Shown: piece after piece, positions 1 through 64,000 of the stretch | Position numbering within the stretch: position 1 is the stretch's first letter | Layout: every line of letters begins with the position of its first letter | Assembly (NCBI GenBank): GCA_043826435.1 | Contig: JBDRQF010000053.1 | Location: 896 to 64,895, forward strand | From: Elusimicrobiota bacterium | Lineage (GTDB): Bacteria > Elusimicrobiota > Endomicrobiia > CG1-02-37-114 > JAHJSO01 | DNA length: 64,000 nucleotides | Direction: 5' to 3' | Position numbers and translations under genes: made by a program | The notes under the pieces: generated by a model | The model's database searches: none | What the model was told of the DNA's origin: nothing | What the model saw: the letters and a program-made list of their open reading frames with translations, nothing else

Positions 1-17
1 CTGACCTTGGTTCTGGT

Positions 18-3000
18 GTGACCACAGGACAGTACTCAATTTCAGGTGCAGGTATTGGCTGGACGGACATTTTTAATATTCCTACCGGGACACAGGCGTA
101 CACATCCAACTGGGGTCTGCAGTCAGGTCACTGGGGACTGTTAACCCCAGGAACAAACTATGTTTCTGTCCGGGGTTTTGATAAAGTTAATCTATCAACC
201 AGTGTGCCAAATTTATTCTTGGTGCTCAAGGATACCGAGCCACCCGCCGGCATCACAAATCTAACATGTAATCCGGGAATATCAGGGGGAGAAATTTTAT
301 TGAGTTGGACTGCACCGCAGGATATTCCGAGCGGGGTTGAGAGTTATTTAGTAAAATATACTACGGGTCCGCAGTTTATTAACCGTACTGATTTTTTGGC
401 TCGTGGGACAACATTTTATCAGTCCTGGACACCCCTTTTGTCGTCCCAGACAGAAAACAAATCAGTTACTGGACTTATAGAGGGAAGCACATATTATATT
501 GGTATTTTAAGTAAAGACAGAACAACGCCGCCTACAAATTATTCTCCACTGCTATATGGTTCAACAAACCAGTCATCTGCACAAAGAGTTGCCCCGGCGC
601 GGATAACAACCCTTGCGGGCTCTTCTCCTGGTGACTTAAATCCTTCAGAGGTCCGACTGACATGGACTGCAGTTGGCGATGATGGGACAACGGGTAATGC
701 CTCAGGATATGTTGTTAAATATGCGACTTATGCCTTTACATCAGCGGAGTGGAATAGCTCTGTTGTATCAACTTACACGCAGTCATGGACTCCTCTCTCA
801 TCAGGCTCACAGGAGGAAAAAGTACTTTCAATGCCACAGTCAGGGACAACCTATTATTTTGCAATCAGGGTATTTGATGACGCATCTCCGGGAGAGAATT
901 ATTCACTAATGTCCAATACAGTTGCAGTCCAGTCACGACCAACAGGCCCTGCTGATGGCATGATCGTATTCCCAGACGGCACATCAGGAACGCCTAAATA
1001 CCGCAAATACACAGCAGCAAATAATTCTTGGGGAACGACATCAGATGCAGCAGGTAGTGCAGGAACAGTCAGATGGGCGGTACTTCGTGCCTGCCCCACC
1101 ATCAGAAACGAAAAACTTCTTGGTATTCAGTCAGGCGGTGGAACAGAACCCGATGGTCGGCTATATTTACAACGATGGAATGGCAGCACATGGGCGGGGA
1201 TGTCACCATTGACTCCTTCGTCACAAATAAATTCTACAAAATATGATTCCAGGTATCGGGCGTTTGATATTGCCTATGAGCAGACAAACGGTAGGGCGAT
1301 GATTGTGTTTTCAACAAACGGCGTGGGTGCGGTTCAATATCACCTGTGGTCATCCACTGCTGAAGCGTTTGTTATATACGGTGGAACGGTCCCACTTTCT
1401 GGCTCCAGCGGGGTTGTCCGTTGGGTCCGTTTAGAGCCGCAACCTGGGACAAACCGGATAATGTTGTCAGCACTTGATGCAAACAATGACCTTTACTCTA
1501 TCTGTTGGAATGGTTCGTCCTGGGTTGAGGGGAATATGAATACCGTCGGGACAGCGGTCAATATATATCAGTGTTATGATGTCGCCTGGGAATTGACCTC
1601 CGGGAGATGTTTGGTTCTCTGGGCTGAAGGAACTGCTACACAATATAAAATTTATACTCCCGGAACTGGTTGGGGAATTGCAACAGCAGGACCCAACCCC
1701 GCTGCTACTGTAAACTGGATAAAACTTGCCTCTGACAGGGTTAGCGGAACAAACCGTATAGGTGCCTCAATACTGGATGCCTCCGGGGCACCCAATGACT
1801 GGTGGGTGAGTATATGGGAAGGCAGTTCATGGATTAATACGACGGAAATATCCGCCAGTATGGATGCCGCAACCCAGCGACTTATGGACATTGCCTGGGA
1901 AAAAGACGGAAGGTGCATTGTCGTCGGAGTGCAGAATGCAGCACCTGCAAGTTCCCTGAGTTACGCTATATGGTCGGCAGGTTGGTCGGGTCTTACGACA
2001 CTCTCCGATGATTTGGGAAATTCCGTTGACCTGAGATGGTTACAACTTATTCCTGACCCGAACTCCAATAAAATGATTGTTGCAGGGACAAATGCAAACA
2101 CGTCAAACAATGCCTCTGTAAGGACGCAGAACTGGTCGGGGACATCCTGGTCGGGTGTGACCGCCCACACTGCTCTGGCTCCTTCCGGCACTTATGAGTG
2201 TGCAGTCATTACTCTGGATAGACACGATACAGTCGCACCTACTTTTACCAATAACCAATCAGGAGATGGGATATGGCGTTCAATAAATAATGGTGTGTAC
2301 GATGTTGACTTCTTTGACACGGGCGACTCTAAACTTTCAAAGGTCCAGACGCAGTTGGCATCAGGTTCAGGTGGCAGCGGCGTTTACAGGACATGGACGG
2401 ATGAAATTACCGGAATTAACGCGGAGTCCTATACAACTAACTGGGGTTTGACCGGGACTACATGGCAGCAGTTAAATCAGGGAAAAACATTCATATCGCT
2501 TAAAATTTTTGACGGTGTAGGAAACAATGTTTCACTCACAGATGCATTTTATGTTCAGAAGGATACACAGCCACCAACTATTACTAACAACATGGCCGGT
2601 GGACTTACAACATGGTTCAATAATAACCCGGGTGCTGTGATGGATATTGATTTTGCTGACCAGTCAGGGTTATCACTTCTTTCTACGGCACAATATTTAA
2701 TATATGCACAGTCAAATATGACGGGCTCACAGATTGTTGTCGGGACAATATTTAACTATGCACCTTCTCGTTTGGGATGGACTGATAACTTTGGTTTGAA
2801 TACAGGTCACTGGGAATTGTTATTGAATTCAACCAACTATGTTTCAGTTAGATGTTTTGATGTTGCCGGTTCAACACGGACAGCCATTGACGCATTTGTG
2901 GTCTTAAAGGATACTGTCCCGCCAGCAGGTATTACAGGGTTGTCTGCGCTTCCTGGTGGCTTTAAGGGAGCGATAGCCCTTACATGGACCGCTCCGTCGG

Positions 3001-6000
3001 ACACAGGTTCTGGAAAAGTGAGACAATATATGATAAAATATTCATCCACGGTTGAAATCTCAACGGATGGCCAGTTTGATTCAGCCATGACATGGCCAAA
3101 TAATATCATCCCGTCATCAGCAGGGACAACGGAGAATATAACACTCACAGGGCTTGACATAAACACCACATATTATTTCCGTCTAAAATCAAAGGATGTT
3201 TCAGAGCCAGTGTCTCTCTCATCATGGTCTGTAATGTCAAGTTCTGCCGGGTGCAGACCGCAGAGGGCGAATGTTTATATAAACGACATTGTCCCGTCTT
3301 TGTCGGCAGGTTCTGACTGGGTAGAACTCTTCAGCAACCTGTCGGCGAGTCAGACGCTCAATGGGTGGACGCTCGTGTATAACCAGGGCAGTATTGATTC
3401 GCCCGGCAGCGAATCAACCGTGTGGACCGGCGGGGCGGCTCACTACGTGTCTTCAGGCGGATTTTTTGTAATAGACGGGCTCTCACTTGATTCTTCCCAG
3501 AGTTATCATGTCCAACTAAGGGACAACCTGAACCGCCTGATAGACATTGTCCAGTGGCCCGCAGGGCTGGTTTCTGGCAATTCGTTTAGCCGTATTACAG
3601 ACGGAAATGACAATTATTTTGAAATTGACCCGACTCCAACAAAGAACTATGCCAACCACACAACTACGGGCGTTATAAAACTGAATGAGATTGACTATGT
3701 TTCTTCAGAAGAGTTTATTGAGATATACAACTCCTCGGATACTGTCCAGTCCATGACCGGCTGGTCTGTCAGGAATTACAACAATATCGTATTCAGGTGG
3801 ACAAGGCAGTGCTATCCACGAACATTTTCAGGGCTGTGTTGGACTTCCGTTGACAATACAGGCAAGACGTGGACGAACGCTTTTGGTAGCGGCGGGCTGG
3901 ACAGTGTGTCTGATTTTGTAGTCCTTGAAAATAATTCCGGGCAGGTTATTGACAGGACTACCTGGCAGTCAGGTTCAACTTACAGATACCGGAATTACAA
4001 GGGACAATTAGTTTCTTACGGCGCACCTGCGCCGGGTGGTGCGGTGTCAGGAGAGACCATAGGCAGACAACCGTCCGAGGGTGCGGATACGGACAATGAC
4101 TCAAACGACTGGATTGTGTTTTCTGCATCTTCCCTTGGCAGGAGGAACAACAATCCGACGCCAGCAACAACAAACAATTTGGGTTATCCTGCGTCTGATT
4201 CTTTCATCCCCCGAAGAGCAAAACTTGAACTAACCCTCGGGTCTGACTCATCCGGTGGCTGGACAGATACTTTATGGTTTGTCCGCACAGGGGGTTCAGC
4301 GGACAACAGGTCGCCACACATTTATCGTCTCACTGACCTGGGATTTGTTCTGTCTTCAATATCTGCACAGACAACTCGGCATGTCTGGATAAACAGACCC
4401 GACATTGATGGTTGGACACTTATTAACGGGACAATCTACAAATGTATTTTGAATACAGATACCGGTTCAGGTGCAACCCCTCAGATAATCCCGAGCAATA
4501 TCACTTATGATGCATCAGTCCACACTATTAGTGTTGTTGATTGTGCCAAACCACTGGTCAACAATGGTAAAAGGACAGCGATGCTCAGGGCTGATATAAA
4601 GTCAAACAGCCCGTCAGGCGCAAATGCAATCGGCGTTTCAATGGTGAAAGTAAAATTGACAGACGGCTCCGGCACAGCCCTTACAACCCTGCAGGCGCAG
4701 AGTATTTTTGGAAATATATACCTTATTGCAGACAGTTTAACGTCGGGCAGCACCGGGGTTTATCAGTATGAGATGGACACTGGCACTGCCGCCCATGCGA
4801 GTAGCAGTGAAATTTCACTGGATGGGGACGGCTACCAGACGATAAACTTATCCACCCCGAACACTGCTGGAAGGGTTTCAGCAGGGCAGTCAAAAATTTA
4901 TTTTATGGTCGTTGACCTTACGGATAATGCGGACTCGCAATCACCCAATAATTTCAGGGCGGGGATGGATGCTGATTCAGACACTACTCTTGTTGATATG
5001 CCATCCCTGGTCTATCAGGATATTCAGGGCACATCGCTTGTTACCTCTGTGTCGTCTTATGCTATTGCCCCTGCGTCCGCACCTGCCGGCACGTACTGGC
5101 CTTATGATTCAGGCACTATAACAACGATTGAATCAACCCCTGAAATTTATGATAAAATATACGTGGGCATGGGCAACGGCACTCTGATAGCATTGAGCGA
5201 TGCAGGTGAGTATAATTCTGATTATGCGGGGACAGGGGTTTTGCTCACCCCTTTAAGAAGTGATTACTGGACAGGCGAAAATAATTATGTATATTTTGTA
5301 AGTAAGTCGGGATATATATATAAGAATACGACGGCAAATAGTAATGTGTGGACAAGGACGCTTTCTGCAGACATAAGTTCGGATTTTTCCGCCTACACCT
5401 CGCTTTATGCAGGCACATCAGACGGCAGGTTTTACCGTCTGGATACCTCGGGCGCTGACGTATGGAGCCCCGCGCCGACGCTGCCCAGCGGGGCGATGGC
5501 CGGCTCACCAGTGATAGACGATGGTTTTTCGACGGGCATAGGCGAAAGTTCTGTGTGGGTGGGGACGAATTCCGGATGGGTTTACCGTTTGAAATTATTA
5601 GATGCAACGGTTCTTTCTTCAACCTATGTCGCCTCTGCAATAACGACTTCTATATGTTATGATTCGGGATATTATGCCCAGTCATTGAACAAAATGAATG
5701 TGTATTTTGGTACAGAAAATGGAAAGGTATATTGTAGATATGGTTTGACACTCAGCAGTGTGCCGGCTAACTGGCAGGACTGCAGTTTCAATTCAAAAAT
5801 AAACTCACTGGTCGGGCCGCAGATAGAAGGCACGGACAAGTATTTATATTTGGCGTGCGAAAACGGCATGGTGTATAAAATAAATGCGGAAACAGGTGCG
5901 ACGGTCTGGTCATACCAGGCGGGCGGTGCGGTCAGGGCAGGATTGTTCGCTGCTACCTCTATGGCAAGTCCAGATATTAATTCCCCATTTTACAACCTCA

Positions 6001-6185
6001 ATTACATATACTTCGGCTGTGAAGACGGCAACCTGTATGCTGTCCACAAAGACACGGCAGGGATGAAGCAGGGTTTCCCGGTGTCCGTCGGAGCGGAAAT
6101 AAAAGGGAGCATAAAATATGACACATCAAATCACAGGGTTTATTTCGGAGCGAATAATGGAAAGATATACTGCATCCAGCAGTAA
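18..6185 (+). CDS. Giant secreted surface protein, 5' end cut by the window edge. It has FN3-like repeats, four ~95-aa Trp-rich repeats, three ~120-aa repeats ending in 'KDTxPP', two lamin-tail domains (LTD) and a C-terminal PQQ-like beta-propeller. There is no C-terminal sorting domain.
   Basis: The frame is open from the window edge. The FN3 signature 'LSWTAP...YLVKY...TYY' recurs. The LTD motifs are 'VYINDIVPSL...WVELFSN...NGWTL' and 'IKLNEIDYVSSEEFIEIYN...MTGWSV'. The PQQ-like blades are 'VYFGTENGKVYC', 'YIYFGCEDGNLYAV' and 'RVYFGANNGKIYCI'. Confidence 0.8.
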   Translation: MTTGQYSISGAGIGWTDIFNIPTGTQAYTSNWGLQSGHWGLLTPGTNYVSVRGFDKVNLSTSVPNLFLVLKDTEPPAGITNLTCNPGISGGEILLSWTAPQDIPSGVESYLVKYTTGPQFINRTDFLARGTTFYQSWTPLLSSQTENKSVTGLIEGSTYYIGILSKDRTTPPTNYSPLLYGSTNQSSAQRVAPARITTLAGSSPGDLNPSEVRLTWTAVGDDGTTGNASGYVVKYATYAFTSAEWNSSVVSTYTQSWTPLSSGSQEEKVLSMPQSGTTYYFAIRVFDDASPGENYSLMSNTVAVQSRPTGPADGMIVFPDGTSGTPKYRKYTAANNSWGTTSDAAGSAGTVRWAVLRACPTIRNEKLLGIQSGGGTEPDGRLYLQRWNGSTWAGMSPLTPSSQINSTKYDSRYRAFDIAYEQTNGRAMIVFSTNGVGAVQYHLWSSTAEAFVIYGGTVPLSGSSGVVRWVRLEPQPGTNRIMLSALDANNDLYSICWNGSSWVEGNMNTVGTAVNIYQCYDVAWELTSGRCLVLWAEGTATQYKIYTPGTGWGIATAGPNPAATVNWIKLASDRVSGTNRIGASILDASGAPNDWWVSIWEGSSWINTTEISASMDAATQRLMDIAWEKDGRCIVVGVQNAAPASSLSYAIWSAGWSGLTTLSDDLGNSVDLRWLQLIPDPNSNKMIVAGTNANTSNNASVRTQNWSGTSWSGVTAHTALAPSGTYECAVITLDRHDTVAPTFTNNQSGDGIWRSINNGVYDVDFFDTGDSKLSKVQTQLASGSGGSGVYRTWTDEITGINAESYTTNWGLTGTTWQQLNQGKTFISLKIFDGVGNNVSLTDAFYVQKDTQPPTITNNMAGGLTTWFNNNPGAVMDIDFADQSGLSLLSTAQYLIYAQSNMTGSQIVVGTIFNYAPSRLGWTDNFGLNTGHWELLLNSTNYVSVRCFDVAGSTRTAIDAFVVLKDTVPPAGITGLSALPGGFKGAIALTWTAPSDTGSGKVRQYMIKYSSTVEISTDGQFDSAMTWPNNIIPSSAGTTENITLTGLDINTTYYFRLKSKDVSEPVSLSSWSVMSSSAGCRPQRANVYINDIVPSLSAGSDWVELFSNLSASQTLNGWTLVYNQGSIDSPGSESTVWTGGAAHYVSSGGFFVIDGLSLDSSQSYHVQLRDNLNRLIDIVQWPAGLVSGNSFSRITDGNDNYFEIDPTPTKNYANHTTTGVIKLNEIDYVSSEEFIEIYNSSDTVQSMTGWSVRNYNNIVFRWTRQCYPRTFSGLCWTSVDNTGKTWTNAFGSGGLDSVSDFVVLENNSGQVIDRTTWQSGSTYRYRNYKGQLVSYGAPAPGGAVSGETIGRQPSEGADTDNDSNDWIVFSASSLGRRNNNPTPATTNNLGYPASDSFIPRRAKLELTLGSDSSGGWTDTLWFVRTGGSADNRSPHIYRLTDLGFVLSSISAQTTRHVWINRPDIDGWTLINGTIYKCILNTDTGSGATPQIIPSNITYDASVHTISVVDCAKPLVNNGKRTAMLRADIKSNSPSGANAIGVSMVKVKLTDGSGTALTTLQAQSIFGNIYLIADSLTSGSTGVYQYEMDTGTAAHASSSEISLDGDGYQTINLSTPNTAGRVSAGQSKIYFMVVDLTDNADSQSPNNFRAGMDADSDTTLVDMPSLVYQDIQGTSLVTSVSSYAIAPASAPAGTYWPYDSGTITTIESTPEIYDKIYVGMGNGTLIALSDAGEYNSDYAGTGVLLTPLRSDYWTGENNYVYFVSKSGYIYKNTTANSNVWTRTLSADISSDFSAYTSLYAGTSDGRFYRLDTSGADVWSPAPTLPSGAMAGSPVIDDGFSTGIGESSVWVGTNSGWVYRLKLLDATVLSSTYVASAITTSICYDSGYYAQSLNKMNVYFGTENGKVYCRYGLTLSSVPANWQDCSFNSKINSLVGPQIEGTDKYLYLACENGMVYKINAETGATVWSYQAGGAVRAGLFAATSMASPDINSPFYNLNYIYFGCEDGNLYAVHKDTAGMKQGFPVSVGAEIKGSIKYDTSNHRVYFGANNGKIYCIQQ

Positions 6186-6194
6186 CACCAGCGG

Positions 6195-6393
6195 TGTCAT
6201 TGCGAGCCACCGTGTCATTGCGAGGGGCGAAGCCCCGAAGCAATCTCTTCGCCCACTCTGTCATTGCGAGGAGCGAAGCCCCGAAGCAATCCCCTTTTAC
6301 CGACGAGATTGCCACGCCCTTCGGGCTCGCAATGACAATCCAACGGGTATTCAAATGATGTGTCATTGCGAGGCGCAGCCGAAGCAATCCCTT
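6195..6393. repeat. Cluster of MITE-like palindromic repeat units (TGTCATTGCGAGG...GAAGCAATC) at the junction of the two giant ORFs. Three to four forward units and one inverted unit (6308-6337).
   Basis: Forward units begin near 6195, 6213, 6259 and 6361. 'GATTGCCACGCCCTTCGGGCTCGCAATGACA' at 6308-6338 is the reverse complement of the unit start. The same termini recur at 8.6 kb, 12.6 kb and 55.9 kb. Confidence 0.8.
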
Positions 6394-8634
6394 TTGCTAT
6401 GGGCTATCCTTATCTGTTTTGTCTCTGTTGATTTCACATCCGCCGCCTCATGGAAGGCGTTCAGAAGAGGCGCCGGCAGGGAGGGGTTTATCAACGAGCA
6501 GGCATACCCTTACGCAGCCAACCCGCCCGGTTGGAATTATAACGTATTTTCTCCGGTTTTGTCTTCCCCTGCCGTCAAGGACGGCGTAATATATTTTGGC
6601 TCAAGAGACGGTTCCGTATGGGCATTAAATGCCCTGACAGGGGAAGTCCTGTGGCAGTACTCAACAAGCGGTTGGGTTGATTCAACCCCTGTCGTTGGAG
6701 ATTCCTTCGTCTATGTCCTGTCCAGGGACGGTGTCGTTTATTGTTTCAAAAAGAAGTATGGGGAGGAGGAGGACATGCGTCCCGTCTGGGAATATAACAC
6801 GTCCGCCACGAACTGTTCTTCTCCCCTGTACACCGACGGAAAGATTATTTTTCTTACCGGCCCTGCATTTGCAGGGACCGAGCAGAAAGCATACCTGTAC
6901 TCGCTGGACGCCCTGACGGGCGCCCTGGTTGAAAAAAGGCAATTGGGCCAGTTCAGTTATTCATCCGTTGCAACCGATAAAGACCGTTTTTACTTCTGCA
7001 CCAGCGACGGTAACTTTAACTGTTATGAAGGGGGCAAACCGCTCTGGACGAAAAAGACAATGGGCGGGCTGTACTTCACTACGCTTGCGGTTAAAGACGG
7101 GAAGGTTTACGGTTACGCCGGTTCTATTGACAACAGGGTTTATTCAATTTCCGGGGACGGTTCCGTTCTGTGGTCATCCCCTGAATTGAGCAACGTGGCT
7201 ACCGACGGAACTTCAATATCCGTTGCCGGGGATAAGGTGGTCGTGAACGTTTACCCGTTCGGGAAGGGATGGAACGGTTCGCAGTACACCTCATGGGCAG
7301 GCCGTCTTTACTGCCTTGATTTGCAAAACGGGACGACGCTCTGGTTCAAGGAATACACACCTGCAATAGACCCGTCCAAATCATACGGGCTTACTTCTTC
7401 TCCTGCAATCGCCGGCAAGGTTGTTTATGTCGGCACGACCGAAGAAGTCCTGTATGCGCTTGACATTGACAGCGGGACGGTTATAGCGAATTACTCTCTG
7501 GACGGCGGGATTGTCGCTTCGCCGGCTGTTTCAAACGGATGGATTTATATCGGCACGCTTTCAGGCAAATTCTACGGCATTAAGGCGGAAAAGATAACGG
7601 CGATATCTTCACCTGACGACGGGGATTCGGTTGGCGGCAGGGTTCCGTTAAAGGGACATGTAGTCCAGAAGCCGGCTGAATACGAAAAATACCGGATTGA
7701 CTATTCCCTCAATGATAACCCCTCAGTTTACGGGACCATTGCAGAATCATCCGCCACACCGTCAATAGAAGGGGACACACTCGCAACATGGGACGTTACG
7801 GGACTGCCCCAGGGCGAATACACAGTCAAACTTTATACCCTTGGTTCAACCGGAGGCGTTTTAGGAAGTGCTGCTGTGCAGTATTTTGTCAACCAGTCAA
7901 CGAGCGTTTTTGTCGGCAGGCAGGGCGGCACACTGCAGTTCTTCAGTGACGGCACTGAGATAGTAATCCCAGAGGGTGCGGTTGAGCAGACCGTTGAGAT
8001 TTCAGCCAGGAAATACACCGACCAGGAAGATTGGACGGGCAAAAACACGGGTATTCCGTCGGACGTCCGGGCCGCGGGAGACGCCAGAGAGTTTACCGTA
8101 TCGCCGTTGGTGGAGTTTAGCAAGAATGTCACGATTAAACTCCCTTATGAACTTGGTAAAAGCGGCATTTCACTGTCGGCAAAAGAGAAAAATCTCCGGC
8201 TCTTCTGGTGGGATGCAGACAAAAACAAATGGCGTATGGTCAATAACTCAACCCCGCATTCCGACGACACCCCGAAAAGGGTGTGGGCTGACATTCCGCA
8301 TTTTTCAACGTACAGGGTAGGCGAGTTTATTTCATCCGATACATTGCTGTTGGATGTTTATACCTACCCGAACCCCGCTCGTCTGACGGACAAACTTTAT
8401 TTTAAATTTTCATTGGGGGCTGAGAAAACGGACGTCATCATAGACGTTTACAACGTTGCAGGCGAATTAGTGGCGCACCTTGTGCGTCCGGGCCAGGACG
8501 ACGATGCGGGCCAGGTAAGGCAGTTTGAATGGGACATATCAAACATTGCAAGCGGTATGTATGTTTACAGGGTTGAGGCGAACTCATCCGGCAGGAAACA
8601 GTCGGTTACCAAAAAACTTGCAATAATACATTAG
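6355..8634 (+). CDS. Secreted PQQ-like beta-propeller protein with a conserved C-terminal cassette (two Ig-like domains plus a T9SS-type C-terminal sorting domain). It may be the split-off C-terminal half of the upstream giant gene.
   Basis: ATG at 6355 lies inside the repeat element and gives a signal-peptide-like N-terminus (MMCHCEAQPKQSLLLWAILICFVSVDFTSAAS). The ORF-track frame 6118-6354 is only the repeat read through. The PQQ blades include 'VIYFGSRDGSVWALNALTGEVLWQY'. The C-terminus is 'YTYPNPARLTDKLYF...VYNVAGELVA...ASGMYVYRVEA...KKLAIIH'. Confidence 0.7.
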   Translation: MMCHCEAQPKQSLLLWAILICFVSVDFTSAASWKAFRRGAGREGFINEQAYPYAANPPGWNYNVFSPVLSSPAVKDGVIYFGSRDGSVWALNALTGEVLWQYSTSGWVDSTPVVGDSFVYVLSRDGVVYCFKKKYGEEEDMRPVWEYNTSATNCSSPLYTDGKIIFLTGPAFAGTEQKAYLYSLDALTGALVEKRQLGQFSYSSVATDKDRFYFCTSDGNFNCYEGGKPLWTKKTMGGLYFTTLAVKDGKVYGYAGSIDNRVYSISGDGSVLWSSPELSNVATDGTSISVAGDKVVVNVYPFGKGWNGSQYTSWAGRLYCLDLQNGTTLWFKEYTPAIDPSKSYGLTSSPAIAGKVVYVGTTEEVLYALDIDSGTVIANYSLDGGIVASPAVSNGWIYIGTLSGKFYGIKAEKITAISSPDDGDSVGGRVPLKGHVVQKPAEYEKYRIDYSLNDNPSVYGTIAESSATPSIEGDTLATWDVTGLPQGEYTVKLYTLGSTGGVLGSAAVQYFVNQSTSVFVGRQGGTLQFFSDGTEIVIPEGAVEQTVEISARKYTDQEDWTGKNTGIPSDVRAAGDAREFTVSPLVEFSKNVTIKLPYELGKSGISLSAKEKNLRLFWWDADKNKWRMVNNSTPHSDDTPKRVWADIPHFSTYRVGEFISSDTLLLDVYTYPNPARLTDKLYFKFSLGAEKTDVIIDVYNVAGELVAHLVRPGQDDDAGQVRQFEWDISNIASGMYVYRVEANSSGRKQSVTKKLAIIH

Positions 8635-8718
8635 CGTCATTGCGAGGGCGAAGCCCGTGGCAATCTTGTAAATACATTAGCGTCATTGCGAGGGCGAAGC
8701 CCGTGGCAATCTTGTAAA
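8627..8718. repeat. Perfect tandem duplication of a 47-bp unit that includes the last codons and stop of the upstream gene plus one MITE-like unit (ACATTAGCGTCATTGCGAGGGCGAAGCCCGTGGCAATCTTGTAAA).
   Basis: Two identical copies follow each other directly. The first copy contains the TAG stop at 8632-8634. Confidence 0.85.
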
Positions 8719-8730
8719 AGTTAAACTGTT

Positions 8731-10371
8731 ATGAGGTTTTTTATGAAAATGAAAACTGTTAGCTGCATTTTTTCGCTGGGATTGTTTCTGGTTTTATTAC
8801 GGCCGACGTTCTATGGGACGCAGTTGAGGGCGGACGTCCGAATTCACCCCGACGCCGGCAACACCTCCGCCGCCTTTCTGAAGTTGAGCATAGGGGCAAG
8901 GCCGATATCCATGGGTAATAGTTTTGTTGCCCTTGCCGACGACGTGAACGCCCTCTGGTGGAACCCCGCTGGACTTGTCTCTGCGACGGAAAAAACGGCT
9001 GGCATTACCCACAACGAACACTTCCAGGACATAAGGCATGAGTTTGCCGGGTTCGTTTGTCCCCTCGGGGATGCCGGGGAAAATGGGGATACCCGCCGTA
9101 ATACGGATGCCGGGTTGCAAAAACATGTTGAGCGCCGGGCGATTGGGTTCGCTTTGTTAGGCCTTTATACCAAAAAGGAACTGGAAGGCAGAAGAGGGCT
9201 GAATGAGTTGGATCCCTACGAGCCGCTTACTCCGGTTGAATATTATTTTATGGTGTATGATATAGCGGCGCAGGTTTCGTATGCAATGCGTCTGCACAGG
9301 AACCTTGATGCGGGTTGTTCAATAAAGGGCATCCAGCAGACCATTGACGACGTTTCTGCCTGGGGCGGTGCGGTTGATGCCGGCGTTTTATACAGGCATC
9401 CCGGTTTAAATAAATGGCAGTTTGGCGCCGTTGTCCAGAACGCCGGGCCTTCAATAAAATTCATTGAGAAGGGCTTCCCGCTCCCGCTTACCTTCAGGGC
9501 CGGAATGAATTACAGGCATTCGGACAAACTGACGATTGTTTCTGATTTTGTCCAGCCCATAGACAACTATCTCTTTGTGTCGGCCGGGGTAGAATATAAA
9601 CCGATAAAACTTTTATCGCTACGCGCCGGTTACAGGTACCGTTTATACGGGCTGGAATTGGGAGACCTTTCAGGGCTGTCCTGCGGGTTGGGGGTTGATT
9701 TTTCTGGCTTTAACCTGGACTACGCCTTTGTGCCGTTCGGCGCACTGGGGGTTTCTCACCGCCTGTCTCTTTCCATGAAGATAGGCACGGTGTTCGGCAA
9801 AAAGGCAGACGCACCTGCATCCGCAGAACCGGCCGAAATACGGCAAAAGCCCCCGGCTCCGCTCCCGATTTTGACCGCTGAAAAAACAAAAGTTGATTTG
9901 TCAAAAATCCCGTTCGTTTACAGGCCATTCACGGCGAAAACCAATCTGCGGGACATAAACCCGTCGGGGATCGCGGTGTTCAGGTTTGAGATTGAAGACA
10001 GCACGGGCGGGATTTCCGTAATACATGGGACGGTGAGATCGCGTTCCTTTATGGCCAGGGTTGATTTTGAGATAGGAGAATGGACGCCCCTACCCGGCTC
10101 GCATGTCTCCGGTATGGAAGTGGTCAGATACTTTAACGTCAAAAAGAATTTTGCCGAAGAGGTCATCGGGGCGGAGATTACCCTGCGTCTCCCGAAGGCG
10201 GATATCGTCCGGGGACAGGGGAAAATTTACGTCCAACTGCTGGACGGCAGCGGTACGATTATTGAGCCGGAAATTTCCGAGGAGGGGGAATATTTGTATT
10301 ACCGTTTCCGTCTTGATAAACTCTCGCCATTTGCGGTGGTGAAACAGGGGAGAAATCCAATCAAAAATTAA
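8731..10371 (+). CDS. PorV/PorQ-family-like (FadL-type) outer-membrane beta-barrel protein with an extra C-terminal domain of about 190 aa
   Basis: The N-terminus is a signal peptide followed by 'FLKLSIGARPISMGNSFVALADDVNALWWNPAGL', which is shared with the two 323-aa paralogs downstream of the other cargo genes. Alternating beta-strand patterning continues to 'FVPFGALGVSHRLSLSM'. After a Pro/Ala linker comes a further domain (aa ~350-546). Confidence 0.55.
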   Translation: MRFFMKMKTVSCIFSLGLFLVLLRPTFYGTQLRADVRIHPDAGNTSAAFLKLSIGARPISMGNSFVALADDVNALWWNPAGLVSATEKTAGITHNEHFQDIRHEFAGFVCPLGDAGENGDTRRNTDAGLQKHVERRAIGFALLGLYTKKELEGRRGLNELDPYEPLTPVEYYFMVYDIAAQVSYAMRLHRNLDAGCSIKGIQQTIDDVSAWGGAVDAGVLYRHPGLNKWQFGAVVQNAGPSIKFIEKGFPLPLTFRAGMNYRHSDKLTIVSDFVQPIDNYLFVSAGVEYKPIKLLSLRAGYRYRLYGLELGDLSGLSCGLGVDFSGFNLDYAFVPFGALGVSHRLSLSMKIGTVFGKKADAPASAEPAEIRQKPPAPLPILTAEKTKVDLSKIPFVYRPFTAKTNLRDINPSGIAVFRFEIEDSTGGISVIHGTVRSRSFMARVDFEIGEWTPLPGSHVSGMEVVRYFNVKKNFAEEVIGAEITLRLPKADIVRGQGKIYVQLLDGSGTIIEPEISEEGEYLYYRFRLDKLSPFAVVKQGRNPIKN

Positions 10372-10397
10372 AAAAGATATTCAGCCAGATAAAATTT
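10366..10397. repeat. Left copy of a 32-bp perfect direct repeat (AATTAAAAAAGATATTCAGCCAGATAAAATTT) flanking the AlbA_2 regulator cassette
   Basis: Identical 32-mer at 11662-11693. Confidence 0.9.
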
Positions 10398-10413
10398 GAT
10401 AGGGAATAATTAA

Positions 10414-11593
10414 ATGAATAAACTAAAACTTGGAAAATTTGAAACAAAAAATATTGAATACAAAGAGGCAAAAAGTCGGTTGCCTGAAAACACTTATAAG
10501 ACGATTTCATCTTTTGCAAACACAAAAGGTGGAGTAATCTATTTGGGTATAAAACAGGATGGAGATAGGATAATCAGGCAGGGAGTGGAAAATCCGCAAA
10601 AGATTGTTGATGATTTGGTTTCAACGGTCAGTCAGAAGTATAATTTTTGTCCAGTCATTAAACCCGTCATAGAAAAGACAGGGATATTCAGAGGTTTTAT
10701 CAGGAGCGAGAAGGTTCACTTGATGCGCATACATTACCATGGCAGGACTGCTTCTTTTTGGTAAAACTACGGAAATTAAAAGGCATGTCCCTCATTTCAG
10801 GATTGATGTAATCAGGATAAGGGGAATAGAATGGGGCAAGGATAAAGACCCTTTCTTGTCTGCCGACTTATTCGGCAATCTTTTAAATATCAGGATACAG
10901 GTCATTGATATATTTGAGAGATTTTTCCTGACGCCGTTTAAGCTCGGTAAAGACCTGACCCGTATAGACGATGACCCGTTCAAGAATGCGTTGAGAGAAG
11001 CTCTGAGCAATCTCCTGATGCACCAGAACTATTTTCATTATTCTCCTTCACAAATCAGGATTTATAATGACAGAATTGAATTTTATAATCCCGGGTATTC
11101 ACTTAAAGACCCTGATAATTTTGCAACTCCCGGCTCTGAATTGCGTAATAGCCTGATTACTCCTGTGTTTTACGATATGGGTTGGGCTGAATCAAAAGGT
11201 ACAGGTTTTCGGACGCAGATTTTAGAATTGAAAAAATACGGATTACCGGAAGCCAAATGGGAAAGTGATGAGAAAAATGATAAGTTTACAATAGTATTTC
11301 CTTACCCCGAGGAACAGGTTGGTCAACGAGTCGCCCCACAAGTCACTGACCAAGTCACCGCACAAGTTACCGCACAAGTGGAAAAGAGAGACAGGATAGC
11401 TAAAATATTAAAATTTTGCGAGCAGCCGCAAACATTAAAAGAAATGATGCAATTCATAAATCTGAAACACAGGGTATACTTTTTAAAAGAAATATTAACA
11501 CCTTTATTAGAGAAAAAATATTTAAAGCGGACAATACCCGATAAACCAAAAAGCAGGTTTCAGAAATACATAACGAGTAAAAGGATTAAATGA
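10414..11593 (+). pseudogene. AlbA_2 (Schlafen-like) + HATPase_c_4 + wHTH putative transcriptional regulator ('RecG-C-terminal-like/Fic-associated' family), split by a frameshift near 10740-10765
   Basis: ORF 10414-10764 carries the AlbA_2 motif 'ISSFANTKGGVIYLGI'. It overlaps ORF 10739-11593 in another frame, which begins with the family-typical 'AGLLLFGK', carries an HATPase_c_4-like core, and has '[14 protein letters not shown]' linker repeats plus a wHTH tail. Confidence 0.65.
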
Positions 11594-11661
11594 AAGACCA
11601 CTCCCGGAAATTCTTGAAGATATCAAAACGCTTGATGAAAAATCAAAAGAACTGGATAAAG

Positions 11662-11693
11662 AATTAAAAAAGATATTCAGCCAGATAAAATTT
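11662..11693. repeat. Right copy of the 32-bp direct repeat
   Basis: Identical to 10366-10397. Confidence 0.9.
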
Positions 11694-11757
11694 TAATGTG
11701 TTTTGTAGGGCAGAGATTTAGCCCTGCTAAGACAGATGTTAAAAACAGGAGAAAAAT

Positions 11758-12576
11758 GTGACAACAAAAATAGCGGTTTTCAAAGGTAAAGGTATCAGAA
11801 AAACAATTCATAAGAATGAATGGTGGTTTGTTATTGTGGATGTGATATCGGCATTAACGGATTCTACAGATCCAAGTGGCTATTTAAAAGATATGCGTAG
11901 AAGAGATGAGCAATTACATAAAGGGTGGGGGCAAATTGCCACCCCCCTTCCCGTTAAGACAGAGGGTGGCATACAAAAACTGAATTGTGCTAATACAGAA
12001 GGTATATTTCGTATTATTCAGACAATCCCTTCGCCAAAGGCGGAGCCGTTTAAGAGGTGGCTGGCAAAAGTCGGATATGAGCGTATACAGGAAATAGAAA
12101 ACCCCGAGATTGCAACCAAAAGGACAAGAGCATTATATAAGGCAAAAGGATATTCTGATGCATGGATAGAAAAAAGAGTGCGTGGAATTGCCATAAGAGA
12201 AGACCTGACAGATGAGTGGGATAAAAGAGGAGTAAAAGAAGATAGGGAGTATTCAATATTAACAGCAGAAATCTCAAAAGCAACCTTTGGGATGACACCA
12301 TCAGAATATATGAAATATAAAGGGCTGGATAGAGAAAACCTAAGAGACCATATGACTGACCTTGAACTGATTTTCTCAATGTTAGGTGAAGCTTCCACTA
12401 CAGAAATAACCAAGAAGAGAGATGCTCAGGGTTTTATAGAAAATAAGCAGGCAGCAAAAGAAGGCGGAAAAATTGCAGGAAATGCCAGGAAGGAACTTGA
12501 AAGAAAAGCAAAGAGTAAAGTGGTTTCCAAAGAGAATTACTTAGATAAACCACAGGATAAGAAACTATTAAAATGA
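11758..12576 (+). CDS. dinD: DNA-damage-inducible protein D (DinD)-like protein with an N-terminal Bro-N/KilA-N-type domain
   Basis: GTG start 8 nt after an AGGAG. The N-terminal 'EGGIQKLNCANTEGIFRIIQTIPSPKAEPFKRWLAKV' is Bro-N-like. The overall length (272 aa) and the C-terminal region resemble E. coli DinD. Confidence 0.55.
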   Translation: MTTKIAVFKGKGIRKTIHKNEWWFVIVDVISALTDSTDPSGYLKDMRRRDEQLHKGWGQIATPLPVKTEGGIQKLNCANTEGIFRIIQTIPSPKAEPFKRWLAKVGYERIQEIENPEIATKRTRALYKAKGYSDAWIEKRVRGIAIREDLTDEWDKRGVKEDREYSILTAEISKATFGMTPSEYMKYKGLDRENLRDHMTDLELIFSMLGEASTTEITKKRDAQGFIENKQAAKEGGKIAGNARKELERKAKSKVVSKENYLDKPQDKKLLK

Positions 12577-12624
12577 GTAATTTGCGATACAGTGTTGCGT
12601 AATTCTGAAAATCGCAGACGGAAA

Positions 12625-12660
12625 AGATGTCATTGCGAGGAATGTAATGACGAAGCAGTC
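12625..12660. repeat. Degenerate partial copy of the GTCATTGCGAGG repeat unit
   Basis: 'GTCATTGCGAGGAATGTAATGACGAAGCA' is seen directly in the sequence. Confidence 0.5.
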
Positions 12661-12848
12661 ACGATGCAACATCTCTTTACGCATGGAACTCGCGGGGAAA
12701 AAACAAAACAAACAGAAATCTGTGGTGAGCAGGGTCGAACCATCGGCGAAATCCCTGAAAGATGGGAAGTGGTTGAATTAAGCAGCATTTGTGATTACGC
12801 AACTAGAAAATTGACATGGCCGGTGTATATCTCCGGTAGCCAAAGTTA

Positions 12849-13664
12849 ATGAATAATCATACTATAGCAAAAAACATCCTAATTCACAAACAGATAGGTG
12901 AGGTTGTTTCTGAATTTAACAGGGAGAATATTGACTTTATACTCCTGAAGGGGGCGGCACTCATAGAGATATTTCCCGACTATGCCTTTTCCCGCGATAT
13001 GGAAGATATAGACATCCTGGTAAAAAAAAGGTCTTTTTTGATGGCGAAACACATCCTGATAAACATTGGATATTCCTGTGCAATAGAGGACCCTGGTGCA
13101 TTTTTTAAGCAGGGGTTTCCCGCCCGTATTGACCTGTGTGATGGGTTGTGGTATCTGGACAGATCCGAGAACATCCTGTTGTTTAAAGAAGCAAAAATTT
13201 TTTTTGATATATCCGTTCTTTCCCCGGAGGATTTTTACATCCATGTTTTTGCGCACGCCTTTTTACATCACGCCAGAAGAGAGAGGGCGTGGTTGGATGA
13301 CTTGGCATTGCTTTCCGAGAGGTGGGCAGAGACAATAGATAAAAAGACATTAAGTTTAAAAATAAAAAAATACGGGTTTGACAGGGTGAGTAGCAACCCT
13401 TTTTATAACTGGTTTCTTGACAAGGAAATACCGCTTAAAGGACACATATTCAGATTTTTTTTCCTCCCGGTGAGAAAAAAGTTTTTATACATCAACGACC
13501 TTTTATTCCCGTCAGTTGATTTTCTTACGGGGAGGTATTCATTGAGAGGGTTCGGGCAGGTAGTTTGTTTTAGAATCATAAGACCCGCAATGTTGTTGTT
13601 TCAGTTTTTGAGATTTCTAACAGGGGTTGTTGGTTCCCTGTTTTTGCGCACCCAAAGTACTTAA
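12849..13664 (+). CDS. NTP_transf_5-type (PF14907-like) nucleotidyltransferase of unknown function
   Basis: 'QIGEVVSEFNRENIDFILLKGAAL...DMEDIDILVKK...GY' matches the family's N-terminal signature. Confidence 0.5.
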   Translation: MNNHTIAKNILIHKQIGEVVSEFNRENIDFILLKGAALIEIFPDYAFSRDMEDIDILVKKRSFLMAKHILINIGYSCAIEDPGAFFKQGFPARIDLCDGLWYLDRSENILLFKEAKIFFDISVLSPEDFYIHVFAHAFLHHARRERAWLDDLALLSERWAETIDKKTLSLKIKKYGFDRVSSNPFYNWFLDKEIPLKGHIFRFFFLPVRKKFLYINDLLFPSVDFLTGRYSLRGFGQVVCFRIIRPAMLLFQFLRFLTGVVGSLFLRTQST

Positions 13665-13680
13665 CATTCCGAACAATGTG

Positions 13681-13712
13681 GGAACTCAATGAAGCATCAG
13701 AGTTCCTTTCCT
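13681..13712 (+). terminator. Putative rho-independent terminator after the NTP_transf_5 gene
   Basis: Hairpin GGAACTC-(12 nt)-GAGTTCC followed by TTTCC. Confidence 0.35.
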
Positions 13713-13740
13713 GCGGCAGTAATCAATTGAATAATTAAAA

Positions 13741-13920
13741 AAATGCCAGCCCGCCAATCCTTGCAGTTCCATCGGTTGGTATAATTATGGTGGAAAGAAT
13801 TTTCAAAAGGGTGGTTTTACCAGCACCGTTTGGCCCGATGACAGCAGTTATTGAAGAAGGGGGAGATTCAAAAGATAACCCTGAGAGGGCAATAATTATA
13901 CTGTCCCCCATTAGTAGGGC
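13741..13920 (-). pseudogene. Truncated remnant of an ABC-transporter ATP-binding protein (N-terminal ~60 aa with Walker A)
   Basis: The minus-strand translation is 'LSGLSFESPPSSITAVIGPNGAGKTTLLKILSTIIIPTDGTARIGGLAFF*'. It stops right after the Walker A region and lies between the NTase gene and the IS remnant. Confidence 0.6.
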
Positions 13921-14000
13921 AGGCGAGTTAAGTTAGAGAAGGGCCTCTTGAAAAGACCTTACAAAAGAAGTAAAATAGGGGTCAAAAAGGAGGCACGGAG

Positions 14001-15064
14001 ATGGAGCGAAGGAAATGGGACAGTGCAAAGAAGTTTGAGGTGGTAGTGGAAGGGCTAAAGAGCGGGGTGTCAATCAGTGAGATGTGCAATCGGCACCAGA
14101 TATCGCAGGCGCAGTATTACAAATGGCGAGACCAGTTCATCAACAACGGCAGAAAAGTGTTTGAGATGCCTGCTAAGAACAAGGGGAGGAGCGGTTGAAG
14201 CAGGAGATAAGGAAGTTAAAGACAATCATTGGAGATTTGACGACGGAGTTAAAAAAAAACGACTACGAGTGAAACGGGCAAAATCACAAAAAGTTATGAA
14301 AAGGAATGCGGGGATAGTATCACAGATAAAAGAGATAAAAAGCGAGCATCCTTTGTGGGGATTTCGCCGGGTGTGGGCGTATATAAGATTTTAGAGGGGG
14401 ATTTTGGTAAATCGGAAACGGATATATCGTTTGATGAAAGAAAACGATTTGCTGGTTAGTCAGATAAAAAAGTTAAAAGCGGCCAAGAAAAATTAGAGCG
14501 ACAAAACCCGGCGAGGTTTGGGGCATAGATATGACGAAGGTTCTCACAAAAACTGGTTGGATAAATTTGGTCATAGTGCTTGACTGGTACACAAAGAAAA
14601 TAGTTGGTTTTAATGCAGAAGTTTACTCACGAGCCGATGAGTGGCTTAAGGCGTTGAACTTTGTGGTATTGGAACAGTTTCCCAACGGCATAAAGGAACA
14701 CGGGCCTCTATCACTGGTAAGCGACAACGGGAGTCAGCCGACGAGCGTTAAATTTATGAAGGAAACGTCGCTGCTCGGCATAAAACAGATATTCGCCAGT
14801 TACGACAATCCGAAAGGCAACGCCGACACTGAGCGAGTAATAAGGAAGCTAAAAGAGGATTTGGTCTGGCCGAGAGAGTTTGAAAATATTTATGAGTTCA
14901 AAGATGCGCTGTGTAAATTGGTGAACGATTACAACACGGACTTTCCGCATTCGTCGTTGAATTATCTGACGCCGGTAAAGTTTGAAGAAATATACCTGGC
15001 TGACCTGGCGCAGCAAAATATATTAAACCAGGGGGCCTTAAACTCTAACTTATTTTTCGCTTGA
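14001..15064 (+). mobile_element. Decayed IS3-family insertion sequence: an OrfA HTH fragment, then an OrfB (DDE/rve integrase) broken by frameshifts and stops
   Basis: OrfA-like 'SISEMCNRHQISQAQYYKWRDQF'. OrfB N-terminal 'IKEIKSEHPLWGFRRVWAYIRF'. An in-frame stop precedes 'ATKPGEVWGIDMTKV...GWINLVIVLDWYTKKIVG', then comes the rve core ending '...LNYLTPVKFEE'. Inverted terminal repeats were not identified. Confidence 0.7.
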
Positions 15065-15265
15065 CAAACGGGGGACAGTACATAATCTGTTTACCTCTGA
15101 CACGGAATACCTTTTTTAATCTCTCCGCATTTATGCTTATCATAATACCCGTTGCCTCAGGCCATCTGTTCCTCTGGCCACCTATTTCCCTTGCCGCTTA
15201 ACTTATGATATTCTGCCTCTTACTTCTTGCCCCCCGCCCTGTAGTCCACATTTTACCATTTTGTA

Positions 15266-15294
15266 TTGACAAATTCAAATATTTATAGTATAAT
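15266..15294 (+). promoter_or_regulatory. Perfect sigma70 consensus promoter, TTGACA-17 nt-TATAAT
   Basis: TTGACA at 15266-15271, a 17-nt spacer, TATAAT at 15289-15294. A 12-codon hydrophobic mini-ORF (MRVLKNLFLISF, 15304-15342) starts almost at the predicted transcription start. The HEPN gene lies about 230 nt downstream. Confidence 0.5.
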
Positions 15295-15527
15295 TCTAAC
15301 ATAATGAGAGTGTTGAAAAACCTCTTTTTGATTTCATTCTGAGTGAAACGAATAATCTCAATCAGTCGGAGTCGGGAATGACTATAGGTCTTTCCAATCT
15401 ATCGGGAAAAGGTTGATTTGATAACTGCAGGTTTGAAAAATAATTGAGTATTGAAAAAAAGTTGTTGATTTGCTACCATATTTGACAAGAGAGAAGGTCT
15501 CATAATTTCTATTAGAGTTTCACCAAT

Positions 15528-15914
15528 ATGAAAAACATTACAAAAAAATGGCTCGAGTTTGCTGAAAAAGATTTGAAAGTTGCTAATGATTTGTTAGAAA
15601 AGAAACACTGGCAGTATTGTGCTCTTTTCTGCCATCAAGCAATAGAAAAAATATTGAAAGCATACATTATTGAAAAAGGCAAGACTCCAAGAAAAATTCA
15701 TGATTTAACCAGTCTTTTGGTAGATGCGGGAATTAAGGTTTCCGAGCGTATTATTTCAATTGTTGAGACCTTAAATCCTCATTATATGCCACCACGATAT
15801 CCTGATATAGCTTACAAAATAAAACTCATTTATACCGAAGAAATTGCTTGGAATTTACTAAAATCTACACAGGAGATATTCAAATGGCTAAAAGACAAGT
15901 TGCACGAGAAATAG
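15528..15914 (+). CDS. HEPN-domain protein, the toxin partner of a HEPN/MNT pair
   Basis: 'CFCHQAIEKILKAYI...HDLTSL' is the HEPN signature. It overlaps the downstream MNT gene. Confidence 0.7.
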   Translation: MKNITKKWLEFAEKDLKVANDLLEKKHWQYCALFCHQAIEKILKAYIIEKGKTPRKIHDLTSLLVDAGIKVSERIISIVETLNPHYMPPRYPDIAYKIKLIYTEEIAWNLLKSTQEIFKWLKDKLHEK

Positions 15915-16219
15915 TTTATCAGTATATTCAACTTTTAGAAAATAAGATACGAATAGATAAAGTTATTCTCTTTGGTTCAAGTGCGAATGGAAAAATTGGA
16001 AGAAATAGTGACCTTGATATCATTATACTCTCGGATGACTTTAAGAAAATGAACTTCTTGAAAAGATTGGAACTTTTATCACGTGCGCGAGGCAGGGAAT
16101 GTATCTCGGTGCCAATGGATATTATTGGATATACTACAAAAGAGTTTTCCCGATCAAGTAAAGAATCATTAATTCTCGGGGAAGCCAAAAAGAACGGACA
16201 AGTAATTTGGTCAAGATAA
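15884..16219 (+). CDS. Minimal nucleotidyltransferase (MNT, Pol-beta superfamily), antitoxin partner of the HEPN protein
   Basis: 'ILFGSSANGKIGRNSDLDIIIL' matches the GS-x9-DxD NTase motif. The probable ATG at 15884 overlaps the HEPN 3' end. Confidence 0.7.
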   Translation: MAKRQVAREIVYQYIQLLENKIRIDKVILFGSSANGKIGRNSDLDIIILSDDFKKMNFLKRLELLSRARGRECISVPMDIIGYTTKEFSRSSKESLILGEAKKNGQVIWSR

Positions 16220-16237
16220 ATTATAGGGTTAGTTTGA

Positions 16238-16564
16238 TTGCTAAAAAATTTTTCTAAGAAAGAAATGATAGAAGTATATTCGTGGTTATTTGTATACAAG
16301 GAGTGGAGTAAACAGGAGAGAAAACCATTACAAGATAAGGGTTTTGAAGAAAGTTTCCGAGACTATCTTTGTAGGCATCAAATGAATTTTGATAGAGTGT
16401 CCAATGTTAGAGATATGGGATTTGGATTGTCTTACCAAACATTATCAGATATCCCTCATGAGTTAGATGTGATTTGTGTAAGAGGTAGTGAAATACATTC
16501 ACCTGGAGACGATGGAAACGATAGGAGTTTTGTTGTGAGGTCGTTTTATATAATTACAAGATAG
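16238..16564 (+). CDS. Hypothetical protein (108 aa) with no recognisable domain
   Basis: ORF with a TTG start (or the ATG at 16265). No signature recognised. Confidence 0.3.
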   Translation: MLKNFSKKEMIEVYSWLFVYKEWSKQERKPLQDKGFEESFRDYLCRHQMNFDRVSNVRDMGFGLSYQTLSDIPHELDVICVRGSEIHSPGDDGNDRSFVVRSFYIITR

Positions 16565-16575
16565 AGAAGTAAAAA

Positions 16576-18417
16576 ATGGCAAAAAATACAACCCAGTCAT
16601 TTTCAACTCATTGTAGCGAAAGATTTCAAAATCTGAGAATATACTTCTGGCCAGTTGTTATATTTTTATTTGCACTTTTGGTACGGTTATTTTACTGGAT
16701 GCAATTAAAAAATTTTCCTTTATCTCAGGTACCAGTTGTTGACGGTTTGTTCTATATAAAGTGGGCTGAGAGTATTAGTTTGGGTGATTGGTTAACTAAA
16801 TGGCAGGGAATATATTATTTAAATCCTGGTTATCCTTATCTTCTTTCATTCATTTTTTTGATTTTTGGGCGACAGATGCATTCTATACTTTTAATACAAT
16901 TTATTATAGGCACATTTAGTTGTGTGTTTGTTTATCTTCTTGCAAAAGAATATTTTAACCATAGAGTAGGAATTATATCTTCTATTGTTGCTTTGTTATA
17001 CGGTGTGTCACTTTTTTTAGAAGGGCTTCCTGTTACCGCCAGTTGGATTAATTTTTGGAATCTACTGATGTTACTGACCATCACAATTGCTCTTAAAAGA
17101 AATTCACTTTTGCTTTCTTTTTTTGCAGGAATATTCTTGGGATTATCAAATTTATTTAGAGCCGGCCCCGTAATATTGATTCCTGGAATTATTTTATATA
17201 TGTTTATTTCTGGTAAAAAGAAGAGGGAGATTGCGTATATATCAAGTTCGTTAATCCTGGGTTTTTTACTATTCTTTTTGCCAGTTATTTTGAGGAATTC
17301 TCTCTTTTCCAAACAACTTATTTTATCACCAACCGCTCATTCTGGAATAAATTTTTATATCGGTAACCATCTCCACGCAACTGGTTCATATGTACAAACA
17401 GAGTTTGATACAGGTGATCCTAAACTACAAATTCAAGATTACAGAAAAAGAGCAAGTCAAATTCTCGGGAGAGAGGTTTCTCTTAATGAATCTTCAAATT
17501 TTTGGTTTTCTGAAGGAATGAAGTTTATCAAGGGGAATCCTTTAAAGTGGTTAGCCCTCGTTGGAAGAAAGTTTTATTTACTCTTAGGTTATTATGAAAC
17601 AGGGTTAAATTATAGTTATTACTTTTTTCAAGAACAGATTTCGTTTTTAAAACTTCCATTTTTACTATCTTACGGTTTTATCGTTCCCTTTGCCTTAATA
17701 GGTCTGGTTTTATCTATAGAGCGAAAGAATCTACTCTTGCATTTTTTTATTATTTGTGCCGTTGTGGTATTACTTCTTTTTTATGTTACTACTGAATATA
17801 GATATTCTATTGTTCCGATTTTTATAATTTTTCACTCATACTTTCTTTATTGGATGTATGAACAGATAAAAACAAAAAGGTATAAGGTCCTTTGTCTCTC
17901 TTTGATGGCATCTTTAGGATGGGCACTATTTATTAATTTCCCAAGGAAGGAAATAAAGTTTGATAGAGATTATGTTAAATTGGCTACTGCGCATCTCACA
18001 TTAGGAGAAGCCGACCAAGGAATAGCATTGCTGGAGCGGGCTCTGGAATATAAGAAAGAAAGTTACATATATTATAACCTTGCTCATGCATATGCTTACG
18101 AGAAACATGACTATGTAAGAGCCATTGAAAATTACAAAAAAGCAATTGAATCAGACCTTAACAACCTGAATGCCTACGAAGAATTAGTTGAAGTATACTT
18201 AAAAACCAAAGAATATGAAAATGCAGAGAAGACATGTGAAGGGTTAATCAAAATATATCCCAAACATTATCCGATACATCAAATCCTGGGAAATATTTAT
18301 TATTTGCGAGGGAAGAAGAAACAGGCAATCCAATCCTGGGAAAATTCCCTTAGAATTTACCCGAATAACCCAGAATTGAGGAAAAACATAGAACGTCTTT
18401 TAGAGAAAAAAGGTTAA
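16576..18417 (+). CDS. Polytopic GT39/PMT_2 (ArnT-like) family glycosyltransferase with C-terminal TPR repeats
   Basis: About 10 predicted TM helices with PMT_2-like N-terminal loops ('DGLFYIKWAESI', 'NPGYPYLL'). The C-terminal 130 aa are TPR-like ('YNLAHAYAYEKHDYVRAIENYKKAIE...'). Confidence 0.55.
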   Translation: MAKNTTQSFSTHCSERFQNLRIYFWPVVIFLFALLVRLFYWMQLKNFPLSQVPVVDGLFYIKWAESISLGDWLTKWQGIYYLNPGYPYLLSFIFLIFGRQMHSILLIQFIIGTFSCVFVYLLAKEYFNHRVGIISSIVALLYGVSLFLEGLPVTASWINFWNLLMLLTITIALKRNSLLLSFFAGIFLGLSNLFRAGPVILIPGIILYMFISGKKKREIAYISSSLILGFLLFFLPVILRNSLFSKQLILSPTAHSGINFYIGNHLHATGSYVQTEFDTGDPKLQIQDYRKRASQILGREVSLNESSNFWFSEGMKFIKGNPLKWLALVGRKFYLLLGYYETGLNYSYYFFQEQISFLKLPFLLSYGFIVPFALIGLVLSIERKNLLLHFFIICAVVVLLLFYVTTEYRYSIVPIFIIFHSYFLYWMYEQIKTKRYKVLCLSLMASLGWALFINFPRKEIKFDRDYVKLATAHLTLGEADQGIALLERALEYKKESYIYYNLAHAYAYEKHDYVRAIENYKKAIESDLNNLNAYEELVEVYLKTKEYENAEKTCEGLIKIYPKHYPIHQILGNIYYLRGKKKQAIQSWENSLRIYPNNPELRKNIERLLEKKG

Positions 18418-18421
18418 AGTC

Positions 18422-20275
18422 ATGAAAAATTTTAAAACAACCCCTATTCTTGTAATATTTTTTCTTTTTTGTTTTACATTATTAGGTATTGATTCTCTTC
18501 GGCAAGAATCAGCTACCTTTGATGAATCTGAGCATTTAGCTGCTGGTTATTCTTATTGGAAAACGGGTGATTATAGATTAAATCCTGAGCATCCACCACT
18601 TATAAAAATGATTGCTGCGTTACCTTTGCTTTTATTCAATCCCACTTTCCCTAAAGAACATATCGCTTGGGAGAAAAGGTTACAGTTTGTAATCGGTGAC
18701 ATTTTCCTTTATCATAACTCTGTCGATGCCGAAAAGATGCTTTACCTTGGACGTATAATGCTCCTTCTAGTTATCACTATTCTTCTTGGTTGGATAATTT
18801 ATCGTTGGGGAACTGAACTTTATGGACATTTTGGAGGTTTATCAGCTTTATTCTTTTTCTCTTTTTGTCCGCCAATTATTGCTCATACAAAATTGATTAC
18901 TACTGATATGGGACTAACCTGTTTCTTTTTTTTATCTATCTATTTATTGTGGAAATTAAAGCGAAATCCATCCATATATCACGTTATTCTTTTTGGTTTA
19001 GCTTTCGGCGCCGCGTTAGAATCAAAATATTCAGCAATTCTTCTTTTTCCGATTTGTAGTCTATTAATCTTTTTATGGATAAGTGAACAGTATAAAAAAA
19101 CTAAATGGACAAAAGAAAGTGCTAGAATACTATATTATACAGCAGTCTTTTTTGTAGTTACTTTTTCTGTTGTTTTTCTCGTTTCTGGCTGTAGGATTAA
19201 TAATCTACACTGGTATTGGATAGGTTTGAATAAAGTTTTAACTAAATCCGCCGACGGAATGCCATCTTTTCTTATAGGGAAATATTCTACTGATGGCTGG
19301 TGGTATTATTTCTTAATAACTTTTCTGCTTAAAACACCTATTCCATTCCTAATTCTGTTATGTCTGGGTATTCGGTTTAGTTCTTTAAAGGAATCAAATT
19401 ATGTACGAAAAGAAATATTATGGCTTCTTATTCCTGTAATTATCTATTTTTTTATCGCTTCTTTTTCAAAGGTACAAATTGGACACAGATACATTCTGCC
19501 TATTTATCCTTTTCTCTTTGTCTGGGCTGGAGGAATTTCTTCTTCAATACAAGGAAAATTCAGATATTTACTATTAGGTGGACTTGCTGTGTGGTATGCA
19601 GGGAATACGTTGTATACCCATCCGCATCATCTATCATATTTTAATGAATTTGTCGGTCATCCGTCTAATGGGTATAAATATTTGGTTGAATCAAATCTGG
19701 ACTGGGGACAAGGACTGAAATTGCTCGGTCGATATCTTAAAAGTCAGCATGTGCAAAGTATTTATTTTTCTTATTTTGGTACCGCTGACCCAGCCTATTA
19801 TGGAATTAAATATGTCCCTATCAGCTTCGTAAGTGCTATAAATCGCACTGGTGATGAAGTTAACCCGCTAGACGAGCACCGCTGTTTATTCGCTATTTCA
19901 GCGACCAATCTCCAAGGGGTATATACACAGGGGCCTAACCGTTTCAGCTGGTTAAAAACGCGCTCCCCCATAAAAATTATTGCTAATTCAATATTTGTGT
20001 ACGATATTACTGACGATGTCGAAGCACATGAAATACTAGCGAGATATTTCACGATAGAAAAACAATATGATAAATCAATAAATCATTATAAACAAATAGT
20101 AAAATTGAACCCTGAGAATGGATTGGCATATCAATGTCTTGGTAATATATATTATATTCAAGGGAGAAAAGATTTAGCAAAAAAATATTGGGGGATTTCA
20201 TTAAATATTGAACCTAACAATCCTTTATTAAAAGAGAACTTGAAGAAGTTATCAGTCAATTTGAAAGAATGTTAA
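18422..20275 (+). CDS. Second GT39/PMT_2-family glycosyltransferase with C-terminal TPR repeats, a tandem paralog of the first
   Basis: 'FDESEHLAAGYSYWKTGDYRLNPEHPPLIKMIAALPL' is the conserved PMT_2/ArnT loop motif. The protein is polytopic, has a TPR tail, and starts 5 nt after the previous stop. Confidence 0.6.
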   Translation: MKNFKTTPILVIFFLFCFTLLGIDSLRQESATFDESEHLAAGYSYWKTGDYRLNPEHPPLIKMIAALPLLLFNPTFPKEHIAWEKRLQFVIGDIFLYHNSVDAEKMLYLGRIMLLLVITILLGWIIYRWGTELYGHFGGLSALFFFSFCPPIIAHTKLITTDMGLTCFFFLSIYLLWKLKRNPSIYHVILFGLAFGAALESKYSAILLFPICSLLIFLWISEQYKKTKWTKESARILYYTAVFFVVTFSVVFLVSGCRINNLHWYWIGLNKVLTKSADGMPSFLIGKYSTDGWWYYFLITFLLKTPIPFLILLCLGIRFSSLKESNYVRKEILWLLIPVIIYFFIASFSKVQIGHRYILPIYPFLFVWAGGISSSIQGKFRYLLLGGLAVWYAGNTLYTHPHHLSYFNEFVGHPSNGYKYLVESNLDWGQGLKLLGRYLKSQHVQSIYFSYFGTADPAYYGIKYVPISFVSAINRTGDEVNPLDEHRCLFAISATNLQGVYTQGPNRFSWLKTRSPIKIIANSIFVYDITDDVEAHEILARYFTIEKQYDKSINHYKQIVKLNPENGLAYQCLGNIYYIQGRKDLAKKYWGISLNIEPNNPLLKENLKKLSVNLKEC

Positions 20276-20347
20276 TCTTTTACTAAATATACGAGAAAAG
20301 AGAATGAAAAGATTAAAAACCTGAATTTAATGGGGACAAAATAGTTC

Positions 20348-23300
20348 ATGAAAAGAAAACAGATATTCTTAAAGTGTATGTTGTTGTGTTTATTCACAAT
20401 TGGACAAGGAACCTCAACAGCATCGATAATTTCTGGAACAGGTACCCATTTTGAGATATCTATTGAGGATTCGCAAACACTAACTTTGGATAGTAGTCAA
20501 GATATCAATGTTCTGTTAGAATATACACCCGCTTGTGAGATTAGTATCTTGATAGGAAGTACCACACTTACTTCAACGCATCTTACATTGGGTGGACTTA
20601 CAGCCAATACGACATATTACAAATATCTAAATGGGGTGCTTTCAGAGCATTTCTTATCTCAACAGGATGGGAAATACGTCTTTTTGCAGGACCTTTCTGA
20701 ACCGTGCCACATCTTCTTTAGTATGGACAAGTTAACTCTATCTTATATTACACCAGATGGAAATGTTACACCAGCCACGGTGCCTATTAAAAGAGTTACT
20801 GATGAGACATATGTTCTTATTGGTGATATTGAGGGTTCCATAGTAGTTCAAAAGGATGGTATAACCATAGACCAGAATGGTTACGCTATTCGTGGTCAGA
20901 GTTCTTTCGGATATTATATAGTTTTCGGAAGAGATATAACCATAGAAAATGTAAATATTCAAGGATACACCTACGGTGTTTTCGCAGCATATTCTTATAG
21001 AATTTCTGTAATCAAAAGCACTATTACCTTGAATACAAATGGACTTTTCTTTCACTCGCAAGGCGGCGCTTTGATTTCTCAAAATTTAATATCTTCAAAT
21101 ACTATAGGAATTCACTTCTGGTCGCCAGGGCATGAAAATACAATAGAGGGTAATCATATTTGCAATAATGACATAGGTATACGAATAGCATCAGATATAT
21201 ACATTAGCCGCTACAACACTGTTAGAGGAAACACAATAACACAGAATACCTACGGAATAAATATAAGTTATTGTGAGGAATTTGAAGCAATACACAACAA
21301 CTTTATCAATAATACAACTCAAGTAGAAATAGGTCCATGGTGTAGGGGTCTTCGGTGGGACGATGGTTATCCATATGGTGGTAATTATTGGAGTGACTAC
21401 GTCGGAATTGACAATTACAGTGGTTCCAATCAAGACCAACCGAGGAGTGATTGGATTGGCGATACTCCATATATTATTAATGCGTCTTATAAAGACAATT
21501 ATCCATTCATGATGAAAGATGGCTGGCGTCTTGATACAACCCCACCAGTAAGTAAGTTAGAAGTTGGAAATCCAAAGTATGAATATGAAGGTAAAATCTA
21601 TGTATCTACGATAACAGAATTTACAATAACTGCTGACGATGGTGAAGGACGTGGTGTAAAACTGACCAAATACCGTATTGACGATCAACAACCGTGGATA
21701 CTTTATAAAGGCAATTTTACATTAGCCGGTATATCCGGTATTTCTATAATTCCAGGAGGATGCGTGGGATACTGGAAATTTGATGAAGGTGAAGGGGCAA
21801 CCGTAATTGATTCTGTTGGTACAAATGACGGGACAATCTGTAGCGCAACATGGACAGCAGGAAAAATTGGTAATGCATTAAGTTTTGATGGTGTAGATGA
21901 TTATGTGAGAGTTCCAAATAGTGATAGTTTTAATTTACATAAAAACAGTTTAACACTTGAGGCTTGGGTTTATCCAAAAGCATATACCGGATACTGGGAG
22001 GGAGGGATAATTGGTAGAGTTATAGATCCATACGGTTGGAGATTAAGTGTAAGAAGCACGCGATATTCTCCGGGAACAATTTGTGGGGGTGTACAGAATC
22101 TTGTTTGGATAGATTCTGTAGAGAAAGCACCGTTAAATATTTGGACACACATTGTTATGGTGTATGATTTTGATAAAGATATAGAACAACTTTGGGTAAA
22201 TGGAGTAAAAGATAATGAGGTGAGTTCTGTAAGGGATAAAGAAATTTACGCTAATTTCAATATTAATAGTCCTCTTGGGATTGGACTTTATTATTATCAG
22301 GGAAATCCAAATATGGGTGCGTGTTTTAACGGTCTTATCGATGAAGTAGCCATCTACAACCGGGCATTAACTCCTGAGGAAATATACTCAAGATATACAG
22401 TCACAATAGTCCCAATAACAGAAGGACATCACACGTTTTCATATTACAGTACTGACGTTGTAGATAACAAAGAGGTAGTGAAAAGTACAAACATTGTTGT
22501 CGATGTAACCTCACCAGATACACCACAAATGAACCTTGAGCCAGAATTCACTAGTTCTCTACAGAATACCGTTTCCTGGTTGGAATCAACTGATACCTTA
22601 AGTGGAGTTTATGGCTATTTAGTTGAATGTTCTACAATTGAGGATTTCACTACTATTTTTTCATCATCCAGCTGGATTAAAATTACAAGTTATACTTTCG
22701 CAAATCTTTCAGATGGTATAAAATACTTTTATCGTGTGAAAGCAAAAGATAATGTTGGGAATGAAACTATTTGGTCAAATGTTGTATGGTCAATACAAGA
22801 TAATACAGCTGCAACTTTTGAAGTAATACCCTCAACTGGTGGAATATCTGTTACTGCCGCAGGCACTATTAACATTGATATAATTGCCAGCGAACCTTTA
22901 GTTGCTGCGCCAACTGTTTATGTAACCCAGAGTGGTCAGGAATTTGCTACTGATATTACAGCAACATTAACCACTACTGATAATATTTCCTGGACAGGAA
23001 CTTATGATGTAACAAATAATTACGATGGTATAGCGATTATTGAAGTAACTGGTAAAGACCGGGTGGGCTATACCAGTAAAGGACGAGGTGGTTTTGAAGT
23101 AGCAATTGGTCCTACAGGTCAAAATATTATCATTAGTAATGTTTCTGATTCACCAGATCCTTTTTCGCCGAGGACAGGTGAATCAACAACAATCTATTAT
23201 GAACTTTCTACAAGTGGCGGACAAATTAGTATTACCACAACAACAATAACTTTTGAAAATGCTCAAGGAGTTATTGTTGACAGCGTAACTATTTTTAACC

Positions 23301-24904
23301 AAACAACGGGGGCACAACAAACTTTATGGGGCGGACTTGATACTAATAATTTTCCATTTCCCGATAGTAAATATACCTATCGTATAAATGTTTCTGGCTT
23401 CAAACAGCAAGGCCCAAACCAAGTACCAGTAAGTGCAATTGAAAAAGTTGGAGAAATAACGCTTCTAAGTTATGCAGAGTTAGACACAACAGGATGTACA
23501 ATATCTAATCCATCTAATGCAGAGATTACAATTACCCCGGTAAGTGCAGTTTTGCCCTCAGCATTTGGAATACAATCAGGTAATGTTGGCTCAATTTATG
23601 AAATAGAACCAACCAATACAACATTTTCACCAGCAGCGATTTTGATTTTACGCTATACTGATGACGAATTAGCTGAAAAAGGAATTGATGAAAACACATT
23701 AGATATATACAAATTTATAGACGGTGTATGGGTTGCTCAAGGTGCAACATTAGACACAGTAAATAATACTTTAACCCTTGCTGTTACTTCTTTATCTTAT
23801 TTTGTTATACTAACCTCGGAATTTGTTGCTACTCCTGTTGCAGAACTTGACACAACACCACCAACCTTTGTGACTCATCTGACCATTGACCCCGAAGTAA
23901 CAGATAATTTAACAATAACTATAACTGCTTCTGAACTACTACTATTACCACCTAAAGTAACGGTTTATCCACATGGTAATAGTCCTCAAAAAGAGAGTGT
24001 AAAGGTAAATGTGAGTTTAGTGGAAGGTAGTGAGACAGTTTATGCAGGAACATTCAGTAGCATTACTGGTTTTGGTGACATAGATAGAATAGTTGTAGTC
24101 GGGAGAGATTTAGCAGGGAATGAAGGAGTAAGCGACGGAACATATACAAAGAATGTAATTTCTTCTGCTGGTGGAGTAATTTCTGATGCCAGAGGAAAAG
24201 GTGTAACAGTAGATATTCCAGAAGGAGCGATAACCGGAGAAATAATTGTCACTATCAGGGCTGAAGATAAAAGTAATTCAGTTCTGGAAAACAAGAAAAA
24301 GGCATCTGCTCAAAAACAGGAACTTAAACTTATTGGAGTAGGATACAAATTTGGTCCTGATGGGACACAGTTTTCTAAACCTGTGAATATTAGTATTCCT
24401 TATAGTAATGAAGACATTGATGGTATAGATGAAAAAACATTGAAAATGGCTTATTGGAATGTATCTATTAGTAAATGGGAATTACTTAAAACTTCACAAT
24501 CCAGGACAGAAGAAAATATAGTAACAGCAGAAGTTACTCATTTTTCGCTCTATAAAATTGTTGCTGGAGTAGAAAAAGTTTTAGGGCCACAACCAGATGC
24601 AACATTCAAAGAAGGAGAAATATATGCATATCCAAACCCAGCAAAGGGTAGCAAAAACCCAACGATACATGTAGAATGTGGTATTGCCGACGGGGTAGAG
24701 ATAAGATTTTACAATCTTGCTGCCGAACTTGTGAGTGCCGTGGAATTAGCAGGAACTGACTGGAAAATCAGAGACAACGAATACTATTATGAATACACAT
24801 GGGATGTATCAAATGTAGCGAGCGGTGTGTATGTGTATTTAGTGCAAGCAAAGAAAGACGATAAGGTAATAAGAACAGTAAAAAAAGTTGCAGTAATAAA
24901 ATAG
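20348..24904 (+). CDS. Giant secreted surface protein (1518 aa): signal peptide, right-handed parallel beta-helix repeats, a LamG-like domain, FN3/Ig-like domains, and a conserved C-terminal cassette ending in a T9SS-type sorting domain
   Basis: Signal peptide 'MKRKQIFLKCMLLCLFTIGQG'. Beta-helix repeats 'NTIEGNHICNNDIGIRIA...RGNTITQNTYGINISY...HNNFINNT'. LamG motif 'GYWKFDEGEGATVIDSVGTNDGTI...ALSFDGVDDYVRVPNS...LTLEAWVYP'. C-terminus 'YAYPNPAKGSKNPTIHV...FYNLAAELV...ASGVYVYLVQA...KKVAVIK'. Confidence 0.75.
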   Translation: MKRKQIFLKCMLLCLFTIGQGTSTASIISGTGTHFEISIEDSQTLTLDSSQDINVLLEYTPACEISILIGSTTLTSTHLTLGGLTANTTYYKYLNGVLSEHFLSQQDGKYVFLQDLSEPCHIFFSMDKLTLSYITPDGNVTPATVPIKRVTDETYVLIGDIEGSIVVQKDGITIDQNGYAIRGQSSFGYYIVFGRDITIENVNIQGYTYGVFAAYSYRISVIKSTITLNTNGLFFHSQGGALISQNLISSNTIGIHFWSPGHENTIEGNHICNNDIGIRIASDIYISRYNTVRGNTITQNTYGINISYCEEFEAIHNNFINNTTQVEIGPWCRGLRWDDGYPYGGNYWSDYVGIDNYSGSNQDQPRSDWIGDTPYIINASYKDNYPFMMKDGWRLDTTPPVSKLEVGNPKYEYEGKIYVSTITEFTITADDGEGRGVKLTKYRIDDQQPWILYKGNFTLAGISGISIIPGGCVGYWKFDEGEGATVIDSVGTNDGTICSATWTAGKIGNALSFDGVDDYVRVPNSDSFNLHKNSLTLEAWVYPKAYTGYWEGGIIGRVIDPYGWRLSVRSTRYSPGTICGGVQNLVWIDSVEKAPLNIWTHIVMVYDFDKDIEQLWVNGVKDNEVSSVRDKEIYANFNINSPLGIGLYYYQGNPNMGACFNGLIDEVAIYNRALTPEEIYSRYTVTIVPITEGHHTFSYYSTDVVDNKEVVKSTNIVVDVTSPDTPQMNLEPEFTSSLQNTVSWLESTDTLSGVYGYLVECSTIEDFTTIFSSSSWIKITSYTFANLSDGIKYFYRVKAKDNVGNETIWSNVVWSIQDNTAATFEVIPSTGGISVTAAGTINIDIIASEPLVAAPTVYVTQSGQEFATDITATLTTTDNISWTGTYDVTNNYDGIAIIEVTGKDRVGYTSKGRGGFEVAIGPTGQNIIISNVSDSPDPFSPRTGESTTIYYELSTSGGQISITTTTITFENAQGVIVDSVTIFNQTTGAQQTLWGGLDTNNFPFPDSKYTYRINVSGFKQQGPNQVPVSAIEKVGEITLLSYAELDTTGCTISNPSNAEITITPVSAVLPSAFGIQSGNVGSIYEIEPTNTTFSPAAILILRYTDDELAEKGIDENTLDIYKFIDGVWVAQGATLDTVNNTLTLAVTSLSYFVILTSEFVATPVAELDTTPPTFVTHLTIDPEVTDNLTITITASELLLLPPKVTVYPHGNSPQKESVKVNVSLVEGSETVYAGTFSSITGFGDIDRIVVVGRDLAGNEGVSDGTYTKNVISSAGGVISDARGKGVTVDIPEGAITGEIIVTIRAEDKSNSVLENKKKASAQKQELKLIGVGYKFGPDGTQFSKPVNISIPYSNEDIDGIDEKTLKMAYWNVSISKWELLKTSQSRTEENIVTAEVTHFSLYKIVAGVEKVLGPQPDATFKEGEIYAYPNPAKGSKNPTIHVECGIADGVEIRFYNLAAELVSAVELAGTDWKIRDNEYYYEYTWDVSNVASGVYVYLVQAKKDDKVIRTVKKVAVIK

Positions 24905-24930
24905 TAAATAAAACAAGGGGTAGAAAATCA

Positions 24931-25902
24931 ATGAATAAAAACATTATAAAAAAAGTTTTGGGATTATCAATTGGAAATATGTTATTATGCTGTTTTGCAG
25001 TAACTAATTGTTTATCAGAAACAACAGGTGCCTCTTTTCTAAAAATTGGTGTTGGAGCAAGACCGATTGCTATGGGTTCCGCATTCACAGCAGTAGCAAA
25101 CGATGTCACCGGGATATACTGGAATCCTGCCGGACTACTACAATTAACCAAAAGAGAAATTTCAGCAATGCATACAGAATGGATAGCAAACACACGGCTT
25201 GACTTTATTGGATATGCCCAGCCAACAAGAGCGGGTGTGTTTGGCTGTGGTATAATCTACTTATCACAGCAAGATATAGAAGGCAGAGATGAAAACCGAC
25301 AGATAACCAGTCCATTTGGTGCAAGTGACCTTGCAGTGACATTGAGTTATAGTCGTCACCTGACCGAGTTATCAAGATTAGTATCAGCAGGACTAAATGT
25401 AAAATTCATCCAGCAGAACATAGAAAATTATACAGCTCATGGAATAGCAATAGACATAGGCACACTTTATCAGACACCGATAAACAATCTCAAAGCAGGG
25501 CTATCAATTCAGAATATAGGACCACAGATGAAGTTCATCAGCCAGACATATAATCTACCCTTGACAGCGACATTTGGGATTGGGTACACAATGAGCGGAA
25601 TAGTCATTGCATTAGACCTCAAACAGCAGGTATATGAAGGCAGAACAATAATTTCAGCAGGAACAGAGTATTGTCCAATGAACTTAATTGTTCTGCGGAT
25701 AGGCTATGCTGGAAAGTTGACAGAAAGCATACTTTCAAACAGGGATATAATTCAAGGAAACAATACAGACAGCACAAACTTCACTGGCTTTGGTGCAGGG
25801 CTCGGCTTACGACTTTTTACCAACTATCAAATGGACTACTCATTTGCTCCTTATGGTCTGCTGGGGGATACACACAGGATAAGTTTTTTGGCAAGATTTT
25901 AG
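24931..25902 (+). CDS. PorV/PorQ-family-like outer-membrane beta-barrel protein (323 aa) directly downstream of the sorting-domain cargo gene
   Basis: Signal peptide, then 'TTGASFLKIGVGARPIAMGSAFTAVANDVTGIYWNPAGL'. Amphipathic beta-strand patterning to a C-terminal '...GLLGDTHRISFLARF'. About 80% aa identity to ORF 32574-33545. Confidence 0.55.
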   Translation: MNKNIIKKVLGLSIGNMLLCCFAVTNCLSETTGASFLKIGVGARPIAMGSAFTAVANDVTGIYWNPAGLLQLTKREISAMHTEWIANTRLDFIGYAQPTRAGVFGCGIIYLSQQDIEGRDENRQITSPFGASDLAVTLSYSRHLTELSRLVSAGLNVKFIQQNIENYTAHGIAIDIGTLYQTPINNLKAGLSIQNIGPQMKFISQTYNLPLTATFGIGYTMSGIVIALDLKQQVYEGRTIISAGTEYCPMNLIVLRIGYAGKLTESILSNRDIIQGNNTDSTNFTGFGAGLGLRLFTNYQMDYSFAPYGLLGDTHRISFLARF

Positions 25903-25959
25903 AAAGAGAGGTTATCAAAAGGGGAAAATTCCGAAAATCCCCTTGAATATCTTATAACT

Positions 25960-26376
25960 ATGATAAAATTTATTTTTTCTGACGCCATCTCCTTTCTGGC
26001 AGGTGTTTTAATCGTCGGTGGTTTATTGCTTTTTGTCATTGTTATGAGAGCCATTTTTGTGGGCGCGAAAACACGCAAAGCCCGTCGGAATGACACATTA
26101 AGCGATGAAGAAAAAACCCCATCAGCCGCTGAAAGACCGAAGGAAACAGACGGCGCACTCATAGAAGCACATCTGAATGCAATCGCCCAGGAGATTGCCG
26201 TGATAAAGCAGATTGTTTCCGACAAATCCGCAATTGAAGATGTCCAGAAACAGATTGACGCTCTCCTCACCCGAAAGGATACCGGCGGCGCCGACTATCT
26301 CCAGAAAGAAATCCTGAAGATTAATGCAAAACTGGAAGCGATATACAATGTGATGTCCGACCTTGCCAAAGGATAG
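25960..26376 (+). CDS. Small membrane-anchored coiled-coil protein, hypothetical, co-oriented with the Wza/Wzc genes
   Basis: The N-terminus has one TM helix and the rest is predicted helical. Its stop abuts the Wza-like start. Confidence 0.35.
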   Translation: MIKFIFSDAISFLAGVLIVGGLLLFVIVMRAIFVGAKTRKARRNDTLSDEEKTPSAAERPKETDGALIEAHLNAIAQEIAVIKQIVSDKSAIEDVQKQIDALLTRKDTGGADYLQKEILKINAKLEAIYNVMSDLAKG

Positions 26377-27582
26377 ATGAAAAACCCCCTGTTAGCATTT
26401 TTCATTTCGGTGAGTTTGTTTCTTGCAGTCAGCCAGGCAAGGGCGCAAGAGTTATCCCCCGGTACATTCCATGACGATCTCGCGTATTATTACAGGGTCA
26501 GCGAAAAGCAGGACCTAAGTCCCAACGACAGGTATTACATCCTCCTGAAAATAAAAAATAAATACAAGAACACGAACATAAACATTTCAAAACTGGAAAC
26601 AGAAATTGATAAACTGAAGGTTGAAAAGAGCAAACTGATTGACGGCCAGACGGCTGTCGCACCTGAACTTCCGAAGAACAGCCAGCCCCCGGTCCTGCCC
26701 CAGACAATGCCTCAGTCCCGGACATCCTCACCGCCCGTGGACAAGAAATACAAAATTGAACAGGGAGACATCCTTGCCATCAACGTAACGCCGGCTGAAG
26801 AGGTTTCAAGGGAAGTAATAGTCAAGCCGGACGGGACTATCTCGTTGCCGCTCGTCGGCAGCATTAAGGCGGAAGGCATGACTGCCGAAGAACTTTCAAG
26901 GATGCTTGAGAAGAATCTTTCAGTTTACATTACAGGCCCGAAGGTCTCAATAAACATGAAGCATTTCAGCAGGAGACAGATTTTTGTAATGGGCCAGATA
27001 AACAGGGCGGGGGCGTATGAATTCAGGCCGGGGTTGCGTATTTTTGAACTAATTTCCATTGCAGGAGGCCTCGGGAAAGAGGCATCTGCAAAGAATATCA
27101 GGGTGCACCGCGGCGAGAGGGAAAACAGGAAGACATTTACCGTGAACCTTGACGAGGTAATAAAATCAGGCGACCTGTCAAAGGATTTTGCCCTTGAATC
27201 GGGGGACATAATTGAAATCCCGAGAGAGCCGAAAAGTGTTTCTGTGATAGGGGCAGTAAATTCGCCGGGCGTGTATGAATGGCACGGGGGTATGCGCGTG
27301 CTGGATGCAATCTCTGCTGCAAAAGGACATTCCGAAATTGCAAGTTTAGGGGCGGTGAGGGTTTTCCGGGAGACATCCGAAGGCAAAAAAAGATTAAAGA
27401 TAGTCCCCGTGAATAAAGTGCTGGCAGGGAACACACAGCACGATATTGACCTTGAGCCGGGAGACATTGTATATGTGCCGAAAAGGGCGCTTGCCACAGG
27501 CCAGTGGTTTGTCCAGACCGTTCTGCCGTGGCTTTCGCTGATATCTTTGGTTCTTGTAATTATTGCCTATACTCCGAAATAG
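26377..27582 (+). CDS. wza: Wza-like outer-membrane polysaccharide export protein (Poly_export + SLBB domains) with an N-terminal coiled-coil extension
   Basis: 'YKIEQGDILAINV...VIVKPDGTISLPLVGSIKAEGMTAEELSRMLEKNL' (Poly_export). 'SVIGAVNSPGVYEW' (SLBB). C-terminal hydrophobic helix. Confidence 0.6.
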   Translation: MKNPLLAFFISVSLFLAVSQARAQELSPGTFHDDLAYYYRVSEKQDLSPNDRYYILLKIKNKYKNTNINISKLETEIDKLKVEKSKLIDGQTAVAPELPKNSQPPVLPQTMPQSRTSSPPVDKKYKIEQGDILAINVTPAEEVSREVIVKPDGTISLPLVGSIKAEGMTAEELSRMLEKNLSVYITGPKVSINMKHFSRRQIFVMGQINRAGAYEFRPGLRIFELISIAGGLGKEASAKNIRVHRGERENRKTFTVNLDEVIKSGDLSKDFALESGDIIEIPREPKSVSVIGAVNSPGVYEWHGGMRVLDAISAAKGHSEIASLGAVRVFRETSEGKKRLKIVPVNKVLAGNTQHDIDLEPGDIVYVPKRALATGQWFVQTVLPWLSLISLVLVIIAYTPK

Positions 27583-27617
27583 GAATACCGGCAGCAATCA
27601 ACATGGAGGAGATTTAA

Positions 27618-29507
27618 TTGGAACAATACGGGCTGACCGTCTATGATTACTGGCGTATAATAAGACGCAGGAAATTCATAATATTTTTCAGCGTAGTGAG
27701 CGTCCTAATTTTCACCTGGATTTTTACGAACCTGCAGACCCAGGTATATCAGGCGACGGTGGTAGTTAAGGTTGAACCATCTCTTATTGTTCCCGGCGTT
27801 TCAACCGAGTTGTTAGGGTGGGACATGCTTGCCGCAATAAACACCGAGGTGAAGATAATAAAGAGCGCCGTGGTGGCTAAAAGGACGGCGTTAAAACTCG
27901 GGCTGCTTCCCCCTGTTATAACCGAAGAAGAACAAAATTCAATAATAGCGAACGTGCAATCAAAGATAGAGGCGGAAAGGGTAAGCGACACAAACCTTAT
28001 AAAAATAATGAGCACGGGCGCCGACCCCGATGAGTTATACAAATTAGCGAACGTCACGGCGGAGGTTTACATAGAAAAGGGTATTGAAGACAGGACGAGG
28101 AGGGCAAGGGAGTTAAGGGAGTTTATAGAAACGCAGCTGACGGATGCAGGACAGAAATTGAAAGAGTCGGAGGAGAAACTAAGAAAATGGACGGAACAGA
28201 CGGGCGCCACTGGGATGGGGGGACACCTTGCCCTGCAGGCCGTGAACCTTCAGACACGGCAGGCGGACCTGCTTAAAAAATACACCGCGAAACACCCTGA
28301 CGTCGTTGAAATAAAAAAGCAGATTAAAACAATTGAAGACCAGATGAGGCAACTGCCGAGGGAGGAACTGGAATACGCCCGCCTGATTCGCGACGCAAAA
28401 CTGAATGAGGAACTCTACACCCTCCTTGCAAAGAGGCACAAAGAGGCGCAGATATCAGAGGCGGACAGGGTCCAGAGTGCGTTTATTGTGACGCCCGCAA
28501 CGAGGCCGTCTTACCCGATAAAACCCAACAAGATTATGAATATTACTCTTGGAGGCCTGGTGGGTATTTTCGTCGGGTTTATCTTTGCGCTTGTTACCGA
28601 GCACATAGACACGTCTATCGGGACCATAGAGGAACTTGAAACATACCTGCAGTTGCCTGCGATAGGGATAATACCGCACATAGAGGGGGTGTCTAGAAGA
28701 GGGGGGTTCAGGATTGATGCGGGGTTGTTCCGCAGGGCGGACGACATTGACGATATAAGAAGAAAACTCATTGTCTCCCACTCAACAAAATCTCCTTTTG
28801 TAGAGGCGTATCACACGCTCAGGACAAACATAAAATTTGTGAAAGAGGAAATGCCCGGGCCAGGCGCCAGCATCCTGGTTACCTCATCAGGGGTAAGCGA
28901 GGGGAAAACGTTGACTGCAATAAACTTTGCACTCGCTGCCTCGCAGGTAGGCATAAAGACCCTGTACATGGAACTGGACCTCCGCCGGCCGGCCGTTCAT
29001 AAAATTTTTGGAATTAAGAGAGCACCTGGTTTCAGCGATTGCATCCTCGGAAAGAAAAGATGGACGGACATCCTCCGCGGCACGACCGATTTCCTGATGG
29101 GAGAAATCGCACTGGATAAAATCATCAGGAGCCCGGGGCTTGAAAACCTGAAAATTATTCCGTGCGGCTCAATACCGCCAAACCCGGTTGACACGTTGAA
29201 CTCGCCGTTTGTGGGAGAGGTGCTGGACGAGATGCGCCGGAGTTTTGAACTGATTGTCTGCGACTGCCCGCCCGTCCTGCTATTTGCGGATTCGCTTATC
29301 CTGTCAAAACACGTGAACTCGGTTATAATAGTTTACAGGGTAGGCAGGATAGCCCGCGGGGCGCTGAAGAGGACAAAGGAGCAATTGGTGTCCGCAAAGG
29401 CAAACGTTTTAGGGGTTGTTCTGAATGACATAAAGGCAAGCGAGATGGAACCGAGATACGGATATTATTACGATTACAAGTATTACGCGGATGCGGAAAA
29501 GAAATAG
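27618..29507 (+). CDS. wzc: Wzc-like polysaccharide co-polymerase / BY-family tyrosine autokinase
   Basis: TTG start after GGAGGA. Wzz-type N-terminus with a TM helix. Periplasmic coiled coil. Second TM. Walker A 'VTSSGVSEGKT'. Tyr-rich tail 'YGYYYDYKYY'. Confidence 0.7.
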   Translation: MEQYGLTVYDYWRIIRRRKFIIFFSVVSVLIFTWIFTNLQTQVYQATVVVKVEPSLIVPGVSTELLGWDMLAAINTEVKIIKSAVVAKRTALKLGLLPPVITEEEQNSIIANVQSKIEAERVSDTNLIKIMSTGADPDELYKLANVTAEVYIEKGIEDRTRRARELREFIETQLTDAGQKLKESEEKLRKWTEQTGATGMGGHLALQAVNLQTRQADLLKKYTAKHPDVVEIKKQIKTIEDQMRQLPREELEYARLIRDAKLNEELYTLLAKRHKEAQISEADRVQSAFIVTPATRPSYPIKPNKIMNITLGGLVGIFVGFIFALVTEHIDTSIGTIEELETYLQLPAIGIIPHIEGVSRRGGFRIDAGLFRRADDIDDIRRKLIVSHSTKSPFVEAYHTLRTNIKFVKEEMPGPGASILVTSSGVSEGKTLTAINFALAASQVGIKTLYMELDLRRPAVHKIFGIKRAPGFSDCILGKKRWTDILRGTTDFLMGEIALDKIIRSPGLENLKIIPCGSIPPNPVDTLNSPFVGEVLDEMRRSFELIVCDCPPVLLFADSLILSKHVNSVIIVYRVGRIARGALKRTKEQLVSAKANVLGVVLNDIKASEMEPRYGYYYDYKYYADAEKK

Positions 29508-30907
29508 GATACGATGCTCCGGGCAGCCCTCTTGCCCATGCCCATCGCTTCAATAACTGTCCCTTCCCCTCCGACGATGTCACCCCCCGCAAACACCTTC
29601 TTTATTGATGTTTCCATCGTGTCGGGGTTCACCCTGATACTGCCGTCACCGGCGGTTTCCAGCCCGGCGGTAACCCTCTGGATAACAGGATTGGGTTTAA
29701 GCCCCATTGCAATGATTGCGGTGTCCGCAGGTAGAACAAATTCAGAACCGCGGACAGGTACGGGCGACTGCCTGCCGGAAGAGTCCTTCTCTCCGAGCGT
29801 GCATTTTAGACATTTAACGCCCGTTACGTATCCGTTTTTATCTCCGGTAAATTCTACCGGCTGGGTCAAAAATGTAAATTTTATTCCTTCCTCTTTTGCG
29901 TGCCGAATCTCCGCCAGGCGCGCAGGCATTTCCTTTTCTGTCCTCCGGTATAATATTGTGACGTCACAGCCCAGACGCAGGGCTGACCTTGCAGCGTCCA
30001 TTGCCGTGTTGCCCCCGCCTATGACCGCGACATTTTTTCCCGTGTTTATTGGCGTGTCGTATTTCCCGGGGTCGTTGCCGCCCATGAGATTTATTCTCGT
30101 TAAAAACTCATTCGCCGAATAAATCCTGCAGAGGTTTACCCCGGGTGCGCCCGGAAAAACGGGCAGTCCGGCGCCCGTTCCAATGAAGATTGAAGAATAT
30201 CCCATTTTGAATAAGTCATCCAGCGTCCGGAGTTTGCCGATTATCGCATTGCAGATAACCTCAACCCCTAACGATTTAACATATTGAATCTCCCGCTCAA
30301 TAATATTTTTCGGCAGGCGGAATGAGGGTATGCCATATCTTAAAACGCCCCCGGGTTCGTGCAGCGCCTCAAAGATGGTAACGCTGACCCCTGCTTTTGC
30401 AAGGTCGGCGGCGCAGGTGAGCCCTGCAGGGCCTGACCCGACGACAGCGACCTTCTTTTTACCGTCAGCAACGGTTTTTTCGTCCGGTGGATGTTTGCCG
30501 TCCGTTTCGGTTTTCGGGCAGTCCTCCCCGACCGCGTTGCTTATCTCCCAATCAGCAGCGAACCTTTCCAGACATCCGATTGCGACGGATAACCCGCCCT
30601 TTTTGCCTAACACGCATTTTATTTCACACTGGGTCTCTTGCGGGCATACCCTGCCGCATACACCCGGAAGGTTATTCTTTTCCTTCAGGGTTTTTATCGC
30701 CCCGGAAAAATTCTTTTCGGCAATCTCTTTTATGAATTTAGAGATGTCTATGCCGACCGGGCACCCTTCAATGCACTTTGGTTTCTTGCACCGGATGCAC
30801 CTGGCCGCTTCCATTATTGCCTGCTGTTCCGTATATCCGAGGGCGACCTCAGTAAAGTTGTTTTTTCTTTCGGCCGCAGGGGCTTCAGGCATCTTATTTC
30901 TTGTCAT
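29483..30907 (-). CDS. nfnB: NfnB/SudA/GltD-like NAD(P)H-dependent FAD/FeS oxidoreductase large subunit
   Basis: Cys clusters 'CIRCKKPKCIEGCP' and 'CPQETQCEIKC'. FAD/NAD folds 'VAVVGSGPAGL' and 'VAVIGGGNTAMD'. It pairs with the NfnA-like gene upstream. Confidence 0.6.
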   Translation of the reverse strand: MTRNKMPEAPAAERKNNFTEVALGYTEQQAIMEAARCIRCKKPKCIEGCPVGIDISKFIKEIAEKNFSGAIKTLKEKNNLPGVCGRVCPQETQCEIKCVLGKKGGLSVAIGCLERFAADWEISNAVGEDCPKTETDGKHPPDEKTVADGKKKVAVVGSGPAGLTCAADLAKAGVSVTIFEALHEPGGVLRYGIPSFRLPKNIIEREIQYVKSLGVEVICNAIIGKLRTLDDLFKMGYSSIFIGTGAGLPVFPGAPGVNLCRIYSANEFLTRINLMGGNDPGKYDTPINTGKNVAVIGGGNTAMDAARSALRLGCDVTILYRRTEKEMPARLAEIRHAKEEGIKFTFLTQPVEFTGDKNGYVTGVKCLKCTLGEKDSSGRQSPVPVRGSEFVLPADTAIIAMGLKPNPVIQRVTAGLETAGDGSIRVNPDTMETSIKKVFAGGDIVGGEGTVIEAMGMGKRAARSIVSYFFSASA

Positions 30908-31760
30908 TTAATTTTTTTATTGCCTCCCGCTCCTGCCCGGAAAAAAGTTTAACGCGGTTTTCAAGTTCATCCCAGTTTATGTCATCTCCGTCAAATTCAG
31001 GCCCGTCAACACATGCAAATTTCATTTTTCCCGAGACGGTTACCCTGCAACTGCCGCACATGCCCGTACCGTCAATCATAATGGGGTTAAGGGAAACAAC
31101 GGTTCTTATGCCTGCCTCTTTTGCAATTTCACAAACCCTTTTCATCATGAGGACCGGCCCCGCAGAATAAACGAGCGAAATCCCTCCGCTCCCCGGCGCC
31201 GTCACAAGTTTTTTAAGAACGTCCGTTACGAACCCCTTGTCTCCCGCAGTCCCGTCGTCGGTAGCGATGAAGAGCCGGTCGCCCGCCTTTTTAAAATCGT
31301 CCAGAAGTATCAGCATTGACGCCGACCTCGCCCCGACAATGACGTCCACCGTATTGCCTTTTGATTTAAGCGCCCCGCACACCGGAAGGACTTCCGCGGC
31401 CCCGACTCCGCCCGCCACGACTACCACATTCCCATAATACATTATTTCAGCCGCTTTGCCTAATGGACCTGCGATGTCATGCAGGGCATCCCCGGGTTTG
31501 AGACGTCCGAGCAGAGTGGTAGTAACCCCTACTTCCTGGAATACGATTGTAAGAATGCCCGTGGCAGGGGTTTTTTTAGCAACGGTCAGGGGGATTCTCT
31601 CCCCGTTCTTATGGACCCTTATAATTACAAACTGTCCCGGCTGAATTTTCCGTGCGATTTCAGGCGAGAACACTTCAATTTGTTTGATTTTTTCTGCAAG
31701 CGGCAGGATGCTTATGATGTTATTCTTTTTCAAGTTCAATGTTCCAGTAAACGCTGTCAA
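30894..31760 (-). CDS. nfnA: NfnA/SudB-like ferredoxin-NADP reductase-type small subunit (PyrK-like, [2Fe-2S])
   Basis: 'GQFVIIRVHKNGERIPLT' (FAD-binding barrel). 'VVAGGVGAA'. C-terminal 'CGSCRV' Cys motif. Confidence 0.55.
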   Translation of the reverse strand: MTAFTGTLNLKKNNIISILPLAEKIKQIEVFSPEIARKIQPGQFVIIRVHKNGERIPLTVAKKTPATGILTIVFQEVGVTTTLLGRLKPGDALHDIAGPLGKAAEIMYYGNVVVVAGGVGAAEVLPVCGALKSKGNTVDVIVGARSASMLILLDDFKKAGDRLFIATDDGTAGDKGFVTDVLKKLVTAPGSGGISLVYSAGPVLMMKRVCEIAKEAGIRTVVSLNPIMIDGTGMCGSCRVTVSGKMKFACVDGPEFDGDDINWDELENRVKLFSGQEREAIKKLNDKK

Positions 31761-32316
31761 TAAATTTCTGCCAGGATGATTTTACTTTAGCAGGGCTTTT
31801 CAGAATTAACGAGAGGCATGGGTTTACCGCAGGACGGTTCGGTTTGATTTTAAGTTTCATCCCTGCCTCTTCAAGCAGGAAACTACCCTTTTTAAGGTTG
31901 CATGAGATACAGGAAGTTACCACATTTTTCCAGTCGGTCCTACCTCCGCGGGAGCGCGGGACAACGTGGTCAAGGTTTAATTGTGTCGGAGGTAACTTTT
32001 TACCGCAGTAACAGCACTTGTAGTTGTAGTGTTCGTATATGTTTCGTCTTGTGAATTTCACGTCCCTGAAAGGCACCCTGTCGTAGAATTTCAGGGCGAT
32101 GACCTCTGGTATGGCGATTCTCAATGCAGGGGTTTTTACAAACCCGCCCGGGTGGGCCTTTATATACCGGGAGATTTCACACCAGTCACCGAAGGAATAC
32201 GTCTTGTATTCTTCGTCAACGACGGATGCCCTGTCCATATAGACAAGACGCAGAGCCCTCCGCCATGTAGTAATCTGTATTGCAAAAAAGTTTCTGTTTA
32301 ATACAAGGACATCCAT
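31720..32316 (-). CDS. Stand-alone HNH endonuclease
   Basis: 'CCYCGKK...LDHVVPRSRGGRTDWKNVVTSCISCN' is the HNH/zinc-finger motif. The 3' end overlaps the nfnA start by 41 bp. Confidence 0.65.
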   Translation of the reverse strand: MDVLVLNRNFFAIQITTWRRALRLVYMDRASVVDEEYKTYSFGDWCEISRYIKAHPGGFVKTPALRIAIPEVIALKFYDRVPFRDVKFTRRNIYEHYNYKCCYCGKKLPPTQLNLDHVVPRSRGGRTDWKNVVTSCISCNLKKGSFLLEEAGMKLKIKPNRPAVNPCLSLILKSPAKVKSSWQKFIDSVYWNIELEKE

Positions 32317-32573
32317 TGTTAAGTTATTCTTGATTTAGTCGATTTTCTGACATGGCGCACATCTGTTTCTTCTTTTGTTTTGATTTTTTCGGGTCTTTCA
32401 ATAAAGTGAGCAATCGGGGATAACTTCATCTAATATAGTGGGCAAAATTATCCTATTAACTTTAATTCTGCCACCCAAAATGCTCCACTTTTTTCCTTTC
32501 TTCCGTAATAAAGCAAAAATCTTAATCTGTCTGTACTACCCACTCTTTTAGAAAGACCTAAATAATGGAATGA

Positions 32574-33545
32574 TTAAAATCTTGCAGAAAAACTTATTCT
32601 GTGTGTATCACCAAGTAAACCATATGGCACAAATGAATAATCCATCTGGTAGTTGGTGAAGAGTTTCAAGCCAAGCCCTGCTCCAAAGCCTGTGAAATTT
32701 GTCTTATCTATATTATCTTGTGTTATTATGTCTTTATTTGATATTACACCTTCTATTAACTTACCTGCATATCCTGCTCGTAGTGCTAATATATTTACTG
32801 GACAATATTCTGTCCCTACACTTACTATTGTTCTTCCTTCGTATATTTGTTGTTTTATATCAACTGCTACTGTTATTGCACTTATAGTGTAGCCGAGTCC
32901 TGCTGTAACGGTTAATGGCAGATTGTATCCTTCTGAGATAAATTTCATCTGTGGACCTATGTTCTGTATTGATAGCCCTGCTTTCAGGTTGTTTATTGGT
33001 GTCTGGTAAAGTGTTCCTAAATCTATTGCTACTCCCTGTGCTGTGTGGTTTTCTATGTTTTGCTGAATGATCTTAAGATTTAATCCTGCTGAGAGTGATT
33101 TTGAAAGTTCTGGCATGACTTTACTATAACTCAATGTTACTGCAAGGTCATTTGCAGAAAATGGATTGGTTCTTTGACGATTCACATCTCTACCTTCTAT
33201 TTCTCCTTGAGATAAATATATTACACTCCCTGCAACAACTCCTGACTTGAGAGGGTGAGCATAACTAATAAAGTCAAGTTTTGTATCTACTAACCATTCT
33301 GTATGCATTGCTGAGATTTCTCTTTTGCTTAATTGTGCAAGTCCTGCTGGATTCCAGTGTATTGCTGTTACATCGGTTGCTACAGCGGTAAATGCAGAAC
33401 CCATTCCTATTGGACGAGCACCTATGCCAATATTAAGAAACGAAGCACCTGTTGTTTCTGAAAAACAGTTAGCAATTGTAAAACAGAATAATAGTAAAGT
33501 TACAGTTGATAACACTGAAATTTTTTTGATAATGTTTCTGTTCAT
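32574..33545 (-). CDS. PorV/PorQ-family-like outer-membrane beta-barrel protein, paralog of 24931-25902, directly downstream of the minus-strand cargo gene
   Basis: 'TTGASFLNIGIGARPIGMGSAFTAVATDVTAIHWNPAGL'. C-terminal '...GLLGDTHRISFSARF'. 323 aa. Confidence 0.55.
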   Translation of the reverse strand: MNRNIIKKISVLSTVTLLLFCFTIANCFSETTGASFLNIGIGARPIGMGSAFTAVATDVTAIHWNPAGLAQLSKREISAMHTEWLVDTKLDFISYAHPLKSGVVAGSVIYLSQGEIEGRDVNRQRTNPFSANDLAVTLSYSKVMPELSKSLSAGLNLKIIQQNIENHTAQGVAIDLGTLYQTPINNLKAGLSIQNIGPQMKFISEGYNLPLTVTAGLGYTISAITVAVDIKQQIYEGRTIVSVGTEYCPVNILALRAGYAGKLIEGVISNKDIITQDNIDKTNFTGFGAGLGLKLFTNYQMDYSFVPYGLLGDTHRISFSARF

Positions 33546-33581
33546 TGATTTTCTACCTCTACAGTAGTTTCTTGCTCACTA

Positions 33582-36500
33582 TTATTTTATCACTGCAACT
33601 TTATTCAGTGATTTTATTACTTTGTCATCTTTCTGTGCACGGACTAGATATATGAATACACCTGATGCTACATCGGGAGTATCCCAGGTGTATTCATACG
33701 CATATTTGTTGTCTATGATTTTCCAGTCATTACCAGAAATTTCAACTGAATGCACCAACTCTGCTGCTATGTTGTATATTTGTATTTCAATTTTATCTGC
33801 AGTACCTACTTCTATGTGTATCGTTGGGTTCTTACCTTCTTTTGCTGGATTTGGAAACGCATATACTTCACCAAGTTTGAATGTTGGGTCTGCAGTAATT
33901 TTTGGTTCTGGTTGTTCATCTGTTGACGGTGGTTCAGAAATAGCCACACCAGGAATGGGTGACATAATCTGATATAGTGAGAAATGGTTTGTCTCACAGG
34001 AAAGAGTATTTTCATCTGGATTGACTTTTGAACTTTCTATAGGTTCCCACAAACTTTTTTCTTCATTCCAGTAATATATTTTTAAGTCAGTCTCATCAAT
34101 ATATTTCACATTTTCATCAGTATAGTTCATTACAATTGTTATTGGTTTAGCAAATTGATTTGTGTCAGCATTAAATTCATAGCCTTTACCAACAGGTCTA
34201 ATTTTTATTTTCTCTGCTGATAATTTCTTACCATAACTAACCTGAACTGACATTGCAAGTATTTCTGTTTCTTTTCCTAACGCTCCTTTCGGTATAATCA
34301 ACTTTACACCGTCAGAACTTGTCAATTCGTCACCTTCAGATGAAACTTTTGTCATTATACTCGGTGAAATTATTTTGATTGTATCACTACCTATAAATTT
34401 TATCGGTTTGGATTCTATGTCAATTTCACCTTCAACTGTAATTTTTATTTCATCAGCAGGTATTACTACTTTTTGTAGTGCCTCTCTATCAAACTTCACC
34501 ATAAGGTCAGGTATACCGTCGTTGTCATGGTCGCCAATTCCTTTTGGTTTTGTCTCGGCATAAATTGGCTCTATTTCCATATTACCAATTTTTGTAATCT
34601 TTAATGTATTAATATTAACATCTTTCAGGTTATATTCAGTCGGTAATTCAATATATGCCGTAACCCATTTACCTTTTGATTTCAAGTTTAATGTATCAGG
34701 GTCAATATCAACAATAGCAACAACATGCGGTTCTTTACTAAATAGCGCATATAAAGATACTTGATATATCTCTGCTACTATACGATTGTTTGCTAAGTCA
34801 ACAAATTGATTTATTCCTGTAGTAACCCAAGTTGTTCCATCATACCGACGAATTTCTAAATTATTCCCGTCAAGTACAGGATCGTAAAGAAAAACTAAAA
34901 TTGCAGGTGCTAGAAAACTGCCCTGCGTTACATTTATATCATAAATAGCACTTTGTAAGAAAAGTCCTTTGTCGTTTATAGCATATGCTGTAGTAACCGG
35001 GATAGAAACTGTAGTAATACTTACATCAAAAGTAGGGTCGTGTCGTAAAATAATGTCTAAATAACTTGTACTAATTGTATTTGATTTAACTAATTCTATT
35101 GTTCCACTTTTGGGCTCTGAAGTAATCCATGGTACTGTAGGGGCTGGTTTATATCTTACCCAGGTATCATATTTATACACAGCAAAATTATAGTTGTCTG
35201 TATACCAGGAAACATTTTGAGTTAGACCTTCTGTAAACTTACCAAGGTCGCCAAAATCAATTGTTGTTATTGGGAGGATACTTGTTGAAGTTATTACTAT
35301 CTTAAACTGAAGTTCTACATTATCACCAGGAGCACATCCAGTAAAACTTATTGTTGATGTACTACCAATCACTATCGGGTCGGGGAAATCAATTAAATCA
35401 ACTACAATAGGTGCTGCTGTATCTACCTTTATAGCAAATGCACTTATCTTTTCTTGGCTTTCTTGTAGTGAAGGATTACTTGCTTTAACCTTGAGATAAT
35501 AGTTCCCGGATTTGATTTCTCCTGTTTGTTTCTTACCATCCCAGACAAATGAATGTAATCCACCAGATTGTGAAATTCTAGTTGCAAGTGTTCGTGCAAC
35601 TGTGCTTTTGTCTGATTCAAGTATTTCAACAGTTACTTCTTCTGCGGTTTCACTTAATATATATGAAACCGTACTTGTTTCACTTTCAAAAGGATTAAAT
35701 CTACTTGGTGTTGCTGATAAATTACTTATCGTTATTGATTTAACATTTATTACAAATTTGTCATTAGTATCAGGTAACATTACATTACCAACTAAATCAC
35801 TCGCATTCATAACAGTTATCTTTGCTATACCATCACCAGTATTCGGGTCAATTGCTACATCACTTGCAACTGTATATGTATCACTTGATTTATATGTAGT
35901 TGACCAAACAGGATTTGTATTTGCATATAAAGGTGGTACAACACCTTCCGGGTCAAAATATACCGTCGGTGGCTTTGTCAAATCCATCGATTCAGAGAAA
36001 ATTATCTTAAATATAGGTAATGTTCCAACTGCAGTAACTGTGCTTGGTGTAACTGTAATTGAAGTTGCTACTGGTGGAACACCATCCTTTGCTTGAATTG
36101 ATGAACCGATGACAGCATAATTTCCTGCTAGATCTGCAATTGAACTTACAATTATTACCCAGGGGTTAGCATCTGTTGGCATTACTGATGTTAAAGTTAT
36201 TTCAACTATTGTGTCTGTAATCAAACTGCCTGATTGCACAGTAAAACTTTCAACATTAAAGTCATTGCCACTTACTGTAGCAGCATCTAATTTCTCACTG
36301 AAAATTACATGAATTGTTGACGTACTTTTTGTTACTGCTGAAATTAATGATGGCGGAGTTTTATCACAAATTGCCCATGCTTGATTATTACCTACAGTTT
36401 GAATATTACCATCTTTATCCACTGGTTGAATAGTGTAGTAATAAACTACTCCGTCGATCAAACCTATACCTGAATCAATATATTTTGTAACTGTTGTTGT

Positions 36501-36857
36501 GGCAATTTCTATTCCTAATACAGGGTAAGTTGCTCTGAAAATTTTATAGTACCCTATACCTGTATTATCGTCAGTAACTTCTGACCAAGACAGTTCAATG
36601 TTACCTTGTATTCGGGCAGTTGCTGTTAAATCAACAACTGCGAATGGTGGTATGGTGTCTACATATTGGATATAGTCATATTCAATTATGGCTGAACGAA
36701 GCAACAGTTTATTACAAGTTATATCTTTATAGTCATATTCCAGTGTAGTTGAATGCAGTGTCAATGGTTGCGCCCCCGAATAAGTAATACAAAAAACAAG
36801 ATACAGAAGAAAAAAACAAAATGTGATTTTCTGCCAAATCCTTGACCTGAAGAACAT
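33582..36857 (-). CDS. Giant secreted surface protein (1091 aa) with FN3/Ig-like repeats and the conserved C-terminal cassette ending in a T9SS-type sorting domain
   Basis: N-terminal signal anchor. FN3-like 'IELSWSEV...YYKIFR...YYYTI'. The C-terminal 250 aa are homologous to the other two cargos, ending 'VYAFPNPAKEGKNPTIHI...IYNIAAELV...ASGVFIYLVRA...NKVAVIK'. Confidence 0.75.
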   Translation of the reverse strand: MFFRSRIWQKITFCFFLLYLVFCITYSGAQPLTLHSTTLEYDYKDITCNKLLLRSAIIEYDYIQYVDTIPPFAVVDLTATARIQGNIELSWSEVTDDNTGIGYYKIFRATYPVLGIEIATTTVTKYIDSGIGLIDGVVYYYTIQPVDKDGNIQTVGNNQAWAICDKTPPSLISAVTKSTSTIHVIFSEKLDAATVSGNDFNVESFTVQSGSLITDTIVEITLTSVMPTDANPWVIIVSSIADLAGNYAVIGSSIQAKDGVPPVATSITVTPSTVTAVGTLPIFKIIFSESMDLTKPPTVYFDPEGVVPPLYANTNPVWSTTYKSSDTYTVASDVAIDPNTGDGIAKITVMNASDLVGNVMLPDTNDKFVINVKSITISNLSATPSRFNPFESETSTVSYILSETAEEVTVEILESDKSTVARTLATRISQSGGLHSFVWDGKKQTGEIKSGNYYLKVKASNPSLQESQEKISAFAIKVDTAAPIVVDLIDFPDPIVIGSTSTISFTGCAPGDNVELQFKIVITSTSILPITTIDFGDLGKFTEGLTQNVSWYTDNYNFAVYKYDTWVRYKPAPTVPWITSEPKSGTIELVKSNTISTSYLDIILRHDPTFDVSITTVSIPVTTAYAINDKGLFLQSAIYDINVTQGSFLAPAILVFLYDPVLDGNNLEIRRYDGTTWVTTGINQFVDLANNRIVAEIYQVSLYALFSKEPHVVAIVDIDPDTLNLKSKGKWVTAYIELPTEYNLKDVNINTLKITKIGNMEIEPIYAETKPKGIGDHDNDGIPDLMVKFDREALQKVVIPADEIKITVEGEIDIESKPIKFIGSDTIKIISPSIMTKVSSEGDELTSSDGVKLIIPKGALGKETEILAMSVQVSYGKKLSAEKIKIRPVGKGYEFNADTNQFAKPITIVMNYTDENVKYIDETDLKIYYWNEEKSLWEPIESSKVNPDENTLSCETNHFSLYQIMSPIPGVAISEPPSTDEQPEPKITADPTFKLGEVYAFPNPAKEGKNPTIHIEVGTADKIEIQIYNIAAELVHSVEISGNDWKIIDNKYAYEYTWDTPDVASGVFIYLVRAQKDDKVIKSLNKVAVIK

Positions 36858-36887
36858 ATGTTACACTTCCTTTATCCCAAGCGGTAA

Positions 36888-37265
36888 TTATCTATTTCCA
36901 TATAAAATATCTACTATCTTAAATATAGAGTAGACAACCTTATCTTTAGTCCTTTCAGGAAAATCGTTTTTTAAATTGAGTAGTCCGTATTTCGTCAATA
37001 ACTTTATTGGTTTCCTTTGAAATTGATAACACTTATAAGGAGAAAGTATTTTGAAACCAGCAGAAACGAGATATCTTTTCATTACCTCATAAGTGAAATA
37101 ATAAATATGTCCTTCAGGCATGACATAATGTGATTTTTCACCTTTATACCTAAATCTGTCAAAATTAGAAGTTGAATGATAAAACAGGCCTTTTTCTTTG
37201 TCCAAAAACTGCGAATCTTTACTGATATCATGTGTTCCTATATCGGTATAGGGCGGTAATACCAA
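36888..37265 (-). CDS. Hypothetical protein, possibly a C-terminal fragment of a class I methyltransferase
   Basis: Weak resemblance to the Methyltransf_23 C-terminal region. No motifs. Confidence 0.25.
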   Translation of the reverse strand: MVLPPYTDIGTHDISKDSQFLDKEKGLFYHSTSNFDRFRYKGEKSHYVMPEGHIYYFTYEVMKRYLVSAGFKILSPYKCYQFQRKPIKLLTKYGLLNLKNDFPERTKDKVVYSIFKIVDILYGNR

Positions 37266-37396
37266 ATTGAATTTTTCGCCTGTATTGTTTTAAAATTTTT
37301 TTAATCACGATATAATATTTGATTGAAAGAAGGAATATAAATAGCATTTTCACCTGTACTGAAAACTTTTCCAGCATACAATTCTTTTATTGGTAA

Positions 37397-38119
37397 TCAA
37401 TATGGTTTTTTCGCAACAAAAATGAGGCCATCTGACCACATCACATTTTTTTGATTATTGAATTTTATGGATTGTTCATAATTCAAAAAAAGCAGAGGGA
37501 ATTTTTTATGTAATATTCGGCTTAAAAATGAAAAAAAACATGTTATTAAAGGATGCAACCAAATATAATAGCTTTTTAAACTAGCGCGATAAATTCTGAT
37601 CTCTTGAAATTTATTTTTTTCTAAATACGAGTTCAATAAATATGGTGGAAGGACACTTATATGGTTGTGTTCTGAGAGCCAGAATGGATCAAAAAGAAAG
37701 AAACCTCCGGTCAGAAGGAATTTTACTCTTGAGTAAAGCGAGTTTATGTTGGGTATATCTAAGATGAAAATACCCTTTGGTGAGAGAATACGAAAAAATT
37801 CAGATAATGTGAACATAGGATTTTCAACATGTTCAATACCAGCAAGACACACCACCGCATCGAAGAAATTATCTTCAAAGGGTAAACGCTTGTTCATGTC
37901 AGCAAAAACACATTTAACTTTTTCAAAAGACATTTTTTCCGGTAAAATGTCCGCCGCATATACTTTATATTTATTTTCAAATAGTATCGATGTAAACAAA
38001 CCACTCCCTGCTGGAATGTCTAATACAGTTGACACATTGGGATAGGTTTTTAGAATTGATAAAACTTGTTCGTAAATTCCTAACATGGTTTGCCTCACCA
38101 TCTCATTGTTGGTTCCCAT
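37397..38119 (-). CDS. Class I SAM-dependent methyltransferase
   Basis: 'VLDIPAGSGLFT' (motif I) and 'FDAVVCLAGIEHVENP' (motif II/post-I). Confidence 0.65.
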   Translation of the reverse strand: MGTNNEMVRQTMLGIYEQVLSILKTYPNVSTVLDIPAGSGLFTSILFENKYKVYAADILPEKMSFEKVKCVFADMNKRLPFEDNFFDAVVCLAGIEHVENPMFTLSEFFRILSPKGIFILDIPNINSLYSRVKFLLTGGFFLFDPFWLSEHNHISVLPPYLLNSYLEKNKFQEIRIYRASLKSYYIWLHPLITCFFSFLSRILHKKFPLLFLNYEQSIKFNNQKNVMWSDGLIFVAKKPY

Positions 38120-38189
38120 AAGCGTTCCTTGACCTTTATTGATTAGAGAAATAAATCAAATTCACAATAACGGAATTATCTATTAAAAT

Positions 38190-39524
38190 TCATTTTGCGT
38201 CAGTTCTTAATGTAATTTCTATTTGTATATATCTGTGGTTAGCAGGACCGTTAATTTTTTGTGTTTTGTATACTTGGTGATATGTAGGCAATACATCAGT
38301 AGAAGCAAATGGAGCATTGCTTCCTCGCCATCTTACTTCGCGAGTAATTGTTATTCCATCGTAATCTATCACTTGTCTATAACCCGACGGTAATTCCGGA
38401 TATTCATCGGCAATGAAAGTTATTGACTTGATCCGTCCAGTATCTTTCTGTGTATCAATCACAGGACTTCTTATTGACGCCGAGACAACCCCAGGTTTAA
38501 GTTTAATATTCCCATTAACATCCAATTCAACTAATGCACTTGTTGTGATAGGAGTGCCATTTTCATCTATCCACCCAGACCATTGATCATTAAACCAAGA
38601 AGAAATTCTTCCAATGCCGTGAGCGCCAATGTTCTGAAATTCCCCATTTTCTACCGAGCCCGCCTTAAGACAAAGGGATGATGACTTTAAAAGAAATATC
38701 TCTTTGTCAATATCTAAAAACTGGGGATCTACGGAAATACTTTTCTGACCTATTTTCTGAGGAACTGGAAGTGGTGCATAGTTCACTTTTTCATTTTGAA
38801 AGAAATTGTTGTAGTCGCAATATAAAACTCTATCCCAAGAACGCACGACAATACTTTCTGACCCCTTATTTTCTACAAAATTGCAATTTTTGACACTGCC
38901 TATATCAACAAAATAACAAATTCCATCCCGTGTGGCAGAATTTCTAACGAAATTGCAATTCCTTATACTGTAGGAACCATAATAGCGTGAAACAATACAT
39001 GCACCTTCTGTTGCTTTATTGTTGAAAAAATCGCAAAATTCAATACTAATAAAATATCCACTGATATATATCGCTCCGCCAGTGTGCGCAACATTATCTT
39101 TGAATACACAATTTCTAATAGTGATGAAACTACCACCCATAAAATTACTTCCTTCAAAAACTCCAAAGCAGTTTTGTATTATAAATGAATCAATCGCAAT
39201 GTAATCTCGGTTAATAACAAAACCCATTCGCGTTTTCTCTCCATCAATAACCACCTCACCAACACCTTTAAGATAAATATTTGCTTCTTTCGTTCCTGAA
39301 TTAACAAATGTTATTGTTTCTTTATATGTTCCCTGATTGACATAAAGGGTATCACCTGCCACTGCTTTGCTGGTTGCTGCATTGATAGTTTTAAATGCCG
39401 TATCCCAACATAGTCCGTTATTAGTGTCACTCCCATTTAAAGAATCAACATAATAATTTGTTGCATTTACTGTAAACCAAACTGATAAAACTAAAACTGT
39501 TGCAAGAAATAATGTTTTCTTCAT
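38190..39524 (-). CDS. Secreted right-handed parallel beta-helix (pectin-lyase-fold) repeat protein
   Basis: Probable start at 'MKKTLFLATVLVLSVWFTVNA' (signal peptide). The ORF-track start at 39557 is 11 codons upstream. Repeats 'IRNCVFKDNVAHTGGAIYI', 'FCDFFNNKATEGACIV', 'IRNCNFVRNSATRDG', 'VKNCNFVENKGSES'. Confidence 0.6.
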   Translation of the reverse strand: MKKTLFLATVLVLSVWFTVNATNYYVDSLNGSDTNNGLCWDTAFKTINAATSKAVAGDTLYVNQGTYKETITFVNSGTKEANIYLKGVGEVVIDGEKTRMGFVINRDYIAIDSFIIQNCFGVFEGSNFMGGSFITIRNCVFKDNVAHTGGAIYISGYFISIEFCDFFNNKATEGACIVSRYYGSYSIRNCNFVRNSATRDGICYFVDIGSVKNCNFVENKGSESIVVRSWDRVLYCDYNNFFQNEKVNYAPLPVPQKIGQKSISVDPQFLDIDKEIFLLKSSSLCLKAGSVENGEFQNIGAHGIGRISSWFNDQWSGWIDENGTPITTSALVELDVNGNIKLKPGVVSASIRSPVIDTQKDTGRIKSITFIADEYPELPSGYRQVIDYDGITITREVRWRGSNAPFASTDVLPTYHQVYKTQKINGPANHRYIQIEITLRTDAK

Positions 39525-39765
39525 CTGTGAATAACCCCCTAAGTTATTGCCAAACATCTATAGTTCTTCTTTGACCTTTCTGGTAAATGACTGCCAGTGG
39601 GATAAACGTCTTGATATAATTTTACAATACTTAAATCATTTTGTCAAGTACACCGGATAACAGTACACAGGATATCTGTAATGTCTTTATCTTTTTCCGA
39701 CGATTTTTTGCACAAAATTTTACAATAAAAAAGGATAGCCCCCGCCAGGATGTCATGTTGATTTT

Positions 39766-40620
39766 TCAGGAGTTTTTATAAGCTAGTACAATAAAACTTT
39801 TTGCAAGTAATTTTGCCAGTTTCAGAGCGAGTATTGTTTTTATGTAAAACAATTTTATGTCCGGGTGAGCGTCAATGTTCAGGTTTTTATATTTAGCATA
39901 GATTCCGGCATTTTGCCTGTCACAAGCATAACCTTTTTCTTCAATATTAATAACCCCGCACGGATACTGATAGTTGATTACCGGCATATATACCGTGCTT
40001 CCGGCAAACCCTGCAGACCCGACCATCCCTTTTAATTTCCGGTAAGAATAGATGGGCGTTTTGTAGAGGCGCCCCGCCAGAAGGTAGGAAACAAAATCAG
40101 CGATTTTTCTCGGTAACATACAAACAAAGGGTAAACTGACGTGCGGGTCCCACAAAAGATTTAAGGGGAACCATCTGTTTTCTATCCCGAGGTATAACAC
40201 GCCGCCGTTTTTTAACAATGAAAACGCCCGTGACAGGACCCGTTGATGGACGTTTTCAAAATCCCCTGCCTCGTTTATTGCCGTCCATTCCAGTACGCCG
40301 TTAAGCAAAATCAGGTCAAAGGAATTTTCAGCCAGGCGGGCGGACAGGAACGGCTCCTGTATCAATGAAATGTTATTAACGTTGCCATTCTTAATCCTTT
40401 CCCTTATTATGCCCGCATATTCATCGGATGGCTCCACCGCGGTTACTTTTAGGCAGTGTTTCGCAAAGGCAATGCTTATGCCCCCGCCGCCGGCTCCGAT
40501 ATCCAGGATATTTTTGTTTTTTAACAGGCCGGTTTCCCGCATGATAAATTGGGCCATCATTTCCCCGCGGTTTAACCCGTCCAGCCAGGAGGATAGTTTA
40601 TTGGTTTCTGAGTTTTTCAT
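39766..40620 (-). CDS. Class I SAM-dependent methyltransferase
   Basis: 'ILDIGAGGGGISIAFAKHCLKVTAVEPS'. Confidence 0.65.
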   Translation of the reverse strand: MKNSETNKLSSWLDGLNRGEMMAQFIMRETGLLKNKNILDIGAGGGGISIAFAKHCLKVTAVEPSDEYAGIIRERIKNGNVNNISLIQEPFLSARLAENSFDLILLNGVLEWTAINEAGDFENVHQRVLSRAFSLLKNGGVLYLGIENRWFPLNLLWDPHVSLPFVCMLPRKIADFVSYLLAGRLYKTPIYSYRKLKGMVGSAGFAGSTVYMPVINYQYPCGVINIEEKGYACDRQNAGIYAKYKNLNIDAHPDIKLFYIKTILALKLAKLLAKSFIVLAYKNS

Positions 40621-42658
40621 TTGATAAAATCCATTTGGTTGTGTAATTGATTATTCTTCTGAAAAATATCCTTTTTAATACAGGAGGCCTGCCTGCATTA
40701 AAAGCAAACTCATTGCCCGTTATATGAACGAAATAGCGTATTTCAAAAAAGGACAACAGGTCGTCATTAACGACAGATTCAGACGCGTACGCCTGCAGAA
40801 ATATCCTTTTTAGTTCTTTTATCTTTTTATAATCAACAAAAGGACGTTTTAGTTTAAACATGTCCATACAAACCAAAAAGGTTGCCGGGTCATCATATAT
40901 AGTCCTGTAATCAAAATTTTCAAAATCCACGATACATATCTTGTTTTGTTTGTTGATTAAAATGTTTCTTGGTCCGAAATCCCCGTGACACCCGGTGACG
41001 TCAAAAGACATTTTCCTTATTCCGGGCAGGTTTTTTTTGAAATACGTCCTGAAAATATTTACTGCCTTTGCCGGCATGCCCATCTTTTCCAGGTTAAACA
41101 AATCATTTTGTATGACCCGGTCGTCCGTAAGGAATAGCTCCCCGCCGGGTAATTTTGTTTTTTGCGGCGTTTTATTTTGAAATATTAACAGCCATTCAGC
41201 GCATTTTTGTATAAGTTGTTGGACATGGATGCGTCCATATGGGGGGAAGATGGGGCGGGCATATTTAACCAAGGCGTCTCTAAATTGTGAGGCGTCCTTA
41301 ATAACCTCTGTGGCCACGTAGTTGAAGTCCGACGAGTAACATACGGGGTTTTCAGTTATAAAGCCATTTTCCTGATTAAAAATATCGCCCAATCTTACCA
41401 TAAGACCAAAAATCTCCGGCGCCTTTTTTCCGGGGACAGGTTTTACAACGACGGTTTTCTCCGTATAGTCGGAAAAGGCCAGATTTATTTTCATAATCCT
41501 TTTGCCACGCGCGGAAAATTTAATTATTTTTTTACCGCAGGCGTTTTCTATGTCTGTCTTTAGTTGGTTTATAAAACCCTCAGGATAGAGTTTTCGCGGG
41601 AGCGGCCTGGCAATCACGCCGTACAATTTTTCCAGTTCCTGCATTTGTTTGCCTGTGTCAAACTTCTCTTTTATTTTTATTCTCGCATTTTCCCCGGCGA
41701 TGTTTCTTAATTTTTCATCCCCCAGTACTTTTAATAAAATTCCTGACAATTCCAAAGCATTGGGTTTAACCAGAAAACCGTCCCTGTTATTCTCAATGAT
41801 TTCTATGGGACCACCGGTGTTCGTTGATATTACCGCTTTGCCGCATGCCATCGCTTCAATTATTATCCTGCCGAACGGCTCGGGCTGGATTGACGGGTTA
41901 ACGACGATGTCGCAGATGCTCATCAACTGCGGGACATCTTTTCTGAACCCGGCAATTATAACGTCGCCAGTTAATCCCAAATCCCGGATTTTTGTTTCTA
42001 TGTTATTTTTCTCGGGCCCATCGCCGGCTATCAAAAACACAACGTTATTTATGTTTTCTTTAACTATTTTCGCTGCTTCCAGAAACAGGGAATGTCCTTT
42101 CCACGAATCAAAGCGGGAGAACATGCCTACAACCATTTTGCCATTTTCTATGTTTAAGCCCTTACGAAGTTCCCCTGTATCAATGCCCGGTTTAAACGTT
42201 TCCGTGTCCACTGCATTGTATATTTTTATGATTTTATCCTTTTGCCTTTCCCGGGATAACTGTTCGCCCACGGCGTCGGAGATAACTATAATCCTCGCAG
42301 ACAAAGAGGCAATTAACCTGTCTCTCCAGCCGTGCGGATGTATTACGCGGACGTGCCATACAAAAGGTATCCCTAACAGTTTTGATATGAGCGCTGCAGC
42401 GAAAGCGTACTTTTTCACGGGCGCGTTGCAATGGACGATTGACGGCATAAATTTTTTGATGGCGGAAAACAAGCCCCGCAACGGCACCACCCGGCATGGA
42501 ATATTTTCCGCTTCAAGCAGGTTAGTGTAGGAGGACCTGCCGGGGACAAACACGACAGGGTCGTATTTTGACCTGTCCAGGTGTTTTAATATGAGCAACA
42601 AACTTATCTGCCCGCCTCCCGGCGGCTCAATCGGAGTATCAAGATATAAAACTTTCAT
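40598..42658 (-). CDS. Fusion protein: N-terminal GT4 glycosyltransferase plus C-terminal APH/Kdo-kinase-like phosphotransferase domain
   Basis: GT4 N-terminus ('MKVLYLDTP...GGGQISLL', 'EPFGRIIIEAMACGKAVIST'). C-terminal kinase motif 'CHGDFGPRNILI...IVDFEN'. Confidence 0.6.
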   Translation of the reverse strand: MKVLYLDTPIEPPGGGQISLLLILKHLDRSKYDPVVFVPGRSSYTNLLEAENIPCRVVPLRGLFSAIKKFMPSIVHCNAPVKKYAFAAALISKLLGIPFVWHVRVIHPHGWRDRLIASLSARIIVISDAVGEQLSRERQKDKIIKIYNAVDTETFKPGIDTGELRKGLNIENGKMVVGMFSRFDSWKGHSLFLEAAKIVKENINNVVFLIAGDGPEKNNIETKIRDLGLTGDVIIAGFRKDVPQLMSICDIVVNPSIQPEPFGRIIIEAMACGKAVISTNTGGPIEIIENNRDGFLVKPNALELSGILLKVLGDEKLRNIAGENARIKIKEKFDTGKQMQELEKLYGVIARPLPRKLYPEGFINQLKTDIENACGKKIIKFSARGKRIMKINLAFSDYTEKTVVVKPVPGKKAPEIFGLMVRLGDIFNQENGFITENPVCYSSDFNYVATEVIKDASQFRDALVKYARPIFPPYGRIHVQQLIQKCAEWLLIFQNKTPQKTKLPGGELFLTDDRVIQNDLFNLEKMGMPAKAVNIFRTYFKKNLPGIRKMSFDVTGCHGDFGPRNILINKQNKICIVDFENFDYRTIYDDPATFLVCMDMFKLKRPFVDYKKIKELKRIFLQAYASESVVNDDLLSFFEIRYFVHITGNEFAFNAGRPPVLKRIFFRRIINYTTKWILSNEKLRNQ

Positions 42659-42702
42659 AAAAACTGTCGGCTAAGAGTTACGCCATTCATGTCCGAGGTA
42701 AT

Positions 42703-43527
42703 TTACTTCCTTGCTACGGCTAAAATTGACAAATACCAGTCCTTTCCGAATAATTTTGAAACGTAGTATGAGATTTTTTCTATTATTTTCCAGTAGGGGT
42801 CAACCTGACAAAAGTCAGGCCCCAATCTTACCACCCTGAAATTGTTTTTTTCAAGTAGAAGTTTTAATGTGATATAAGAAAAGTGATACAGATGCGGTTC
42901 TTTAGAATCCGACGTATATATTTGGAAATAATATCCATTAATTAATCTATAAAATTTTTGTCCGATTATATCGTGTATGTTTGGCACAGCAACGAACAGA
43001 TGTCCACCGGGTTTAAGTAAATGGTATGCCTTTTTTAATGTAATCTCTGGATGTGATAAATGTTCAAGTGTATGCCAGAATGTAATAATATCAAACGAAT
43101 TTTCCTGCAACCCGGAATCTTCCAATGTTGTCTTGGTAATATCAAGGCCGAAATTATCTTTTGCATATTGAACAGCAAACCCTGAAATTTCTACGCCTGA
43201 AATATCATAACCGGCATTTTTAGCACGGTAAAGGAACAGCCCCTCCCCGCAGCCGACATCAAGAAGTTTACCAGATGGCATAACTCTTTTTACAACCTTA
43301 ACTCGGTTCTGCCACAGTTTTTGTCTTCTTAATTGTTGTTTTGGTGTAATCCAGTGTGAATAATAATCGCTCCCGTATTTTTCTAATAATTCATTTTGGT
43401 CAGGTTGTAGGTTGGTAAAAACCAATTTACAATTTGTACAAATATAGATATGGATGCCATAGAGACCATTTTTATATGGGATGAAATCAGTACCATTACA
43501 AATTATGCATTGACTCACTTCGAGCAT
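42703..43527 (-). CDS. Class I SAM-dependent methyltransferase with an N-terminal Cys4 zinc ribbon
   Basis: 'CIICNGTDF...CTNCKLVF'. 'LLDVGCGEGLF'. 'FDIITFWHTLEHL'. Confidence 0.65.
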   Translation of the reverse strand: MLEVSQCIICNGTDFIPYKNGLYGIHIYICTNCKLVFTNLQPDQNELLEKYGSDYYSHWITPKQQLRRQKLWQNRVKVVKRVMPSGKLLDVGCGEGLFLYRAKNAGYDISGVEISGFAVQYAKDNFGLDITKTTLEDSGLQENSFDIITFWHTLEHLSHPEITLKKAYHLLKPGGHLFVAVPNIHDIIGQKFYRLINGYYFQIYTSDSKEPHLYHFSYITLKLLLEKNNFRVVRLGPDFCQVDPYWKIIEKISYYVSKLFGKDWYLSILAVARK

Positions 43528-44507
43528 AACTTTACAATCCTTCCAATATCAAACATAACATCAGCGGTCAATTTGATACACGGAAAAACAAAAAAGGTTA
43601 TTATTCTTTTACCTTTACTAAAATTAGATAAATGAAAATAATTAAACATAAATCTTGTTCTGGATATTTGTAAAAAATACCAGACAAAAAATGCTACCGG
43701 TAAAATTATCCAACCAAAGATAACACTCAATACTATAACAGGTAAAAGTTTCAATATTATTGATGTTGAAATTAGATAGTTAGTGTGAACAGTATGTTTT
43801 AGAAATAAATCAGCATCGGCTTTACCTCTACGAATGTACCATTTTATTATCTTAAAAAAATTGTTTCTCGGATGGTGCCATACCACAGCATCCGGCACAT
43901 ATCCAAAAGCATTATTTCCAAGTTTTTTTGTTATTCTTATTGACAAATCTGTATCCTCGCTACCGTAACGATTTTTCAAATCAAACCAGCCTACATTTTG
44001 GATAACTGATTTTTTAATTATGGTATTACAGGTAGCAACCTGGGACAATGGAATAACCTTGCCTTTAGAAAAATTATGTAAACGGAAACCACCCCCGGGA
44101 TGGCCCAAAACACCCTCACAGAAACCAATAATGTTGGGTTGACCGGGGAACACTGCGCCCATTACGCCGCCCATTACGCCGACAAGATTTTTGGGTTCTT
44201 GTATCTCTTTTGTAAGTTCGTAAAACCAACTTTCCGTAACCTCCACATCATCATCAATAAAAACAATATAATCACCACCTGCATTTTTTACACCGATATT
44301 TCTCTGATTGCTGTACCCGGCTTCTGAAAACGGCAGTTTGATATGTTGGACAGGATATTTTAAATCAGATATAGCCCCTCCTGACTCAACAACAATAACC
44401 TCAACTTCCGAGGGGATAAATTCCAGAAGTTTTTTCAGACAATTTATTAAAAGTTCCCTGTTATCTTTTGAGATTATCACTATTGAGAATTTCATTGTAA
44501 TATTCAA
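43515..44507 (-). CDS. GT2-family glycosyltransferase with a C-terminal membrane segment
   Basis: 'FSIVIISKDNRELLINCL' and 'DYIVFIDDDVEV' (DxD). Confidence 0.65.
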   Translation of the reverse strand: MNITMKFSIVIISKDNRELLINCLKKLLEFIPSEVEVIVVESGGAISDLKYPVQHIKLPFSEAGYSNQRNIGVKNAGGDYIVFIDDDVEVTESWFYELTKEIQEPKNLVGVMGGVMGAVFPGQPNIIGFCEGVLGHPGGGFRLHNFSKGKVIPLSQVATCNTIIKKSVIQNVGWFDLKNRYGSEDTDLSIRITKKLGNNAFGYVPDAVVWHHPRNNFFKIIKWYIRRGKADADLFLKHTVHTNYLISTSIILKLLPVIVLSVIFGWIILPVAFFVWYFLQISRTRFMFNYFHLSNFSKGKRIITFFVFPCIKLTADVMFDIGRIVKLCSK

Positions 44508-45639
44508 TCATTTTGCTAACAATATGTTTCCACTGATATTTTTCTTCAATAAGTTTTCCACTGTTCTTTCCGAGCATTATTCTTTTTTGAGAATTGTTTA
44601 ACAATTCAATAACAGCATTAGCAAATGCAAGAGGGGTTTCCGCAAACACAATGTTATGATTGTTTTCAACCTCAATTCCTTCACAAGCATTTCTTGTTGC
44701 CACCACAGGAAGCCCGAACGCGAGTGCTTCTAAGATTTTATTTCTAATCCCGAGACCGCTTCGTATCGGGGCAACAAAGATACTGGAATTTTTTAAATAA
44801 TCGTAGATATTACTAACATAACCTGTAACAATTATGGACTTATCTTTAACAGCGAGGGCTGAAACTTTTTTTGACGGATTTCTGCCCACTATATAAAATT
44901 TAACATTTTTTATTTTATTTTTTATTTTTGGATAAATTCTTTCAACAAAATATAAAACAGTATCAACATTTGGAAAAAATGACATATCCCCGGTAAAGAT
45001 AAGGGTTTTGTTATTTGGCGAAACGCCTGATGGAAAACTTTCAGTATCTACCCCAGAAGGAACTATATAAACCTTCTTGTTCTTATATCTTTTTAATATA
45101 TAATCTCTTGCTTCCTCGGAGACCACAAAAAAATATTTATAATGAGCGTAAAATTTTCTATCTGCGAGATAAAACCTGGGTATTCTTAAAAGTTTTATTA
45201 ATTTTCTTAAAATATTACATTCATACCAGACCTCATACCATGCACCCTTCAACCCACAAGCCCATAAATCTATAATTAGAGGTATATCTTTAACATTTAC
45301 AAAATACTCGGCCATTTGAAATTTATGAACATGGATTAAATCATATTTATTCTTGCCAAAGATATCATTTACTACGGTCTCAAATTTTTTGTCTTTGCTG
45401 TACGCCTTCAGTAAAAAAAGATTCTTTAGACGCGATGTAACATTGTCCCGACATTCAACAGTATGGATGTTATCCACAAGGTCCTTAATTTCGTCCGTTA
45501 TTTCTGCGGAAGGTTCAGCAAAAGTGAGCAAGTCCACATCCACCTTTTCTTTTTTTAGATATTTCAACTGATGATACATTCTTGAACCACCACCGCCGAG
45601 AAGATGAGGGGGGCCAGGTGTAACAAAAAGTATTTTCAT
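44461..45639 (-). CDS. GT4-family glycosyltransferase
   Basis: 'GLGIRNKILEALAFGLPVVAT' is the GT4 C-terminal E-x7-E region. Confidence 0.65.
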   Translation of the reverse strand: MKILFVTPGPPHLLGGGGSRMYHQLKYLKKEKVDVDLLTFAEPSAEITDEIKDLVDNIHTVECRDNVTSRLKNLFLLKAYSKDKKFETVVNDIFGKNKYDLIHVHKFQMAEYFVNVKDIPLIIDLWACGLKGAWYEVWYECNILRKLIKLLRIPRFYLADRKFYAHYKYFFVVSEEARDYILKRYKNKKVYIVPSGVDTESFPSGVSPNNKTLIFTGDMSFFPNVDTVLYFVERIYPKIKNKIKNVKFYIVGRNPSKKVSALAVKDKSIIVTGYVSNIYDYLKNSSIFVAPIRSGLGIRNKILEALAFGLPVVATRNACEGIEVENNHNIVFAETPLAFANAVIELLNNSQKRIMLGKNSGKLIEEKYQWKHIVSKMIEYYNEILNSDNLKR

Positions 45640-46766
45640 TGTAGCGCTCTCTTAAAAACTTCTAAAGTTTCTCTGGCTGTTTTTTCCCAACTAAAAAATT
45701 TGGCACGGTTAATGCCTTTAAGACCTAATTCTTTTTTTAATTGTCCATCATTTAAAACTTTAAGTATAGCGGTTAAAATTTCTTCTTCGTTTAATGGGTT
45801 CACCAATATCCCGGCATCACCGACAACCTCCGGAATAGAAGTTGTATTAGAAGCAATCACAGGCACTCCACAAGCCATCGCTTCTACCACTGGGAGGCCA
45901 AACCCTTCATACAGGGAAATAAATACAAACATCTCGGCACCGCTATAAATATAAGGCAAATCCTCATCAGGAATATAATCCAAAACCAATATTTCTTCTT
46001 GTAGATTTAATCTGTGAATTGTTTCTATAATTTCTTGGCCCCAATATTTCTTTCCACAAAGAACCAATTTGTGCGGTATTCCATGAACCCTCTTGAGTTT
46101 TTCAAAAACATTTACCAATCTATGCAGGTTTTTATGTGGTCCGAGGTTGCCAACATAAAGTATATATCTTTCATCTATCTTGTATTTTCTTAAGACAGCT
46201 ATAATCCTCTCTTTATCTTCAATCATGTTAAAAATTTCATCAGCAGCAAGCGGAATAACAACTATTCTGTCTGGTTGAACATCATAATATTTACATAAAT
46301 CGTTTTTCGTATATTCTGAAATAGTTATCAAATATTTTGACCTTTTAATTGTATTTTTGAGACGTAAATCAAATATTTCTCTGTGTTCTTTATACCCGTC
46401 ATATTTCATTGTGGTAATATCATAAACCACTGAAACAATCTGACATTTCTTAAATACAGGAGAAAAATAAATTGTAGAAAAATAAATATCCGGATTACCA
46501 AAAAGTTTTTTTGTTAACGGCATACAAATATTTTCCCTGGTCCAAAAAAACTCTAAAATTCTATTAGGTATTCTAATTTTAGATAACAACACATTGGATG
46601 GAAAACTAAAATTATCTATGAGATTATTTTTTTTCACCCCAATCCTGAAAGATAAGGTATAGTGGTTTTCACTATCAATACTGAAAATATGTTTTAAAAC
46701 AGAATTCAAATATGATCTTCCACCTGCTTGACCAAGCAGAGGAAGTGCATCAATTGCTATTTTCAT
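45636..46766 (-). CDS. GT4-family glycosyltransferase
   Basis: 'EGFGLPVVEAMACGVPVIAS'. Confidence 0.7.
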   Translation of the reverse strand: MKIAIDALPLLGQAGGRSYLNSVLKHIFSIDSENHYTLSFRIGVKKNNLIDNFSFPSNVLLSKIRIPNRILEFFWTRENICMPLTKKLFGNPDIYFSTIYFSPVFKKCQIVSVVYDITTMKYDGYKEHREIFDLRLKNTIKRSKYLITISEYTKNDLCKYYDVQPDRIVVIPLAADEIFNMIEDKERIIAVLRKYKIDERYILYVGNLGPHKNLHRLVNVFEKLKRVHGIPHKLVLCGKKYWGQEIIETIHRLNLQEEILVLDYIPDEDLPYIYSGAEMFVFISLYEGFGLPVVEAMACGVPVIASNTTSIPEVVGDAGILVNPLNEEEILTAILKVLNDGQLKKELGLKGINRAKFFSWEKTARETLEVFKRALQ

Positions 46767-48042
46767 CCCAATTCCTCATCTCTTTAAAATCTAAAATTAA
46801 ATTGTTCGGGGAAAATACAACTTTTTTTTTCAATACACGATAAAAAATATAGCAACACAAACTAAAACCAAATATTTGTGTAAAAGCCGTTGCTATGGCG
46901 GCGCCAGACGGTCCAATTTTAGGAATTAACAGTAAATTTAAAGCGATATTCAGGAACAGATTAAATATTGCAACCATTAAAATTTTTTTTTGTTGATTTA
47001 TTGCAATAAATATACTACCAAAGATGATATTTGCGAACAAGAAAGGAACGCCTATCAACAAATAGTTAAAAACACTCACTGAATCTTTGAATTTCAAAGA
47101 TAAAAACGATAAAATGAATACTCTACCGAATAAAACAAATATTAAAAGAATTGCTACGCCAAGCAAAAATATTCCCGTTAAAGTTACTCTGATTAACGCG
47201 GCAAATCTTTTCATATCATTGGAATATTTAGAAATCAGAGGAAAAACGACCGAATTGACAACCGCTGGGAAGAACAATAAAAAATTATAAAATTGCAAAG
47301 CGCCATTGTATATTCCGACTTCGTTTTCTGATTTAAGAAACATCAACATTAGCGTGTCAATCTTTGTATATAACAGAGAAATTATTACTATCAAAAACAA
47401 GGGCATTGACTCTTTTAATAAAAACTTAATTTTCTCGTAGGAGGGCTTATAAATAGGAGTAACAATTCTTCTGCCGATTACAAACGAAATTGTGCTTACA
47501 ACATATTCATTAAAAACTTGAAATAGAAAATAATAAACAAAATCTAATTTTAAAACTATAGATATTATTATCTGCAGTAAAAAAAGCAACTTCTTGAAAT
47601 TGTTGAATATAACGAGGTACCATATTTTTAATTCTGAGTAATAGACCGAATTAACGGCGGTAATGGGGTATACCAAAAGTATAAAGGAATACAGAATAAC
47701 ATAAATTTTTTTTGTATTATCCAAAAAAATACTTGAAAATAATAATATTATTATAAAAGTAAAAAATGTTAAAAATGTTCTAAGCAAAATAACATTTCCT
47801 AAAAACCCCCCTCCATTTTTTTTATCTTTAGAAAGTTCTCGCGTCAAAATAGGAGACATTCCTATATCAGCAATTGGAGAAAATATTGAGATAAAACTGA
47901 AAACAAACCAGTATATGCCAAATTCTTCTACTGATAAATACCGCGCTAACAATGAAATAGTAGCGATTGAAAGTAATGTCTCAGGTATTTTTCCAAAAAT
48001 CTGCGACGATATATTAGCAAAAACTACTTTTGTGAATTTCAT
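46750..48042 (-). CDS. wzx: Wzx-like oligosaccharide flippase (MOP superfamily)
   Basis: 12 or more predicted TM helices. N-terminal 'ISSQIFGKIPETLLSIATISLLARYLSVEEFGIY' is typical of the polysaccharide-biosynthesis protein family. Confidence 0.6.
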   Translation of the reverse strand: MKFTKVVFANISSQIFGKIPETLLSIATISLLARYLSVEEFGIYWFVFSFISIFSPIADIGMSPILTRELSKDKKNGGGFLGNVILLRTFLTFFTFIIILLFSSIFLDNTKKIYVILYSFILLVYPITAVNSVYYSELKIWYLVIFNNFKKLLFLLQIIISIVLKLDFVYYFLFQVFNEYVVSTISFVIGRRIVTPIYKPSYEKIKFLLKESMPLFLIVIISLLYTKIDTLMLMFLKSENEVGIYNGALQFYNFLLFFPAVVNSVVFPLISKYSNDMKRFAALIRVTLTGIFLLGVAILLIFVLFGRVFILSFLSLKFKDSVSVFNYLLIGVPFLFANIIFGSIFIAINQQKKILMVAIFNLFLNIALNLLLIPKIGPSGAAIATAFTQIFGFSLCCYIFYRVLKKKVVFSPNNLILDFKEMRNWDENSN

Positions 48043-48819
48043 TTATTTTCTTGCCTTTATCACACACACACCATTGACCCCACAAATTGAAGGCGCATTT
48101 TCCTTCTCTAATTCGTCCGACTTAGAGACATTCCAATATTTATTATCTGTTCTTTTATAGTAAAGTTCTTTCTCAATTTTAAAACCTTCCAATAATTTCA
48201 AAATCCTATCTTTATCATATACCCTGTAGTTTTTTGTTATCATGTTTTTGCCAAAAGGAACTGAAAGTATAAATATTCCATTTTCTTTTAATAGCCCATA
48301 AACTTTTTTTGCTACCATCATATCTCCATCAATATATTTTTCAGAACCATATACTTCCAACCCGATGTGTTCTAATACCGATATTGCAACGACAGCATCA
48401 AACTTCTCATTAAAATCTATACAATTTAAATCACCTTTAATAAATGTCAATCTATTGTGTGAAATATCATAGTCCCTGATATCTACCCCAAAAACTTCAT
48501 AACCAATGCTTGCCAGTTCCAATGCCTCATAACTGCCGCTACATCCAAACACTAATACTTTGCTGCCAAATGGTATATCTAATAATCTGAACAAGAGAGG
48601 ATACTCTACGATTCTTTCTGTCACATAAAAGTCAAAGTGTTTTGGTAACTTCTTCCGCCATAAAAATTCAAAGACACCACGCAATCTAAAAAAAATATTA
48701 TTGGGTGCTTTGTAATAATATACCAGGGGAAAACTTTCATATGGATGTTCAAAAAACCTATGCTGGATAAAAAGTTGCAAAGATAGAAATTTTTTGCATT
48801 TTTTTATTATATTTGTCAT
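48043..48819 (-). CDS. Class I SAM-dependent methyltransferase
   Basis: 'VLVFGCSGSYEALELA' and 'FDAVVAISVLEHI'. Confidence 0.6.
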   Translation of the reverse strand: MTNIIKKCKKFLSLQLFIQHRFFEHPYESFPLVYYYKAPNNIFFRLRGVFEFLWRKKLPKHFDFYVTERIVEYPLLFRLLDIPFGSKVLVFGCSGSYEALELASIGYEVFGVDIRDYDISHNRLTFIKGDLNCIDFNEKFDAVVAISVLEHIGLEVYGSEKYIDGDMMVAKKVYGLLKENGIFILSVPFGKNMITKNYRVYDKDRILKLLEGFKIEKELYYKRTDNKYWNVSKSDELEKENAPSICGVNGVCVIKARK

Positions 48820-50225
48820 AATTTTTTCCCCCTTATAGTGTAAATCTCAGGTAATCTGAGTACGATAGCAGTCAAAAACCAGAATGGCCCCATGATCCTT
48901 ATAATGATAAAGGTATTCACGGCAACAGATTGAAAAATTAAGGCGATTAACGCCGAGAAAAGCCCCAGCGCAAGACCCTTAGCAAGCCAGTCATCAATTG
49001 TGTTGAAAATTTTAATGGCATTTTTCCCGACGGAATACATCAGCCATATAAAAGCCAGGAGTCCGACAATTCCTGTTTCTCCAAGAATCAGAGGAAACAT
49101 GGTATCAACAAGCCCTACGCCTGTTAATCCATGACCCATCAGAGGTTCTCTCGGAAGCCACACAAAGAAGGCCTTTTTCCAACTTTCAACCCTTGCAAGG
49201 GCGGATGCTTCCCTTACCCTTATTCCGCCGACTGCCGTTTGCTCGTCGGTCCCTGCAAATGTTTCCTGTATTCTGCCAAGGACATCCTGTGTTGGTTTCG
49301 GGAATAAAATTGGAGAAAACAACAGCCCAGTTATAAAAATCATTATCAATAACAGTTTTCTTTTTTGTGCGAGCAGGACAACGCTCATGCACATCGGAAT
49401 AAATGCAAAGAATGAGGCGCGGGAGAATGTGTATGCAAGGGTAGGCAGCGCAAAAACAAACAAACCCATAAACAATATCGCATATTTTGTGGTGGGGGCA
49501 TAACAGAAAAGCCCCAACAGGACGGACATAACTATCAGGAGGTAGCCCCCGAGGGATGCGGACTCACCTGTCCCGCTAACGGGGTCAAAGTCAAAGGGCG
49601 CATAAATCCTGCCAACCCTGCCGATGAGCGTGTATCCGTACAGGTTGACGATAATAAAGGTTATCAGTCCCGCGATAAGGAGGTGTTTAACCTGGCGGGT
49701 ATCCCTGACGATATTTGCGGTCATAATGAACAGAATGAAATATTCAATATATTTCAGGAGATAAAAGAATGATTTTACCGGTTTAATATAACCGAGGACA
49801 ATTCCCCGGGCAGTGAAAAGGACGCATATAAGCGTGTAAATGAAAATCTGGCGGTTGATTGGCGTTCGGACAAAAAGGGCCATTTCCTTTCTTATCGCCA
49901 TGTGCACAAGCCAGACGACGAAGAGCGCCAGCAATATAAAATCGTCGTACCTGACCACGACGGACCTGCCGGGGAGCTGGGCGAGCGGGATTTCAGGGGA
50001 GAGGAGCATTGAGAATACCAGAGTGACGAGTCCGTATTGAATGTTCAGGAAAGATATGAAAATGAATGCGAGGCCGAGGATGAGCGCGAACAAAAAATGA
50101 ATTTTTATGTTGACGATTATTACGCCCGCCAGAAACGCCAGCAGGATGACTGCAAAAAACATTATGAGGGGGGTTGAATAAACCGGCATTTCAGTCATTA
50201 TACAAAAAAGATTTTTTTTAATCAA
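48816..50225 (-). CDS. Wzy/O-antigen-ligase-family (Wzy_C) polytopic membrane protein, putative polymerase
   Basis: About 11 TM helices with a large loop. The arrangement resembles O-antigen polymerase/ligase family proteins and it sits next to the Wzx gene. Confidence 0.5.
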   Translation of the reverse strand: MIKKNLFCIMTEMPVYSTPLIMFFAVILLAFLAGVIIVNIKIHFLFALILGLAFIFISFLNIQYGLVTLVFSMLLSPEIPLAQLPGRSVVVRYDDFILLALFVVWLVHMAIRKEMALFVRTPINRQIFIYTLICVLFTARGIVLGYIKPVKSFFYLLKYIEYFILFIMTANIVRDTRQVKHLLIAGLITFIIVNLYGYTLIGRVGRIYAPFDFDPVSGTGESASLGGYLLIVMSVLLGLFCYAPTTKYAILFMGLFVFALPTLAYTFSRASFFAFIPMCMSVVLLAQKRKLLLIMIFITGLLFSPILFPKPTQDVLGRIQETFAGTDEQTAVGGIRVREASALARVESWKKAFFVWLPREPLMGHGLTGVGLVDTMFPLILGETGIVGLLAFIWLMYSVGKNAIKIFNTIDDWLAKGLALGLFSALIALIFQSVAVNTFIIIRIMGPFWFLTAIVLRLPEIYTIRGKKL

Positions 50226-50230
50226 GGGGC

Positions 50231-50259
50231 TTGATTTTTCACAAAAAATTTTGTATTAT
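50231..50259 (+). promoter_or_regulatory. Sigma70-like promoter (TTGATT-17 nt-TATTAT) placed to give a leaderless or near-leaderless transcript of the DUF2062 gene
   Basis: The -10 element ends 7 nt before the ATG at 50267. It lies in the divergent intergenic region with the Wzy-like gene. Confidence 0.4.
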
Positions 50260-50266
50260 GTAGTGT

Positions 50267-50782
50267 ATGTTCTGGTTTAAAATACTCAAGAAAATCGTTA
50301 AACTCCTCAATTCAAACATATCACCCGACGAGTTAGCACTCGGCGCGGCGCTGGGCGCCGTTGTCGGGCTGACCCCTCTGGTCGGACTGCACAACCTCTT
50401 CATAGTGGTTCTCATAATTGTTTTGAACGTGAACCCTGCCGCCTCGGGGTTGTCCGCCCTGTTTTTTGGATTTTTGTCTCTGTTGACCGACCCGCTGGCG
50501 CACCGCATAGGACATTACCTTCTGGTCCAGAACGGAGCGCTTACGCCGTTGTGGACCTCCCTTTACAATATGCCCGTTGTCCCGTGGACGAGGTTTTATA
50601 ACACCGTCTTTATGGGGAGTTTTGTCATCTCCCTTGTCCTGTTTGTTCCGGTGCTTGTTTTTTCAAGGAAATTCATCGTCTATTACAGGAAGAACCTTAT
50701 GGGCAGGGTTCAGAATATGAAGATAACGAAAATGCTGAAGTTGACGGGTGTCTATAAATTTTATGACAAACTGAGAGGGTAG
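50267..50782 (+). CDS. DUF2062 (TIGR03546-like) small membrane protein
   Basis: 'SPDELALGAALGAVVGLTPLVGLHNLF' is the DUF2062 signature. Confidence 0.6.
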   Translation: MFWFKILKKIVKLLNSNISPDELALGAALGAVVGLTPLVGLHNLFIVVLIIVLNVNPAASGLSALFFGFLSLLTDPLAHRIGHYLLVQNGALTPLWTSLYNMPVVPWTRFYNTVFMGSFVISLVLFVPVLVFSRKFIVYYRKNLMGRVQNMKITKMLKLTGVYKFYDKLRG

Positions 50783-50790
50783 TCCGGATA

Positions 50791-52758
50791 ATGAAATACA
50801 TCAGATGGAAAGCCGTTGTCCCGTTGGTTATAATAACTGCGATTGTGCTTGTCTTTTGCGTGTTTCTGATTGATGGCATAACAAGGAAGATGCTGGTCTC
50901 CGCAGGTGAAATGATATTCTCCGCAAAGGTTGACATCGGCAGTGTCCGTATAAAGTTTAAGGGGCCTTCCATTGAAATTACCGGCATCGGGGTCGCGGAC
51001 AAAAACGACCCGTTCAAGAACTTGTTTGAGGCGGACAGAGTAAAGTTCGGCGTGTCATTTATTCATCTTCTATCAAAAAGGGTTATAATTGACGACATAA
51101 TTGTTGACGGCGTCCGATGGTCAACCCGGAGATTGACTTCGGGGGCGCTCCCTCCGAAGAAACAGAAAAGGATAGAAAAGGCAAAGAAGAAGGAGGATAA
51201 GGACTCCATAACGGCTAAACTGTTAGGCGGACTTAAGGAAAAAGCGGCCAGGGAAATAGCGGCATTGCCGGCAGTAAAGGATGCAAAAGAGTCGGGGGAA
51301 CAACTTAAGGCGTTTGACGGAAAAAAACTCATTGACGAGACGGCGGATGAACTGGAATCAAAAAAGGCGATTGAAGTCCTGAACAAAGAGGTATCTGAAA
51401 AACAGGAAAAATACACTGCCGCTCTAAACAACATAGACGTCCAGCAGCAGGTCAAAACAGTACAGGGACTCTCAGGAGAGATATCGGGGCTGAAGGTTGA
51501 AAAGATGGAGGACGTGCAGCCGGCCCAGGGAAAACTTTCCCAGATGGAGGCGGCCGGAAAATCGCTTGAGGAGACACGCTCAAAACTTGACGGTTTGTGG
51601 AAAGAGGCGTCTGCGGATATCACGGAAAAGCAGAAACTCGTTGAAAGCATAAACGGTTTAATACGAAAGGACTACGAGAAACTTCTGGCAAAGGTCAAAC
51701 TGCCGGACATCTCAAAAGGGAATATATCGCAGGCGCTCTTCGGCCGGATGTGGCTTGACAGGGTTAACAACGTCCTCAGCTACATCCATCTGGCAAGGAA
51801 ATACATGGGGCCCCGCAAAAAGGGAGAGAAAAAGACGGTGCGTCCCCGACTGAAAGGCGTGGACGTTGTTTTTCACAGGGACAAAGGATTGCCCGGTTTT
51901 CTTGTCAGAAACGTCCGGATATCGGCAACGACCGGTGGCAGGGGGAAGGACGAGGAGAGAGCAATTTCACTGGCAGGGGGAGCGTCTGATTGGACTTCGG
52001 ATCCTGTCCTGCTGGGCAGCCCTGCAAAGATTAAGTTGGAAGGAAAATCAAAGGACCGTGTTTATTCAGTGGACGGAATTTTTGACCATACTGGCGAAAC
52101 CCCTCTGGATGAAATTTCCATTGAGATGAAAGGCATTGACATAAGCGGGATTGAATTCGGTGAAAGCGAGTACCTGCCGGCAATGAAAGAGGGGAAGATA
52201 AGGATAAGGTCCGGTTTTGCCCTGAAAGGGGATGCCCTTGACTGCAGGATGTTCATAAACGTTACGGGGTTAAAATTTGCCGTCATAAAGGGAGGCGGCG
52301 ATGAAATGCAAAAAGTTCTGAACGAGGTATATAGGAGCATAGATTCAGTTGAAATAAACGCCCGGCTCTACGGGGTTTCCGGCGATTTAAAGTCAGAGTT
52401 AAATTCAAACCTTGACGGGTTGATATCAAACAAACTGAAATCCATTTATAGCGCAAAGACCGATGAAGTCCGCGCAAAGATTAAAACGTCGCTGGACGAA
52501 TATGTCGGCGCAGAAAAAGACAATCTCCTGAAGGGCTATGACGCCGGCAGGGAAAACATTGAAAAAATGTATTCGGAAAAACGCGGGACGATAGAAGAAC
52601 AGAAGAAAGTAATTGAGGCAAAAGTAAGAGAAATTAACGATAAGATTGACGCGCTGAAAGAACAAGAGAAAAAGAAGAGGGAGAAAGAGTTAAAGCAGAA
52701 AGAAGAAGAGTTAAAACAGAAAGCAGCGCCCCAGATTGAAAAACTCTTTAAGAGATAA
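50791..52758 (+). CDS. TIGR03545-like membrane-anchored, coiled-coil-rich protein (AsmA-like), the usual partner of DUF2062
   Basis: N-terminal TM. Long Lys/Glu-rich coiled coils. Immediately follows the DUF2062 gene. Confidence 0.4.
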   Translation: MKYIRWKAVVPLVIITAIVLVFCVFLIDGITRKMLVSAGEMIFSAKVDIGSVRIKFKGPSIEITGIGVADKNDPFKNLFEADRVKFGVSFIHLLSKRVIIDDIIVDGVRWSTRRLTSGALPPKKQKRIEKAKKKEDKDSITAKLLGGLKEKAAREIAALPAVKDAKESGEQLKAFDGKKLIDETADELESKKAIEVLNKEVSEKQEKYTAALNNIDVQQQVKTVQGLSGEISGLKVEKMEDVQPAQGKLSQMEAAGKSLEETRSKLDGLWKEASADITEKQKLVESINGLIRKDYEKLLAKVKLPDISKGNISQALFGRMWLDRVNNVLSYIHLARKYMGPRKKGEKKTVRPRLKGVDVVFHRDKGLPGFLVRNVRISATTGGRGKDEERAISLAGGASDWTSDPVLLGSPAKIKLEGKSKDRVYSVDGIFDHTGETPLDEISIEMKGIDISGIEFGESEYLPAMKEGKIRIRSGFALKGDALDCRMFINVTGLKFAVIKGGGDEMQKVLNEVYRSIDSVEINARLYGVSGDLKSELNSNLDGLISNKLKSIYSAKTDEVRAKIKTSLDEYVGAEKDNLLKGYDAGRENIEKMYSEKRGTIEEQKKVIEAKVREINDKIDALKEQEKKKREKELKQKEEELKQKAAPQIEKLFKR

Positions 52759-52781
52759 ACATAAGGATGGCGGTGCCGGGT

Positions 52782-53159
52782 TTACTCAAGGAGTTTGGCG
52801 AATATGCTTTCCCTTAAGTATTTAAAATCAAACGGTTTGAATATGCAATCAAAAGCCCCCAGACGGAACGCCTGCACAACCTTTTCCGCATCCCTGTAAG
52901 CAGTAATCATCATAACATGTGTCTCTGGTTTGATTTTTTTTATTTCAACAAGGGTTTCAAGCCCGCCCATCCCCGGCATGGCAAGGTCAAGTAAAACCAT
53001 ATCAATTTGCTCGTTTTTTATTTTTTCAATCGCCTGTTCCCCCGAATGTGATGTATATACCTTGAACCCCTCTTTGGCAAGGAAATCACCTAAAACAAGT
53101 ACCATGTCGGGCTCGTCATCTACGATAAGAACTTTACCATTTTTCTGTTTTTTTGCCAT
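52782..53159 (-). CDS. Stand-alone response-regulator receiver (CheY-like) protein
   Basis: 'KVLIVDDEPDMV', 'DMVLLDLAMPGMGG', 'VMMITAY'. Confidence 0.75.
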   Translation of the reverse strand: MAKKQKNGKVLIVDDEPDMVLVLGDFLAKEGFKVYTSHSGEQAIEKIKNEQIDMVLLDLAMPGMGGLETLVEIKKIKPETHVMMITAYRDAEKVVQAFRLGAFDCIFKPFDFKYLRESIFAKLLE

Positions 53160-53241
53160 TATTCATTGTCTCCTTTCTAAGAGTACAACCAGTGATTCCC
53201 ACCCGCTCTCAGGGGGATTATAGCATCTAAGAAGATGTGTG

Positions 53242-54369
53242 TCAGTCGGCAATCTGTCTGCCTGTAAGCATAAGCAGAACCACGACAAGGAAAAATACGG
53301 TTGCCTGTACGATTAGTATTAAAGAGCCGGTTGTGCCCGCGTCCCGTATAACAAGCGCCCCCAGTCCCAGTGACAAACTCAGCAAGACAATAAAACCCAC
53401 GCTCCGAGGTATTGAGAATCCCATTTTCATAAGACGGTGGTGAAAGTGATCTTTGCCGACATACTCCAGCCACTGCCGGACATTCCGGACCCGCCCGTTT
53501 TTTATGCGGGAGATTGTTGTGTAAATCATGTCAAATATAGGTATGCCGAGAATCAGCAACGGGGTTGACAACGCCACCACGGGGTTGTTTTCCGCCCAGC
53601 TACCCATAACCCCTATTCCGGCGAGCACGAACCCGATAAAGGTTGAGCCGGAATCGCCTAAAAATATTTTTGCGGGGTTCCAGTTGAAAAATAAAAATCC
53701 GGTGCAGGCCCCGGCCAGCGCGATGCACAAAAAACCCAGGAAGGTCTGTTCGGTCGGCATGGCTATGAGGAAGAACAACAGGGAACACATTACGCCGAAA
53801 GAGGAAACAAGCCCGTCAATGCCATCCAGAAAATTCACCGCATTGGCGATGCCGATAAACCACAGGACGGTTATAATTGCCTCAAGCAGTTTCTCCATAG
53901 GCCAGTGCGACGGGATGAAGGTGATGGACACCCCGCTTTTTATAACTATAAGTGAGGCGAGTATTTGCAGTGCAATTCTCGGGACAGCGCCCAGCGGGTA
54001 AACGTCGTCAAGTAAACCGAGAATGAAAATTATCGTCCCGCCGATCAGGAGTCCCATCAGTTCTCTTGAAAATTGCAAATTACGGAGCAGCGTGAACAGG
54101 AACGCCAGGAAAATGGCTATGCCCCCTATCCTCGGCGTCGGAAGAATATGCACCTTCCTCCCGTCAGGGTGGTCCAGGAGTTTCAGTTTGTGGGCTGAGT
54201 ATATGGCTATTATTGTAAAGAATATGCTCATGAAGAAAGAGAGAAGGAAAACATACAGCCATCGGATTCCCAGTATGTAAGCCCATCTCCCGCCCGTCGG
54301 GGAAAGAAGCATAAGCAGGATAGTGCCTGTGAGTATGAGATATATCTTGTGGGAGGTTTTTACGTTCAT
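53242..54369 (-). CDS. wecA: WecA/MraY-family polyprenyl-phosphate N-acetylhexosamine-1-phosphate transferase (initiating transferase)
   Basis: 'IANAVNFLDGIDGL' and 'DDVYPL'. About 10 TM helices. Confidence 0.7.
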   Translation of the reverse strand: MNVKTSHKIYLILTGTILLMLLSPTGGRWAYILGIRWLYVFLLSFFMSIFFTIIAIYSAHKLKLLDHPDGRKVHILPTPRIGGIAIFLAFLFTLLRNLQFSRELMGLLIGGTIIFILGLLDDVYPLGAVPRIALQILASLIVIKSGVSITFIPSHWPMEKLLEAIITVLWFIGIANAVNFLDGIDGLVSSFGVMCSLLFFLIAMPTEQTFLGFLCIALAGACTGFLFFNWNPAKIFLGDSGSTFIGFVLAGIGVMGSWAENNPVVALSTPLLILGIPIFDMIYTTISRIKNGRVRNVRQWLEYVGKDHFHHRLMKMGFSIPRSVGFIVLLSLSLGLGALVIRDAGTTGSLILIVQATVFFLVVVLLMLTGRQIAD

Positions 54370-54983
54370 ATATTAAAGTCCAGGGCAAGACGCAGGGGTG
54401 TAAACCCCTCGGCGTATTTTACCCTATTCTGGAAACCACGGAAAATTGCACAGGAGCGGACGCTCTCCAGTATGGAAAGGCCCGCAACCTTTGTGGCTTG
54501 GACCTGTGAGCGGTGCATTCCGAGGATGAGAAATTTTTGTTTTATCGTTTTCCTGACGTCAACAAAAACGCTCGGCGAAAAGTTTATTGATGTCGGGACC
54601 TCGTAAAACAGGACATTCCGGGCATATCTTGTAGCGGTGATTGTCGCCTGTGCAACGTTCCTGTGGTCCTGGTGGGTGTCTTCCGGGTAGTGTCCGAAAA
54701 TCAGGTTTGGAGATGTTTTCTTTATGATATGTTCAATGTTGTTTATCAGTTCCTTTGTTAACTGGATTTTCGTATCGCCAAAATTCCCCGTAAAAAGTTT
54801 CGCGCCCAGGCGGGCAGCCACTTTCTTCTGCTCGGAAAAACGCTTTTCCGGGTCGCCGCCCACCTCGCCTTTTGTGAGGACGAAAAGGAAGATTTTGTGC
54901 CCCGCGTTTTTGAATTTAATAAGCGTCCCGCCGCATCCGTATTCCAGGTCGTCAGGGTGCGAACCGATAGCAAGGATATTCAT
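54366..54983 (-). CDS. PIG-L/LmbE-family N-acetylglucosaminyl deacetylase
   Basis: 'ILAIGSHPDDLEYGCGGTL' and 'HQDHRNVAQA'. Confidence 0.7.
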   Translation of the reverse strand: MNILAIGSHPDDLEYGCGGTLIKFKNAGHKIFLFVLTKGEVGGDPEKRFSEQKKVAARLGAKLFTGNFGDTKIQLTKELINNIEHIIKKTSPNLIFGHYPEDTHQDHRNVAQATITATRYARNVLFYEVPTSINFSPSVFVDVRKTIKQKFLILGMHRSQVQATKVAGLSILESVRSCAIFRGFQNRVKYAEGFTPLRLALDFNI

Positions 54984-55015
54984 TTTTTATTAACCTCCGT
55001 ATCAATCCCATTTGC

Positions 55016-55831
55016 TCACAAAGACAAACTCTGGATTGTCTCTTTTATCGTTTCGGTATTTATGCCTGAAATTTCCTTGCCGTAACCGACCAGCAGGGCG
55101 GAATCGCAAATCTGGTTTATCCTTCGGGGAATCCCGCCCGAACGTTCGTATATAATGGGGAACACGCCCTGCTCAAAAATCCGATTCTGCGCCCCGGCGA
55201 TCGTCAGGCGGTGTTCTATGTAGCGGGGCAGTTCTTCACGGGTCAGGGCTTCCAGATGAAACTTCATCGCAATCCTCTGGCTCAGTTGTTTTATGCCCTC
55301 TATCCTTTCCTTTAATTCAGGTTGGCCGATAAGCAGAAGTGTAAGCAGGAATTTGTTTTCCGACTGGAAATTCAGCAACAACCGTATCTCCTCAAATATG
55401 TTCTTGTCTTCAATGACGTGCGCCTCGTCTATTACGACTACGGTTTTTTTGCCGTCAGCGAGATTGTTTTTCAGGGTGTTTTCCATGGCGATTAGAACGT
55501 CCGCCTTGCGCGTCGGAGGCGGCTGAATTCCCAGGTTATGGGCAATCATCTTTAACAATTCAAGGTCATCCAGACGGGGGTTATTTATGATTGCAAGTTT
55601 ATATACATCCTGTTCCAGTTCTTTCATCAGCGCCCTTGAGAGAAGGGTTTTCCCACACCCATAAACACCGGTGAGCAGTCCCGCCCCCTTGCTTTCTCTG
55701 ACGACATAAAGCATCCGGGCAAGCCCCTCCTCGTGTTGCTTTGAGTTGTAAAAAAATTTTGGGTCGGGCGTGTTTTCAAAAGGCCTTTCTTTAAGGCCCC
55801 AGTATTCTTCATACATAGTTATCCGTCCCAT
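55016..55831 (-). CDS. ExeA-like AAA ATPase (general-secretion protein A / PEP-CTERM-locus ATPase type)
   Basis: 'YEEYWGLKERPFENTPDPKFFY' (ExeA N-terminus). Walker A 'GVYGCGKTLL'. 'VVVIDEAH'. Confidence 0.6.
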   Translation of the reverse strand: MGRITMYEEYWGLKERPFENTPDPKFFYNSKQHEEGLARMLYVVRESKGAGLLTGVYGCGKTLLSRALMKELEQDVYKLAIINNPRLDDLELLKMIAHNLGIQPPPTRKADVLIAMENTLKNNLADGKKTVVVIDEAHVIEDKNIFEEIRLLLNFQSENKFLLTLLLIGQPELKERIEGIKQLSQRIAMKFHLEALTREELPRYIEHRLTIAGAQNRIFEQGVFPIIYERSGGIPRRINQICDSALLVGYGKEISGINTETIKETIQSLSL

Positions 55832-55842
55832 GTGTGCATGTC

Positions 55843-55990
55843 ATTGCGAGGAGCATCAGCGGTTGCGAGGCGAAGCCGAAGCAAACCCCTTGTCTTATGT
55901 GTGCAACTTCATCCGTATATCTGCACATCCCTCATGCTAAATATTGCGCATGCTGTTTGAGATTGCCACGCCCTTCGGGCTCGCAATGAC
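55843..55990. repeat. MITE-like element bounded by inverted termini TGTCATTGCGAGG ... CTCGCAATGACA (about 148 bp)
   Basis: The 5' end matches the forward units at 6.2 kb. The 3' end 'GAGATTGCCACGCCCTTCGGGCTCGCAATGACA' is identical to 6305-6338. Confidence 0.8.
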
Positions 55991-55995
55991 ACCTT

Positions 55996-56694
55996 TCAGT
56001 GAATAGTTACCCCGCCTCTCATTATGATGTCCCTGCTTTCGTTGCCGCAGTTAAACAATAAGTCAATGGCTGACATAAACGGTAAAAATGTTCCGAAGCA
56101 TTGCCTGTATTCAGGGTGGACGAATTTCTGGTAAACCAGTTTTATGCCGTTTTTTTCAAACAGACCCTCGTCCATGTAATTCATCCCGCCTGCGCCGGAG
56201 AGGTACGTATCTGCCCCAAAATTTTTGCAGATGTCTATTATCCTTTGAGTACTTGTGGTTTCCAGGTTCAATCCGGAACTGAAATGCACCGGCGTTTTTA
56301 TGTCAAAACACCCCGTTAAATATCTTACCGTTTCAACGTTTAAGTCCATAAGGGTTGTCCATTTTTTATTCAAGAGTTCCGAAAAAAAGCCATGGTGCCC
56401 GGTGAAGAAAGGGGCGGCTGCATAAGAGTGCTCAATCGTTTTTATGTGGTCATTTGCCCAGCCCGCATCGTTGTCTATTTCCACCTCTGCGATTTTTTGC
56501 ATATATCTGGATTTGGACACAATAGGGACCGTGAGCCAGAGCCAGCCGTTCCTCGTTTTTATCTTATTGCGGTTCTGGAATTCTCTTTTCTTATACTGGA
56601 CGTCGTCAAGAAAAACAAAAACGTCGCTCTTTGCAATTTTATGAAAATACCCCAACCATGGCATGTATTGCGGCTGATGTACGGAAAGGATCAT
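55996..56694 (-). CDS. wbqC: WbqC-family protein (glycan-biosynthesis associated)
   Basis: 'ILSVHQPQYMPWLGYFHKIAKSDVFVFLDDVQY...EFQNRNKI' is the WbqC signature. Confidence 0.65.
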   Translation of the reverse strand: MILSVHQPQYMPWLGYFHKIAKSDVFVFLDDVQYKKREFQNRNKIKTRNGWLWLTVPIVSKSRYMQKIAEVEIDNDAGWANDHIKTIEHSYAAAPFFTGHHGFFSELLNKKWTTLMDLNVETVRYLTGCFDIKTPVHFSSGLNLETTSTQRIIDICKNFGADTYLSGAGGMNYMDEGLFEKNGIKLVYQKFVHPEYRQCFGTFLPFMSAIDLLFNCGNESRDIIMRGGVTIH

Positions 56695-56695
56695 C

Positions 56696-58147
56696 TCATT
56701 TCATTATACCAAAAAAAAGAGGGTTTGTCACTACCCTGCTGTTATTTTCCGCTTTTACTTCCACCCTGCAGTAATTTTTGCCCCGCAGGATGCCTGAATG
56801 CTTTTGCATGTCAACCTCAATGGCCGCGGGGAGTCGTTTTTTAAGGGTTTCCACGACTATGCCGTTCAGCACTATCTTTATTTCGGCATTGTGTTTGCCT
56901 GTGTCGTCCGCATCAACCACAAATCTTAGCGAAGGATAGGTAGCCGTTTGCAATTCCCCGCCCATTGTCGCCGATACCCCTTTTGACCCCGGCCTGCCGG
57001 GGCCGGGGGACGAATAAATTTCAATCTCTCTTAGAAATACCTGCCAGTCGTCCGGTCGCCATTTGCATACAACGTAAAACCTGCCGGTCCTGATAGCGTC
57101 CAAAACCTCTTCCCGGTTTAGTGAATTAACGAACAGTATGTTCCTGGCCATGTTCATGTAGGTGCCGTTATAGCCGTCGGAGATATAGTCCAGTTCGCCG
57201 AACGCCCACACGGGTTTTTTCCTTTTGTTCTCCTGGTATTCGTTTAATACCCTGTCCCACAGTCCACCCGGAACGCCGACGATATCGTCCCCTTCCCAGA
57301 AGTAGGCAAAGCCGGTGTAGTTTCGCGTTTTCACCAATGAATCGGGGTATGGTTTTGTCCGGACTTTCACGCCGTTTAACTCAGTCGCATTTTCATAATT
57401 CCGCGCCTCGGGGTGCGCCCAGAAGACGATTCCTTTCTGCGAAACCACATAGTCAATGAGCGACTGGTATGGCCCCTCGCCCCCGTCTTTGTATTGACTG
57501 AAATCCGGGGATTTGAATGGAAAGTTATTGACGATAAACACCGCTGAAATCAACAGCACAAAAACCGCGGGGACGGGGCGTTTTTTAACCAGTAGCATGC
57601 CCAATAATAGCGTCGCAACCGGCCAGAGAAGAATTATCCTGAATTTTTCAGCGCCCCTGTTGCCGAGGACAGGCAGGTTTTTAAACTGTTCCGGGTCATC
57701 AAGCCCGGTTACGACCAGGTGTTTGTGGGCATTGTTCAGCGTAAACTCCTTTGTGAACGGCGAGCCGCTCCAGTAGTAATGCGGGGTGGACTCAAAGCCA
57801 GGCATGATTATTATGTCCGGATATTTTTCTTGTAAACGTTTTATCTCGTTTAAATATTTTTCATAGCCGATCTGGAAAATGGAATTTTTCGCGTGCGACC
57901 TCTTCAGTATGTTGCTCAAAGGACGGACGCCGTATTCAGCCATGACAATGTCGTGGTCAGTGAGGATTATAACGTCAATCTTTTCTTTCCGCGCCAGGAG
58001 GACCAGTTCTTCAAGGGAGTGTCTTCCGGATGAACTGAAGGTTGAGTGGATGTGGACAATGCATGAGACCTGCCGGTATGCATGCGGCTCCACGGGGGCG
58101 ATACAGGACGCCAGAATACACAATACGAAGCCCTTAAATATTTTCAT
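56696..58147 (-). CDS. PHP-domain metal-dependent phosphoesterase with a signal peptide and an internal TM segment
   Basis: Probable start 'MKIFKGFVLCILASC'. 'IVHIHSTFSSSGRHSLEELVLLARKEKIDVIILTDHD' is the PHP N-terminal motif. Confidence 0.5.
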   Translation of the reverse strand: MKIFKGFVLCILASCIAPVEPHAYRQVSCIVHIHSTFSSSGRHSLEELVLLARKEKIDVIILTDHDIVMAEYGVRPLSNILKRSHAKNSIFQIGYEKYLNEIKRLQEKYPDIIIMPGFESTPHYYWSGSPFTKEFTLNNAHKHLVVTGLDDPEQFKNLPVLGNRGAEKFRIILLWPVATLLLGMLLVKKRPVPAVFVLLISAVFIVNNFPFKSPDFSQYKDGGEGPYQSLIDYVVSQKGIVFWAHPEARNYENATELNGVKVRTKPYPDSLVKTRNYTGFAYFWEGDDIVGVPGGLWDRVLNEYQENKRKKPVWAFGELDYISDGYNGTYMNMARNILFVNSLNREEVLDAIRTGRFYVVCKWRPDDWQVFLREIEIYSSPGPGRPGSKGVSATMGGELQTATYPSLRFVVDADDTGKHNAEIKIVLNGIVVETLKKRLPAAIEVDMQKHSGILRGKNYCRVEVKAENNSRVVTNPLFFGIMK

Positions 58148-60275
58148 AGATGCGTTCAAGCAGATAAACCGTCCTCTCAATTCCGAATTCCGGCAAGCCG
58201 TCCGCCATCTTATTGATTTTCCTTTTTGCATTTTCGCCGAGTATTTTTGCCAGGTGGGGTTTTTCAATCAGCGTTATCACCGCCGAGGCGATTCCATCCG
58301 CGTCTGCAGGGGGGACAAGCAGCCCGGTTTTGCCGTCCTGAACAATGTCGGGGATGCCCTGCACCCTGGTGGCGACGACCGGTTTTGAGAATGTCTGTGC
58401 AAACAACAGCGTTTTCCCCATACCCTCGTTCTTAGAGGGCTGGATGTATATGTCCATAACCGCAAGAAAAGGGAATACGTCGTCCTGCATCCCGGTAAGT
58501 ATAAAGTCGTTTTCCATATCCTGCCTTTTAATCCTGCCCTCCAGGGCAGCCCTTTCCTCCCCGTCGCCGACAATCAGAAAAACAACCTTTTGCCGGTTAA
58601 CCTGCATCTTTTCCTTTATTATTTTTGCCGCTTTAACGAAGTATTTAACTCCTTTTACGGGAGCCAGCCGGGCGATTGTCCCTATGACAACTGCCCCTTC
58701 GGGAATTTTTAGTTTAGCCCGTAGCCCGCCCGCATCGTCCCGGTATGCTTTTATTTTTGATTCATCGGGATAGAGAATCCCGGCGGGTATTATTTCCCAC
58801 TGCCCTGCCTTGCCGACGCCGAAGCCGGTTGACTCGTTTTTTTCCCCGTCCGTAAGGGCTATAAGACGGTGCGTGAGCCGGGCGGTTAACCGTTCAATAA
58901 GAGTAAAAAATGCCGTTTTCAGTCCGCCGAAATAACCGTAGAAAACATGACCGTGTGGAGAATGTATAACTTTCATATCGCGGCATCCATCTTCCGTTAG
59001 CCGTGCAAGATAACCCGCCCACCGGCCTAAAATCCCGGCTTTGGAAGAATGCGTGTGTACAATATCGGGTTTTTCCGCCCTGATAAGGGCAAGTATTTTC
59101 CAGAAGGCGGCAATGTCTTTCACCGGCGATATTTTCCGCACAAGTTCGTTTATGCAGAATGTCTTTTCCGGCAGGTTGCCGTCGGGGGGCATGTCTCCGG
59201 AATACCCGTGGACGACGATCGTTTCAAATTTATCCCGGTTGATTCTTTCACACACGAGCAACAGGTTTTCGGAAGAGCCGCCCCTGTCAAGACGAGTTAT
59301 AATCTGCATTATCCTTTTCTTTTTACCGGGTGGACGGGCGGATGGGGGACAAACGGACGGTTTACGGGCGGACGCAATAAGCGAGGGCGCCAGGAGTATC
59401 CTGCCGTGCGTGAGGGAGCGGACAGTTTCAGCCGAGAAGTACATAAAGATTTTTGAAAGCGCCACAAACCATCTACCCAGGAACCTGCTTGTTTTATAGG
59501 GGTCACCAGACGTCGCGGGAGAGTTCAGGATTTTAATTTTTTCAAAGCGCACCAGCGTCAATAGTGTTTTCAGGGAGTTTGCGTCAAACCCGAAATTGTG
59601 AAGCACGGAAGGGTAAAGTCCGGCCTTTTCCAGTATGGGCGATAATTTTTCAACGAATACATGAAAATTTACGTTATGGAAACGGATAAACAAAAAGCCG
59701 CCGGGTTTTAATAGACGGTAAATCTCCCTTAAATCAGCCGCGGGGTCCTGCAGGTATTCCAGCGCTCCCCACATTGCTACGCAATCATAATGGCCGGAAG
59801 GAAGGTTTAACTCACGCACAGGTTTGTCATGTACCCTGATGCCATACGTATTTTGCGCAAACTCAGTTGCCTTTTTTGATAATTCTATGCCCTCAACTTC
59901 TTTCCAGCCGGAGTCCTTCGCCATTTTCAGGAAATATCCATGGCCGCAGCCGATATCCAGCAGATAGCCCTTCTCAGCGACATTCCGTTCTATAATCCCA
60001 AGCCCCCTGTTGAAAAGACGGGTTTTTGAACCAAGCCACACGTCCTCTTTGTCTTCCTGCGACGGTAACTCGGCGAAATACTCCGCTATTTGATTCGCCG
60101 GAGGGAGGATGCTTTTGAACGTCAGCCCGCAGTTCTTGCAACGGAGATATTCGCGGCCCGGCGTTTTAAGTGCAACCGTAATTTTTTCCAAACCGCAGAC
60201 GTTACACTTGCTTAATTTCATATAAGATGTTTTCAACCCCGTCCGTAAATTTTTCCCAGGAATATCTTTGTTCAA
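58134..60275 (-). CDS. Fusion protein: N-terminal zinc-ribbon class I SAM methyltransferase plus C-terminal GT4 glycosyltransferase
   Basis: 'CNVCGLEK...CKNCGLTF'. 'LLDIGCGHGYF'. 'VAMWGALEYL'. GT4 region 'EGMGKTLLFAQTFSKPVVATRVQGIPDIV'. Confidence 0.65.
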   Translation of the reverse strand: MNKDIPGKNLRTGLKTSYMKLSKCNVCGLEKITVALKTPGREYLRCKNCGLTFKSILPPANQIAEYFAELPSQEDKEDVWLGSKTRLFNRGLGIIERNVAEKGYLLDIGCGHGYFLKMAKDSGWKEVEGIELSKKATEFAQNTYGIRVHDKPVRELNLPSGHYDCVAMWGALEYLQDPAADLREIYRLLKPGGFLFIRFHNVNFHVFVEKLSPILEKAGLYPSVLHNFGFDANSLKTLLTLVRFEKIKILNSPATSGDPYKTSRFLGRWFVALSKIFMYFSAETVRSLTHGRILLAPSLIASARKPSVCPPSARPPGKKKRIMQIITRLDRGGSSENLLLVCERINRDKFETIVVHGYSGDMPPDGNLPEKTFCINELVRKISPVKDIAAFWKILALIRAEKPDIVHTHSSKAGILGRWAGYLARLTEDGCRDMKVIHSPHGHVFYGYFGGLKTAFFTLIERLTARLTHRLIALTDGEKNESTGFGVGKAGQWEIIPAGILYPDESKIKAYRDDAGGLRAKLKIPEGAVVIGTIARLAPVKGVKYFVKAAKIIKEKMQVNRQKVVFLIVGDGEERAALEGRIKRQDMENDFILTGMQDDVFPFLAVMDIYIQPSKNEGMGKTLLFAQTFSKPVVATRVQGIPDIVQDGKTGLLVPPADADGIASAVITLIEKPHLAKILGENAKRKINKMADGLPEFGIERTVYLLERIYENI

Positions 60276-61410
60276 CGAATCCCCTGCACGTCTGTCTGAT
60301 AATTTCAGGGTCTGAATTTTTGTTCCTGTTGATAAAGTCCCTTATGCCGGTATATATGTGATGATTTTCAGTCCCGTTAAAAATAAGGCGTTTATCAAGC
60401 GGGGCAAGGACTTCGGGTATTGCCCCGACGGGCGTCCCCATCACGGGTGTTCCGCATGCAAGCGACTCAAGTATGACGAGCCCGAAGCCCTCCAGGGATT
60501 TCGTGGGCAGGACAAACAGGTCGGCCGCGCGATAGTATGCCGGAAGTTTTTCCTGCGGGATAAACCCCGTAAAACGAACGGACTTTTCAATTTTTAAATC
60601 ACCCGCCATTTTTTTCAGTTTTGTTTCAAGGTCTCCCCGGCCGCCTATGACGAGAAAAATGATATCCGGAAACTCCGAATAAAGTTTTTGCATTGCCAGG
60701 AGAAGGTTTTCAAGCCCCATCCTTGATTTAAGGTTCCGGACGGTCAGGAGCAGAAATTTATCCTGTGGCAAATTGAGCCCCTTCCTTATTTCCATTTTTT
60801 CGTTTTGCGAATGAGGCGGGTTGAATTTTTTCAGGTCTATGCCGCCCGGGATTAAACGCACCTTGCTGTCAGGCGGGCAGTACAACTCCTTTAGTTTTGA
60901 TTTGATGTAATCGCTCAAAACGACTACGGCATCGGCAGTTGAAACTGCAATTTTCTCCATCAACCGGCGCAATAGGACGCCTGCGGCATGCGTGATAAAT
61001 GGCGTTCTTTTGCCGGAACATTTTAACAGGTACTCTTCAGGCCAGGGTGAATAGAAAAAATGTACGTGCGGTATTTTTTTACGGAACAACCATGGCATTA
61101 ACCCTGATGCTGAGAACGGCTGGTGCGTAAGGAGGACATCAACCGGTTTTTCTTTATTTATCTGCCTGAAATACAGGGAGGATGAAAAAATGTTCCTGCC
61201 GAATCTCCACACAGGGATCCCGTCAATTTCTTCTTTCCTCTTTAACCCTTTTGCACCGCAGGTCAGGACGTTTATTGTGTGTCCTCTTTTTGCAAGTCGT
61301 TTGGCAGTTTCCCACATAGCGGTTGCAGCCCCGCCTTCACCGTCGGCAGGGACGGCATCCGAAGTTATCAGGATATTAAACCTTCCGGCTGGTTTTTGTT
61401 TTTCGTTCAT
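60202..61410 (-). CDS. GT4-family glycosyltransferase
   Basis: 'EGFGLVILESLACGTPVMGT'. Confidence 0.7.
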   Translation of the reverse strand: MNEKQKPAGRFNILITSDAVPADGEGGAATAMWETAKRLAKRGHTINVLTCGAKGLKRKEEIDGIPVWRFGRNIFSSSLYFRQINKEKPVDVLLTHQPFSASGLMPWLFRKKIPHVHFFYSPWPEEYLLKCSGKRTPFITHAAGVLLRRLMEKIAVSTADAVVVLSDYIKSKLKELYCPPDSKVRLIPGGIDLKKFNPPHSQNEKMEIRKGLNLPQDKFLLLTVRNLKSRMGLENLLLAMQKLYSEFPDIIFLVIGGRGDLETKLKKMAGDLKIEKSVRFTGFIPQEKLPAYYRAADLFVLPTKSLEGFGLVILESLACGTPVMGTPVGAIPEVLAPLDKRLIFNGTENHHIYTGIRDFINRNKNSDPEIIRQTCRGFVEQRYSWEKFTDGVENILYEIKQV

Positions 61411-62510
61411 TCCGATAGAACCCCGAGTATTTTCTGCGTCATCCTTTCAGGGGTGTATAGCCCTGCCCTTTCAATGCCTTTCCGACGCACTGTTTGCCTG
61501 AGCCCGTTATCCGCAAGGATTTGTTGTAGCCGGTCTCTTATGTCCTGTGTATTATACGGGTCAAAATACATGCAGGCATCTCCTAATATCTCAGGCATTG
61601 AAGATGTGTTTGAACTTACAACAGGGCATCCGCATGCCATCGCTTCAAGCGGGGGCAGTCCGAACCCCTCGTAGAGCGAGGGGAAAACGAACAAATCTGC
61701 GGCTGAATAAAGAGATGGGACGTCCTCTTCCTGCACGTAACCCGGGAAGACAATTTTGCCGGCACCTGCAACTGTCCCTGCTGTGGTTGTCCCGTTTCCC
61801 CCGGCAAGCACCAGTGAATATTCATCCTTGATGTTATCAGGCAGATGTTTGTATGCATCTGCCAGCCGCGATAAATTTTTGTGCGGGGAAAAGTTTCCAA
61901 GGTAAAGTATAAATTTTCCCTGCAGTTTGTATTTTGACCTTATCTTTTCTATTTCATCCGGGCTCGCCGGTTTAATGTTTTTATTGACAGAAAGGTATGC
62001 GACCTCAATTTTTTCAGGCGACAGTTTGAGTTTTGAAATCAGATCCTTTTTGCTGTTTTCCGAACATGTCAGGACCTTTTTCGCTTTCTTTCCCGCGGTA
62101 GATATGAAATTTTTTAAATAAATGTTATAGAGATATTTCCCGCTGTAGGGTTGAGTAATTAAATAGGTTGTATCAAACATGGAGATTACTGCCGGAATTT
62201 TCAGGAATAATGGCATTTTATAGTATGGCGAGAAAAAGACATCACATCCGCTCCGGCTCATTGCATTCTTTAATTTTACTTGGTCCCACCAGAGCGTACA
62301 TTTTTCCGGTATTATTATTTTTTTGAATGATTTGTTGTTCAAAAAATTATATTCAAAACAAGTATGGTTGTTGCCGAAAAGGACAAAGGTATTACCGCTG
62401 CCCGAAGGGGAAAGAGAAATCCCTGTAAGGAGATTAAACAGCATCCGGCCTATGCCCGTCATGTTTCCCGTAAGTTCCCTTGCATCAATTCCTACGTTCA
62501 TCGCTATCAT
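61407..62510 (-). CDS. GT4-family glycosyltransferase. The probable start is at 'MIAMNVGIDARELTG', and the ORF-track N-terminal 92 aa are likely untranslated.
   Basis: 'EGFGLPPLEAMACGCPVVSS'. The family-typical N-terminus begins at the internal Met. The upstream 5' region overlaps a divergent promoter. Confidence 0.6.
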   Translation of the reverse strand: MIAMNVGIDARELTGNMTGIGRMLFNLLTGISLSPSGSGNTFVLFGNNHTCFEYNFLNNKSFKKIIIPEKCTLWWDQVKLKNAMSRSGCDVFFSPYYKMPLFLKIPAVISMFDTTYLITQPYSGKYLYNIYLKNFISTAGKKAKKVLTCSENSKKDLISKLKLSPEKIEVAYLSVNKNIKPASPDEIEKIRSKYKLQGKFILYLGNFSPHKNLSRLADAYKHLPDNIKDEYSLVLAGGNGTTTAGTVAGAGKIVFPGYVQEEDVPSLYSAADLFVFPSLYEGFGLPPLEAMACGCPVVSSNTSSMPEILGDACMYFDPYNTQDIRDRLQQILADNGLRQTVRRKGIERAGLYTPERMTQKILGVLSE

Positions 62511-62569
62511 TATCTCAAAAAAAACGGGTTTTGTCAAGGAATTTCCGGTGGCGATGCGACAACAATCTA

Positions 62570-62598
62570 TTGACAAAAGGCAAAAATTGAAGTATAAT
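62570..62598 (+). promoter_or_regulatory. Perfect sigma70 consensus promoter TTGACA-17 nt-TATAAT upstream of the PilX-like gene
   Basis: TTGACA at 62570-62575, 17-nt spacer, TATAAT at 62593-62598. About 72 nt of leader containing the hairpin CGGGGA-(10 nt)-TCCCCG. GAGGTG sits 7 nt before the ATG at 62677. Confidence 0.55.
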
Positions 62599-62676
62599 AT
62601 TATCGGGAAACGCAGAGATTTTTGCCGGGTGTCGGGGAGACGCCGGGTTCCCCGTAGGGACGACTGAGGTGCAAGA

Positions 62677-64000
62677 ATGATTGCCAATATGAAACTTACC
62701 GGTAAAAGGCAGGCATTTAATAAAGGCCAGGCAATGGTCCTGGTGATAATAATACTGCTGTTTTTTCTGGTAATGGCGGAACTCATTGTGTTTCAATTGC
62801 GTAACGAGAGTATATGGACAGTCAAGGAAAAAAAGGAAGTCCTTGCGTTTAATGTCACCGATTCAGGACAGGAACGCGCCTACTGGAAGATTACGGAGAC
62901 GACGGACGGATGGGATAAACTTATTATTGATGCCGCATTCCCATCGGGTTTTGACGGTAATACGGTTTACACGGTGGAGGGGAGGGGCAGGTACAAGATT
63001 CATCTTTCTACGGGTAAGTCGGGGGATGATGACATTGTTGTAGTCAGGACGGCCGGAGAGGACATAGACAGCAGGCAGGCCCGCGGCATAAAGGTTATAT
63101 ATAAACGCTCGGGACTACCCCAGTCGGCAATAAACGTAAGGGGAGGGCTGGGTGTAACCGGGAATGTGAGGATTCACTGGGGCTGTATCGTGAGTAAATC
63201 CGGGGATATAAACCTTACAGGTAACGCCAATAAGTGGTGGCCAAGGAAGTTTGCAGGGCTTGGGTATCTGGTTTCTCCGAGGGATGCAAGTGCAACAGAC
63301 ACCCCGCACATCGGCCCTGACAAACCCAGGAATGACAATCCGGATATTTTGTTGGAAGATGAATACAAGGAATGGTCTTCAAACGGTTACCGTGAAGCGG
63401 AGACGGTAGAGGTAGGCCTGTCAACATATGCTGCCAGAGCACAAACATACGGGCCACCACCAGGGATAACAACAAACGGGGCAGGTACCTGCACCGGAGC
63501 ATATTTTGAGGGCTATACCACTGTCTCCTTTCCCAACAACTATCTTGACACCCGTTCTACTGCGTGTTATTACATTAAAGACGCAGATGTTAGTTTTCCC
63601 GCGAATGCATCCATTACGGCATTGGACAATGCTGCCGGAGCAGTTAGCGACATTGTTTTCATTGTAGAAAATGGTGATTTAGACCTACCTCAAAACCCCC
63701 CGGCAGGTAGCCCCGGTAAAACCAATTATACTGTCCGGGTTCCAACAACCTGCTGGAAAGAATATCAAACAGAAGCATCGGGGTTGTCACCCTATGGCGG
63801 ACTCGGTCGTGGAGATACCGCCGCTATAAACGAATATCCCGGTGACCAGGGATACAGGACGTCCGGCGGGACTTTTGACCTGAACAACGTTATATTCCAC
63901 GGTTTGTTGTATGTTGGCGGTGACTTGGGGCAACAAGGGGGCGGCACCAAGAATATGGTAGGCGTGGTAATTGTTAAGGGGGGGGTTAATGATAATGGAA
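62677..64000 (+). CDS. Large PilX-N-like (type IV pilus minor-pilin/pseudopilin-like) protein, 3' end cut by the window edge. It is not in the ORF track because no stop occurs before the window end.
   Basis: Hand translation gives 'MIANMKLTGKRQAFNKGQAMVLVIIILLFFLVMAELIVFQL...'. This is a short charged N-region then a hydrophobic helix, as in PilX N-terminal domains. The frame stays open for 441 or more codons. Confidence 0.45.
   Translation, partial: MIANMKLTGKRQAFNKGQAMVLVIIILLFFLVMAELIVFQLRNESIWTVKEKKEVLAFNVTDSGQERAYWKITETTDGWDKLIIDAAFPSGFDGNTVYTVEGRGRYKIHLSTGKSGDDDIVVVRTAGEDIDSRQARGIKVIYKRSGLPQSAINVRGGLGVTGNVRIHWGCIVSKSGDINLTGNANKWWPRKFAGLGYLVSPRDASATDTPHIGPDKPRNDNPDILLEDEYKEWSSNGYREAETVEVGLSTYAARAQTYGPPPGITTNGAGTCTGAYFEGYTTVSFPNNYLDTRSTACYYIKDADVSFPANASITALDNAAGAVSDIVFIVENGDLDLPQNPPAGSPGKTNYTVRVPTTCWKEYQTEASGLSPYGGLGRGDTAAINEYPGDQGYRTSGGTFDLNNVIFHGLLYVGGDLGQQGGGTKNMVGVVIVKGGVNDNG

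What the first reader, a model, noticed from the sequence alone, without database searches (positions are those of the whole stretch)
16576..20275. Tandem GT39/PMT-like glycosyltransferases with TPR tails lie immediately upstream of a giant cargo gene
There are two paralogous polytopic ArnT/PMT_2-type transferases, each with a C-terminal TPR domain. The second has the conserved 'DESEHL...EHPPL' loop. They sit 70 bp upstream of the 1518-aa surface protein on the same strand. PMT-family enzymes O-mannosylate proteins, and TPR domains commonly recognise protein substrates. The arrangement suggests dedicated glycosylation of the adjacent secreted proteins. This is an inference from gene order only.
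Basis: inference. Interest (0 to 1): 0.5.

Follow-up and report, generated by a model that had tools for sequence, protein, structure and literature searches.

The report
Membrane sugar-transferases beside a secreted surface protein
Two different membrane glycosyltransferases with protein-binding (TPR) tails sit directly upstream of a giant secreted surface protein in an Elusimicrobiota genome, and relatives of the first enzyme recur next to such surface-protein genes in several bacterial phyla, which suggests (not shown) that it puts sugars on its neighbour.

Summary
Two 613/617-aa polytopic GT-C (Pfam PMT_2) proteins with C-terminal TPR repeats lie 4 nt apart, and the second ends 72 nt upstream of a 1518-aa surface protein that is followed by a PorV/PorQ-family gene, all on the + strand. 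"Paralogous" is overstated: only the TPR tails align by BLASTP, and the cores are remote homologues (hhalign 99% probability, 16% identity) from two distinct subfamilies. Neither enzyme nests within ArnT or PMT; both AlphaFold models are generic GT-C folds.

Gene-order evidence splits the pair.
- **GT-B (18422-20275)** has a PMT-like DE…HPPxxK loop. Its family is very large and reaches archaea, CPR bacteria and Chloroflexi. Cargo/PorV genes lie near only 2 of 80 homologues.
- **GT-A (16576-18417)** is nearly always TPR-tailed. Cargo-like or PorV genes lie within 6 kb of 27 of 80 metagenomic homologues, about ten-fold denser than at 6-10 kb.
- GT-A's closest relative (45% identity) is followed by a protein 37% identical to the first 475 residues of this cargo.

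Dedicated periplasmic protein glycosylation, analogous to eukaryotic TMTC/TMEM260, is therefore plausible for GT-A. It remains untested, as do the acceptor, the sugar and GT-B's role.

The parts
16576..18417 (+). GT-A: 613-aa GT-C glycosyltransferase (PMT_2) with my reading of 11 TM segments and about 5 C-terminal TPR hairpins (residues 463-612). Family motifs are D56 in the first outer loop, PxYPYLL 84-90, RN 240-241, GINFYIGN 257-264, E341 and RYR 407-409.
18422..20275 (+). GT-B: 617-aa GT-C glycosyltransferase of a different subfamily. It has a PMT-like loop 1 (D34 E35 ... H57 P58 P59 L I K62), a conserved C-terminal alpha/beta domain (~400-530, YFNEF...DSNLDWGQGL) and a short TPR tail (533-610).
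   Evidence: Pfam PMT_2 39.4 bits. 7213 homologues at E<=1e-5, most ~550 aa without TPR. Invariant residues. AF2 pLDDT 92.2. Foldseek: ArnT E 2.5e-7, Pmt4, STT3, ALG9/12, PglB. The H-x-P-x-x-K spacing matches H159/P161/K164 among the conserved loop-1 residues of S. coelicolor Pmt; of these H159 was essential (PMC8698208).
20348..24904 (+). Cargo: 1518-aa secreted surface protein with a signal peptide, a NosD-type parallel beta-helix head (169-353), LamG_3 (514-679), fn3, FlgD_ig, a ZU5-like domain and a T9SS-type C-terminal domain (~1428-1518).
   Evidence: Pfam NosD 82.8 bits, Laminin_G_3 74 bits, Por_Secre_tail 20.7 bits (below cut-off). The C-terminus aligns to NF052323. Residues 1-475 are 37% identical to the protein next to the closest GT-A relative. 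The C-terminal 500 aa are 35% identical to the window's other cargo at 33582-36857.
24931..25902 (+). PorV/PorQ-family outer-membrane beta-barrel gene, 26 nt downstream of the cargo gene.
   Evidence: NCBIfam PorV_fam 188.3 bits (cut-off 90). 73% identical to the second copy at 32574-33545.
16238..16564 (+). Small ORF (99-108 aa, no family) ending 11 nt upstream of GT-A. It may be the first gene of the same-strand run.
   Evidence: ORF list. Called as a 99-aa gene in three other assemblies. No Pfam hit.
25960..29507 (+). Downstream same-strand genes: a 138-aa ORF, a Wza-like polysaccharide exporter (26377-27582) and a Wzc-like chain-length/tyrosine-kinase protein (27618-29507). This is context for the rival 'polysaccharide' reading. 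GC rises here to 0.47-0.52.
   Evidence: Pfam Poly_export/SLBB and GNVR/Wzz. Composition.

Best explanation
GT-A, and less certainly GT-B, is an inner-membrane GT-C glycosyltransferase that takes a sugar from a polyprenyl-phosphate carrier. Its catalytic loops and its TPR tail face the periplasm.

Proposed sequence of events:
1. The adjacent 1518-aa protein is exported by Sec and folds in the periplasm.
2. The TPR tail recruits it, and the enzyme glycosylates Ser/Thr on its beta-helix or Ig-like domains.
3. The C-terminal sorting domain and the co-encoded PorV-family protein then take it to the cell surface.

This is the bacterial counterpart of eukaryotic TMTC1-4 and TMEM260, which are GT-C + TPR enzymes that O-mannosylate specific beta-sandwich domains.

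**Shown:** the GT-C fold, conserved acidic and phosphate-binding loop residues, the TPR tails, tight same-strand spacing, and recurrent linkage of GT-A relatives with surface-protein and PorV genes.

**Inferred:** the periplasmic orientation (positive-inside reading), a protein acceptor, the identity of the sugar, the role of the TPR tail, the order of events, and any role for GT-B.
For: **Fold and catalytic residues**
- Both proteins pass the PMT_2 threshold.
- Both fold with pLDDT 92 into GT-C structures matching ArnT, AglB/STT3, Pmt4 and PglB.
- D56 (GT-A) and D34-E35 (GT-B) in the first outer loop are invariant.
- GT-B's H57-P59-K62 repeat the H-x-P-x-x-K spacing of H159/P161/K164, three of the conserved loop-1 residues of S. 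coelicolor Pmt; H159 is essential there.

**Operon-like layout**
- Gaps along the + strand are 11, 4, 72 and 26 nt.
- No terminator-like hairpin lies in any of these gaps.

**Neighbourhood of GT-A relatives**
- 27 of 80 loci carry a PorV-family or CTD-cargo-like gene. 10 have the cargo-like gene within 400 bp. These loci fall in 5 of 18 clusters at 40% identity.
- Density is 7-8 per 100 kb at 0-6 kb against 0-0.9 at 6-10 kb (39 versus 1 hits, p = 6e-5).
- The cargo - PorV - lipoprotein X - GT-A cluster is kept in Zixibacteria between orthologues only 44-80% identical.
- A Latescibacteria relative sits among four CHU_C/FlgD_ig proteins.
- L093 has the same order, GT-A then cargo then PorV.

**Closest relatives**
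- P0208 (45% identity) is followed by a NosD protein 37% identical to cargo residues 1-475.
- P0210 (42%) lies in the run YfhO - GT-A - TPR protein - CTD cargo - PorV.
- P0168 (36%) lies among PorV and CTD genes.

**Precedent**
- TMEM260 has 11 TM helices plus a lumenal TPR region and is specific for IPT domains. TMTCs act on cadherin EC domains (PMC10214176).
- Full-length GT-C + TPR homologues have been noted in uncharacterised prokaryotes (PMC7801869).
Against: - No result here identifies the acceptor. All support for a protein acceptor comes from gene order and analogy.
- Linkage is not universal. 53 of 80 GT-A loci show no cargo or PorV gene, though many are short contigs. P0135, P0124 and P0169 have none.
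- The linkage hits are not independent. Many are orthologous Zixibacteria clusters, and cargo and PorV genes sit next to each other.
- A flank-normalised test on PorV alone was not significant.
- A 73%-identical second cargo-PorV module in the same window has no GT-C gene beside it.
- The GT-B family is not linked to cargo (2 of 80) and occurs in organisms without an outer membrane.
- No polyprenyl-phosphate sugar synthase (DPM1-like GT2) is encoded in the window.
- NosD-type beta-helices often act on carbohydrates (my own knowledge). The conserved pair could therefore share a glycan substrate rather than be enzyme and substrate.
- Wza and Wzc lie just downstream.
Confidence: 0.42

Rival explanations
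1. Shared-glycan reading. GT-A and GT-B decorate a polysaccharide or glycolipid (capsule/EPS, LPS core, or the glycolipid that anchors sorted proteins) in the periplasm. The TPR tail would act as a scaffold, as in PgaA, BcsC, PelB and AlgK. The neighbouring beta-helix surface protein would bind or process that glycan, or be anchored to it. Linkage would then reflect a common glycan, not an enzyme-substrate pair.
For: - The window is a large envelope-glycan region. Wza and Wzc follow on the same strand.
- A Wzx/Wzy cluster with GT4, GT2 and methyltransferase genes lies at 37-50 kb.
- ArnT, a lipid-acceptor enzyme, is the top or joint-top structural match for both enzymes.
- The TPR tails give weak hits to PrsT and PgaA models.
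- NosD/beta-helix domains are commonly carbohydrate-active (own knowledge).
- In L177 the partner enzyme is a YfhO-family member, a family known for glycosylating teichoic acids (own knowledge).
Against: - GT-A relatives are linked to cargo of many different domain types: fn3, Big_5/CARDB, FG-GAP, and Zixibacteria proteins with no Pfam family. The link is not specific to beta-helix proteins.
- The closest relative pairs with a NosD protein that has no sorting domain and no PorV neighbour. This argues against a role tied to the anchor.
- Wza and Wzc lie outside the low-GC block that holds GT-A, GT-B, cargo and PorV.
- Wza/Wzc are not found beside GT-A relatives. Wzc-like hits occur in only 2 GT-B loci.
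Confidence: 0.27
2. Split roles. Only GT-A serves the cargo. GT-B is a general envelope glycosyltransferase (for example of pilins, S-layer proteins or lipids) that sits here by chance or arrived on the same low-GC island.
For: - The GT-B family exceeds 7000 homologues and spans archaea, CPR bacteria and Chloroflexi.
- Only 2 of 80 loci hold PorV or cargo genes.
- The closest homologues lie in housekeeping operons or in TMEM260-like arrays.
- A GT2 is adjacent in 7 of 80 loci and within 10 kb in 22 of 80.
- The closest GT-A relative pairs with the cargo-head homologue with no GT-B gene in between.
Against: - GT-B is separated from GT-A by 4 nt and lies between GT-A and the cargo, so it is very probably co-transcribed.
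- Unlike most of its family it has gained a TPR tail.
- Its best genome-collection relative (L009, 41%) lies 1 kb from a CHU_C cargo plus PorV-OmpA pair.
- Tandems of two different GT-C enzymes beside cargo recur, for example YfhO + GT-A in L177.
Confidence: 0.2
3. Chance adjacency. GT-C + TPR genes and sorted surface-protein genes are both numerous in these genomes and cluster in variable envelope islands without any functional link.
For: - There are three cargo-PorV modules in 64 kb, and only one has GT-C genes beside it.
- The region is a low-GC island carrying transposase and toxin-antitoxin remnants.
- The PorV-only flank test was not significant.
- Many GT-A loci lack cargo genes.
Against: - There is a ten-fold density drop beyond 6 km... 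6 kb within the same contigs.
- Synteny is kept down to 44% identity in Zixibacteria.
- The GT-A plus cargo-head pair is kept at 45% and 37% identity in an otherwise different context.
- All three closest relatives with known context lie beside surface-protein genes.
Confidence: 0.11

Closest known systems
TMTC1-4 (CAZy GT105) and TMEM260 (GT117), eukaryotic domain-specific protein O-mannosyltransferases
   Same: - GT-C membrane core followed by a TPR region on the non-cytoplasmic side.
- A catalytic Asp in the first outer loop.
- TMEM260 has 11 TM helices, as I read for GT-A and GT-B.
- Their clients are folded beta-sandwich domains of surface proteins (PMC10214176). The cargo proteins here are rich in such domains.
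- Prokaryotic full-length homologues were noted but never studied (PMC7801869).
   Different: - Neither the TMTC model (DUF1736; accession from memory) nor the TMEM260-like model (PF11028) appears among the hits for GT-A or GT-B.
- The donor carrier would be bacterial polyprenyl phosphate rather than dolichyl phosphate (own knowledge).
- The acceptor is unknown.
- Here the enzyme genes sit beside candidate client genes, which eukaryotic genomes cannot show.
Actinobacterial and fungal PMT (GT39): Pmt, Pmt1/2, Pmt4
   Same: - The GT-C fold, with Pmt4 and Pmt1/2 among the structural matches.
- GT-B carries the DE motif and the H-x-P-x-x-K motif of PMT loop 1.
- Many GT-B relatives have a weak PF02366 hit.
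   Different: - The window proteins themselves do not hit PF02366 at E<=0.01.
- There is no MIR domain and no PMT_4TMC hit.
- GT-B has its own conserved C-terminal alpha/beta domain plus TPR.
- GT-A lacks the HPPxxK motif.
ArnT (GT83), lipid A aminoarabinose transferase
   Same: - Top or joint-top structural match for both enzymes.
- Periplasm-facing and polyprenyl-phosphate-sugar dependent.
- Carries a C-terminal periplasmic domain.
   Different: - No ArnT or other curated NCBIfam model hits either core.
- No arn operon genes are present.
- The GT-B family occurs in organisms I take to lack lipid A.
- TPR tails are absent from ArnT.
Type IX secretion cargo with PorV shuttle, and the general O-glycosylation of such cargo in Bacteroidota
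   Same: - The cargo has a T9SS-type C-terminal domain and is followed by a PorV/PorQ-family gene.
- Periplasmic O-glycosylation before type IX export is known in Bacteroidota (own knowledge; O-glycoproteome papers were listed but not read).
   Different: - The organism is Elusimicrobiota, and related loci are Zixibacteria and Latescibacteria.
- Each cargo has its own PorV paralogue.
- The sorting domain scores below the Pfam threshold.
- No core T9SS genes lie in the window.
- The enzyme proposed here transfers from a monophosphate carrier and is cargo-linked, not a general oligosaccharyltransferase.

Membership tests
GT-C superfamily (Pfam clan CL0111; PMT_2, PF13231) | Sequence match to a GT-C family model above its curated threshold | tested here: met
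   PMT_2 scores 55.3 bits (GT-A) and 39.4 bits (GT-B) against a cut-off of 26.1.
GT-C superfamily (Pfam clan CL0111; PMT_2, PF13231) | Polytopic GT-C fold | tested here: met
GT-C superfamily (Pfam clan CL0111; PMT_2, PF13231) | Conserved acidic residue in the first extracytoplasmic loop | tested here: met
   D56 is invariant in 30 GT-A relatives. D34 and E35 are invariant in 29 GT-B relatives.
GT-C superfamily (Pfam clan CL0111; PMT_2, PF13231) | Use of a polyprenyl-phosphate-linked sugar donor | not testable with these tools
   This is inferred from the fold only. A DPM1-like GT2 is adjacent to some homologues (7 of 80 GT-B loci, 5 of 80 GT-A loci), but none is in the window.
PMT proper (GT39; PF02366 plus PMT_4TMC) | Match to PF02366 and to the C-terminal 4-TM module | tested here: not met
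   Neither window protein lists PF02366 or PMT_4TMC at E<=0.01. Many GT-B relatives carry a precomputed PF02366 hit, some marked weak.
PMT proper (GT39; PF02366 plus PMT_4TMC) | Loop-1 signature DE ... H-P-P-x-x-K | tested here: inconclusive
   The signature is present in GT-B (D34 E35; H57 P58 P59 L I K62) with the same H/P/K spacing as S. coelicolor Pmt H159/P161/K164. It is absent from GT-A.
PMT proper (GT39; PF02366 plus PMT_4TMC) | Protein Ser/Thr acceptor | not testable with these tools
   This needs glycoproteomics or an enzyme assay.
ArnT (GT83) | Match to curated ArnT models, and an arn operon context | tested here: not met
   No NCBIfam model hits either membrane core. No arn genes appear in the annotated window ORFs. 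The structural match to ArnT is no better than to other GT-C enzymes.
TMTC (GT105) | GT-C core followed by a non-cytoplasmic TPR region | tested here: met
   TPR families hit residues 463-612 (GT-A) and 533-610 (GT-B). My reading of 11 TM segments with positive loops inside places the tails in the periplasm (sequence; an inference).
TMTC (GT105) | Match to the TMTC-specific model (DUF1736) | tested here: not met
   It is not among the Pfam hits at E<=0.01 for either protein.
TMEM260-like (GT117; PF11028) | Match to PF11028 | tested here: not met
   There is no hit for GT-A or GT-B. PF11028 + TPR proteins do flank GT-B homologues in other Elusimicrobia.
Type IX secretion cargo (neighbouring gene 20348-24904) | C-terminal sorting domain above threshold | tested here: inconclusive
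   Por_Secre_tail scores 20.7 bits against a cut-off of 27. The C-terminus aligns to NF052323 (34 bits), and to a profile whose last ~120 positions match a Por_Secre_tail protein.
Type IX secretion cargo (neighbouring gene 20348-24904) | Presence of core T9SS machinery in the genome | not tested
   Only PorV/PorQ-family genes are in the window. The rest of the genome was not available.

The most novel reading that the evidence does not exclude
Bacteria of several phyla (Elusimicrobiota, Zixibacteria, Latescibacteria) have client-dedicated protein O-glycosyltransferases of the TMTC/TMEM260 type. Each is a GT-C core with a periplasmic TPR tail, encoded next to the surface protein it modifies and that protein's private PorV-type export partner. 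If so, domain-specific O-glycosylation by GT-C + TPR enzymes predates eukaryotes and acts as a maturation step for sorted bacterial surface proteins. In this locus, two different GT-C enzymes would act in sequence on one giant cargo.
Probability: 0.3. Interest if true: 0.75.

Novelty: new variant of a known kind. Interest (0 to 1): 0.55.

Why it matters
GT-C + TPR proteins form a very large and uncharacterised group in bacteria. The GT-A core alone has about 12,000 representatives at 50% identity.

Their only characterised analogues, TMTC1-4 and TMEM260, are human disease genes, and how those enzymes choose their clients is poorly understood.

A bacterial system in which enzyme and candidate client are encoded side by side would help in two ways:
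- It would make that recognition problem directly testable by co-expression of two or three genes.
- It would add a maturation step to the biology of sorted surface proteins outside Bacteroidota.

If instead the enzymes act on a glycan, the result still defines two distinct, widespread GT-C subfamilies with clear motifs and different genomic habits.

Tried and rejected
- **Sequence searches against solved structures.** Single-sequence searches of the PDB with the membrane cores found nothing. Profile searches found nothing for GT-B and only TPR proteins in the listed matches for GT-A. Fold searches were needed instead.
- **First protein search with full-length GT-A.** It was swamped by TPR word matches and returned only 47 hits, without the query's own cluster. 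Repeating with the core gave 52 hits. The exhaustive search then showed the true family size.
- **Metagenome scan with the 30-sequence alignment.** A smaller alignment worked.
- **The afdb50 fold library.** It was unavailable, so nearness to TMTC or TMEM260 models could not be measured.
- **'Recent tandem duplication' reading.** Rejected: the cores share 16% identity and have different motifs.
- **'ArnT / lipid A modification' reading.** Rejected as a family assignment.
- **Nearest-distance test for PorV alone.** Not significant once the short flanks were allowed for. I replaced it with a density-by-distance profile, whose hits are not independent.
- **Protein X.** The lipoprotein that accompanies PorV in Zixibacteria has no homologue in the window. 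One seed of that profile (L089 11551-13338) turned out to be an unrelated polytopic protein.
- **Literature searches.** Searches for T9SS with Elusimicrobia returned four papers that I did not open. T9SS with Zixibacteria returned none. A search for a Bacteroidota O-oligosaccharyltransferase of GT-C type found nothing relevant.

Full report
**What is there**

The window comes from an Elusimicrobiota metagenome-assembled genome. The second enzyme is identical to an NCBI protein named 'glycosyltransferase family 39 protein [Elusimicrobiota bacterium]'. The first enzyme and the large neighbour are MFH2070890.1 and MFH2070892.1, the latter named 'NosD domain-containing protein'.

The + strand carries an unbroken run of genes:
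- a small ORF at 16238-16564;
- GT-A at 16576-18417 (613 aa);
- GT-B at 18422-20275 (617 aa);
- a 1518-aa protein at 20348-24904;
- a PorV/PorQ-family gene at 24931-25902;
- a 138-aa ORF;
- Wza-like and Wzc-like genes, ending at 29507.

The gaps are 11, 4, 72, 26, 57, 0 and 35 nt. No terminator-like hairpin falls in any gap. The block from about 10.2 to 26 kb has low GC (0.31-0.45, against 0.47-0.53 outside). Its upstream part holds mobile and defence remnants.

**Check of the observation**

Both enzymes pass the PMT_2 gathering score and both have C-terminal TPR repeats. GT-B reads DESEHL at 34-39 and EHPPL at 56-60.

The word 'paralogous' does not hold in the sense of a tandem duplication:
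- BLASTP aligns only the last ~80 TPR residues, at 35% identity.
- The membrane cores are related only at profile level: 99.2% probability, 16% identity.
- The conserved motifs differ. GT-A has D56, PxYPYLL, RN, GINFYIGN, E341 and RYR.
- GT-B has TxDExxH, HPPLxK, GRxSFLxGxYSxxGW, QIGLRHILPIYPF and a soluble C-terminal domain with YFNEF...DSNLDWGQGL.

**Classification**

Both AlphaFold models are confident (pLDDT 92).
- GT-B by Foldseek matches ArnT (E 2.5e-7), Pmt4, STT3, ALG9/12 and PglB at similar TM-scores.

Both are therefore ordinary GT-C folds that sit inside neither ArnT nor PMT. No curated NCBIfam model hits either core. Pfam reports no PMT (PF02366), TMTC-specific or TMEM260-like match for the window proteins.

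GT-B does share the DE motif with PMT loop 1. It also shares the H-x-P-x-x-K spacing of H159/P161/K164, three of the conserved loop-1 residues targeted in S. coelicolor Pmt; H159 was essential there (PMC8698208).

Reading the sequences with the positive-inside rule, I count 11 membrane segments in each, with the N-terminus inside and the TPR tail in the periplasm (sequence). This is an inference. It matches the 11-TM plus lumenal TPR layout reported for TMEM260 (PMC10214176).

**Family sizes and spread**

GT-B has more than 7000 homologues. Most are about 550 aa and lack TPR. A genome scan found them in:
- Elusimicrobia, Verrucomicrobiota and Planctomycetes;
- Chloroflexi, Acidobacteriota and Omnitrophota;
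- CPR bacteria, Woesearchaeota and Methanosarcinales.

The GT-A core has 12,026 representatives at E<=1e-3 and 1,833 at E<=1e-30. In the word-indexed searches nearly all homologues carry TPR Pfam domains, and the lengths of the top representatives fit TPR tails.

**Is the adjacency to cargo conserved? GT-B**

No.
- The closest homologues lie next to a GT2 between arginine genes (P0002), behind three TMEM260-like + TPR genes (P0006), or inside a riboflavin operon (P0008).
- Among 80 genome loci, my profiles built from the window's PorV and cargo genes found such genes in only two: L009 and L085.
- Several Elusimicrobia share a different array: DUF4159, three or four TMEM260-like + TPR genes, the GT-B homologue, then DUF4175.

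**Is the adjacency to cargo conserved? GT-A**

Often, yes.
- Among 80 metagenomic loci, 17 hold a PorV-family gene and 22 a cargo-like gene (Ig-like region plus sorting domain). 27 hold either, and 17 of the 40 loci of at least 10 kb do.
- Ten cargo-like genes lie within 400 bp of the enzyme gene.
- The positive loci fall in 5 of 18 clusters at 40% identity.
- Within the same contigs, PorV or cargo genes occur at 7.7, 7.9 and 7.2 per 100 kb in the 0-2, 2-4 and 4-6 kb bins. They occur at 0.9 and 0 in the 6-8 and 8-10 kb bins. That is 39 hits against 1, binomial p = 6e-5.

These hits are not independent, so the p-value is generous. An earlier nearest-distance test for PorV alone was not significant.

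One recurrent cluster, cargo - PorV - lipoprotein X - GT-A, belongs to candidate division Zixibacteria. It persists between orthologues that are 44-80% identical, in both convergent and co-directional layouts. A Latescibacteria relative lies among four CHU_C/FlgD_ig proteins. L093 repeats the window's order of enzyme, cargo, PorV.

**The closest relatives are the most telling**

- P0208 (45% identity over the core) is followed on the same strand by a NosD protein. The accessions are consecutive (HUW23589.1 and HUW23590.1).
- The first ~475 residues of that protein are 37% identical to residues 1-475 of this window's cargo. It has no sorting domain and no PorV neighbour, and the surrounding genes differ.
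- P0210 (42%, an Elusimicrobia genome) lies in the run YfhO-family GT-C, GT-A, TPR membrane protein, 892-aa cargo with a typical sorting domain, PorV-TPR fusion.
- P0168 (36%) lies among two PorV genes, sorting-domain proteins and a second PMT_2 + TPR gene.
- Three further relatives (P0169, P0124, P0135) show no such neighbours.

**Most likely mechanism**

GT-A is a periplasm-facing, polyprenyl-phosphate-sugar-dependent transferase. Its TPR tail recruits the neighbouring surface protein after Sec export and folding. The protein is then glycosylated before its sorting domain and its private PorV partner take it outward.

The pairing of GT-A relatives with the cargo head even where the sorting domain is absent favours a link to the protein itself rather than to the anchoring step. 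Eukaryotic TMTCs and TMEM260 are a close precedent for GT-C + TPR enzymes that act on specific beta-sandwich domains. I put this explanation at about 0.4.

**What remains inferred**

- The acceptor.
- The sugar.
- The topology.
- The function of the TPR tail.
- Any role for GT-B. GT-B may extend or add a second sugar, since tandems of two unlike GT-C genes recur. It may equally be a passenger.

**Rivals**

- The enzymes and the beta-helix protein may share a glycan substrate. Wza and Wzc lie downstream, a Wzx/Wzy cluster is nearby, ArnT is a top structural match, and periplasmic TPR scaffolds are typical of polysaccharide export.
- Against this rival, GT-A relatives sit beside cargo of many domain types.
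- Chance clustering in variable envelope islands is a further possibility. It is weakened by the density profile and by the conserved enzyme/cargo-head pair.
- A second cargo-PorV module in the window has a PorV 73% identical and no GT-C gene beside it. Any service must therefore either act in trans or be optional.
- No DPM1-like GT2 is encoded in the window.

**Verdict**

I found no description of this linkage in the searches I ran. The enzymes are new variants of a known kind (GT-C + TPR), and the linkage is a testable lead rather than a demonstrated system.

Noticed in passing
window 18-10371, 20348-25902 and 32574-36857: The window holds three 'large sorted protein + PorV/PorQ-family gene' modules. 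The PorV copies at 24931-25902 and 32574-33545 are 73% identical. Their cargo share only the C-terminal ~500 aa (35%), so a common stalk and sorting region carries different heads. The third PorV-like protein (8731-10371) is longer, at 546 aa.
   Followed up: partly
window 18-6185 and 6118-8634: Two overlapping + strand ORFs (2055 and 838 aa) may be one gene split by a frameshift or assembly error. The same beta-propeller family (Beta-prop_ACSF4) hits the last 60 residues of the first ORF and residues 139-368 of the second. Only the second has a Por_Secre_tail.
   Followed up: no
window ~10200-26000: This is a low-GC block (0.31-0.45 against 0.47-0.53 in the flanks). Its upstream part holds a Fic-like/HATPase_c_4 gene, a Bro-N gene, NTP_transf_5, an integrase-core fragment and a HEPN/nucleotidyltransferase pair. 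Three other assemblies of the same sequence break into 10-13 kb contigs that cover this block, which hints at a strain-variable island.
   Followed up: partly
window 10360-10397 and 11656-11693: A 38-nt direct repeat (95% identical) brackets the Fic-like gene at 10739-11593. It may be an insertion scar.
   Followed up: no
L104, L114, L131, L140, L144, L146, L149-L151, L153, L160 (e.g. L144 5279-10958): Candidate division Zixibacteria keep a cluster made of a ~900-aa sorted protein, PorV, a ~630-aa lipoprotein ('X', no Pfam or NCBIfam family) and a ~770-aa GT-A-type enzyme. X has no homologue in the window and its role is unknown.
   Followed up: partly
L010, L013, L015, L053, L085, L006: Elusimicrobia and Endomicrobiales carry arrays of three or four TMEM260-like (PF11028) + TPR genes in tandem. 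These are followed by a GT-B homologue and a ~1080-aa DUF4175 protein, and preceded by DUF4159. This is a large battery of GT-C + TPR enzymes of unknown purpose.
   Followed up: partly
L177 7791-18622 and L009 4323-6257: There are unusual fusions of the PorV-family barrel: with TPR repeats (L177, 640 aa) and with fn3 plus OmpA domains (L009, 644 aa). In L177 a YfhO-family GT-C precedes the GT-A homologue.
   Followed up: no
window 40598-42658 and 58134-60275 (- strand): The polysaccharide cluster holds two fusion enzymes: a GT4 glycosyltransferase fused to an APH/choline-kinase-like domain, and a methyltransferase fused to a GT4.
   Followed up: no
L175 6666-9140 (C-terminus): The NosD protein next to the closest GT-A relative ends in tandem GKPEIPPGQAKDK repeats instead of a sorting domain. 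This suggests a different way of being held at the surface.
   Followed up: no

Follow-up and report, generated by a model that had tools for sequence, protein, structure and literature searches.

Gene layout of the window

The window (the whole stretch of 64,000 nt analysed here) comes from the MAG of an uncultured bacterium of the Elusimicrobiota, a phylum outside the FCB group, where T9SS is known. Most of its 64 kb is taken up by an exopolysaccharide gene cluster. The window also holds three copies of a two-gene cassette, in each of which a gene for a Sec-signal cargo protein ending in a sorting domain (CTD) is followed by its own PorV/PorQ-like barrel gene. These genes, and two neighbours of the second copy, are as follows:

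6355-8634, plus strand: cargo 1, 759 aa, ATG at 6355; signal peptide, PQQ/BamB-like beta-propeller, ZU5-like domain, type-A-like CTD
8731-10371, plus strand: barrel 1, 546 aa; PorV/PorQ family, with a C-terminal extension
16576-20275, plus strand: two tandem PMT_2 (GT-C glycosyltransferase) + TPR genes (Pfam), directly upstream of cargo 2
20348-24904, plus strand: cargo 2, 1518 aa; signal peptide, NosD-type beta-helix, Laminin_G_3, FN3, FlgD-Ig-like, ZU5, type-A-like CTD
24931-25902, plus strand: barrel 2, 323 aa; PorV/PorQ-family FadL-fold outer-membrane barrel
32574-33545, minus strand: barrel 3, 323 aa; paralogue of barrel 2 (73% amino-acid identity)
33582-36857, minus strand: cargo 3, 1091 aa; signal peptide, FN3/Ig-like, FlgD_ig, ZU5-like domain, CTD

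The gaps between cargo and barrel are 96 nt (module 1), 26 nt (module 2) and 36 nt (module 3), with both genes on the same strand throughout, so the first-pass annotation was right to describe a module that recurs three times. No terminator-like site was found in the gaps of modules 2 and 3, the two that were scanned. Just three ORFs in the window end in a CTD, and each of them adjoins a barrel gene. The same annotation took the cargos to be the 3' halves of three giant surface proteins. They are instead complete genes: the ORF at 18-6185, a distinct gene, ends at a stop of its own (6183-6185) and lacks a CTD, and an alternative start for cargo 1 at 6118 gives a longer ORF that gains translated REP-like repeats only. 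There are indeed three large cargos with type-A-like tails, but cargo 1, at 759 aa, is not giant; it matches PF13360 at 117.8 bits. The two PMT_2 + TPR genes are possible accessory genes whose membership of the module is uncertain; the same gene family adjoins modules in seven of the related loci considered below.

Barrel family and fold

All three barrels are above the 90-bit cut-off of the NCBIfam PorV/PorQ family model NF033709 (PorV_fam), at 188.3 (barrel 2), 200.4 (barrel 3) and 152.4 bits (barrel 1). None reaches an equivalog model (scores in the same order), whether for PorV (NF033710; 75, 90 and 43 bits, cut-off 250), PorQ (NF033711; 131, 136 and 90 bits, cut-off 220) or PorV2 (NF052325; 97, 101 and 72 bits, cut-off 325). 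The PorQ model outscores the PorV model for each barrel and is the best equivalog. At E <= 0.1, neither NCBIfam nor Pfam matched a barrel to PorP/SprF (PF11751, TIGR03519). Matches to PF03349 (FadL/OmpP1/TodX), at 12.2, 22.7 and 18.1 bits, stay under the gathering cut-off of 29.7, and those to PF03687 (UPF0164) are at 43, 42.5 and 21.9 bits against a cut-off of 21.4. Barrel 2 is 100% identical to an NCBI entry named "PorV/PorQ family protein [Elusimicrobiota bacterium]".

The AF2 model of barrel 2 (pLDDT 90.2, pTM 0.84) has a FadL-type fold with an N-terminal hatch. Its best PDB matches in Foldseek are the PorV chains 8gl6_F (TM 0.74, E = 2e-14) and 6h3i_F (TM 0.73, E = 4e-13), that is, F. johnsoniae PorV in SprA translocon complexes; FadL and TodX rank after it, at TM ~0.6. 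By homology to PorV the barrel would have 14 strands, and it ends in a C-terminal Phe. The motif GARPI(A/G/S)MG...DV...WNPAGL occurs in all three barrels, although barrel 3 has G where only A or S had been noted on first reading. In barrel 2 (GARPIAMG...WNPAGL) it lies in the N-terminal hatch; the most conserved motifs of the family, including the NPA signature, sit in this N-terminal region and are kept in the predicted barrel. We take WNPAGL to be the NPA signature of the FadL-family hatch domain, which is not T9SS-specific. Barrel 1 has a C-terminal extension of ~190 aa by alignment (9790-10368) without a family match in Pfam, probably periplasmic. Together the profile scores, with PF03349 below its cut-off, and PorV as best fold match support placing the three barrels in the PorV/PorQ family rather than among generic FadL proteins, as had been suggested.

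Sorting domains of the cargos

The CTDs are located as follows:

8347-8631, plus strand: CTD of cargo 1, last 95 aa; TIGR04183 and PF18962 above cut-off
24617-24901, plus strand: CTD of cargo 2, last 95 aa; PF18962 20.7 bits, own CTD HMM 103.6 bits
33585-33869, minus strand: CTD of cargo 3; TIGR04183 22.2 bits, PF18962 19.2 bits

The cut-offs for type A CTDs are 23 bits (TIGR04183) and 27 bits (PF18962). Cargo 1 passes both (30.6 and 39.9 bits), cargo 3 is slightly under both, and cargo 2 matches PF18962 only, under its cut-off. An AF2 model predicts the cargo 2 CTD to be a seven-strand beta domain. The three CTDs are mutually homologous (31-67% identity) and share the tail motif YPNPA(K/R)...(A/G)ELV...ASG(V/M)(Y/F)(V/I)Y...K(V/L)A(V/I)I(K/H), with PNP, GxY and terminal K-x-x-x-x-K motifs common to all. 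Among type B models, PF13585 (CHU_C) matches cargo 3 only, at 23.9 bits against a cut-off of 27, and an NCBIfam search gave no TIGR04131 match to any of the three cargos. The sequences support type-A-like rather than type B tails, in agreement with the first reading of these C-termini as Por_Secre_tail-like; by TIGR04183 itself the assignment stands for cargo 1 but falls just short for cargo 3.

ZU5 domain and HFS motif

Directly before the CTD, all three cargos carry an HFS motif in a ZU5-fold or ZU5-like domain:

8299-8307, plus strand: HFS of cargo 1, predicted ZU5-type autoproteolysis site (motif)
24152-24568, plus strand: ZU5-fold domain of cargo 2 (PF00791 26.4 bits; AF2 and Foldseek)
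24539-24547, plus strand: HFS of cargo 2, motif within ZU5
33978-33986, minus strand: HFS of cargo 3, motif within the ZU5-like domain

With a PF00791 (ZU5) cut-off of 21 bits, cargo 2 is over and cargo 1 under (18.4 bits). The top 16 PDB matches to the cargo 2 ZU5 model are all ankyrin ZU5 domains (Foldseek, E = 1.5e-5, TMt 0.57), for an AF2 model of ZU5 and CTD that is of moderate confidence (mean pLDDT 65, from three sequences). In this model HFS forms the turn between the last two ZU5 strands. The motif His is invariant in 19 of 19 divergent sequences, and in a profile alignment of the region, HFS falls on HLS, the motif at which the GAIN domain of ADGRB2 is cleaved (E = 0.011). Among the related loci, 22 of the 68 CTD proteins next to a barrel contain H[FWY][ST], against none of 31 others. 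Autopeptidase ZU5 domains in large bacterial surface proteins have been predicted earlier (PMC3482391). The cargo ZU5 domains may likewise undergo cis-autoproteolysis at HFS, to judge by motif and position. Against this, the motif is present in only about a third of module cargos, and the ankyrin ZU5 domains that are the best fold matches are non-cleaving.

Conservation across related loci

A survey of 79 other loci with related barrels, from about 12 phyla, yielded 89 assessable barrels. The taxa include Elusimicrobiota, WOR-3, FCPU426, Firestone-, Goldi- and Zixibacteria, Ignavibacteria, Bacteroidetes and Spirochaetia. A CTD-ending ORF lies directly upstream of the barrel in 68 of the 89 cases, and in two more there is an intervening ORF; seven are the second barrel of a cluster that starts with a CTD gene, and 12 are orphans. 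Since CTD ORFs account for only ~12% of genes in the surveyed loci, the pairing of cargo and barrel goes beyond chance. Across about a dozen phyla the CTD-barrel pair is the norm, and one Spirochaetia MAG locus shows it too. One related MAG has at least seven barrel ORFs across its loci. Many of the related barrels are fused to C-terminal OmpA, TPR or HEAT domains, which are probably periplasmic. Beyond cargo and barrel, the 79 loci have no gene family that is conserved near the modules.

Modules 2 and 3 have DNA similarity in the CTD (71%) and barrel (75%) only, the latter as a repeat of 75% identity (24916-25901 and 32575-33560), and the alignment of cargos 2 and 3 at the protein level is limited to the last ~500 aa. 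CTD and barrel thus duplicate as one unit, and the cassette is the unit of inheritance. The two also co-diverge, their identity matrices being correlated (r = 0.84, Mantel p = 0.001), although co-inheritance of neighbours alone would give the same result.

T9SS core genes and the literature

No PorK/L/M/N, SprA or PorU domain was found by Pfam in the main window ORFs scanned, which lie outside short-ORF stretches at ~15.1-16.5, 25.9-26.4 and 62.8-64.0 kb; the first-pass statement that the window has no such core gene agrees with this. None was found among the scanned neighbours in related loci either. A systematic survey found T9SS in Bacteroidetes only (PMC4793230), and T9SS has been reported for the FCB group (PMC11205867); our literature search found no report linking Elusimicrobia with T9SS.

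In current descriptions a single PorV serves all type A CTDs, as the first-pass annotation had it, and genetically linked partners are a trait of type B cargo with PorP/SprF (PMC12618676), where each cargo needs its own barrel both to be secreted and to be anchored at the surface (PMC12618676, PMC9143113). One barrel per cargo for type-A-like tails is therefore an undescribed state, and our search found no description of such pairing. The further claim that dedicated partners occur with type B cargo only was too strong, since the CTD of PorU stays on PorV and that of PorZ on PorQ, both uncleaved (PMC10202324).

Proposed function of the cassette

Starting from the gene order, the barrel family and fold, the CTD homology, the ZU5 fold and motif and the adjacency in about 12 phyla, we put at roughly even chances the reading that each locus is a two-gene surface-display cassette, with the barrel as a dedicated anchor in the manner of PorU-PorV and PorZ-PorQ. 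The product of the first gene would be exported by Sec and would consist of a variable passenger, adhesin-like or enzyme-like, the HFS-bearing ZU5 domain, a short linker and the type-A-like beta-sandwich CTD; the second gene would encode the FadL-fold PorV/PorQ-family outer-membrane barrel. The CTD would serve as an address tag, docking on the cognate barrel at its extracellular side and staying there uncleaved, as the PorU and PorZ CTDs do on PorV and PorQ, so that each barrel would receive and anchor a single surface protein instead of acting as a shuttle for several. Cleavage between F and S of HFS would leave the passenger held non-covalently to a stub of one beta-strand, linker and CTD, from which it could be shed, as in GAIN/GPS and FIIND proteins. 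The passenger could cross the outer membrane through an SprA-type translocon encoded elsewhere, by another pathway, or through the barrel itself.

Physical binding of CTD and barrel is suggested by their conserved gene adjacency, and the barrel may in this way anchor the cargo. A fixed anchor fits better than a shuttle because the PorQ model outscores the PorV model and many relatives have periplasmic OmpA or TPR domains; of the one-cargo/one-shuttle variant first put forward, the undescribed pairing is retained (PMC12618676) but the shuttle role is not preferred. Barrels 2 and 3, however, have no periplasmic anchoring domain and so could be mobile. Also against the anchor reading, the closest structure, PorV, works as a mobile shuttle in T9SS, two of the three CTDs are just under curated thresholds, and there are the 12 orphan barrels.

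A broader reading, possible but tentative, joins the anchor with independence from T9SS: the CTD-barrel pair would be an autonomous display (and possibly secretion) module, widespread outside FCB and ancestral to PorV, PorQ and PorP, with many members ZU5-cleaved and sheddable. If true, it would span Elusimicrobiota, Firestonebacteria, Goldbacteria, FCPU426 and Spirochaetota; T9SS would have recruited its shuttle and attachment parts from this ancestral pair, and the non-covalently held, sheddable adhesin would be a bacterial counterpart of the adhesion-GPCR GAIN architecture.

We regard as unlikely the model of the first-pass annotation, by which a complete T9SS is encoded elsewhere in the genome and the barrels are specialised shuttles, PorP/SprF-like, that carry their own type-A-like cargo from the SprA translocon. 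The match to PorV in SprA complexes, the type of CTD and the lack of a fixed periplasmic domain in barrels 2 and 3 speak for it, as do the presence of the module in FCB-group lineages with reported T9SS (WOR-3, Zixibacteria, Ignavibacteria and Bacteroidetes MAGs; PMC11205867) and the cognate cargo-shuttle gene pairs established for type B (PMC12618676, PMC9143113). On the other side, Elusimicrobiota lie outside FCB, with T9SS found in Bacteroidetes only by a systematic survey (PMC4793230) and no literature link to Elusimicrobia found. The scanned window ORFs and related-locus neighbours gave no core domain and the 79 loci no conserved third gene, and the OmpA-domain fusions of relatives speak against mobility. 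Treponema pallidum is not known to have a T9SS. The barrel family (UPF0164) is found there too (PMC10600179).

Less probable again is a two-gene secretion system without T9SS, with the barrel as translocon or BAM-coupled insertion device and recognition of the CTD as in Slam (type XI). The 14-strand Slam/DUF560 barrels are encoded beside their substrates and recognise a C-terminal beta domain. The strict 1:1 gene coupling without a conserved third partner, reaching phyla without known T9SS, and the duplication of CTD and barrel as a unit would suit such a system. However, the predicted barrel keeps its N-terminal region with the most conserved motifs, NPA included, and in FadL the N-terminal hatch fills the barrel lumen; a plugged FadL-type barrel would not be wide enough to let through passengers of 750-3300 aa folded as a beta-helix or propeller. 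No FadL-family protein translocator is known, PorV, PorQ and PorP binding proteins only (PMC10202324).

It is very improbable that the barrels simply import hydrophobic compounds in the manner of FadL, the role proposed for treponemal UPF0164, and have CTD neighbours by coincidence: the FadL fold, the weak PF03349 and the PF03687 matches and the conserved NPA hatch motif would fit, but PF03349 is under cut-off in all three barrels with NF033709 far over, CTD and barrel duplicate together, and the conserved gene order, with a CTD gene adjacent to 68-77 of 89 barrels in ~12 phyla, already disfavours it.

Whichever route the passenger takes, a cassette of this kind in phyla without known T9SS challenges both the rule of one PorV for all type A cargo and the confinement of T9SS to Bacteroidota/FCB. 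There are two possibilities: a T9SS-like translocon of those phyla has gone unrecognised, or an older, self-standing CTD-barrel anchor was later adopted by T9SS. If the genome has no T9SS core, the module would gain in interest. Cognate pairs are plentiful in nature, with three diverged ones in this window alone, and offer material for CTD-barrel matching rules, and the cassette could serve as a compact two-gene surface-display tool. The ZU5 domain with HFS before the CTD predicts that adhesin-like cargos are cleaved and held non-covalently.

Comparison with known systems

PorU-PorV and PorZ-PorQ of the Porphyromonas gingivalis attachment complex likewise combine a type-A-like CTD protein with a PorV/PorQ-family FadL-fold barrel, CTD docking being predicted here; porU and porV are neighbouring genes. 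In the window, passengers of varied adhesin-like or enzyme-like kinds take the place of the sortase PorU and the A-LPS carrier PorZ. Further differences are the several pairs per genome (three in the window), barrels under the PorV and PorQ equivalog cut-offs and a host phylum without known T9SS. PorV as a general shuttle (6H3I, 8GL6) is the best structural match, shares the family HMM and binds type A CTDs, whereas each cargo here has its own barrel, the PorV equivalog gives 43-90 bits against 250, and no SprA was found in the scanned window ORFs.

Type B cargo with PorP/SprF-like barrels (SprB-SprF of Flavobacterium johnsoniae) has the same genetically linked, one-cargo/one-barrel layout, but here the CTD is type-A-like and the barrels belong to the PorV/PorQ family. 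Slam (type XI, DUF560) resembles the cassette in having a small outer-membrane barrel encoded beside its surface protein; its barrel is of a different family, with a periplasmic TPR domain at the N-terminus. The treponemal UPF0164 proteins, some with C-terminal extensions, are regarded as FadL-type importers. Those of Treponema pallidum (TP0548, TP0856, TP0858, TP0859 and TP0865) share Pfam PF03687 with the window barrels (PMC10600179).

For the cargo, the closest parallels are the ZU5, GPS (GAIN) and FIIND domains of PIDD, adhesion GPCRs, NLRP1 and CARD8 and of bacterial polymorphic toxins and surface proteins, with which the cargo domain shares the ZU5 fold and the H-F/L-S/T motif, with its invariant His, in the turn before the last strand. 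In the cassette, unlike these, the ZU5 domain stands immediately before a T9SS-like CTD and occurs preferentially in cargo paired with a barrel, and its cleavage is a prediction.

Cargo and Barrel Gene Pairs

The first-pass annotation had described a giant surface protein (the cargo) followed by its own PorV/PorQ-like outer-membrane barrel gene, an arrangement occurring three times. The ORF coordinates bear out this pairing, with cargo and barrel on the same strand in all three cases and a signal-peptide-like N-terminus on all six proteins:

Module 1: cargo 1, 6355-8634 (+), 759 aa; barrel 1, 8731-10371 (+), 546 aa; gap 96 nt
Module 2: cargo 2, 20348-24904 (+), 1518 aa; barrel 2, 24931-25902 (+), 323 aa; gap 26 nt
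Module 3: cargo 3, 33582-36857 (-), 1091 aa; barrel 3, 32574-33545 (-), 323 aa; gap 36 nt

The cargo ORFs, previously taken for 3' halves, are whole genes, and "giant" does not fit cargo 1. The last 95 residues can be aligned across the three cargo tails, and this alignment contains the tail motifs noted earlier. A profile of the C-terminal type IX-style sorting domain (CTD) built from these tails matched the end of no window ORF other than the cargos. The barrels have GARPI(A/G/S)MG...DV...WNPAGL in common, and barrels 2 and 3 have the C-terminal Phe usual for outer-membrane barrels. In modules 2 and 3, scanning of the stretch from cargo to barrel found no terminator-like site; promoter scans gave the same counts as shuffled sequence.

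Upstream of cargo 1, ORF 18-6185 (+) is a gene of its own, without a CTD. That the two form one interrupted giant gene was rejected in view of the clean stop codon (6183-6185), the REP-like repeats (GTCATTGCGAGG...GAAGCAATC) that separate them over about 170 nt, and cargo 1's own signal peptide at 6355. The ORF encodes at least 2055 aa with Lamin-tail, FN3, and beta-propeller domains, and its C-terminal propeller blades resemble those opening cargo 1. GC-rich palindromic repeats (unit GTCATTGCGAGG..GCGAAGCC..GCAATC, inverted arms TGTCATTGCGAG / CTCGCAATGACA) are clustered at 6194-6395, upstream of cargo 1, and at 8635-8730, where they take up the whole spacer between cargo 1 and barrel 1. The spurious "VIARGEAPKQS...CHCEERS" N-terminus of an ORF starting at 6118 is translated palindromic repeat.

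Barrel Family and Fold

All three barrels pass the NCBIfam "PorV/PorQ family" model NF033709 (188, 200, and 152 bits for barrels 2, 3, and 1; cut-off 90) and fall below the cut-off of the Pfam FadL model (PF03349), so they are PorV/PorQ-like, as first proposed, and not generic FadL. In the same order, they fail the equivalog models for PorQ (131, 136, and 90 bits; cut-off 220), PorV (75, 90, and 43; cut-off 250), and PorV2 (97, 101, and 72; cut-off 325), and none has a PorP/SprF match in the NCBIfam and Pfam HMM searches. They also match PF03687 (UPF0164), a treponemal outer-membrane protein family (PMC10600179).

Barrel 2, modeled with AlphaFold2 (pLDDT 90, pTM 0.84), is structurally closest to Flavobacterium johnsoniae PorV in SprA translocon complexes (8gl6_F, TM 0.74; 6h3i_F, TM 0.73), followed by FadL and TodX (TM ~0.6). 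The motifs most conserved in the family lie in the N-terminal hatch. WNPAGL is the counterpart of the FadL "NPA" motif and therefore marks the family rather than type IX secretion (T9SS).

Barrel 1 has a 190-aa C-terminal extension (9790-10368, +) matching no Pfam family. Many related barrels carry C-terminal OmpA peptidoglycan-binding, TPR, HEAT, FlgD-Ig-like, or CarboxypepD_reg-like domains; extended barrels are found in the comparison loci L019, L030, L044, L050, L058, L067, L072, and L079. These extensions are presumably periplasmic. Querying with an Elusimicrobiales barrel, to reach a cultured Elusimicrobium, brought up only MAG or unnamed proteins. Some distant Elusimicrobia relatives of ~460-516 aa (P0207, P0209, P0210, P0215-P0219) have a precomputed CsgG (PF03783) match, an unexpected combination with a barrel.

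Sorting Domains and the ZU5 Site

The tails had been described as type-A Por_Secre_tail-like. Cargo 1 passes both TIGR04183 (30.6 bits; cut-off 23) and PF18962 (39.9; cut-off 27). Cargo 3 is just under both cut-offs (22.2 and 19.2 bits), and cargo 2 is below that of PF18962 (20.7). Only cargo 3 scores with the type B model, at 23.9 bits (cut-off 27). On these scores, the tails are called "type-A-like" here.

Just before the CTD, cargo 2 has a ZU5 domain passing the Pfam model (26.4 bits; cut-off 21), while cargo 1 is just under it (18.4 bits). A ZU5-fold domain precedes the CTD in each cargo, and HFS(L/T)Y is present in all three at a distance of 111-134 residues from the C-terminal end:

8299-8307, HFS of cargo 1
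24152-24568 (+), ZU5-fold domain of cargo 2, with HFS at 24539-24547
33978-33986 (-), HFS of cargo 3

When 19 divergent sequences are aligned, only the His is invariant. H[FWY][ST] is present in 22 of the 68 CTD proteins encoded next to a barrel versus none of 31 other CTD proteins. A homologue search with the last 264 residues of cargo 2 gave one weak match and did not return cargo 2 itself, so the ZU5-CTD structure was predicted from a three-sequence alignment. In this model (overall pLDDT 65, 75-91 in the ZU5 part) HFS lies in the turn between the last two strands, and all 16 top PDB matches are ZU5 domains. The ZU5-region profile aligns best to the ADGRB2 GAIN domain, with HFS on its HLS cleavage motif, at a marginal E of 0.011. 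ZU5 belongs with GPS and Nup98 to a single autopeptidase superfamily, and ZU5 autoprocessing has already been predicted in large bacterial surface proteins (PMC3482391). The HFS motif with its invariant His is the signature of ZU5/GPS/Nup98-type cis-autoproteolysis, by which the window cargos would be cleaved. Further upstream, a second ZU5-like repeat, with SLSYF / QVSLY instead of HFS, is found in cargo 2 (approximately 23522-23850, residues ~1059-1165) and at the equivalent place in cargo 3; it looks to be a degenerate copy that does not cleave, in a tandem ZU5-ZU5 arrangement as in ankyrin and PIDD.

Pairing Across Related Loci

For comparison, 79 loci with homologues of the barrels were fetched from one-genome-per-species contigs, using the closer barrel homologue set; the window's own genome is not among them, and the best match has 56% identity. 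Sources were Elusimicrobiota, Endomicrobiales, WOR-3, FCPU426, Firestone-, Goldi-, Desantis-, Eisen-, and Zixibacteria, Poribacteria, Ignavibacteria, Bacteroidetes, and Spirochaetia. Purpose-built barrel and CTD profiles identified 99 barrel ORFs, including the three in the window, of which 89 were assessable after leaving out eight at contig ends, one behind an assembly gap, and one fragment. A CTD-ending ORF directly precedes the barrel on the same strand in 68 of the 89, usually at a spacing of -20 to +100 nt. Two more have an extra ORF inserted between cargo and barrel, seven are the second barrel of clusters ordered CTD, barrel, (HAMP protein), barrel, and 12 are orphans. Only ~12% of the genes in these loci are CTD ORFs, so the pairing is far more frequent than expected by chance. 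One of the inserted ORFs, between a 2650-aa CTD cargo and its barrel (L021, 7952-9982), resembles group II intron reverse transcriptase/maturases.

The cargos range from 200 to 3300 aa and have unrelated passengers (beta-helix, FN3, Ig, CARDB, propeller, LamG). Clustering of all neighbor genes across the loci gave no third conserved partner; the candidates, PMT_2/TPR genes and sensor kinases, occur in only seven and nine loci, respectively. A larger conserved cluster is present in L055, L060, L062, L068/L069, and L070 (FCPU426, Firestonebacteria, Goldbacteria, and unclassified MAGs), in the order: a Big_1/invasin-like CTD protein (~580-630 aa), a barrel with a FlgD-Ig-like tail (~430 aa), a HAMP-domain protein (~200 aa), and a barrel with an OmpA domain (~550 aa).

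Within the window, DNA similarity between modules 2 and 3 is limited to the CTD (24594-24906 and 33580-33892, 71%) and the barrel gene including its ribosome-binding site (24916-25901 and 32575-33560, 75%), and the two cargos can be aligned only across their last ~500 residues. Over the 68 pairs, CTD and barrel identity matrices are correlated (r = 0.84, Mantel p = 0.001), which shows co-inheritance and would also be expected from specific recognition. Judged from these comparisons, the unit of evolution is the CTD plus barrel.

Genomic Surroundings

An NCBI protein from an Elusimicrobiota MAG has the same sequence as barrel 2, and module 3 is present on GCA_018830385.1. Apart from the modules, the window consists of a cluster of exopolysaccharide or O-antigen type (Wza, Wzc, Wzx, Wzy_C, AsmA, and many glycosyl- and methyltransferases). 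Mobile or defense-type genes and a glycosyltransferase pair lie near the modules:

10739-12576, HEPN/nucleotidyltransferase pair, Fic-like and BRO-N genes
14531-15064, truncated rve integrase
16576-18417 and 18422-20275 (+), two PMT_2 (GT-C family) glycosyltransferases that carry TPR repeats, in tandem immediately upstream of cargo 2
31720-32316, HNH endonuclease

G+C is strongly uneven, with 10000-20000 and 32000-48000 set against their flanks; it is 0.29-0.40 at modules 2 and 3, as well as at many glycan genes, versus 0.46-0.52 elsewhere. Contigs in other assemblies of the same population end around 26.0-26.6 kb. The uneven G+C, mobile genes, and contig breaks suggest that the module region is variable and horizontally shuffled. 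The PMT_2/TPR family, which adjoins modules in the seven loci (with three copies in L008), may glycosylate the cargo.

Possible Roles and Comparison with Known Systems

The observation of the first-pass annotation is confirmed, and its interpretation, a dedicated barrel for each type-A-like cargo, is supported in part. The evidence best supports a dedicated receptor-anchor pair, in which the cargo CTD would dock on its own barrel and remain there. Alternatively, the barrels could be specialized shuttles of a full T9SS encoded elsewhere in the genome, in keeping with the PorV match in SprA complexes. This is possible but doubtful: a fixed anchor is favored over a mobile shuttle by the higher PorQ than PorV model scores, by PorU not being seen in the window, and by the fusion of many related barrels to OmpA, TPR, HEAT, or FlgD-Ig domains. 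As first noted, no scanned ORF of the 64-kb window has a PorK/L/M/N, SprA, or PorU domain. An autonomous, Slam-like system with export mediated by the barrel itself would be less probable still. Incidental FadL importers, despite the similar fold, are very improbable given the conserved cargo-barrel gene order.

Elusimicrobiota lie outside the FCB group. In a systematic survey, 60 of 97 Bacteroidetes genomes had T9SS, which was detected in no other clade (PMC4793230). Reviews assign the system to Bacteroidota or the FCB group (PMC11205867, PMC11611037), and no link between Elusimicrobia and T9SS was found in the literature searched. The module parts are known families already named by NCBI. 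No description of the CTD-then-barrel arrangement for type-A-like cargo was found in the same literature, in agreement with the novelty first claimed for the one-cargo/one-barrel layout; its broad occurrence in phyla that are not part of FCB, the duplication of CTD and barrel as a cassette, and the ZU5 site go beyond that claim.

The accompanying statement that dedicated partners are known only for type B overlooked PorU and PorZ, whose CTDs are uncleaved and remain on PorV and PorQ, respectively (PMC10202324). Like these, the window CTDs are proposed to stay docked on a barrel of the PorV/PorQ family. The fusion of related barrels to periplasmic domains recalls PorE-PorP, in which PorE is the peptidoglycan-bound partner of PorP.

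Follow-up and report, generated by a model that had tools for sequence, protein, structure and literature searches.

A GT4 glycosyltransferase-kinase fusion protein coupled to a methyltransferase in an Elusimicrobiota glycan locus, with a possible role in methyl-phosphate decoration

On surface glycans, phosphate and methyl-phosphate groups govern the completion of chains, their recognition for export and their antigenic properties. To our knowledge these groups have been described for just two enzyme systems, each part of an enterobacterial pathway with an ABC transporter. A 64,000-nucleotide stretch of DNA from an uncultured member of the Elusimicrobiota (contig JBDRQF010000053.1; "the window") encodes a kinase-like domain attached to a GT4 glycosyltransferase, next to methyltransferase genes and within a glycan locus that carries a Wzx flippase. 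We asked what such a combination of activities might do there, and whether it represents another route to phosphorylated or methylated glycans, as an earlier note on this DNA had suggested by analogy with the O-antigen chain terminator WbdD.

The GT4-kinase fusion protein

The genes at the centre of this question are:

39766-40620, minus strand: MT284, a 284-aa class I SAM methyltransferase (PF08241, PF13649)
40598-42658, minus strand: GT4-kinase gene, 686 aa (stop codon at 40598-40600)
41612-42658, minus strand: GT4a, the GT4 glycosyltransferase domain of that protein, aa 1-349 (PF00534, PF13692, PF13439)
40601-41611, minus strand: APH-fold small-molecule kinase domain of that protein, aa 350-686 (PF01636 and catalytic residues)
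42703-43527, minus strand: zinc-ribbon class I SAM methyltransferase, 274 aa, upstream of the GT4-kinase gene (PF13489, 82 bits)

Pfam searches and an ORF check confirmed the zinc-ribbon methyltransferase, GT4-kinase and methyltransferase-GT4 genes that the earlier note had described on the minus strand. The GT4 part of the 686-aa protein scores 141.7 bits against PF00534, in addition to its PF13439 and PF13692 matches. Both GT4a and the GT4 domain of a second methyltransferase-GT4 pair (GT4d, see below) combine a GT-B N-terminal match (PF13439/PF13579) with a C-terminal one (PF00534/PF13692), as expected of the CAZy family GT4. GT4a shares 55% identity with a stand-alone GT4 of a related locus (L001). 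Every GT4 scored far under the cutoffs of the NCBIfam equivalogs, from which no sugar specificity can be assigned.

The C-terminal domain matches the APH family PF01636 with 28.8 bits as an isolated domain and 27.4 bits in the whole protein (cutoff 23.2); the homologue P0001 falls just under this cutoff (21.9 bits). It carries an HGDFGPRN...VDFE motif at aa 558-580. We checked the positions of the beta3 Lys, the alphaC Glu, the HxDxxxxN catalytic loop and the DFx Mg-binding Asp, and found K406, E415, H558, D560, N565 and D578. In an alignment of 65 family members the catalytic K, E, HxD, N and D are conserved, with D578 invariant and K406, H558, D560 and N565 at least 90% conserved. The Asp and Asn residues on which the kinase assignment had been made to depend (D560, N565, D578) are thus in place, and this family-wide conservation led us to reject a dead pseudokinase. 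A high-confidence structural model shows the two lobes of a kinase fold, the C-lobe being helical and of the APH type; it is confident through the final helix, and the globular kinase domain is the last part of the protein. As judged from its sequence, this domain is a catalytically intact kinase of the APH superfamily.

Searching the kinase domain against the PDB with phmmer gave no match, and a two-sequence profile gave marginal matches. Word-index searches with the domain alone and with the two-sequence profile each recovered one relative, P0001; the family itself was recovered by exhaustive HMMER search. A Bacilli APH-like gene, the sole return of a genome-contig scan, was discarded as unrelated and from a non-glycan context. 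The nearest folds of the model include the sugar kinases maltokinase, glucosamine kinase, methylthioribose kinase and NahK. Maltokinase and glucosamine kinase phosphorylate free sugars in cytosolic metabolism, and maltokinase (Mak/Pep2) is often complexed or fused with trehalose synthase; unlike the window kinase, to which they are ~11% identical, neither is partnered by a GT4 or a methyltransferase. Among PDB kinases the nearest to the window domain is AmiN, which is also the nearest for the kinase of Klebsiella pneumoniae O7 ORF6 (PMC11231755); this is the one link seen between the two.

The earlier note had called the domain APH/Kdo-kinase-like, of which the APH part held and the Kdo part did not: its score lies below the threshold of PF06293, the family of the LPS core kinases WaaP and Kdo kinase, which are protein-kinase-like and phosphorylate sugars on a lipid-linked glycan. 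We also rejected choline/ethanolamine kinase, given a PF01633 score of 25.9 bits (cutoff 29) and a window locus with no cytidylyltransferase/LicD-type gene.

The fusion is genuine. The GT4-kinase ORF is uninterrupted, an identical 686-aa protein occurs on an independent Logan contig, and the 90% cluster of this protein has three members from different assemblies. Other lineages hold full-length GT4-kinase homologues with 23-27% identity. Fusions of GT4a-type domains to the kinase were also found in P0129, P0131 and P0138 and, more distantly, in P0187, P0198 and P0200, and P0214 has the reverse order, kinase then GT4. We therefore rejected an assembly or frameshift chimera, a concern that had been raised with the original observation. 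Public records label these proteins just "glycosyltransferase" or "aminoglycoside phosphotransferase family protein", and our literature searches found no earlier description of GT4-APH fusions.

The methyltransferase coupled to the kinase

A coupling of kinase and methyltransferase activities had been proposed from the window sequence, with the upstream zinc-ribbon enzyme as the partner. The coupling stands, but the methyltransferase involved is the downstream MT284, which had gone unmentioned. Its start overlaps the end of the GT4-kinase gene by 23 nt. Nine related kinase loci were examined (the window, L001 and L006-L012), and in every one an MT284-type methyltransferase comes immediately after the kinase or forms a fusion with it; those of the eight loci other than the window are 36-51% identical to MT284. 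Three of them (L001, L006 and L012) share the order GT4b, kinase, MT284, GT4c, GT4d. L006 has MT284 joined to the kinase in one protein, L001 has it joined to GT4c, and in L012 GT4, kinase and MT284 are all separate. Kinase::MT284 fusions occur in P0123 and P0128. A further locus (L078), which we also count among the fusions of this methyltransferase type to the kinase, encodes a zinc-ribbon-methyltransferase-kinase fusion, together with GT9 genes and a GT4-methyltransferase fusion. All pairwise fusions of GT4, kinase and methyltransferase occur.

For a reciprocal metagenome scan we used the MT284 profile as the only seed and fetched 80 loci, 58 of which were informative. A kinase-family ORF was adjacent or fused to the MT284 homologue in 38 of these (16 upstream, 18 downstream, 2 divergent and 2 in the same ORF), and 20 had no adjacent kinase. 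Among the closest MT284 homologues, the kinase is upstream in almost all informative loci, with L025 as a clear exception. Two distant GT4-kinase fusions (L013 and L014) have no neighbouring MT284, suggesting that the kinase product is not always in need of methylation. In two other related loci, L004 and L005, a search up to 10 kb from the methyltransferase-GT4 fusion gene turned up no kinase and no MT284.

Across many genomes, the coupling of kinase to MT284 is strict and that of kinase to GT4 is frequent. Gene order and fusions thus point to MT284, not the upstream zinc-ribbon methyltransferase, as the evolutionary partner of the kinase. The GT-kinase-methyltransferase module recurs and is so far unstudied. 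The PDB similarity of MT284 is that of a generic class I methyltransferase, with matches confined to the SAM-binding core and WbdD absent among those listed; its 284 aa include no extension. The GC content of the GT4-kinase and MT284 genes (40-45%) is like that of the locus core.

The glycan locus and possible products of the module

The surrounding locus includes:

26377-29507, plus strand: Wza and Wzc-like genes
46750-48042, minus strand: Wzx flippase (PF01943, 91 bits)
48043-48819, minus strand: DUF268-like methyltransferase
48816-50225, minus strand: Wzy_C protein with 13 TM segments (PF04932, 33.7 bits, cutoff 31.7)
53242-58267, minus strand: conserved core block, downstream of the methyltransferase-GT4d fusion (Pfam)
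58134-60221, minus strand: zinc-ribbon methyltransferase-GT4d fusion, 695 aa (methyltransferase ~59271-60221, GT4d ~58134-59270; Pfam)
60202-61410, minus strand: GT4c (Pfam)
61407-62786, minus strand: GT4b (Pfam)

The core block encodes a 523-aa unknown protein, WbqC, an AAA_22 ATPase, a PIG-L deacetylase and a WecA-like polyprenyl-phosphate sugar-phosphate transferase, and has the same order in L004 (32-67% identity) and L005 (31-63%). GT4b and GT4c are the genes that flank the kinase-methyltransferase pair in L001, L006 and L012. The Wzy_C protein could be a polymerase, a ligase or an O-oligosaccharyltransferase. No ABC transporter (Wzm/Wzt) was found among the scanned window ORFs of at least 90 aa; five ORFs of 105-128 aa fell outside that scan and are too small for Wzm or Wzt. 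The Wzx/Wzy-type setting proposed for the locus is thus borne out. The window and related loci carry about five methyltransferases each, indicating that O-methylation of sugars is common here. GT9 heptosyltransferase-like genes occur in several of the related kinase-methyltransferase loci.

The explanation we favour, at a probability of roughly 0.45, is that the GT4-kinase and MT284 form a module that adds methyl-phosphate to a lipid-linked, Wzx-flipped glycan, as a decoration or cap. Within this explanation, the 686-aa protein would be bifunctional, a GT4 glycosyltransferase joined to a sugar kinase of APH fold, and translationally coupled to MT284. The setting would be a pathway conserved in Elusimicrobiota and Omnitrophota that makes a WecA-initiated, undecaprenyl-linked, Wzx-flipped and heavily methylated glycan. 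GT4a would place a hexose on the lipid-linked intermediate at the cytoplasmic face, the fused kinase would use ATP to phosphorylate a hydroxyl of that hexose or of a neighbouring sugar, and MT284 would methylate the phosphate to give a methyl-phosphate substituent. The chemistry would be that of WbdD and K. pneumoniae O7 ORF6, but carried out by unrelated or very distant enzyme families. The kinase fairly probably acts on the glycan, not on a free precursor; that MT284 acts on the phosphate is close to an even bet. Against this explanation stand the generic similarity of MT284, the MT284-family loci with no adjacent kinase and the distant GT4-kinase fusions with no MT284. In addition, the kinases of most similar fold act on small molecules in free form, and MT284 may be one more O-methyltransferase among the several of the locus.

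This last possibility leads to the strongest alternative, which we consider unlikely though worth weighing: the kinase phosphorylates the glycan, and MT284, as an ordinary O- or N-methyltransferase for sugars, modifies a different atom and leaves the phosphate free or further substituted, for example in a phosphodiester bridge. The number of methyltransferases per locus, the generic similarity of MT284 and the distant GT4-kinase fusions without it are consistent with this, and CDP-alcohol phosphotransferase genes in the related loci L005 and L006 suggest phospho-head-group chemistry. It offers no obvious reason, however, for the adjacency or fusion of MT284 to the kinase, in both orders, in dozens of loci, and the only characterised glycan kinase-methyltransferase pairs all make methyl-phosphate (PMC3482155, PMC11231755).

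Less likely still is a role in precursor supply. The kinase would then act on a free sugar, at the anomeric position as in maltokinase, NahK or AmgK, or on an amino-alcohol in the manner of choline/ethanolamine kinase, and MT284 would methylate a small molecule (for example phosphoethanolamine to phosphocholine) whose product feeds the GT4 or a transferase. We found no sugar-1-P nucleotidyltransferase, LicC or LicD in the window or the nine kinase loci, and the PDB methyltransferase matches span just the SAM-binding core. Fusion of kinase and GT4 in both orientations, and of MT284 and GT4 in L001, better fits a shared lipid-linked intermediate.

The analogy with WbdD holds for the activities and fails for the features of a terminator. 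In WbdD (E. coli O9a/K. pneumoniae O3) a kinase phosphorylates the lipid-linked glycan and a SAM methyltransferase then methylates the phosphate (PMC3482155). The window module couples the same two activities within a glycan locus, and relatives of its genes fuse them as WbdD does (kinase-methyltransferase in P0123 and P0128, methyltransferase-kinase in L078). In contrast to WbdD, the window module has a kinase of the APH small-molecule type joined to a GT4, with the methyltransferase encoded by a gene of its own. The second known system, K. pneumoniae O7 ORF6, consists of methyltransferase, kinase, CBM, coiled coil and two GT2 modules (PMC11231755). By its description, ORF6 differs in its 223-aa unannotated kinase domain, its GT2 instead of GT4 modules, its coiled-coil ruler and its dependence on an ABC transporter; the window proteins have neither a coiled coil nor a GT2 fusion.

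We rejected membership of the WbdD family, given the missing coiled-coil ruler and ABC transporter and the different kinase subfamily. That the pair nonetheless caps a growing polymer and sets its length for export is very improbable: nothing extends past the globular kinase domain, Wzm/Wzt are replaced in this locus by Wzx, Wzy_C, Wza and Wzc, and the sequence and fold matches listed for the window kinase and methyltransferase do not include WbdD. Moreover, polymerisation in Wzx/Wzy pathways is periplasmic, beyond the reach of cytoplasmic ATP- and SAM-dependent enzymes. Since the module has neither ruler nor ABC transporter, methyl-phosphate addition would be expected to decorate or cap a unit, not to terminate a length-measured polymer; this is the part of the suggested capping or decoration route that survives. 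Artefactual fusions or a pseudokinase deserve next to no weight, given uninterrupted ORFs, independent assemblies, fused homologues elsewhere and family-wide catalytic residues, with no point found in their favour.

More speculatively, the module might be a third, independently evolved kinase-methyltransferase pair for glycan methyl-phosphate, hard-wired to GT4, dependent on Wzx and not on an ABC transporter, in Elusimicrobiota and Omnitrophota. The cap would be set on the lipid-linked unit before flipping, perhaps halting cytoplasmic elongation or marking a finished unit, and the MT284-kinase pair, which occurs with either gene first across dozens of environmental glycan loci, would be a general, unannotated signature of methyl-phosphate decoration. 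We regard this broader proposal as less likely than not. A distinct, widespread pair of this kind, variously fused to GT4, would show such chemistry to be common both in uncultured phyla and in pathways of the flippase type. An APH-like kinase adjoining an MT284-type methyltransferase would then serve as a simple genomic marker for it, and new bifunctional glycosyltransferase-kinase enzymes would become available for glyco-engineering.

The zinc-ribbon methyltransferase-GT4 pairs

The 274-aa methyltransferase begins with a zinc ribbon (C7xxC10...C30xxC33, or CxxC-x19-CxxC), followed by the methyltransferase domain; of 8 relatives in the alignment, 7 retain all four Cys. Its GC content (35%) resembles that of the adjoining low-GC variable cassette. 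We rejected a TcaB9-type C-methyltransferase identity, as it does not match the Pfam models of that family and its PDB matches cover the SAM core only.

The 58134-60221 fusion has the same parts (CxxC...CxxC, methyltransferase, GT4) in a single ORF. Its true start is probably the ATG at 60221, giving 695 aa. This length agrees with that of the deposited MFH2070921.1, from the same 90% cluster, and an ORF extended to a TTG start at 60275 would run 74 nt into the upstream gene. The methyltransferase-then-GT4 order thus occurs twice in the window, as had been noted. The two pairs are mutual best matches within it, with 27% identity over 270 aa for the methyltransferases (E 1e-27) and 26% over 387 aa for the GT4 domains (E 8e-28), and we infer distant paralogy, not chance adjacency of generic domains. 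This order is not kept among relatives: in L004 and L012, a GT4a-like gene is followed by the zinc-ribbon methyltransferase.

The simplest reading of both pairs, the 274-aa enzyme (42703-43527) with GT4a and the 695-aa fusion, is that they add and O-methylate sugars in this same glycan pathway. In the S-layer glycan pathway of Geobacillus stearothermophilus, the WsaE methyltransferase O-methylates a sugar that WsaE helps install (PMC2943079). WsaE resembles the 695-aa protein in architecture, with an N-terminal methyltransferase and then a glycosyltransferase in one polypeptide; it differs in having two GT domains, which are those of a rhamnosyltransferase, and in working in an ABC-transporter pathway where its methylation caps the polymer. 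The synteny of the methyltransferase-GT4d fusion is conserved in L004 and L005, the two parts are adjacent genes in L006, and at least 20 fused methyltransferase-GT4 clusters were found among the best 120 homologues.

Fused genes in a glycan-assembly region

An earlier note on this DNA described a zinc-ribbon methyltransferase preceding a GT4 glycosyltransferase twice, once as adjacent genes with a kinase fused to the GT4 and once as a single polypeptide. We found the three genes as described, all on the minus strand. Their neighbours constitute a glycan-assembly region, and the window derives from an Elusimicrobiota MAG (MFH2070905.1).

Genes of the module and of the surrounding glycan-assembly region
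42703-43527 (-): zinc-ribbon methyltransferase (ZnMT), 274 aa; N-terminal C7xxC10...C30xxC33 and a class I SAM methyltransferase domain (PF13489, 82 bits)
40598-42658 (-): GT4-kinase, 686 aa; residues 1-349 GT4 (GT4a; PF00534, 141.7 bits), C-terminal 337 residues APH
39766-40620 (-): SAM methyltransferase (MT284), 284 aa; its start overlaps the end of the kinase gene by 23 nt
58134-60275 (-): methyltransferase-GT4 fusion, single ORF; CxxC...CxxC, methyltransferase, GT4 (GT4d)
46750-48042: Wzx
48816-50225: Wzy_C protein, 13-TM
53242-54369: WecA-like initiating transferase
26377-29507: Wza and Wzc-like genes

The same region also encodes PIG-L, WbqC, one GT2, five more GT4 genes or domains and three more methyltransferases, and no ABC transporter was detected among the window ORFs scanned. 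The true start of the methyltransferase-GT4 fusion is most likely the ATG at 60221, as the predicted 695 aa product then has the length of the deposited MFH2070921.1, a member of the same 90% cluster.

Within the window, ZnMT and the methyltransferase domain of the 695-aa fusion are mutual best matches (27% over 270 aa, E 1e-27), as are GT4a and the GT4 domain of that fusion (26% over 387 aa, E 8e-28). The four cysteines of the zinc ribbon are kept in 7 of 8 aligned relatives. An identical GT4-kinase protein occurs on an independent Logan contig, and three proteins from separate assemblies make up its 90% cluster. Among the top 120 homologues, at least 20 clusters share the methyltransferase-GT4 architecture, with source names that suggest Elusimicrobiota, Endomicrobia and Omnitrophota. 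This recurrence in other assemblies excludes the possibility, raised in the earlier note, that the fusions are assembly chimeras.

The kinase domain and its methyltransferase partner

The isolated C-terminal domain matches Pfam APH at 28.8 bits (gathering threshold 23.2), and the motif HGDFGPRN...VDFE spans residues 558-580 of the 686-aa protein. In a 65-sequence kinase alignment, the Mg-binding Asp (D578, full-protein numbering) is invariant, and K406 (beta3), H558, D560 (catalytic base) and N565 are conserved at ≥90%; E415 is placed in the alphaC helix. Thus the catalytic Asp and Asn residues, whose presence the earlier note had left to be checked on an alignment, are all retained. The best PDB sequence match of the family profile is the amicoumacin kinase AmiN (E 4e-11). 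Pfam Choline_kinase scored 25.9 bits, under its cutoff of 29. The APH assignment of the earlier note is upheld, and its suggestion of a Kdo-type kinase was rejected, with the Pfam Kdo/WaaP model at 12.4 bits, under the 21.3 cutoff. Based on the conserved residues and profile scores, the domain is an APH-fold kinase with its catalytic residues intact, from a subfamily not named before, neither Kdo-type nor of the type found in WbdD, the methyltransferase-kinase chain terminator of Escherichia coli O9a and Klebsiella pneumoniae O3. Word-index searches recovered only one kinase relative (P0001, stand-alone, 327 aa, 39% identity); an exhaustive HMMER search yielded 253 representatives at E ≤ 1e-3, 26 of them at E ≤ 1e-10. 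The relatives of MT284 number 527.

Among the multi-domain members of this family, every pairwise fusion occurs (Pfam, BLAST). Three GT4-kinase proteins (P0129, P0131 and P0138) align over their full length to the window protein with 23-27% identity, three GT4-kinase fusions are more distant (P0187, P0198 and P0200), and P0214 has the order kinase-GT4. P0123 and P0128 are kinase-methyltransferase fusions in which the methyltransferase shares 39-42% identity with MT284 and is not a counterpart of ZnMT. The coupling of kinase and methyltransferase put forward earlier therefore stands, with the downstream MT284 as the partner in place of the upstream ZnMT.

Related loci carry the same signal. In L001 an MT284::GT4c fusion comes after a stand-alone kinase, and a gene of its own encodes the GT4a orthologue (55% identity). 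The kinase of L006, L007/L008, L009/L010, L011 and L012 either is fused to an MT284-type gene or has one directly after it. Within 10 kb of the fusion gene, L004 and L005, which have no kinase, have no MT284 either. We conducted a reciprocal test that could have refuted this coupling, in which 80 metagenome loci were fetched by the MT284 family profile alone and then searched with the kinase HMM. The coupling was upheld in 38 of the 58 loci with sufficient flanking sequence, where a kinase-family ORF is directly adjacent to MT284 or in the same ORF (16 upstream and 18 downstream on the same strand, 2 divergent, 2 same ORF). Domain-level coordinates revealed two more overlapping cases (L034 and L062). 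For the closest MT284 homologues the kinase lies upstream in almost all informative loci, with L025 as a clear exception.

Locus L078 (1594-6626) encodes a 643-aa Trm112-type zinc-ribbon::methyltransferase::APH-kinase fusion and a 599-aa GT4::methyltransferase fusion, the latter in reversed order relative to the methyltransferase::GT4 of the window; each fusion gene has a GT9 gene immediately upstream. The domain order of the 643-aa protein is WbdD-like, with domains of the MT284 and APH-kinase families. An MT284 neighbour is absent from L013 and L014, which encode more distant GT4-kinase fusions, so the GT4-kinase link is wider than the methyltransferase link.

In combination, fusion, translational coupling and co-presence or co-absence in many genomes show a recurrent, unannotated module of uncultured phyla in which a GT4 is joined to an intact APH-fold kinase and to a specific SAM methyltransferase.

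Gene order and GC composition

L001, L006 and L012 share the order GT4b, kinase, MT284, GT4c, then zinc-ribbon methyltransferase and GT4d, followed in L012 by an epimerase, a WecA-like gene and an AAA_22 gene. The window has this array in two separate parts. The first, at 53.2-62.8 kb, comprises GT4b, GT4c, the ZnMT::GT4d fusion, a 523-aa protein of no known function, WbqC, AAA_22, PIG-L and the WecA-like gene, and from GT4c to the WecA-like gene it is ordered as in L004 and L005. The second, at 39.8-42.7 kb, comprises GT4a::kinase and MT284, whose GC content of 40-45% is core-like within a 29-36% GC cassette that includes ZnMT. Because of this mosaic and the split array, the ZnMT-GT4a adjacency is looser, in composition and evolution, than the kinase-MT284 link. 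A GT4a-like gene lies beside a zinc-ribbon-type methyltransferase in L004 and L012, in reversed order relative to the window.

The mosaic is sharp, as the 29-36% GC cassette around 39766-42658 abuts a conserved core (48816-62786) of 44-50% GC. The cassette (36888-48819) holds a methyltransferase, a beta-helix protein, ZnMT, GT2, two GT4 genes, Wzx and a methyltransferase. This pattern points to horizontal exchange of a variable cassette, and to a rearrangement by which an ancestral gene array was split.

An AAA_22 ATPase occurs near the WecA-like transferase in the window (53242-58267, -) and four relatives, directly beside it in L007 and L012 and with only PIG-L between in the window, L004 and L005. 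AAA_22 often has PIG-L deacetylase, WbqC and a conserved ~500-aa protein (weak PHP match, 1-3 hydrophobic segments) nearby; this neighbourhood is listed for L004, L005, L007, L009 and L012. The GT4, the kinase and the methyltransferase are shown to sit in loci that direct a polyprenyl-linked, Wzx-flipped glycan with heavy methylation. CDP-alcohol phosphotransferase genes in L005 (2190-4606) and L006 (1716-2747), one fused to a methyltransferase, hint that some relatives transfer phospho-alcohol head groups to the same glycans.

Proposed reaction and other features of the window

We infer that GT4a would add a sugar on the cytoplasmic face, that the kinase would phosphorylate this sugar or a neighbouring one, and that MT284 would methylate the phosphate. 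WbdD and K. pneumoniae O7 ORF6 are the sole glycan kinase-methyltransferase pairs to have been characterised, and both yield methyl-phosphate (PMC3482155, PMC11231755). For this reason, and because so close a tie to a kinase is not expected of a methyltransferase whose target is an unrelated atom, phosphate is the candidate substrate of MT284. R18, R75, R149 and H160 are invariant in the MT284 family alignment, outside the SAM motif, and weakly recall the positively charged Arg/His of the WbdD methyltransferase domain, where R203, H132 and H133 are suggested to form the lining of a phosphate pocket. That MT284 is instead an ordinary O- or N-methyltransferase, leaving the phosphate free or bridging, is the strongest alternative, though an unlikely one. 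It is more doubtful still that the module serves precursor supply, with a free sugar or amino-alcohol as its substrate; no nucleotidyltransferase, LicC or LicD genes for such a precursor were found in the window and the kinase loci, and the GT4 fusions weigh against this role.

A literal WbdD-type terminator, the kind of system to which the earlier note compared this set of activities, is very improbable. The module lacks the coiled-coil ruler and Wzm/Wzt of WbdD systems, and no homology to WbdD was found among the matches listed. Polymerisation in Wzx/Wzy pathways takes place in the periplasm. Thus the modification is better read as decorating or capping the lipid-linked unit than as terminating the polymer at a given length. 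The kinase-plus-methyltransferase idea survives, though the partner methyltransferase and the kinase family differ from those first proposed and the terminator architecture is lacking. Least of all do we expect an artefact.

Elsewhere in the window, two PorV-like outer-membrane proteins each lie beside a giant secreted protein (20348-25902, +; 32574-36857, -). The partners are 1518 aa with NosD, LamG and fn3, and 1091 aa with FlgD_ig and a sub-threshold match to CHU_C, a type IX secretion sorting domain; each pair is type-IX-secretion-like in matching cargo with shuttle. Two tandem paralogous PMT_2 proteins (GT-C type glycosyl/arabinosyl transferase-like) with C-terminal TPR repeats are encoded at 16576-20275 (+). 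The stretch at 10400-16300 (~39% GC) looks mobile and contains a Fic-like/HATPase_c_4 protein, a BRO-N protein, an NTP_transf_5 nucleotidyltransferase and an rve integrase fragment. At the window edge (18-6185, +) is a giant 2055-aa protein with lamin-tail, fn3 and beta-propeller-like domains.
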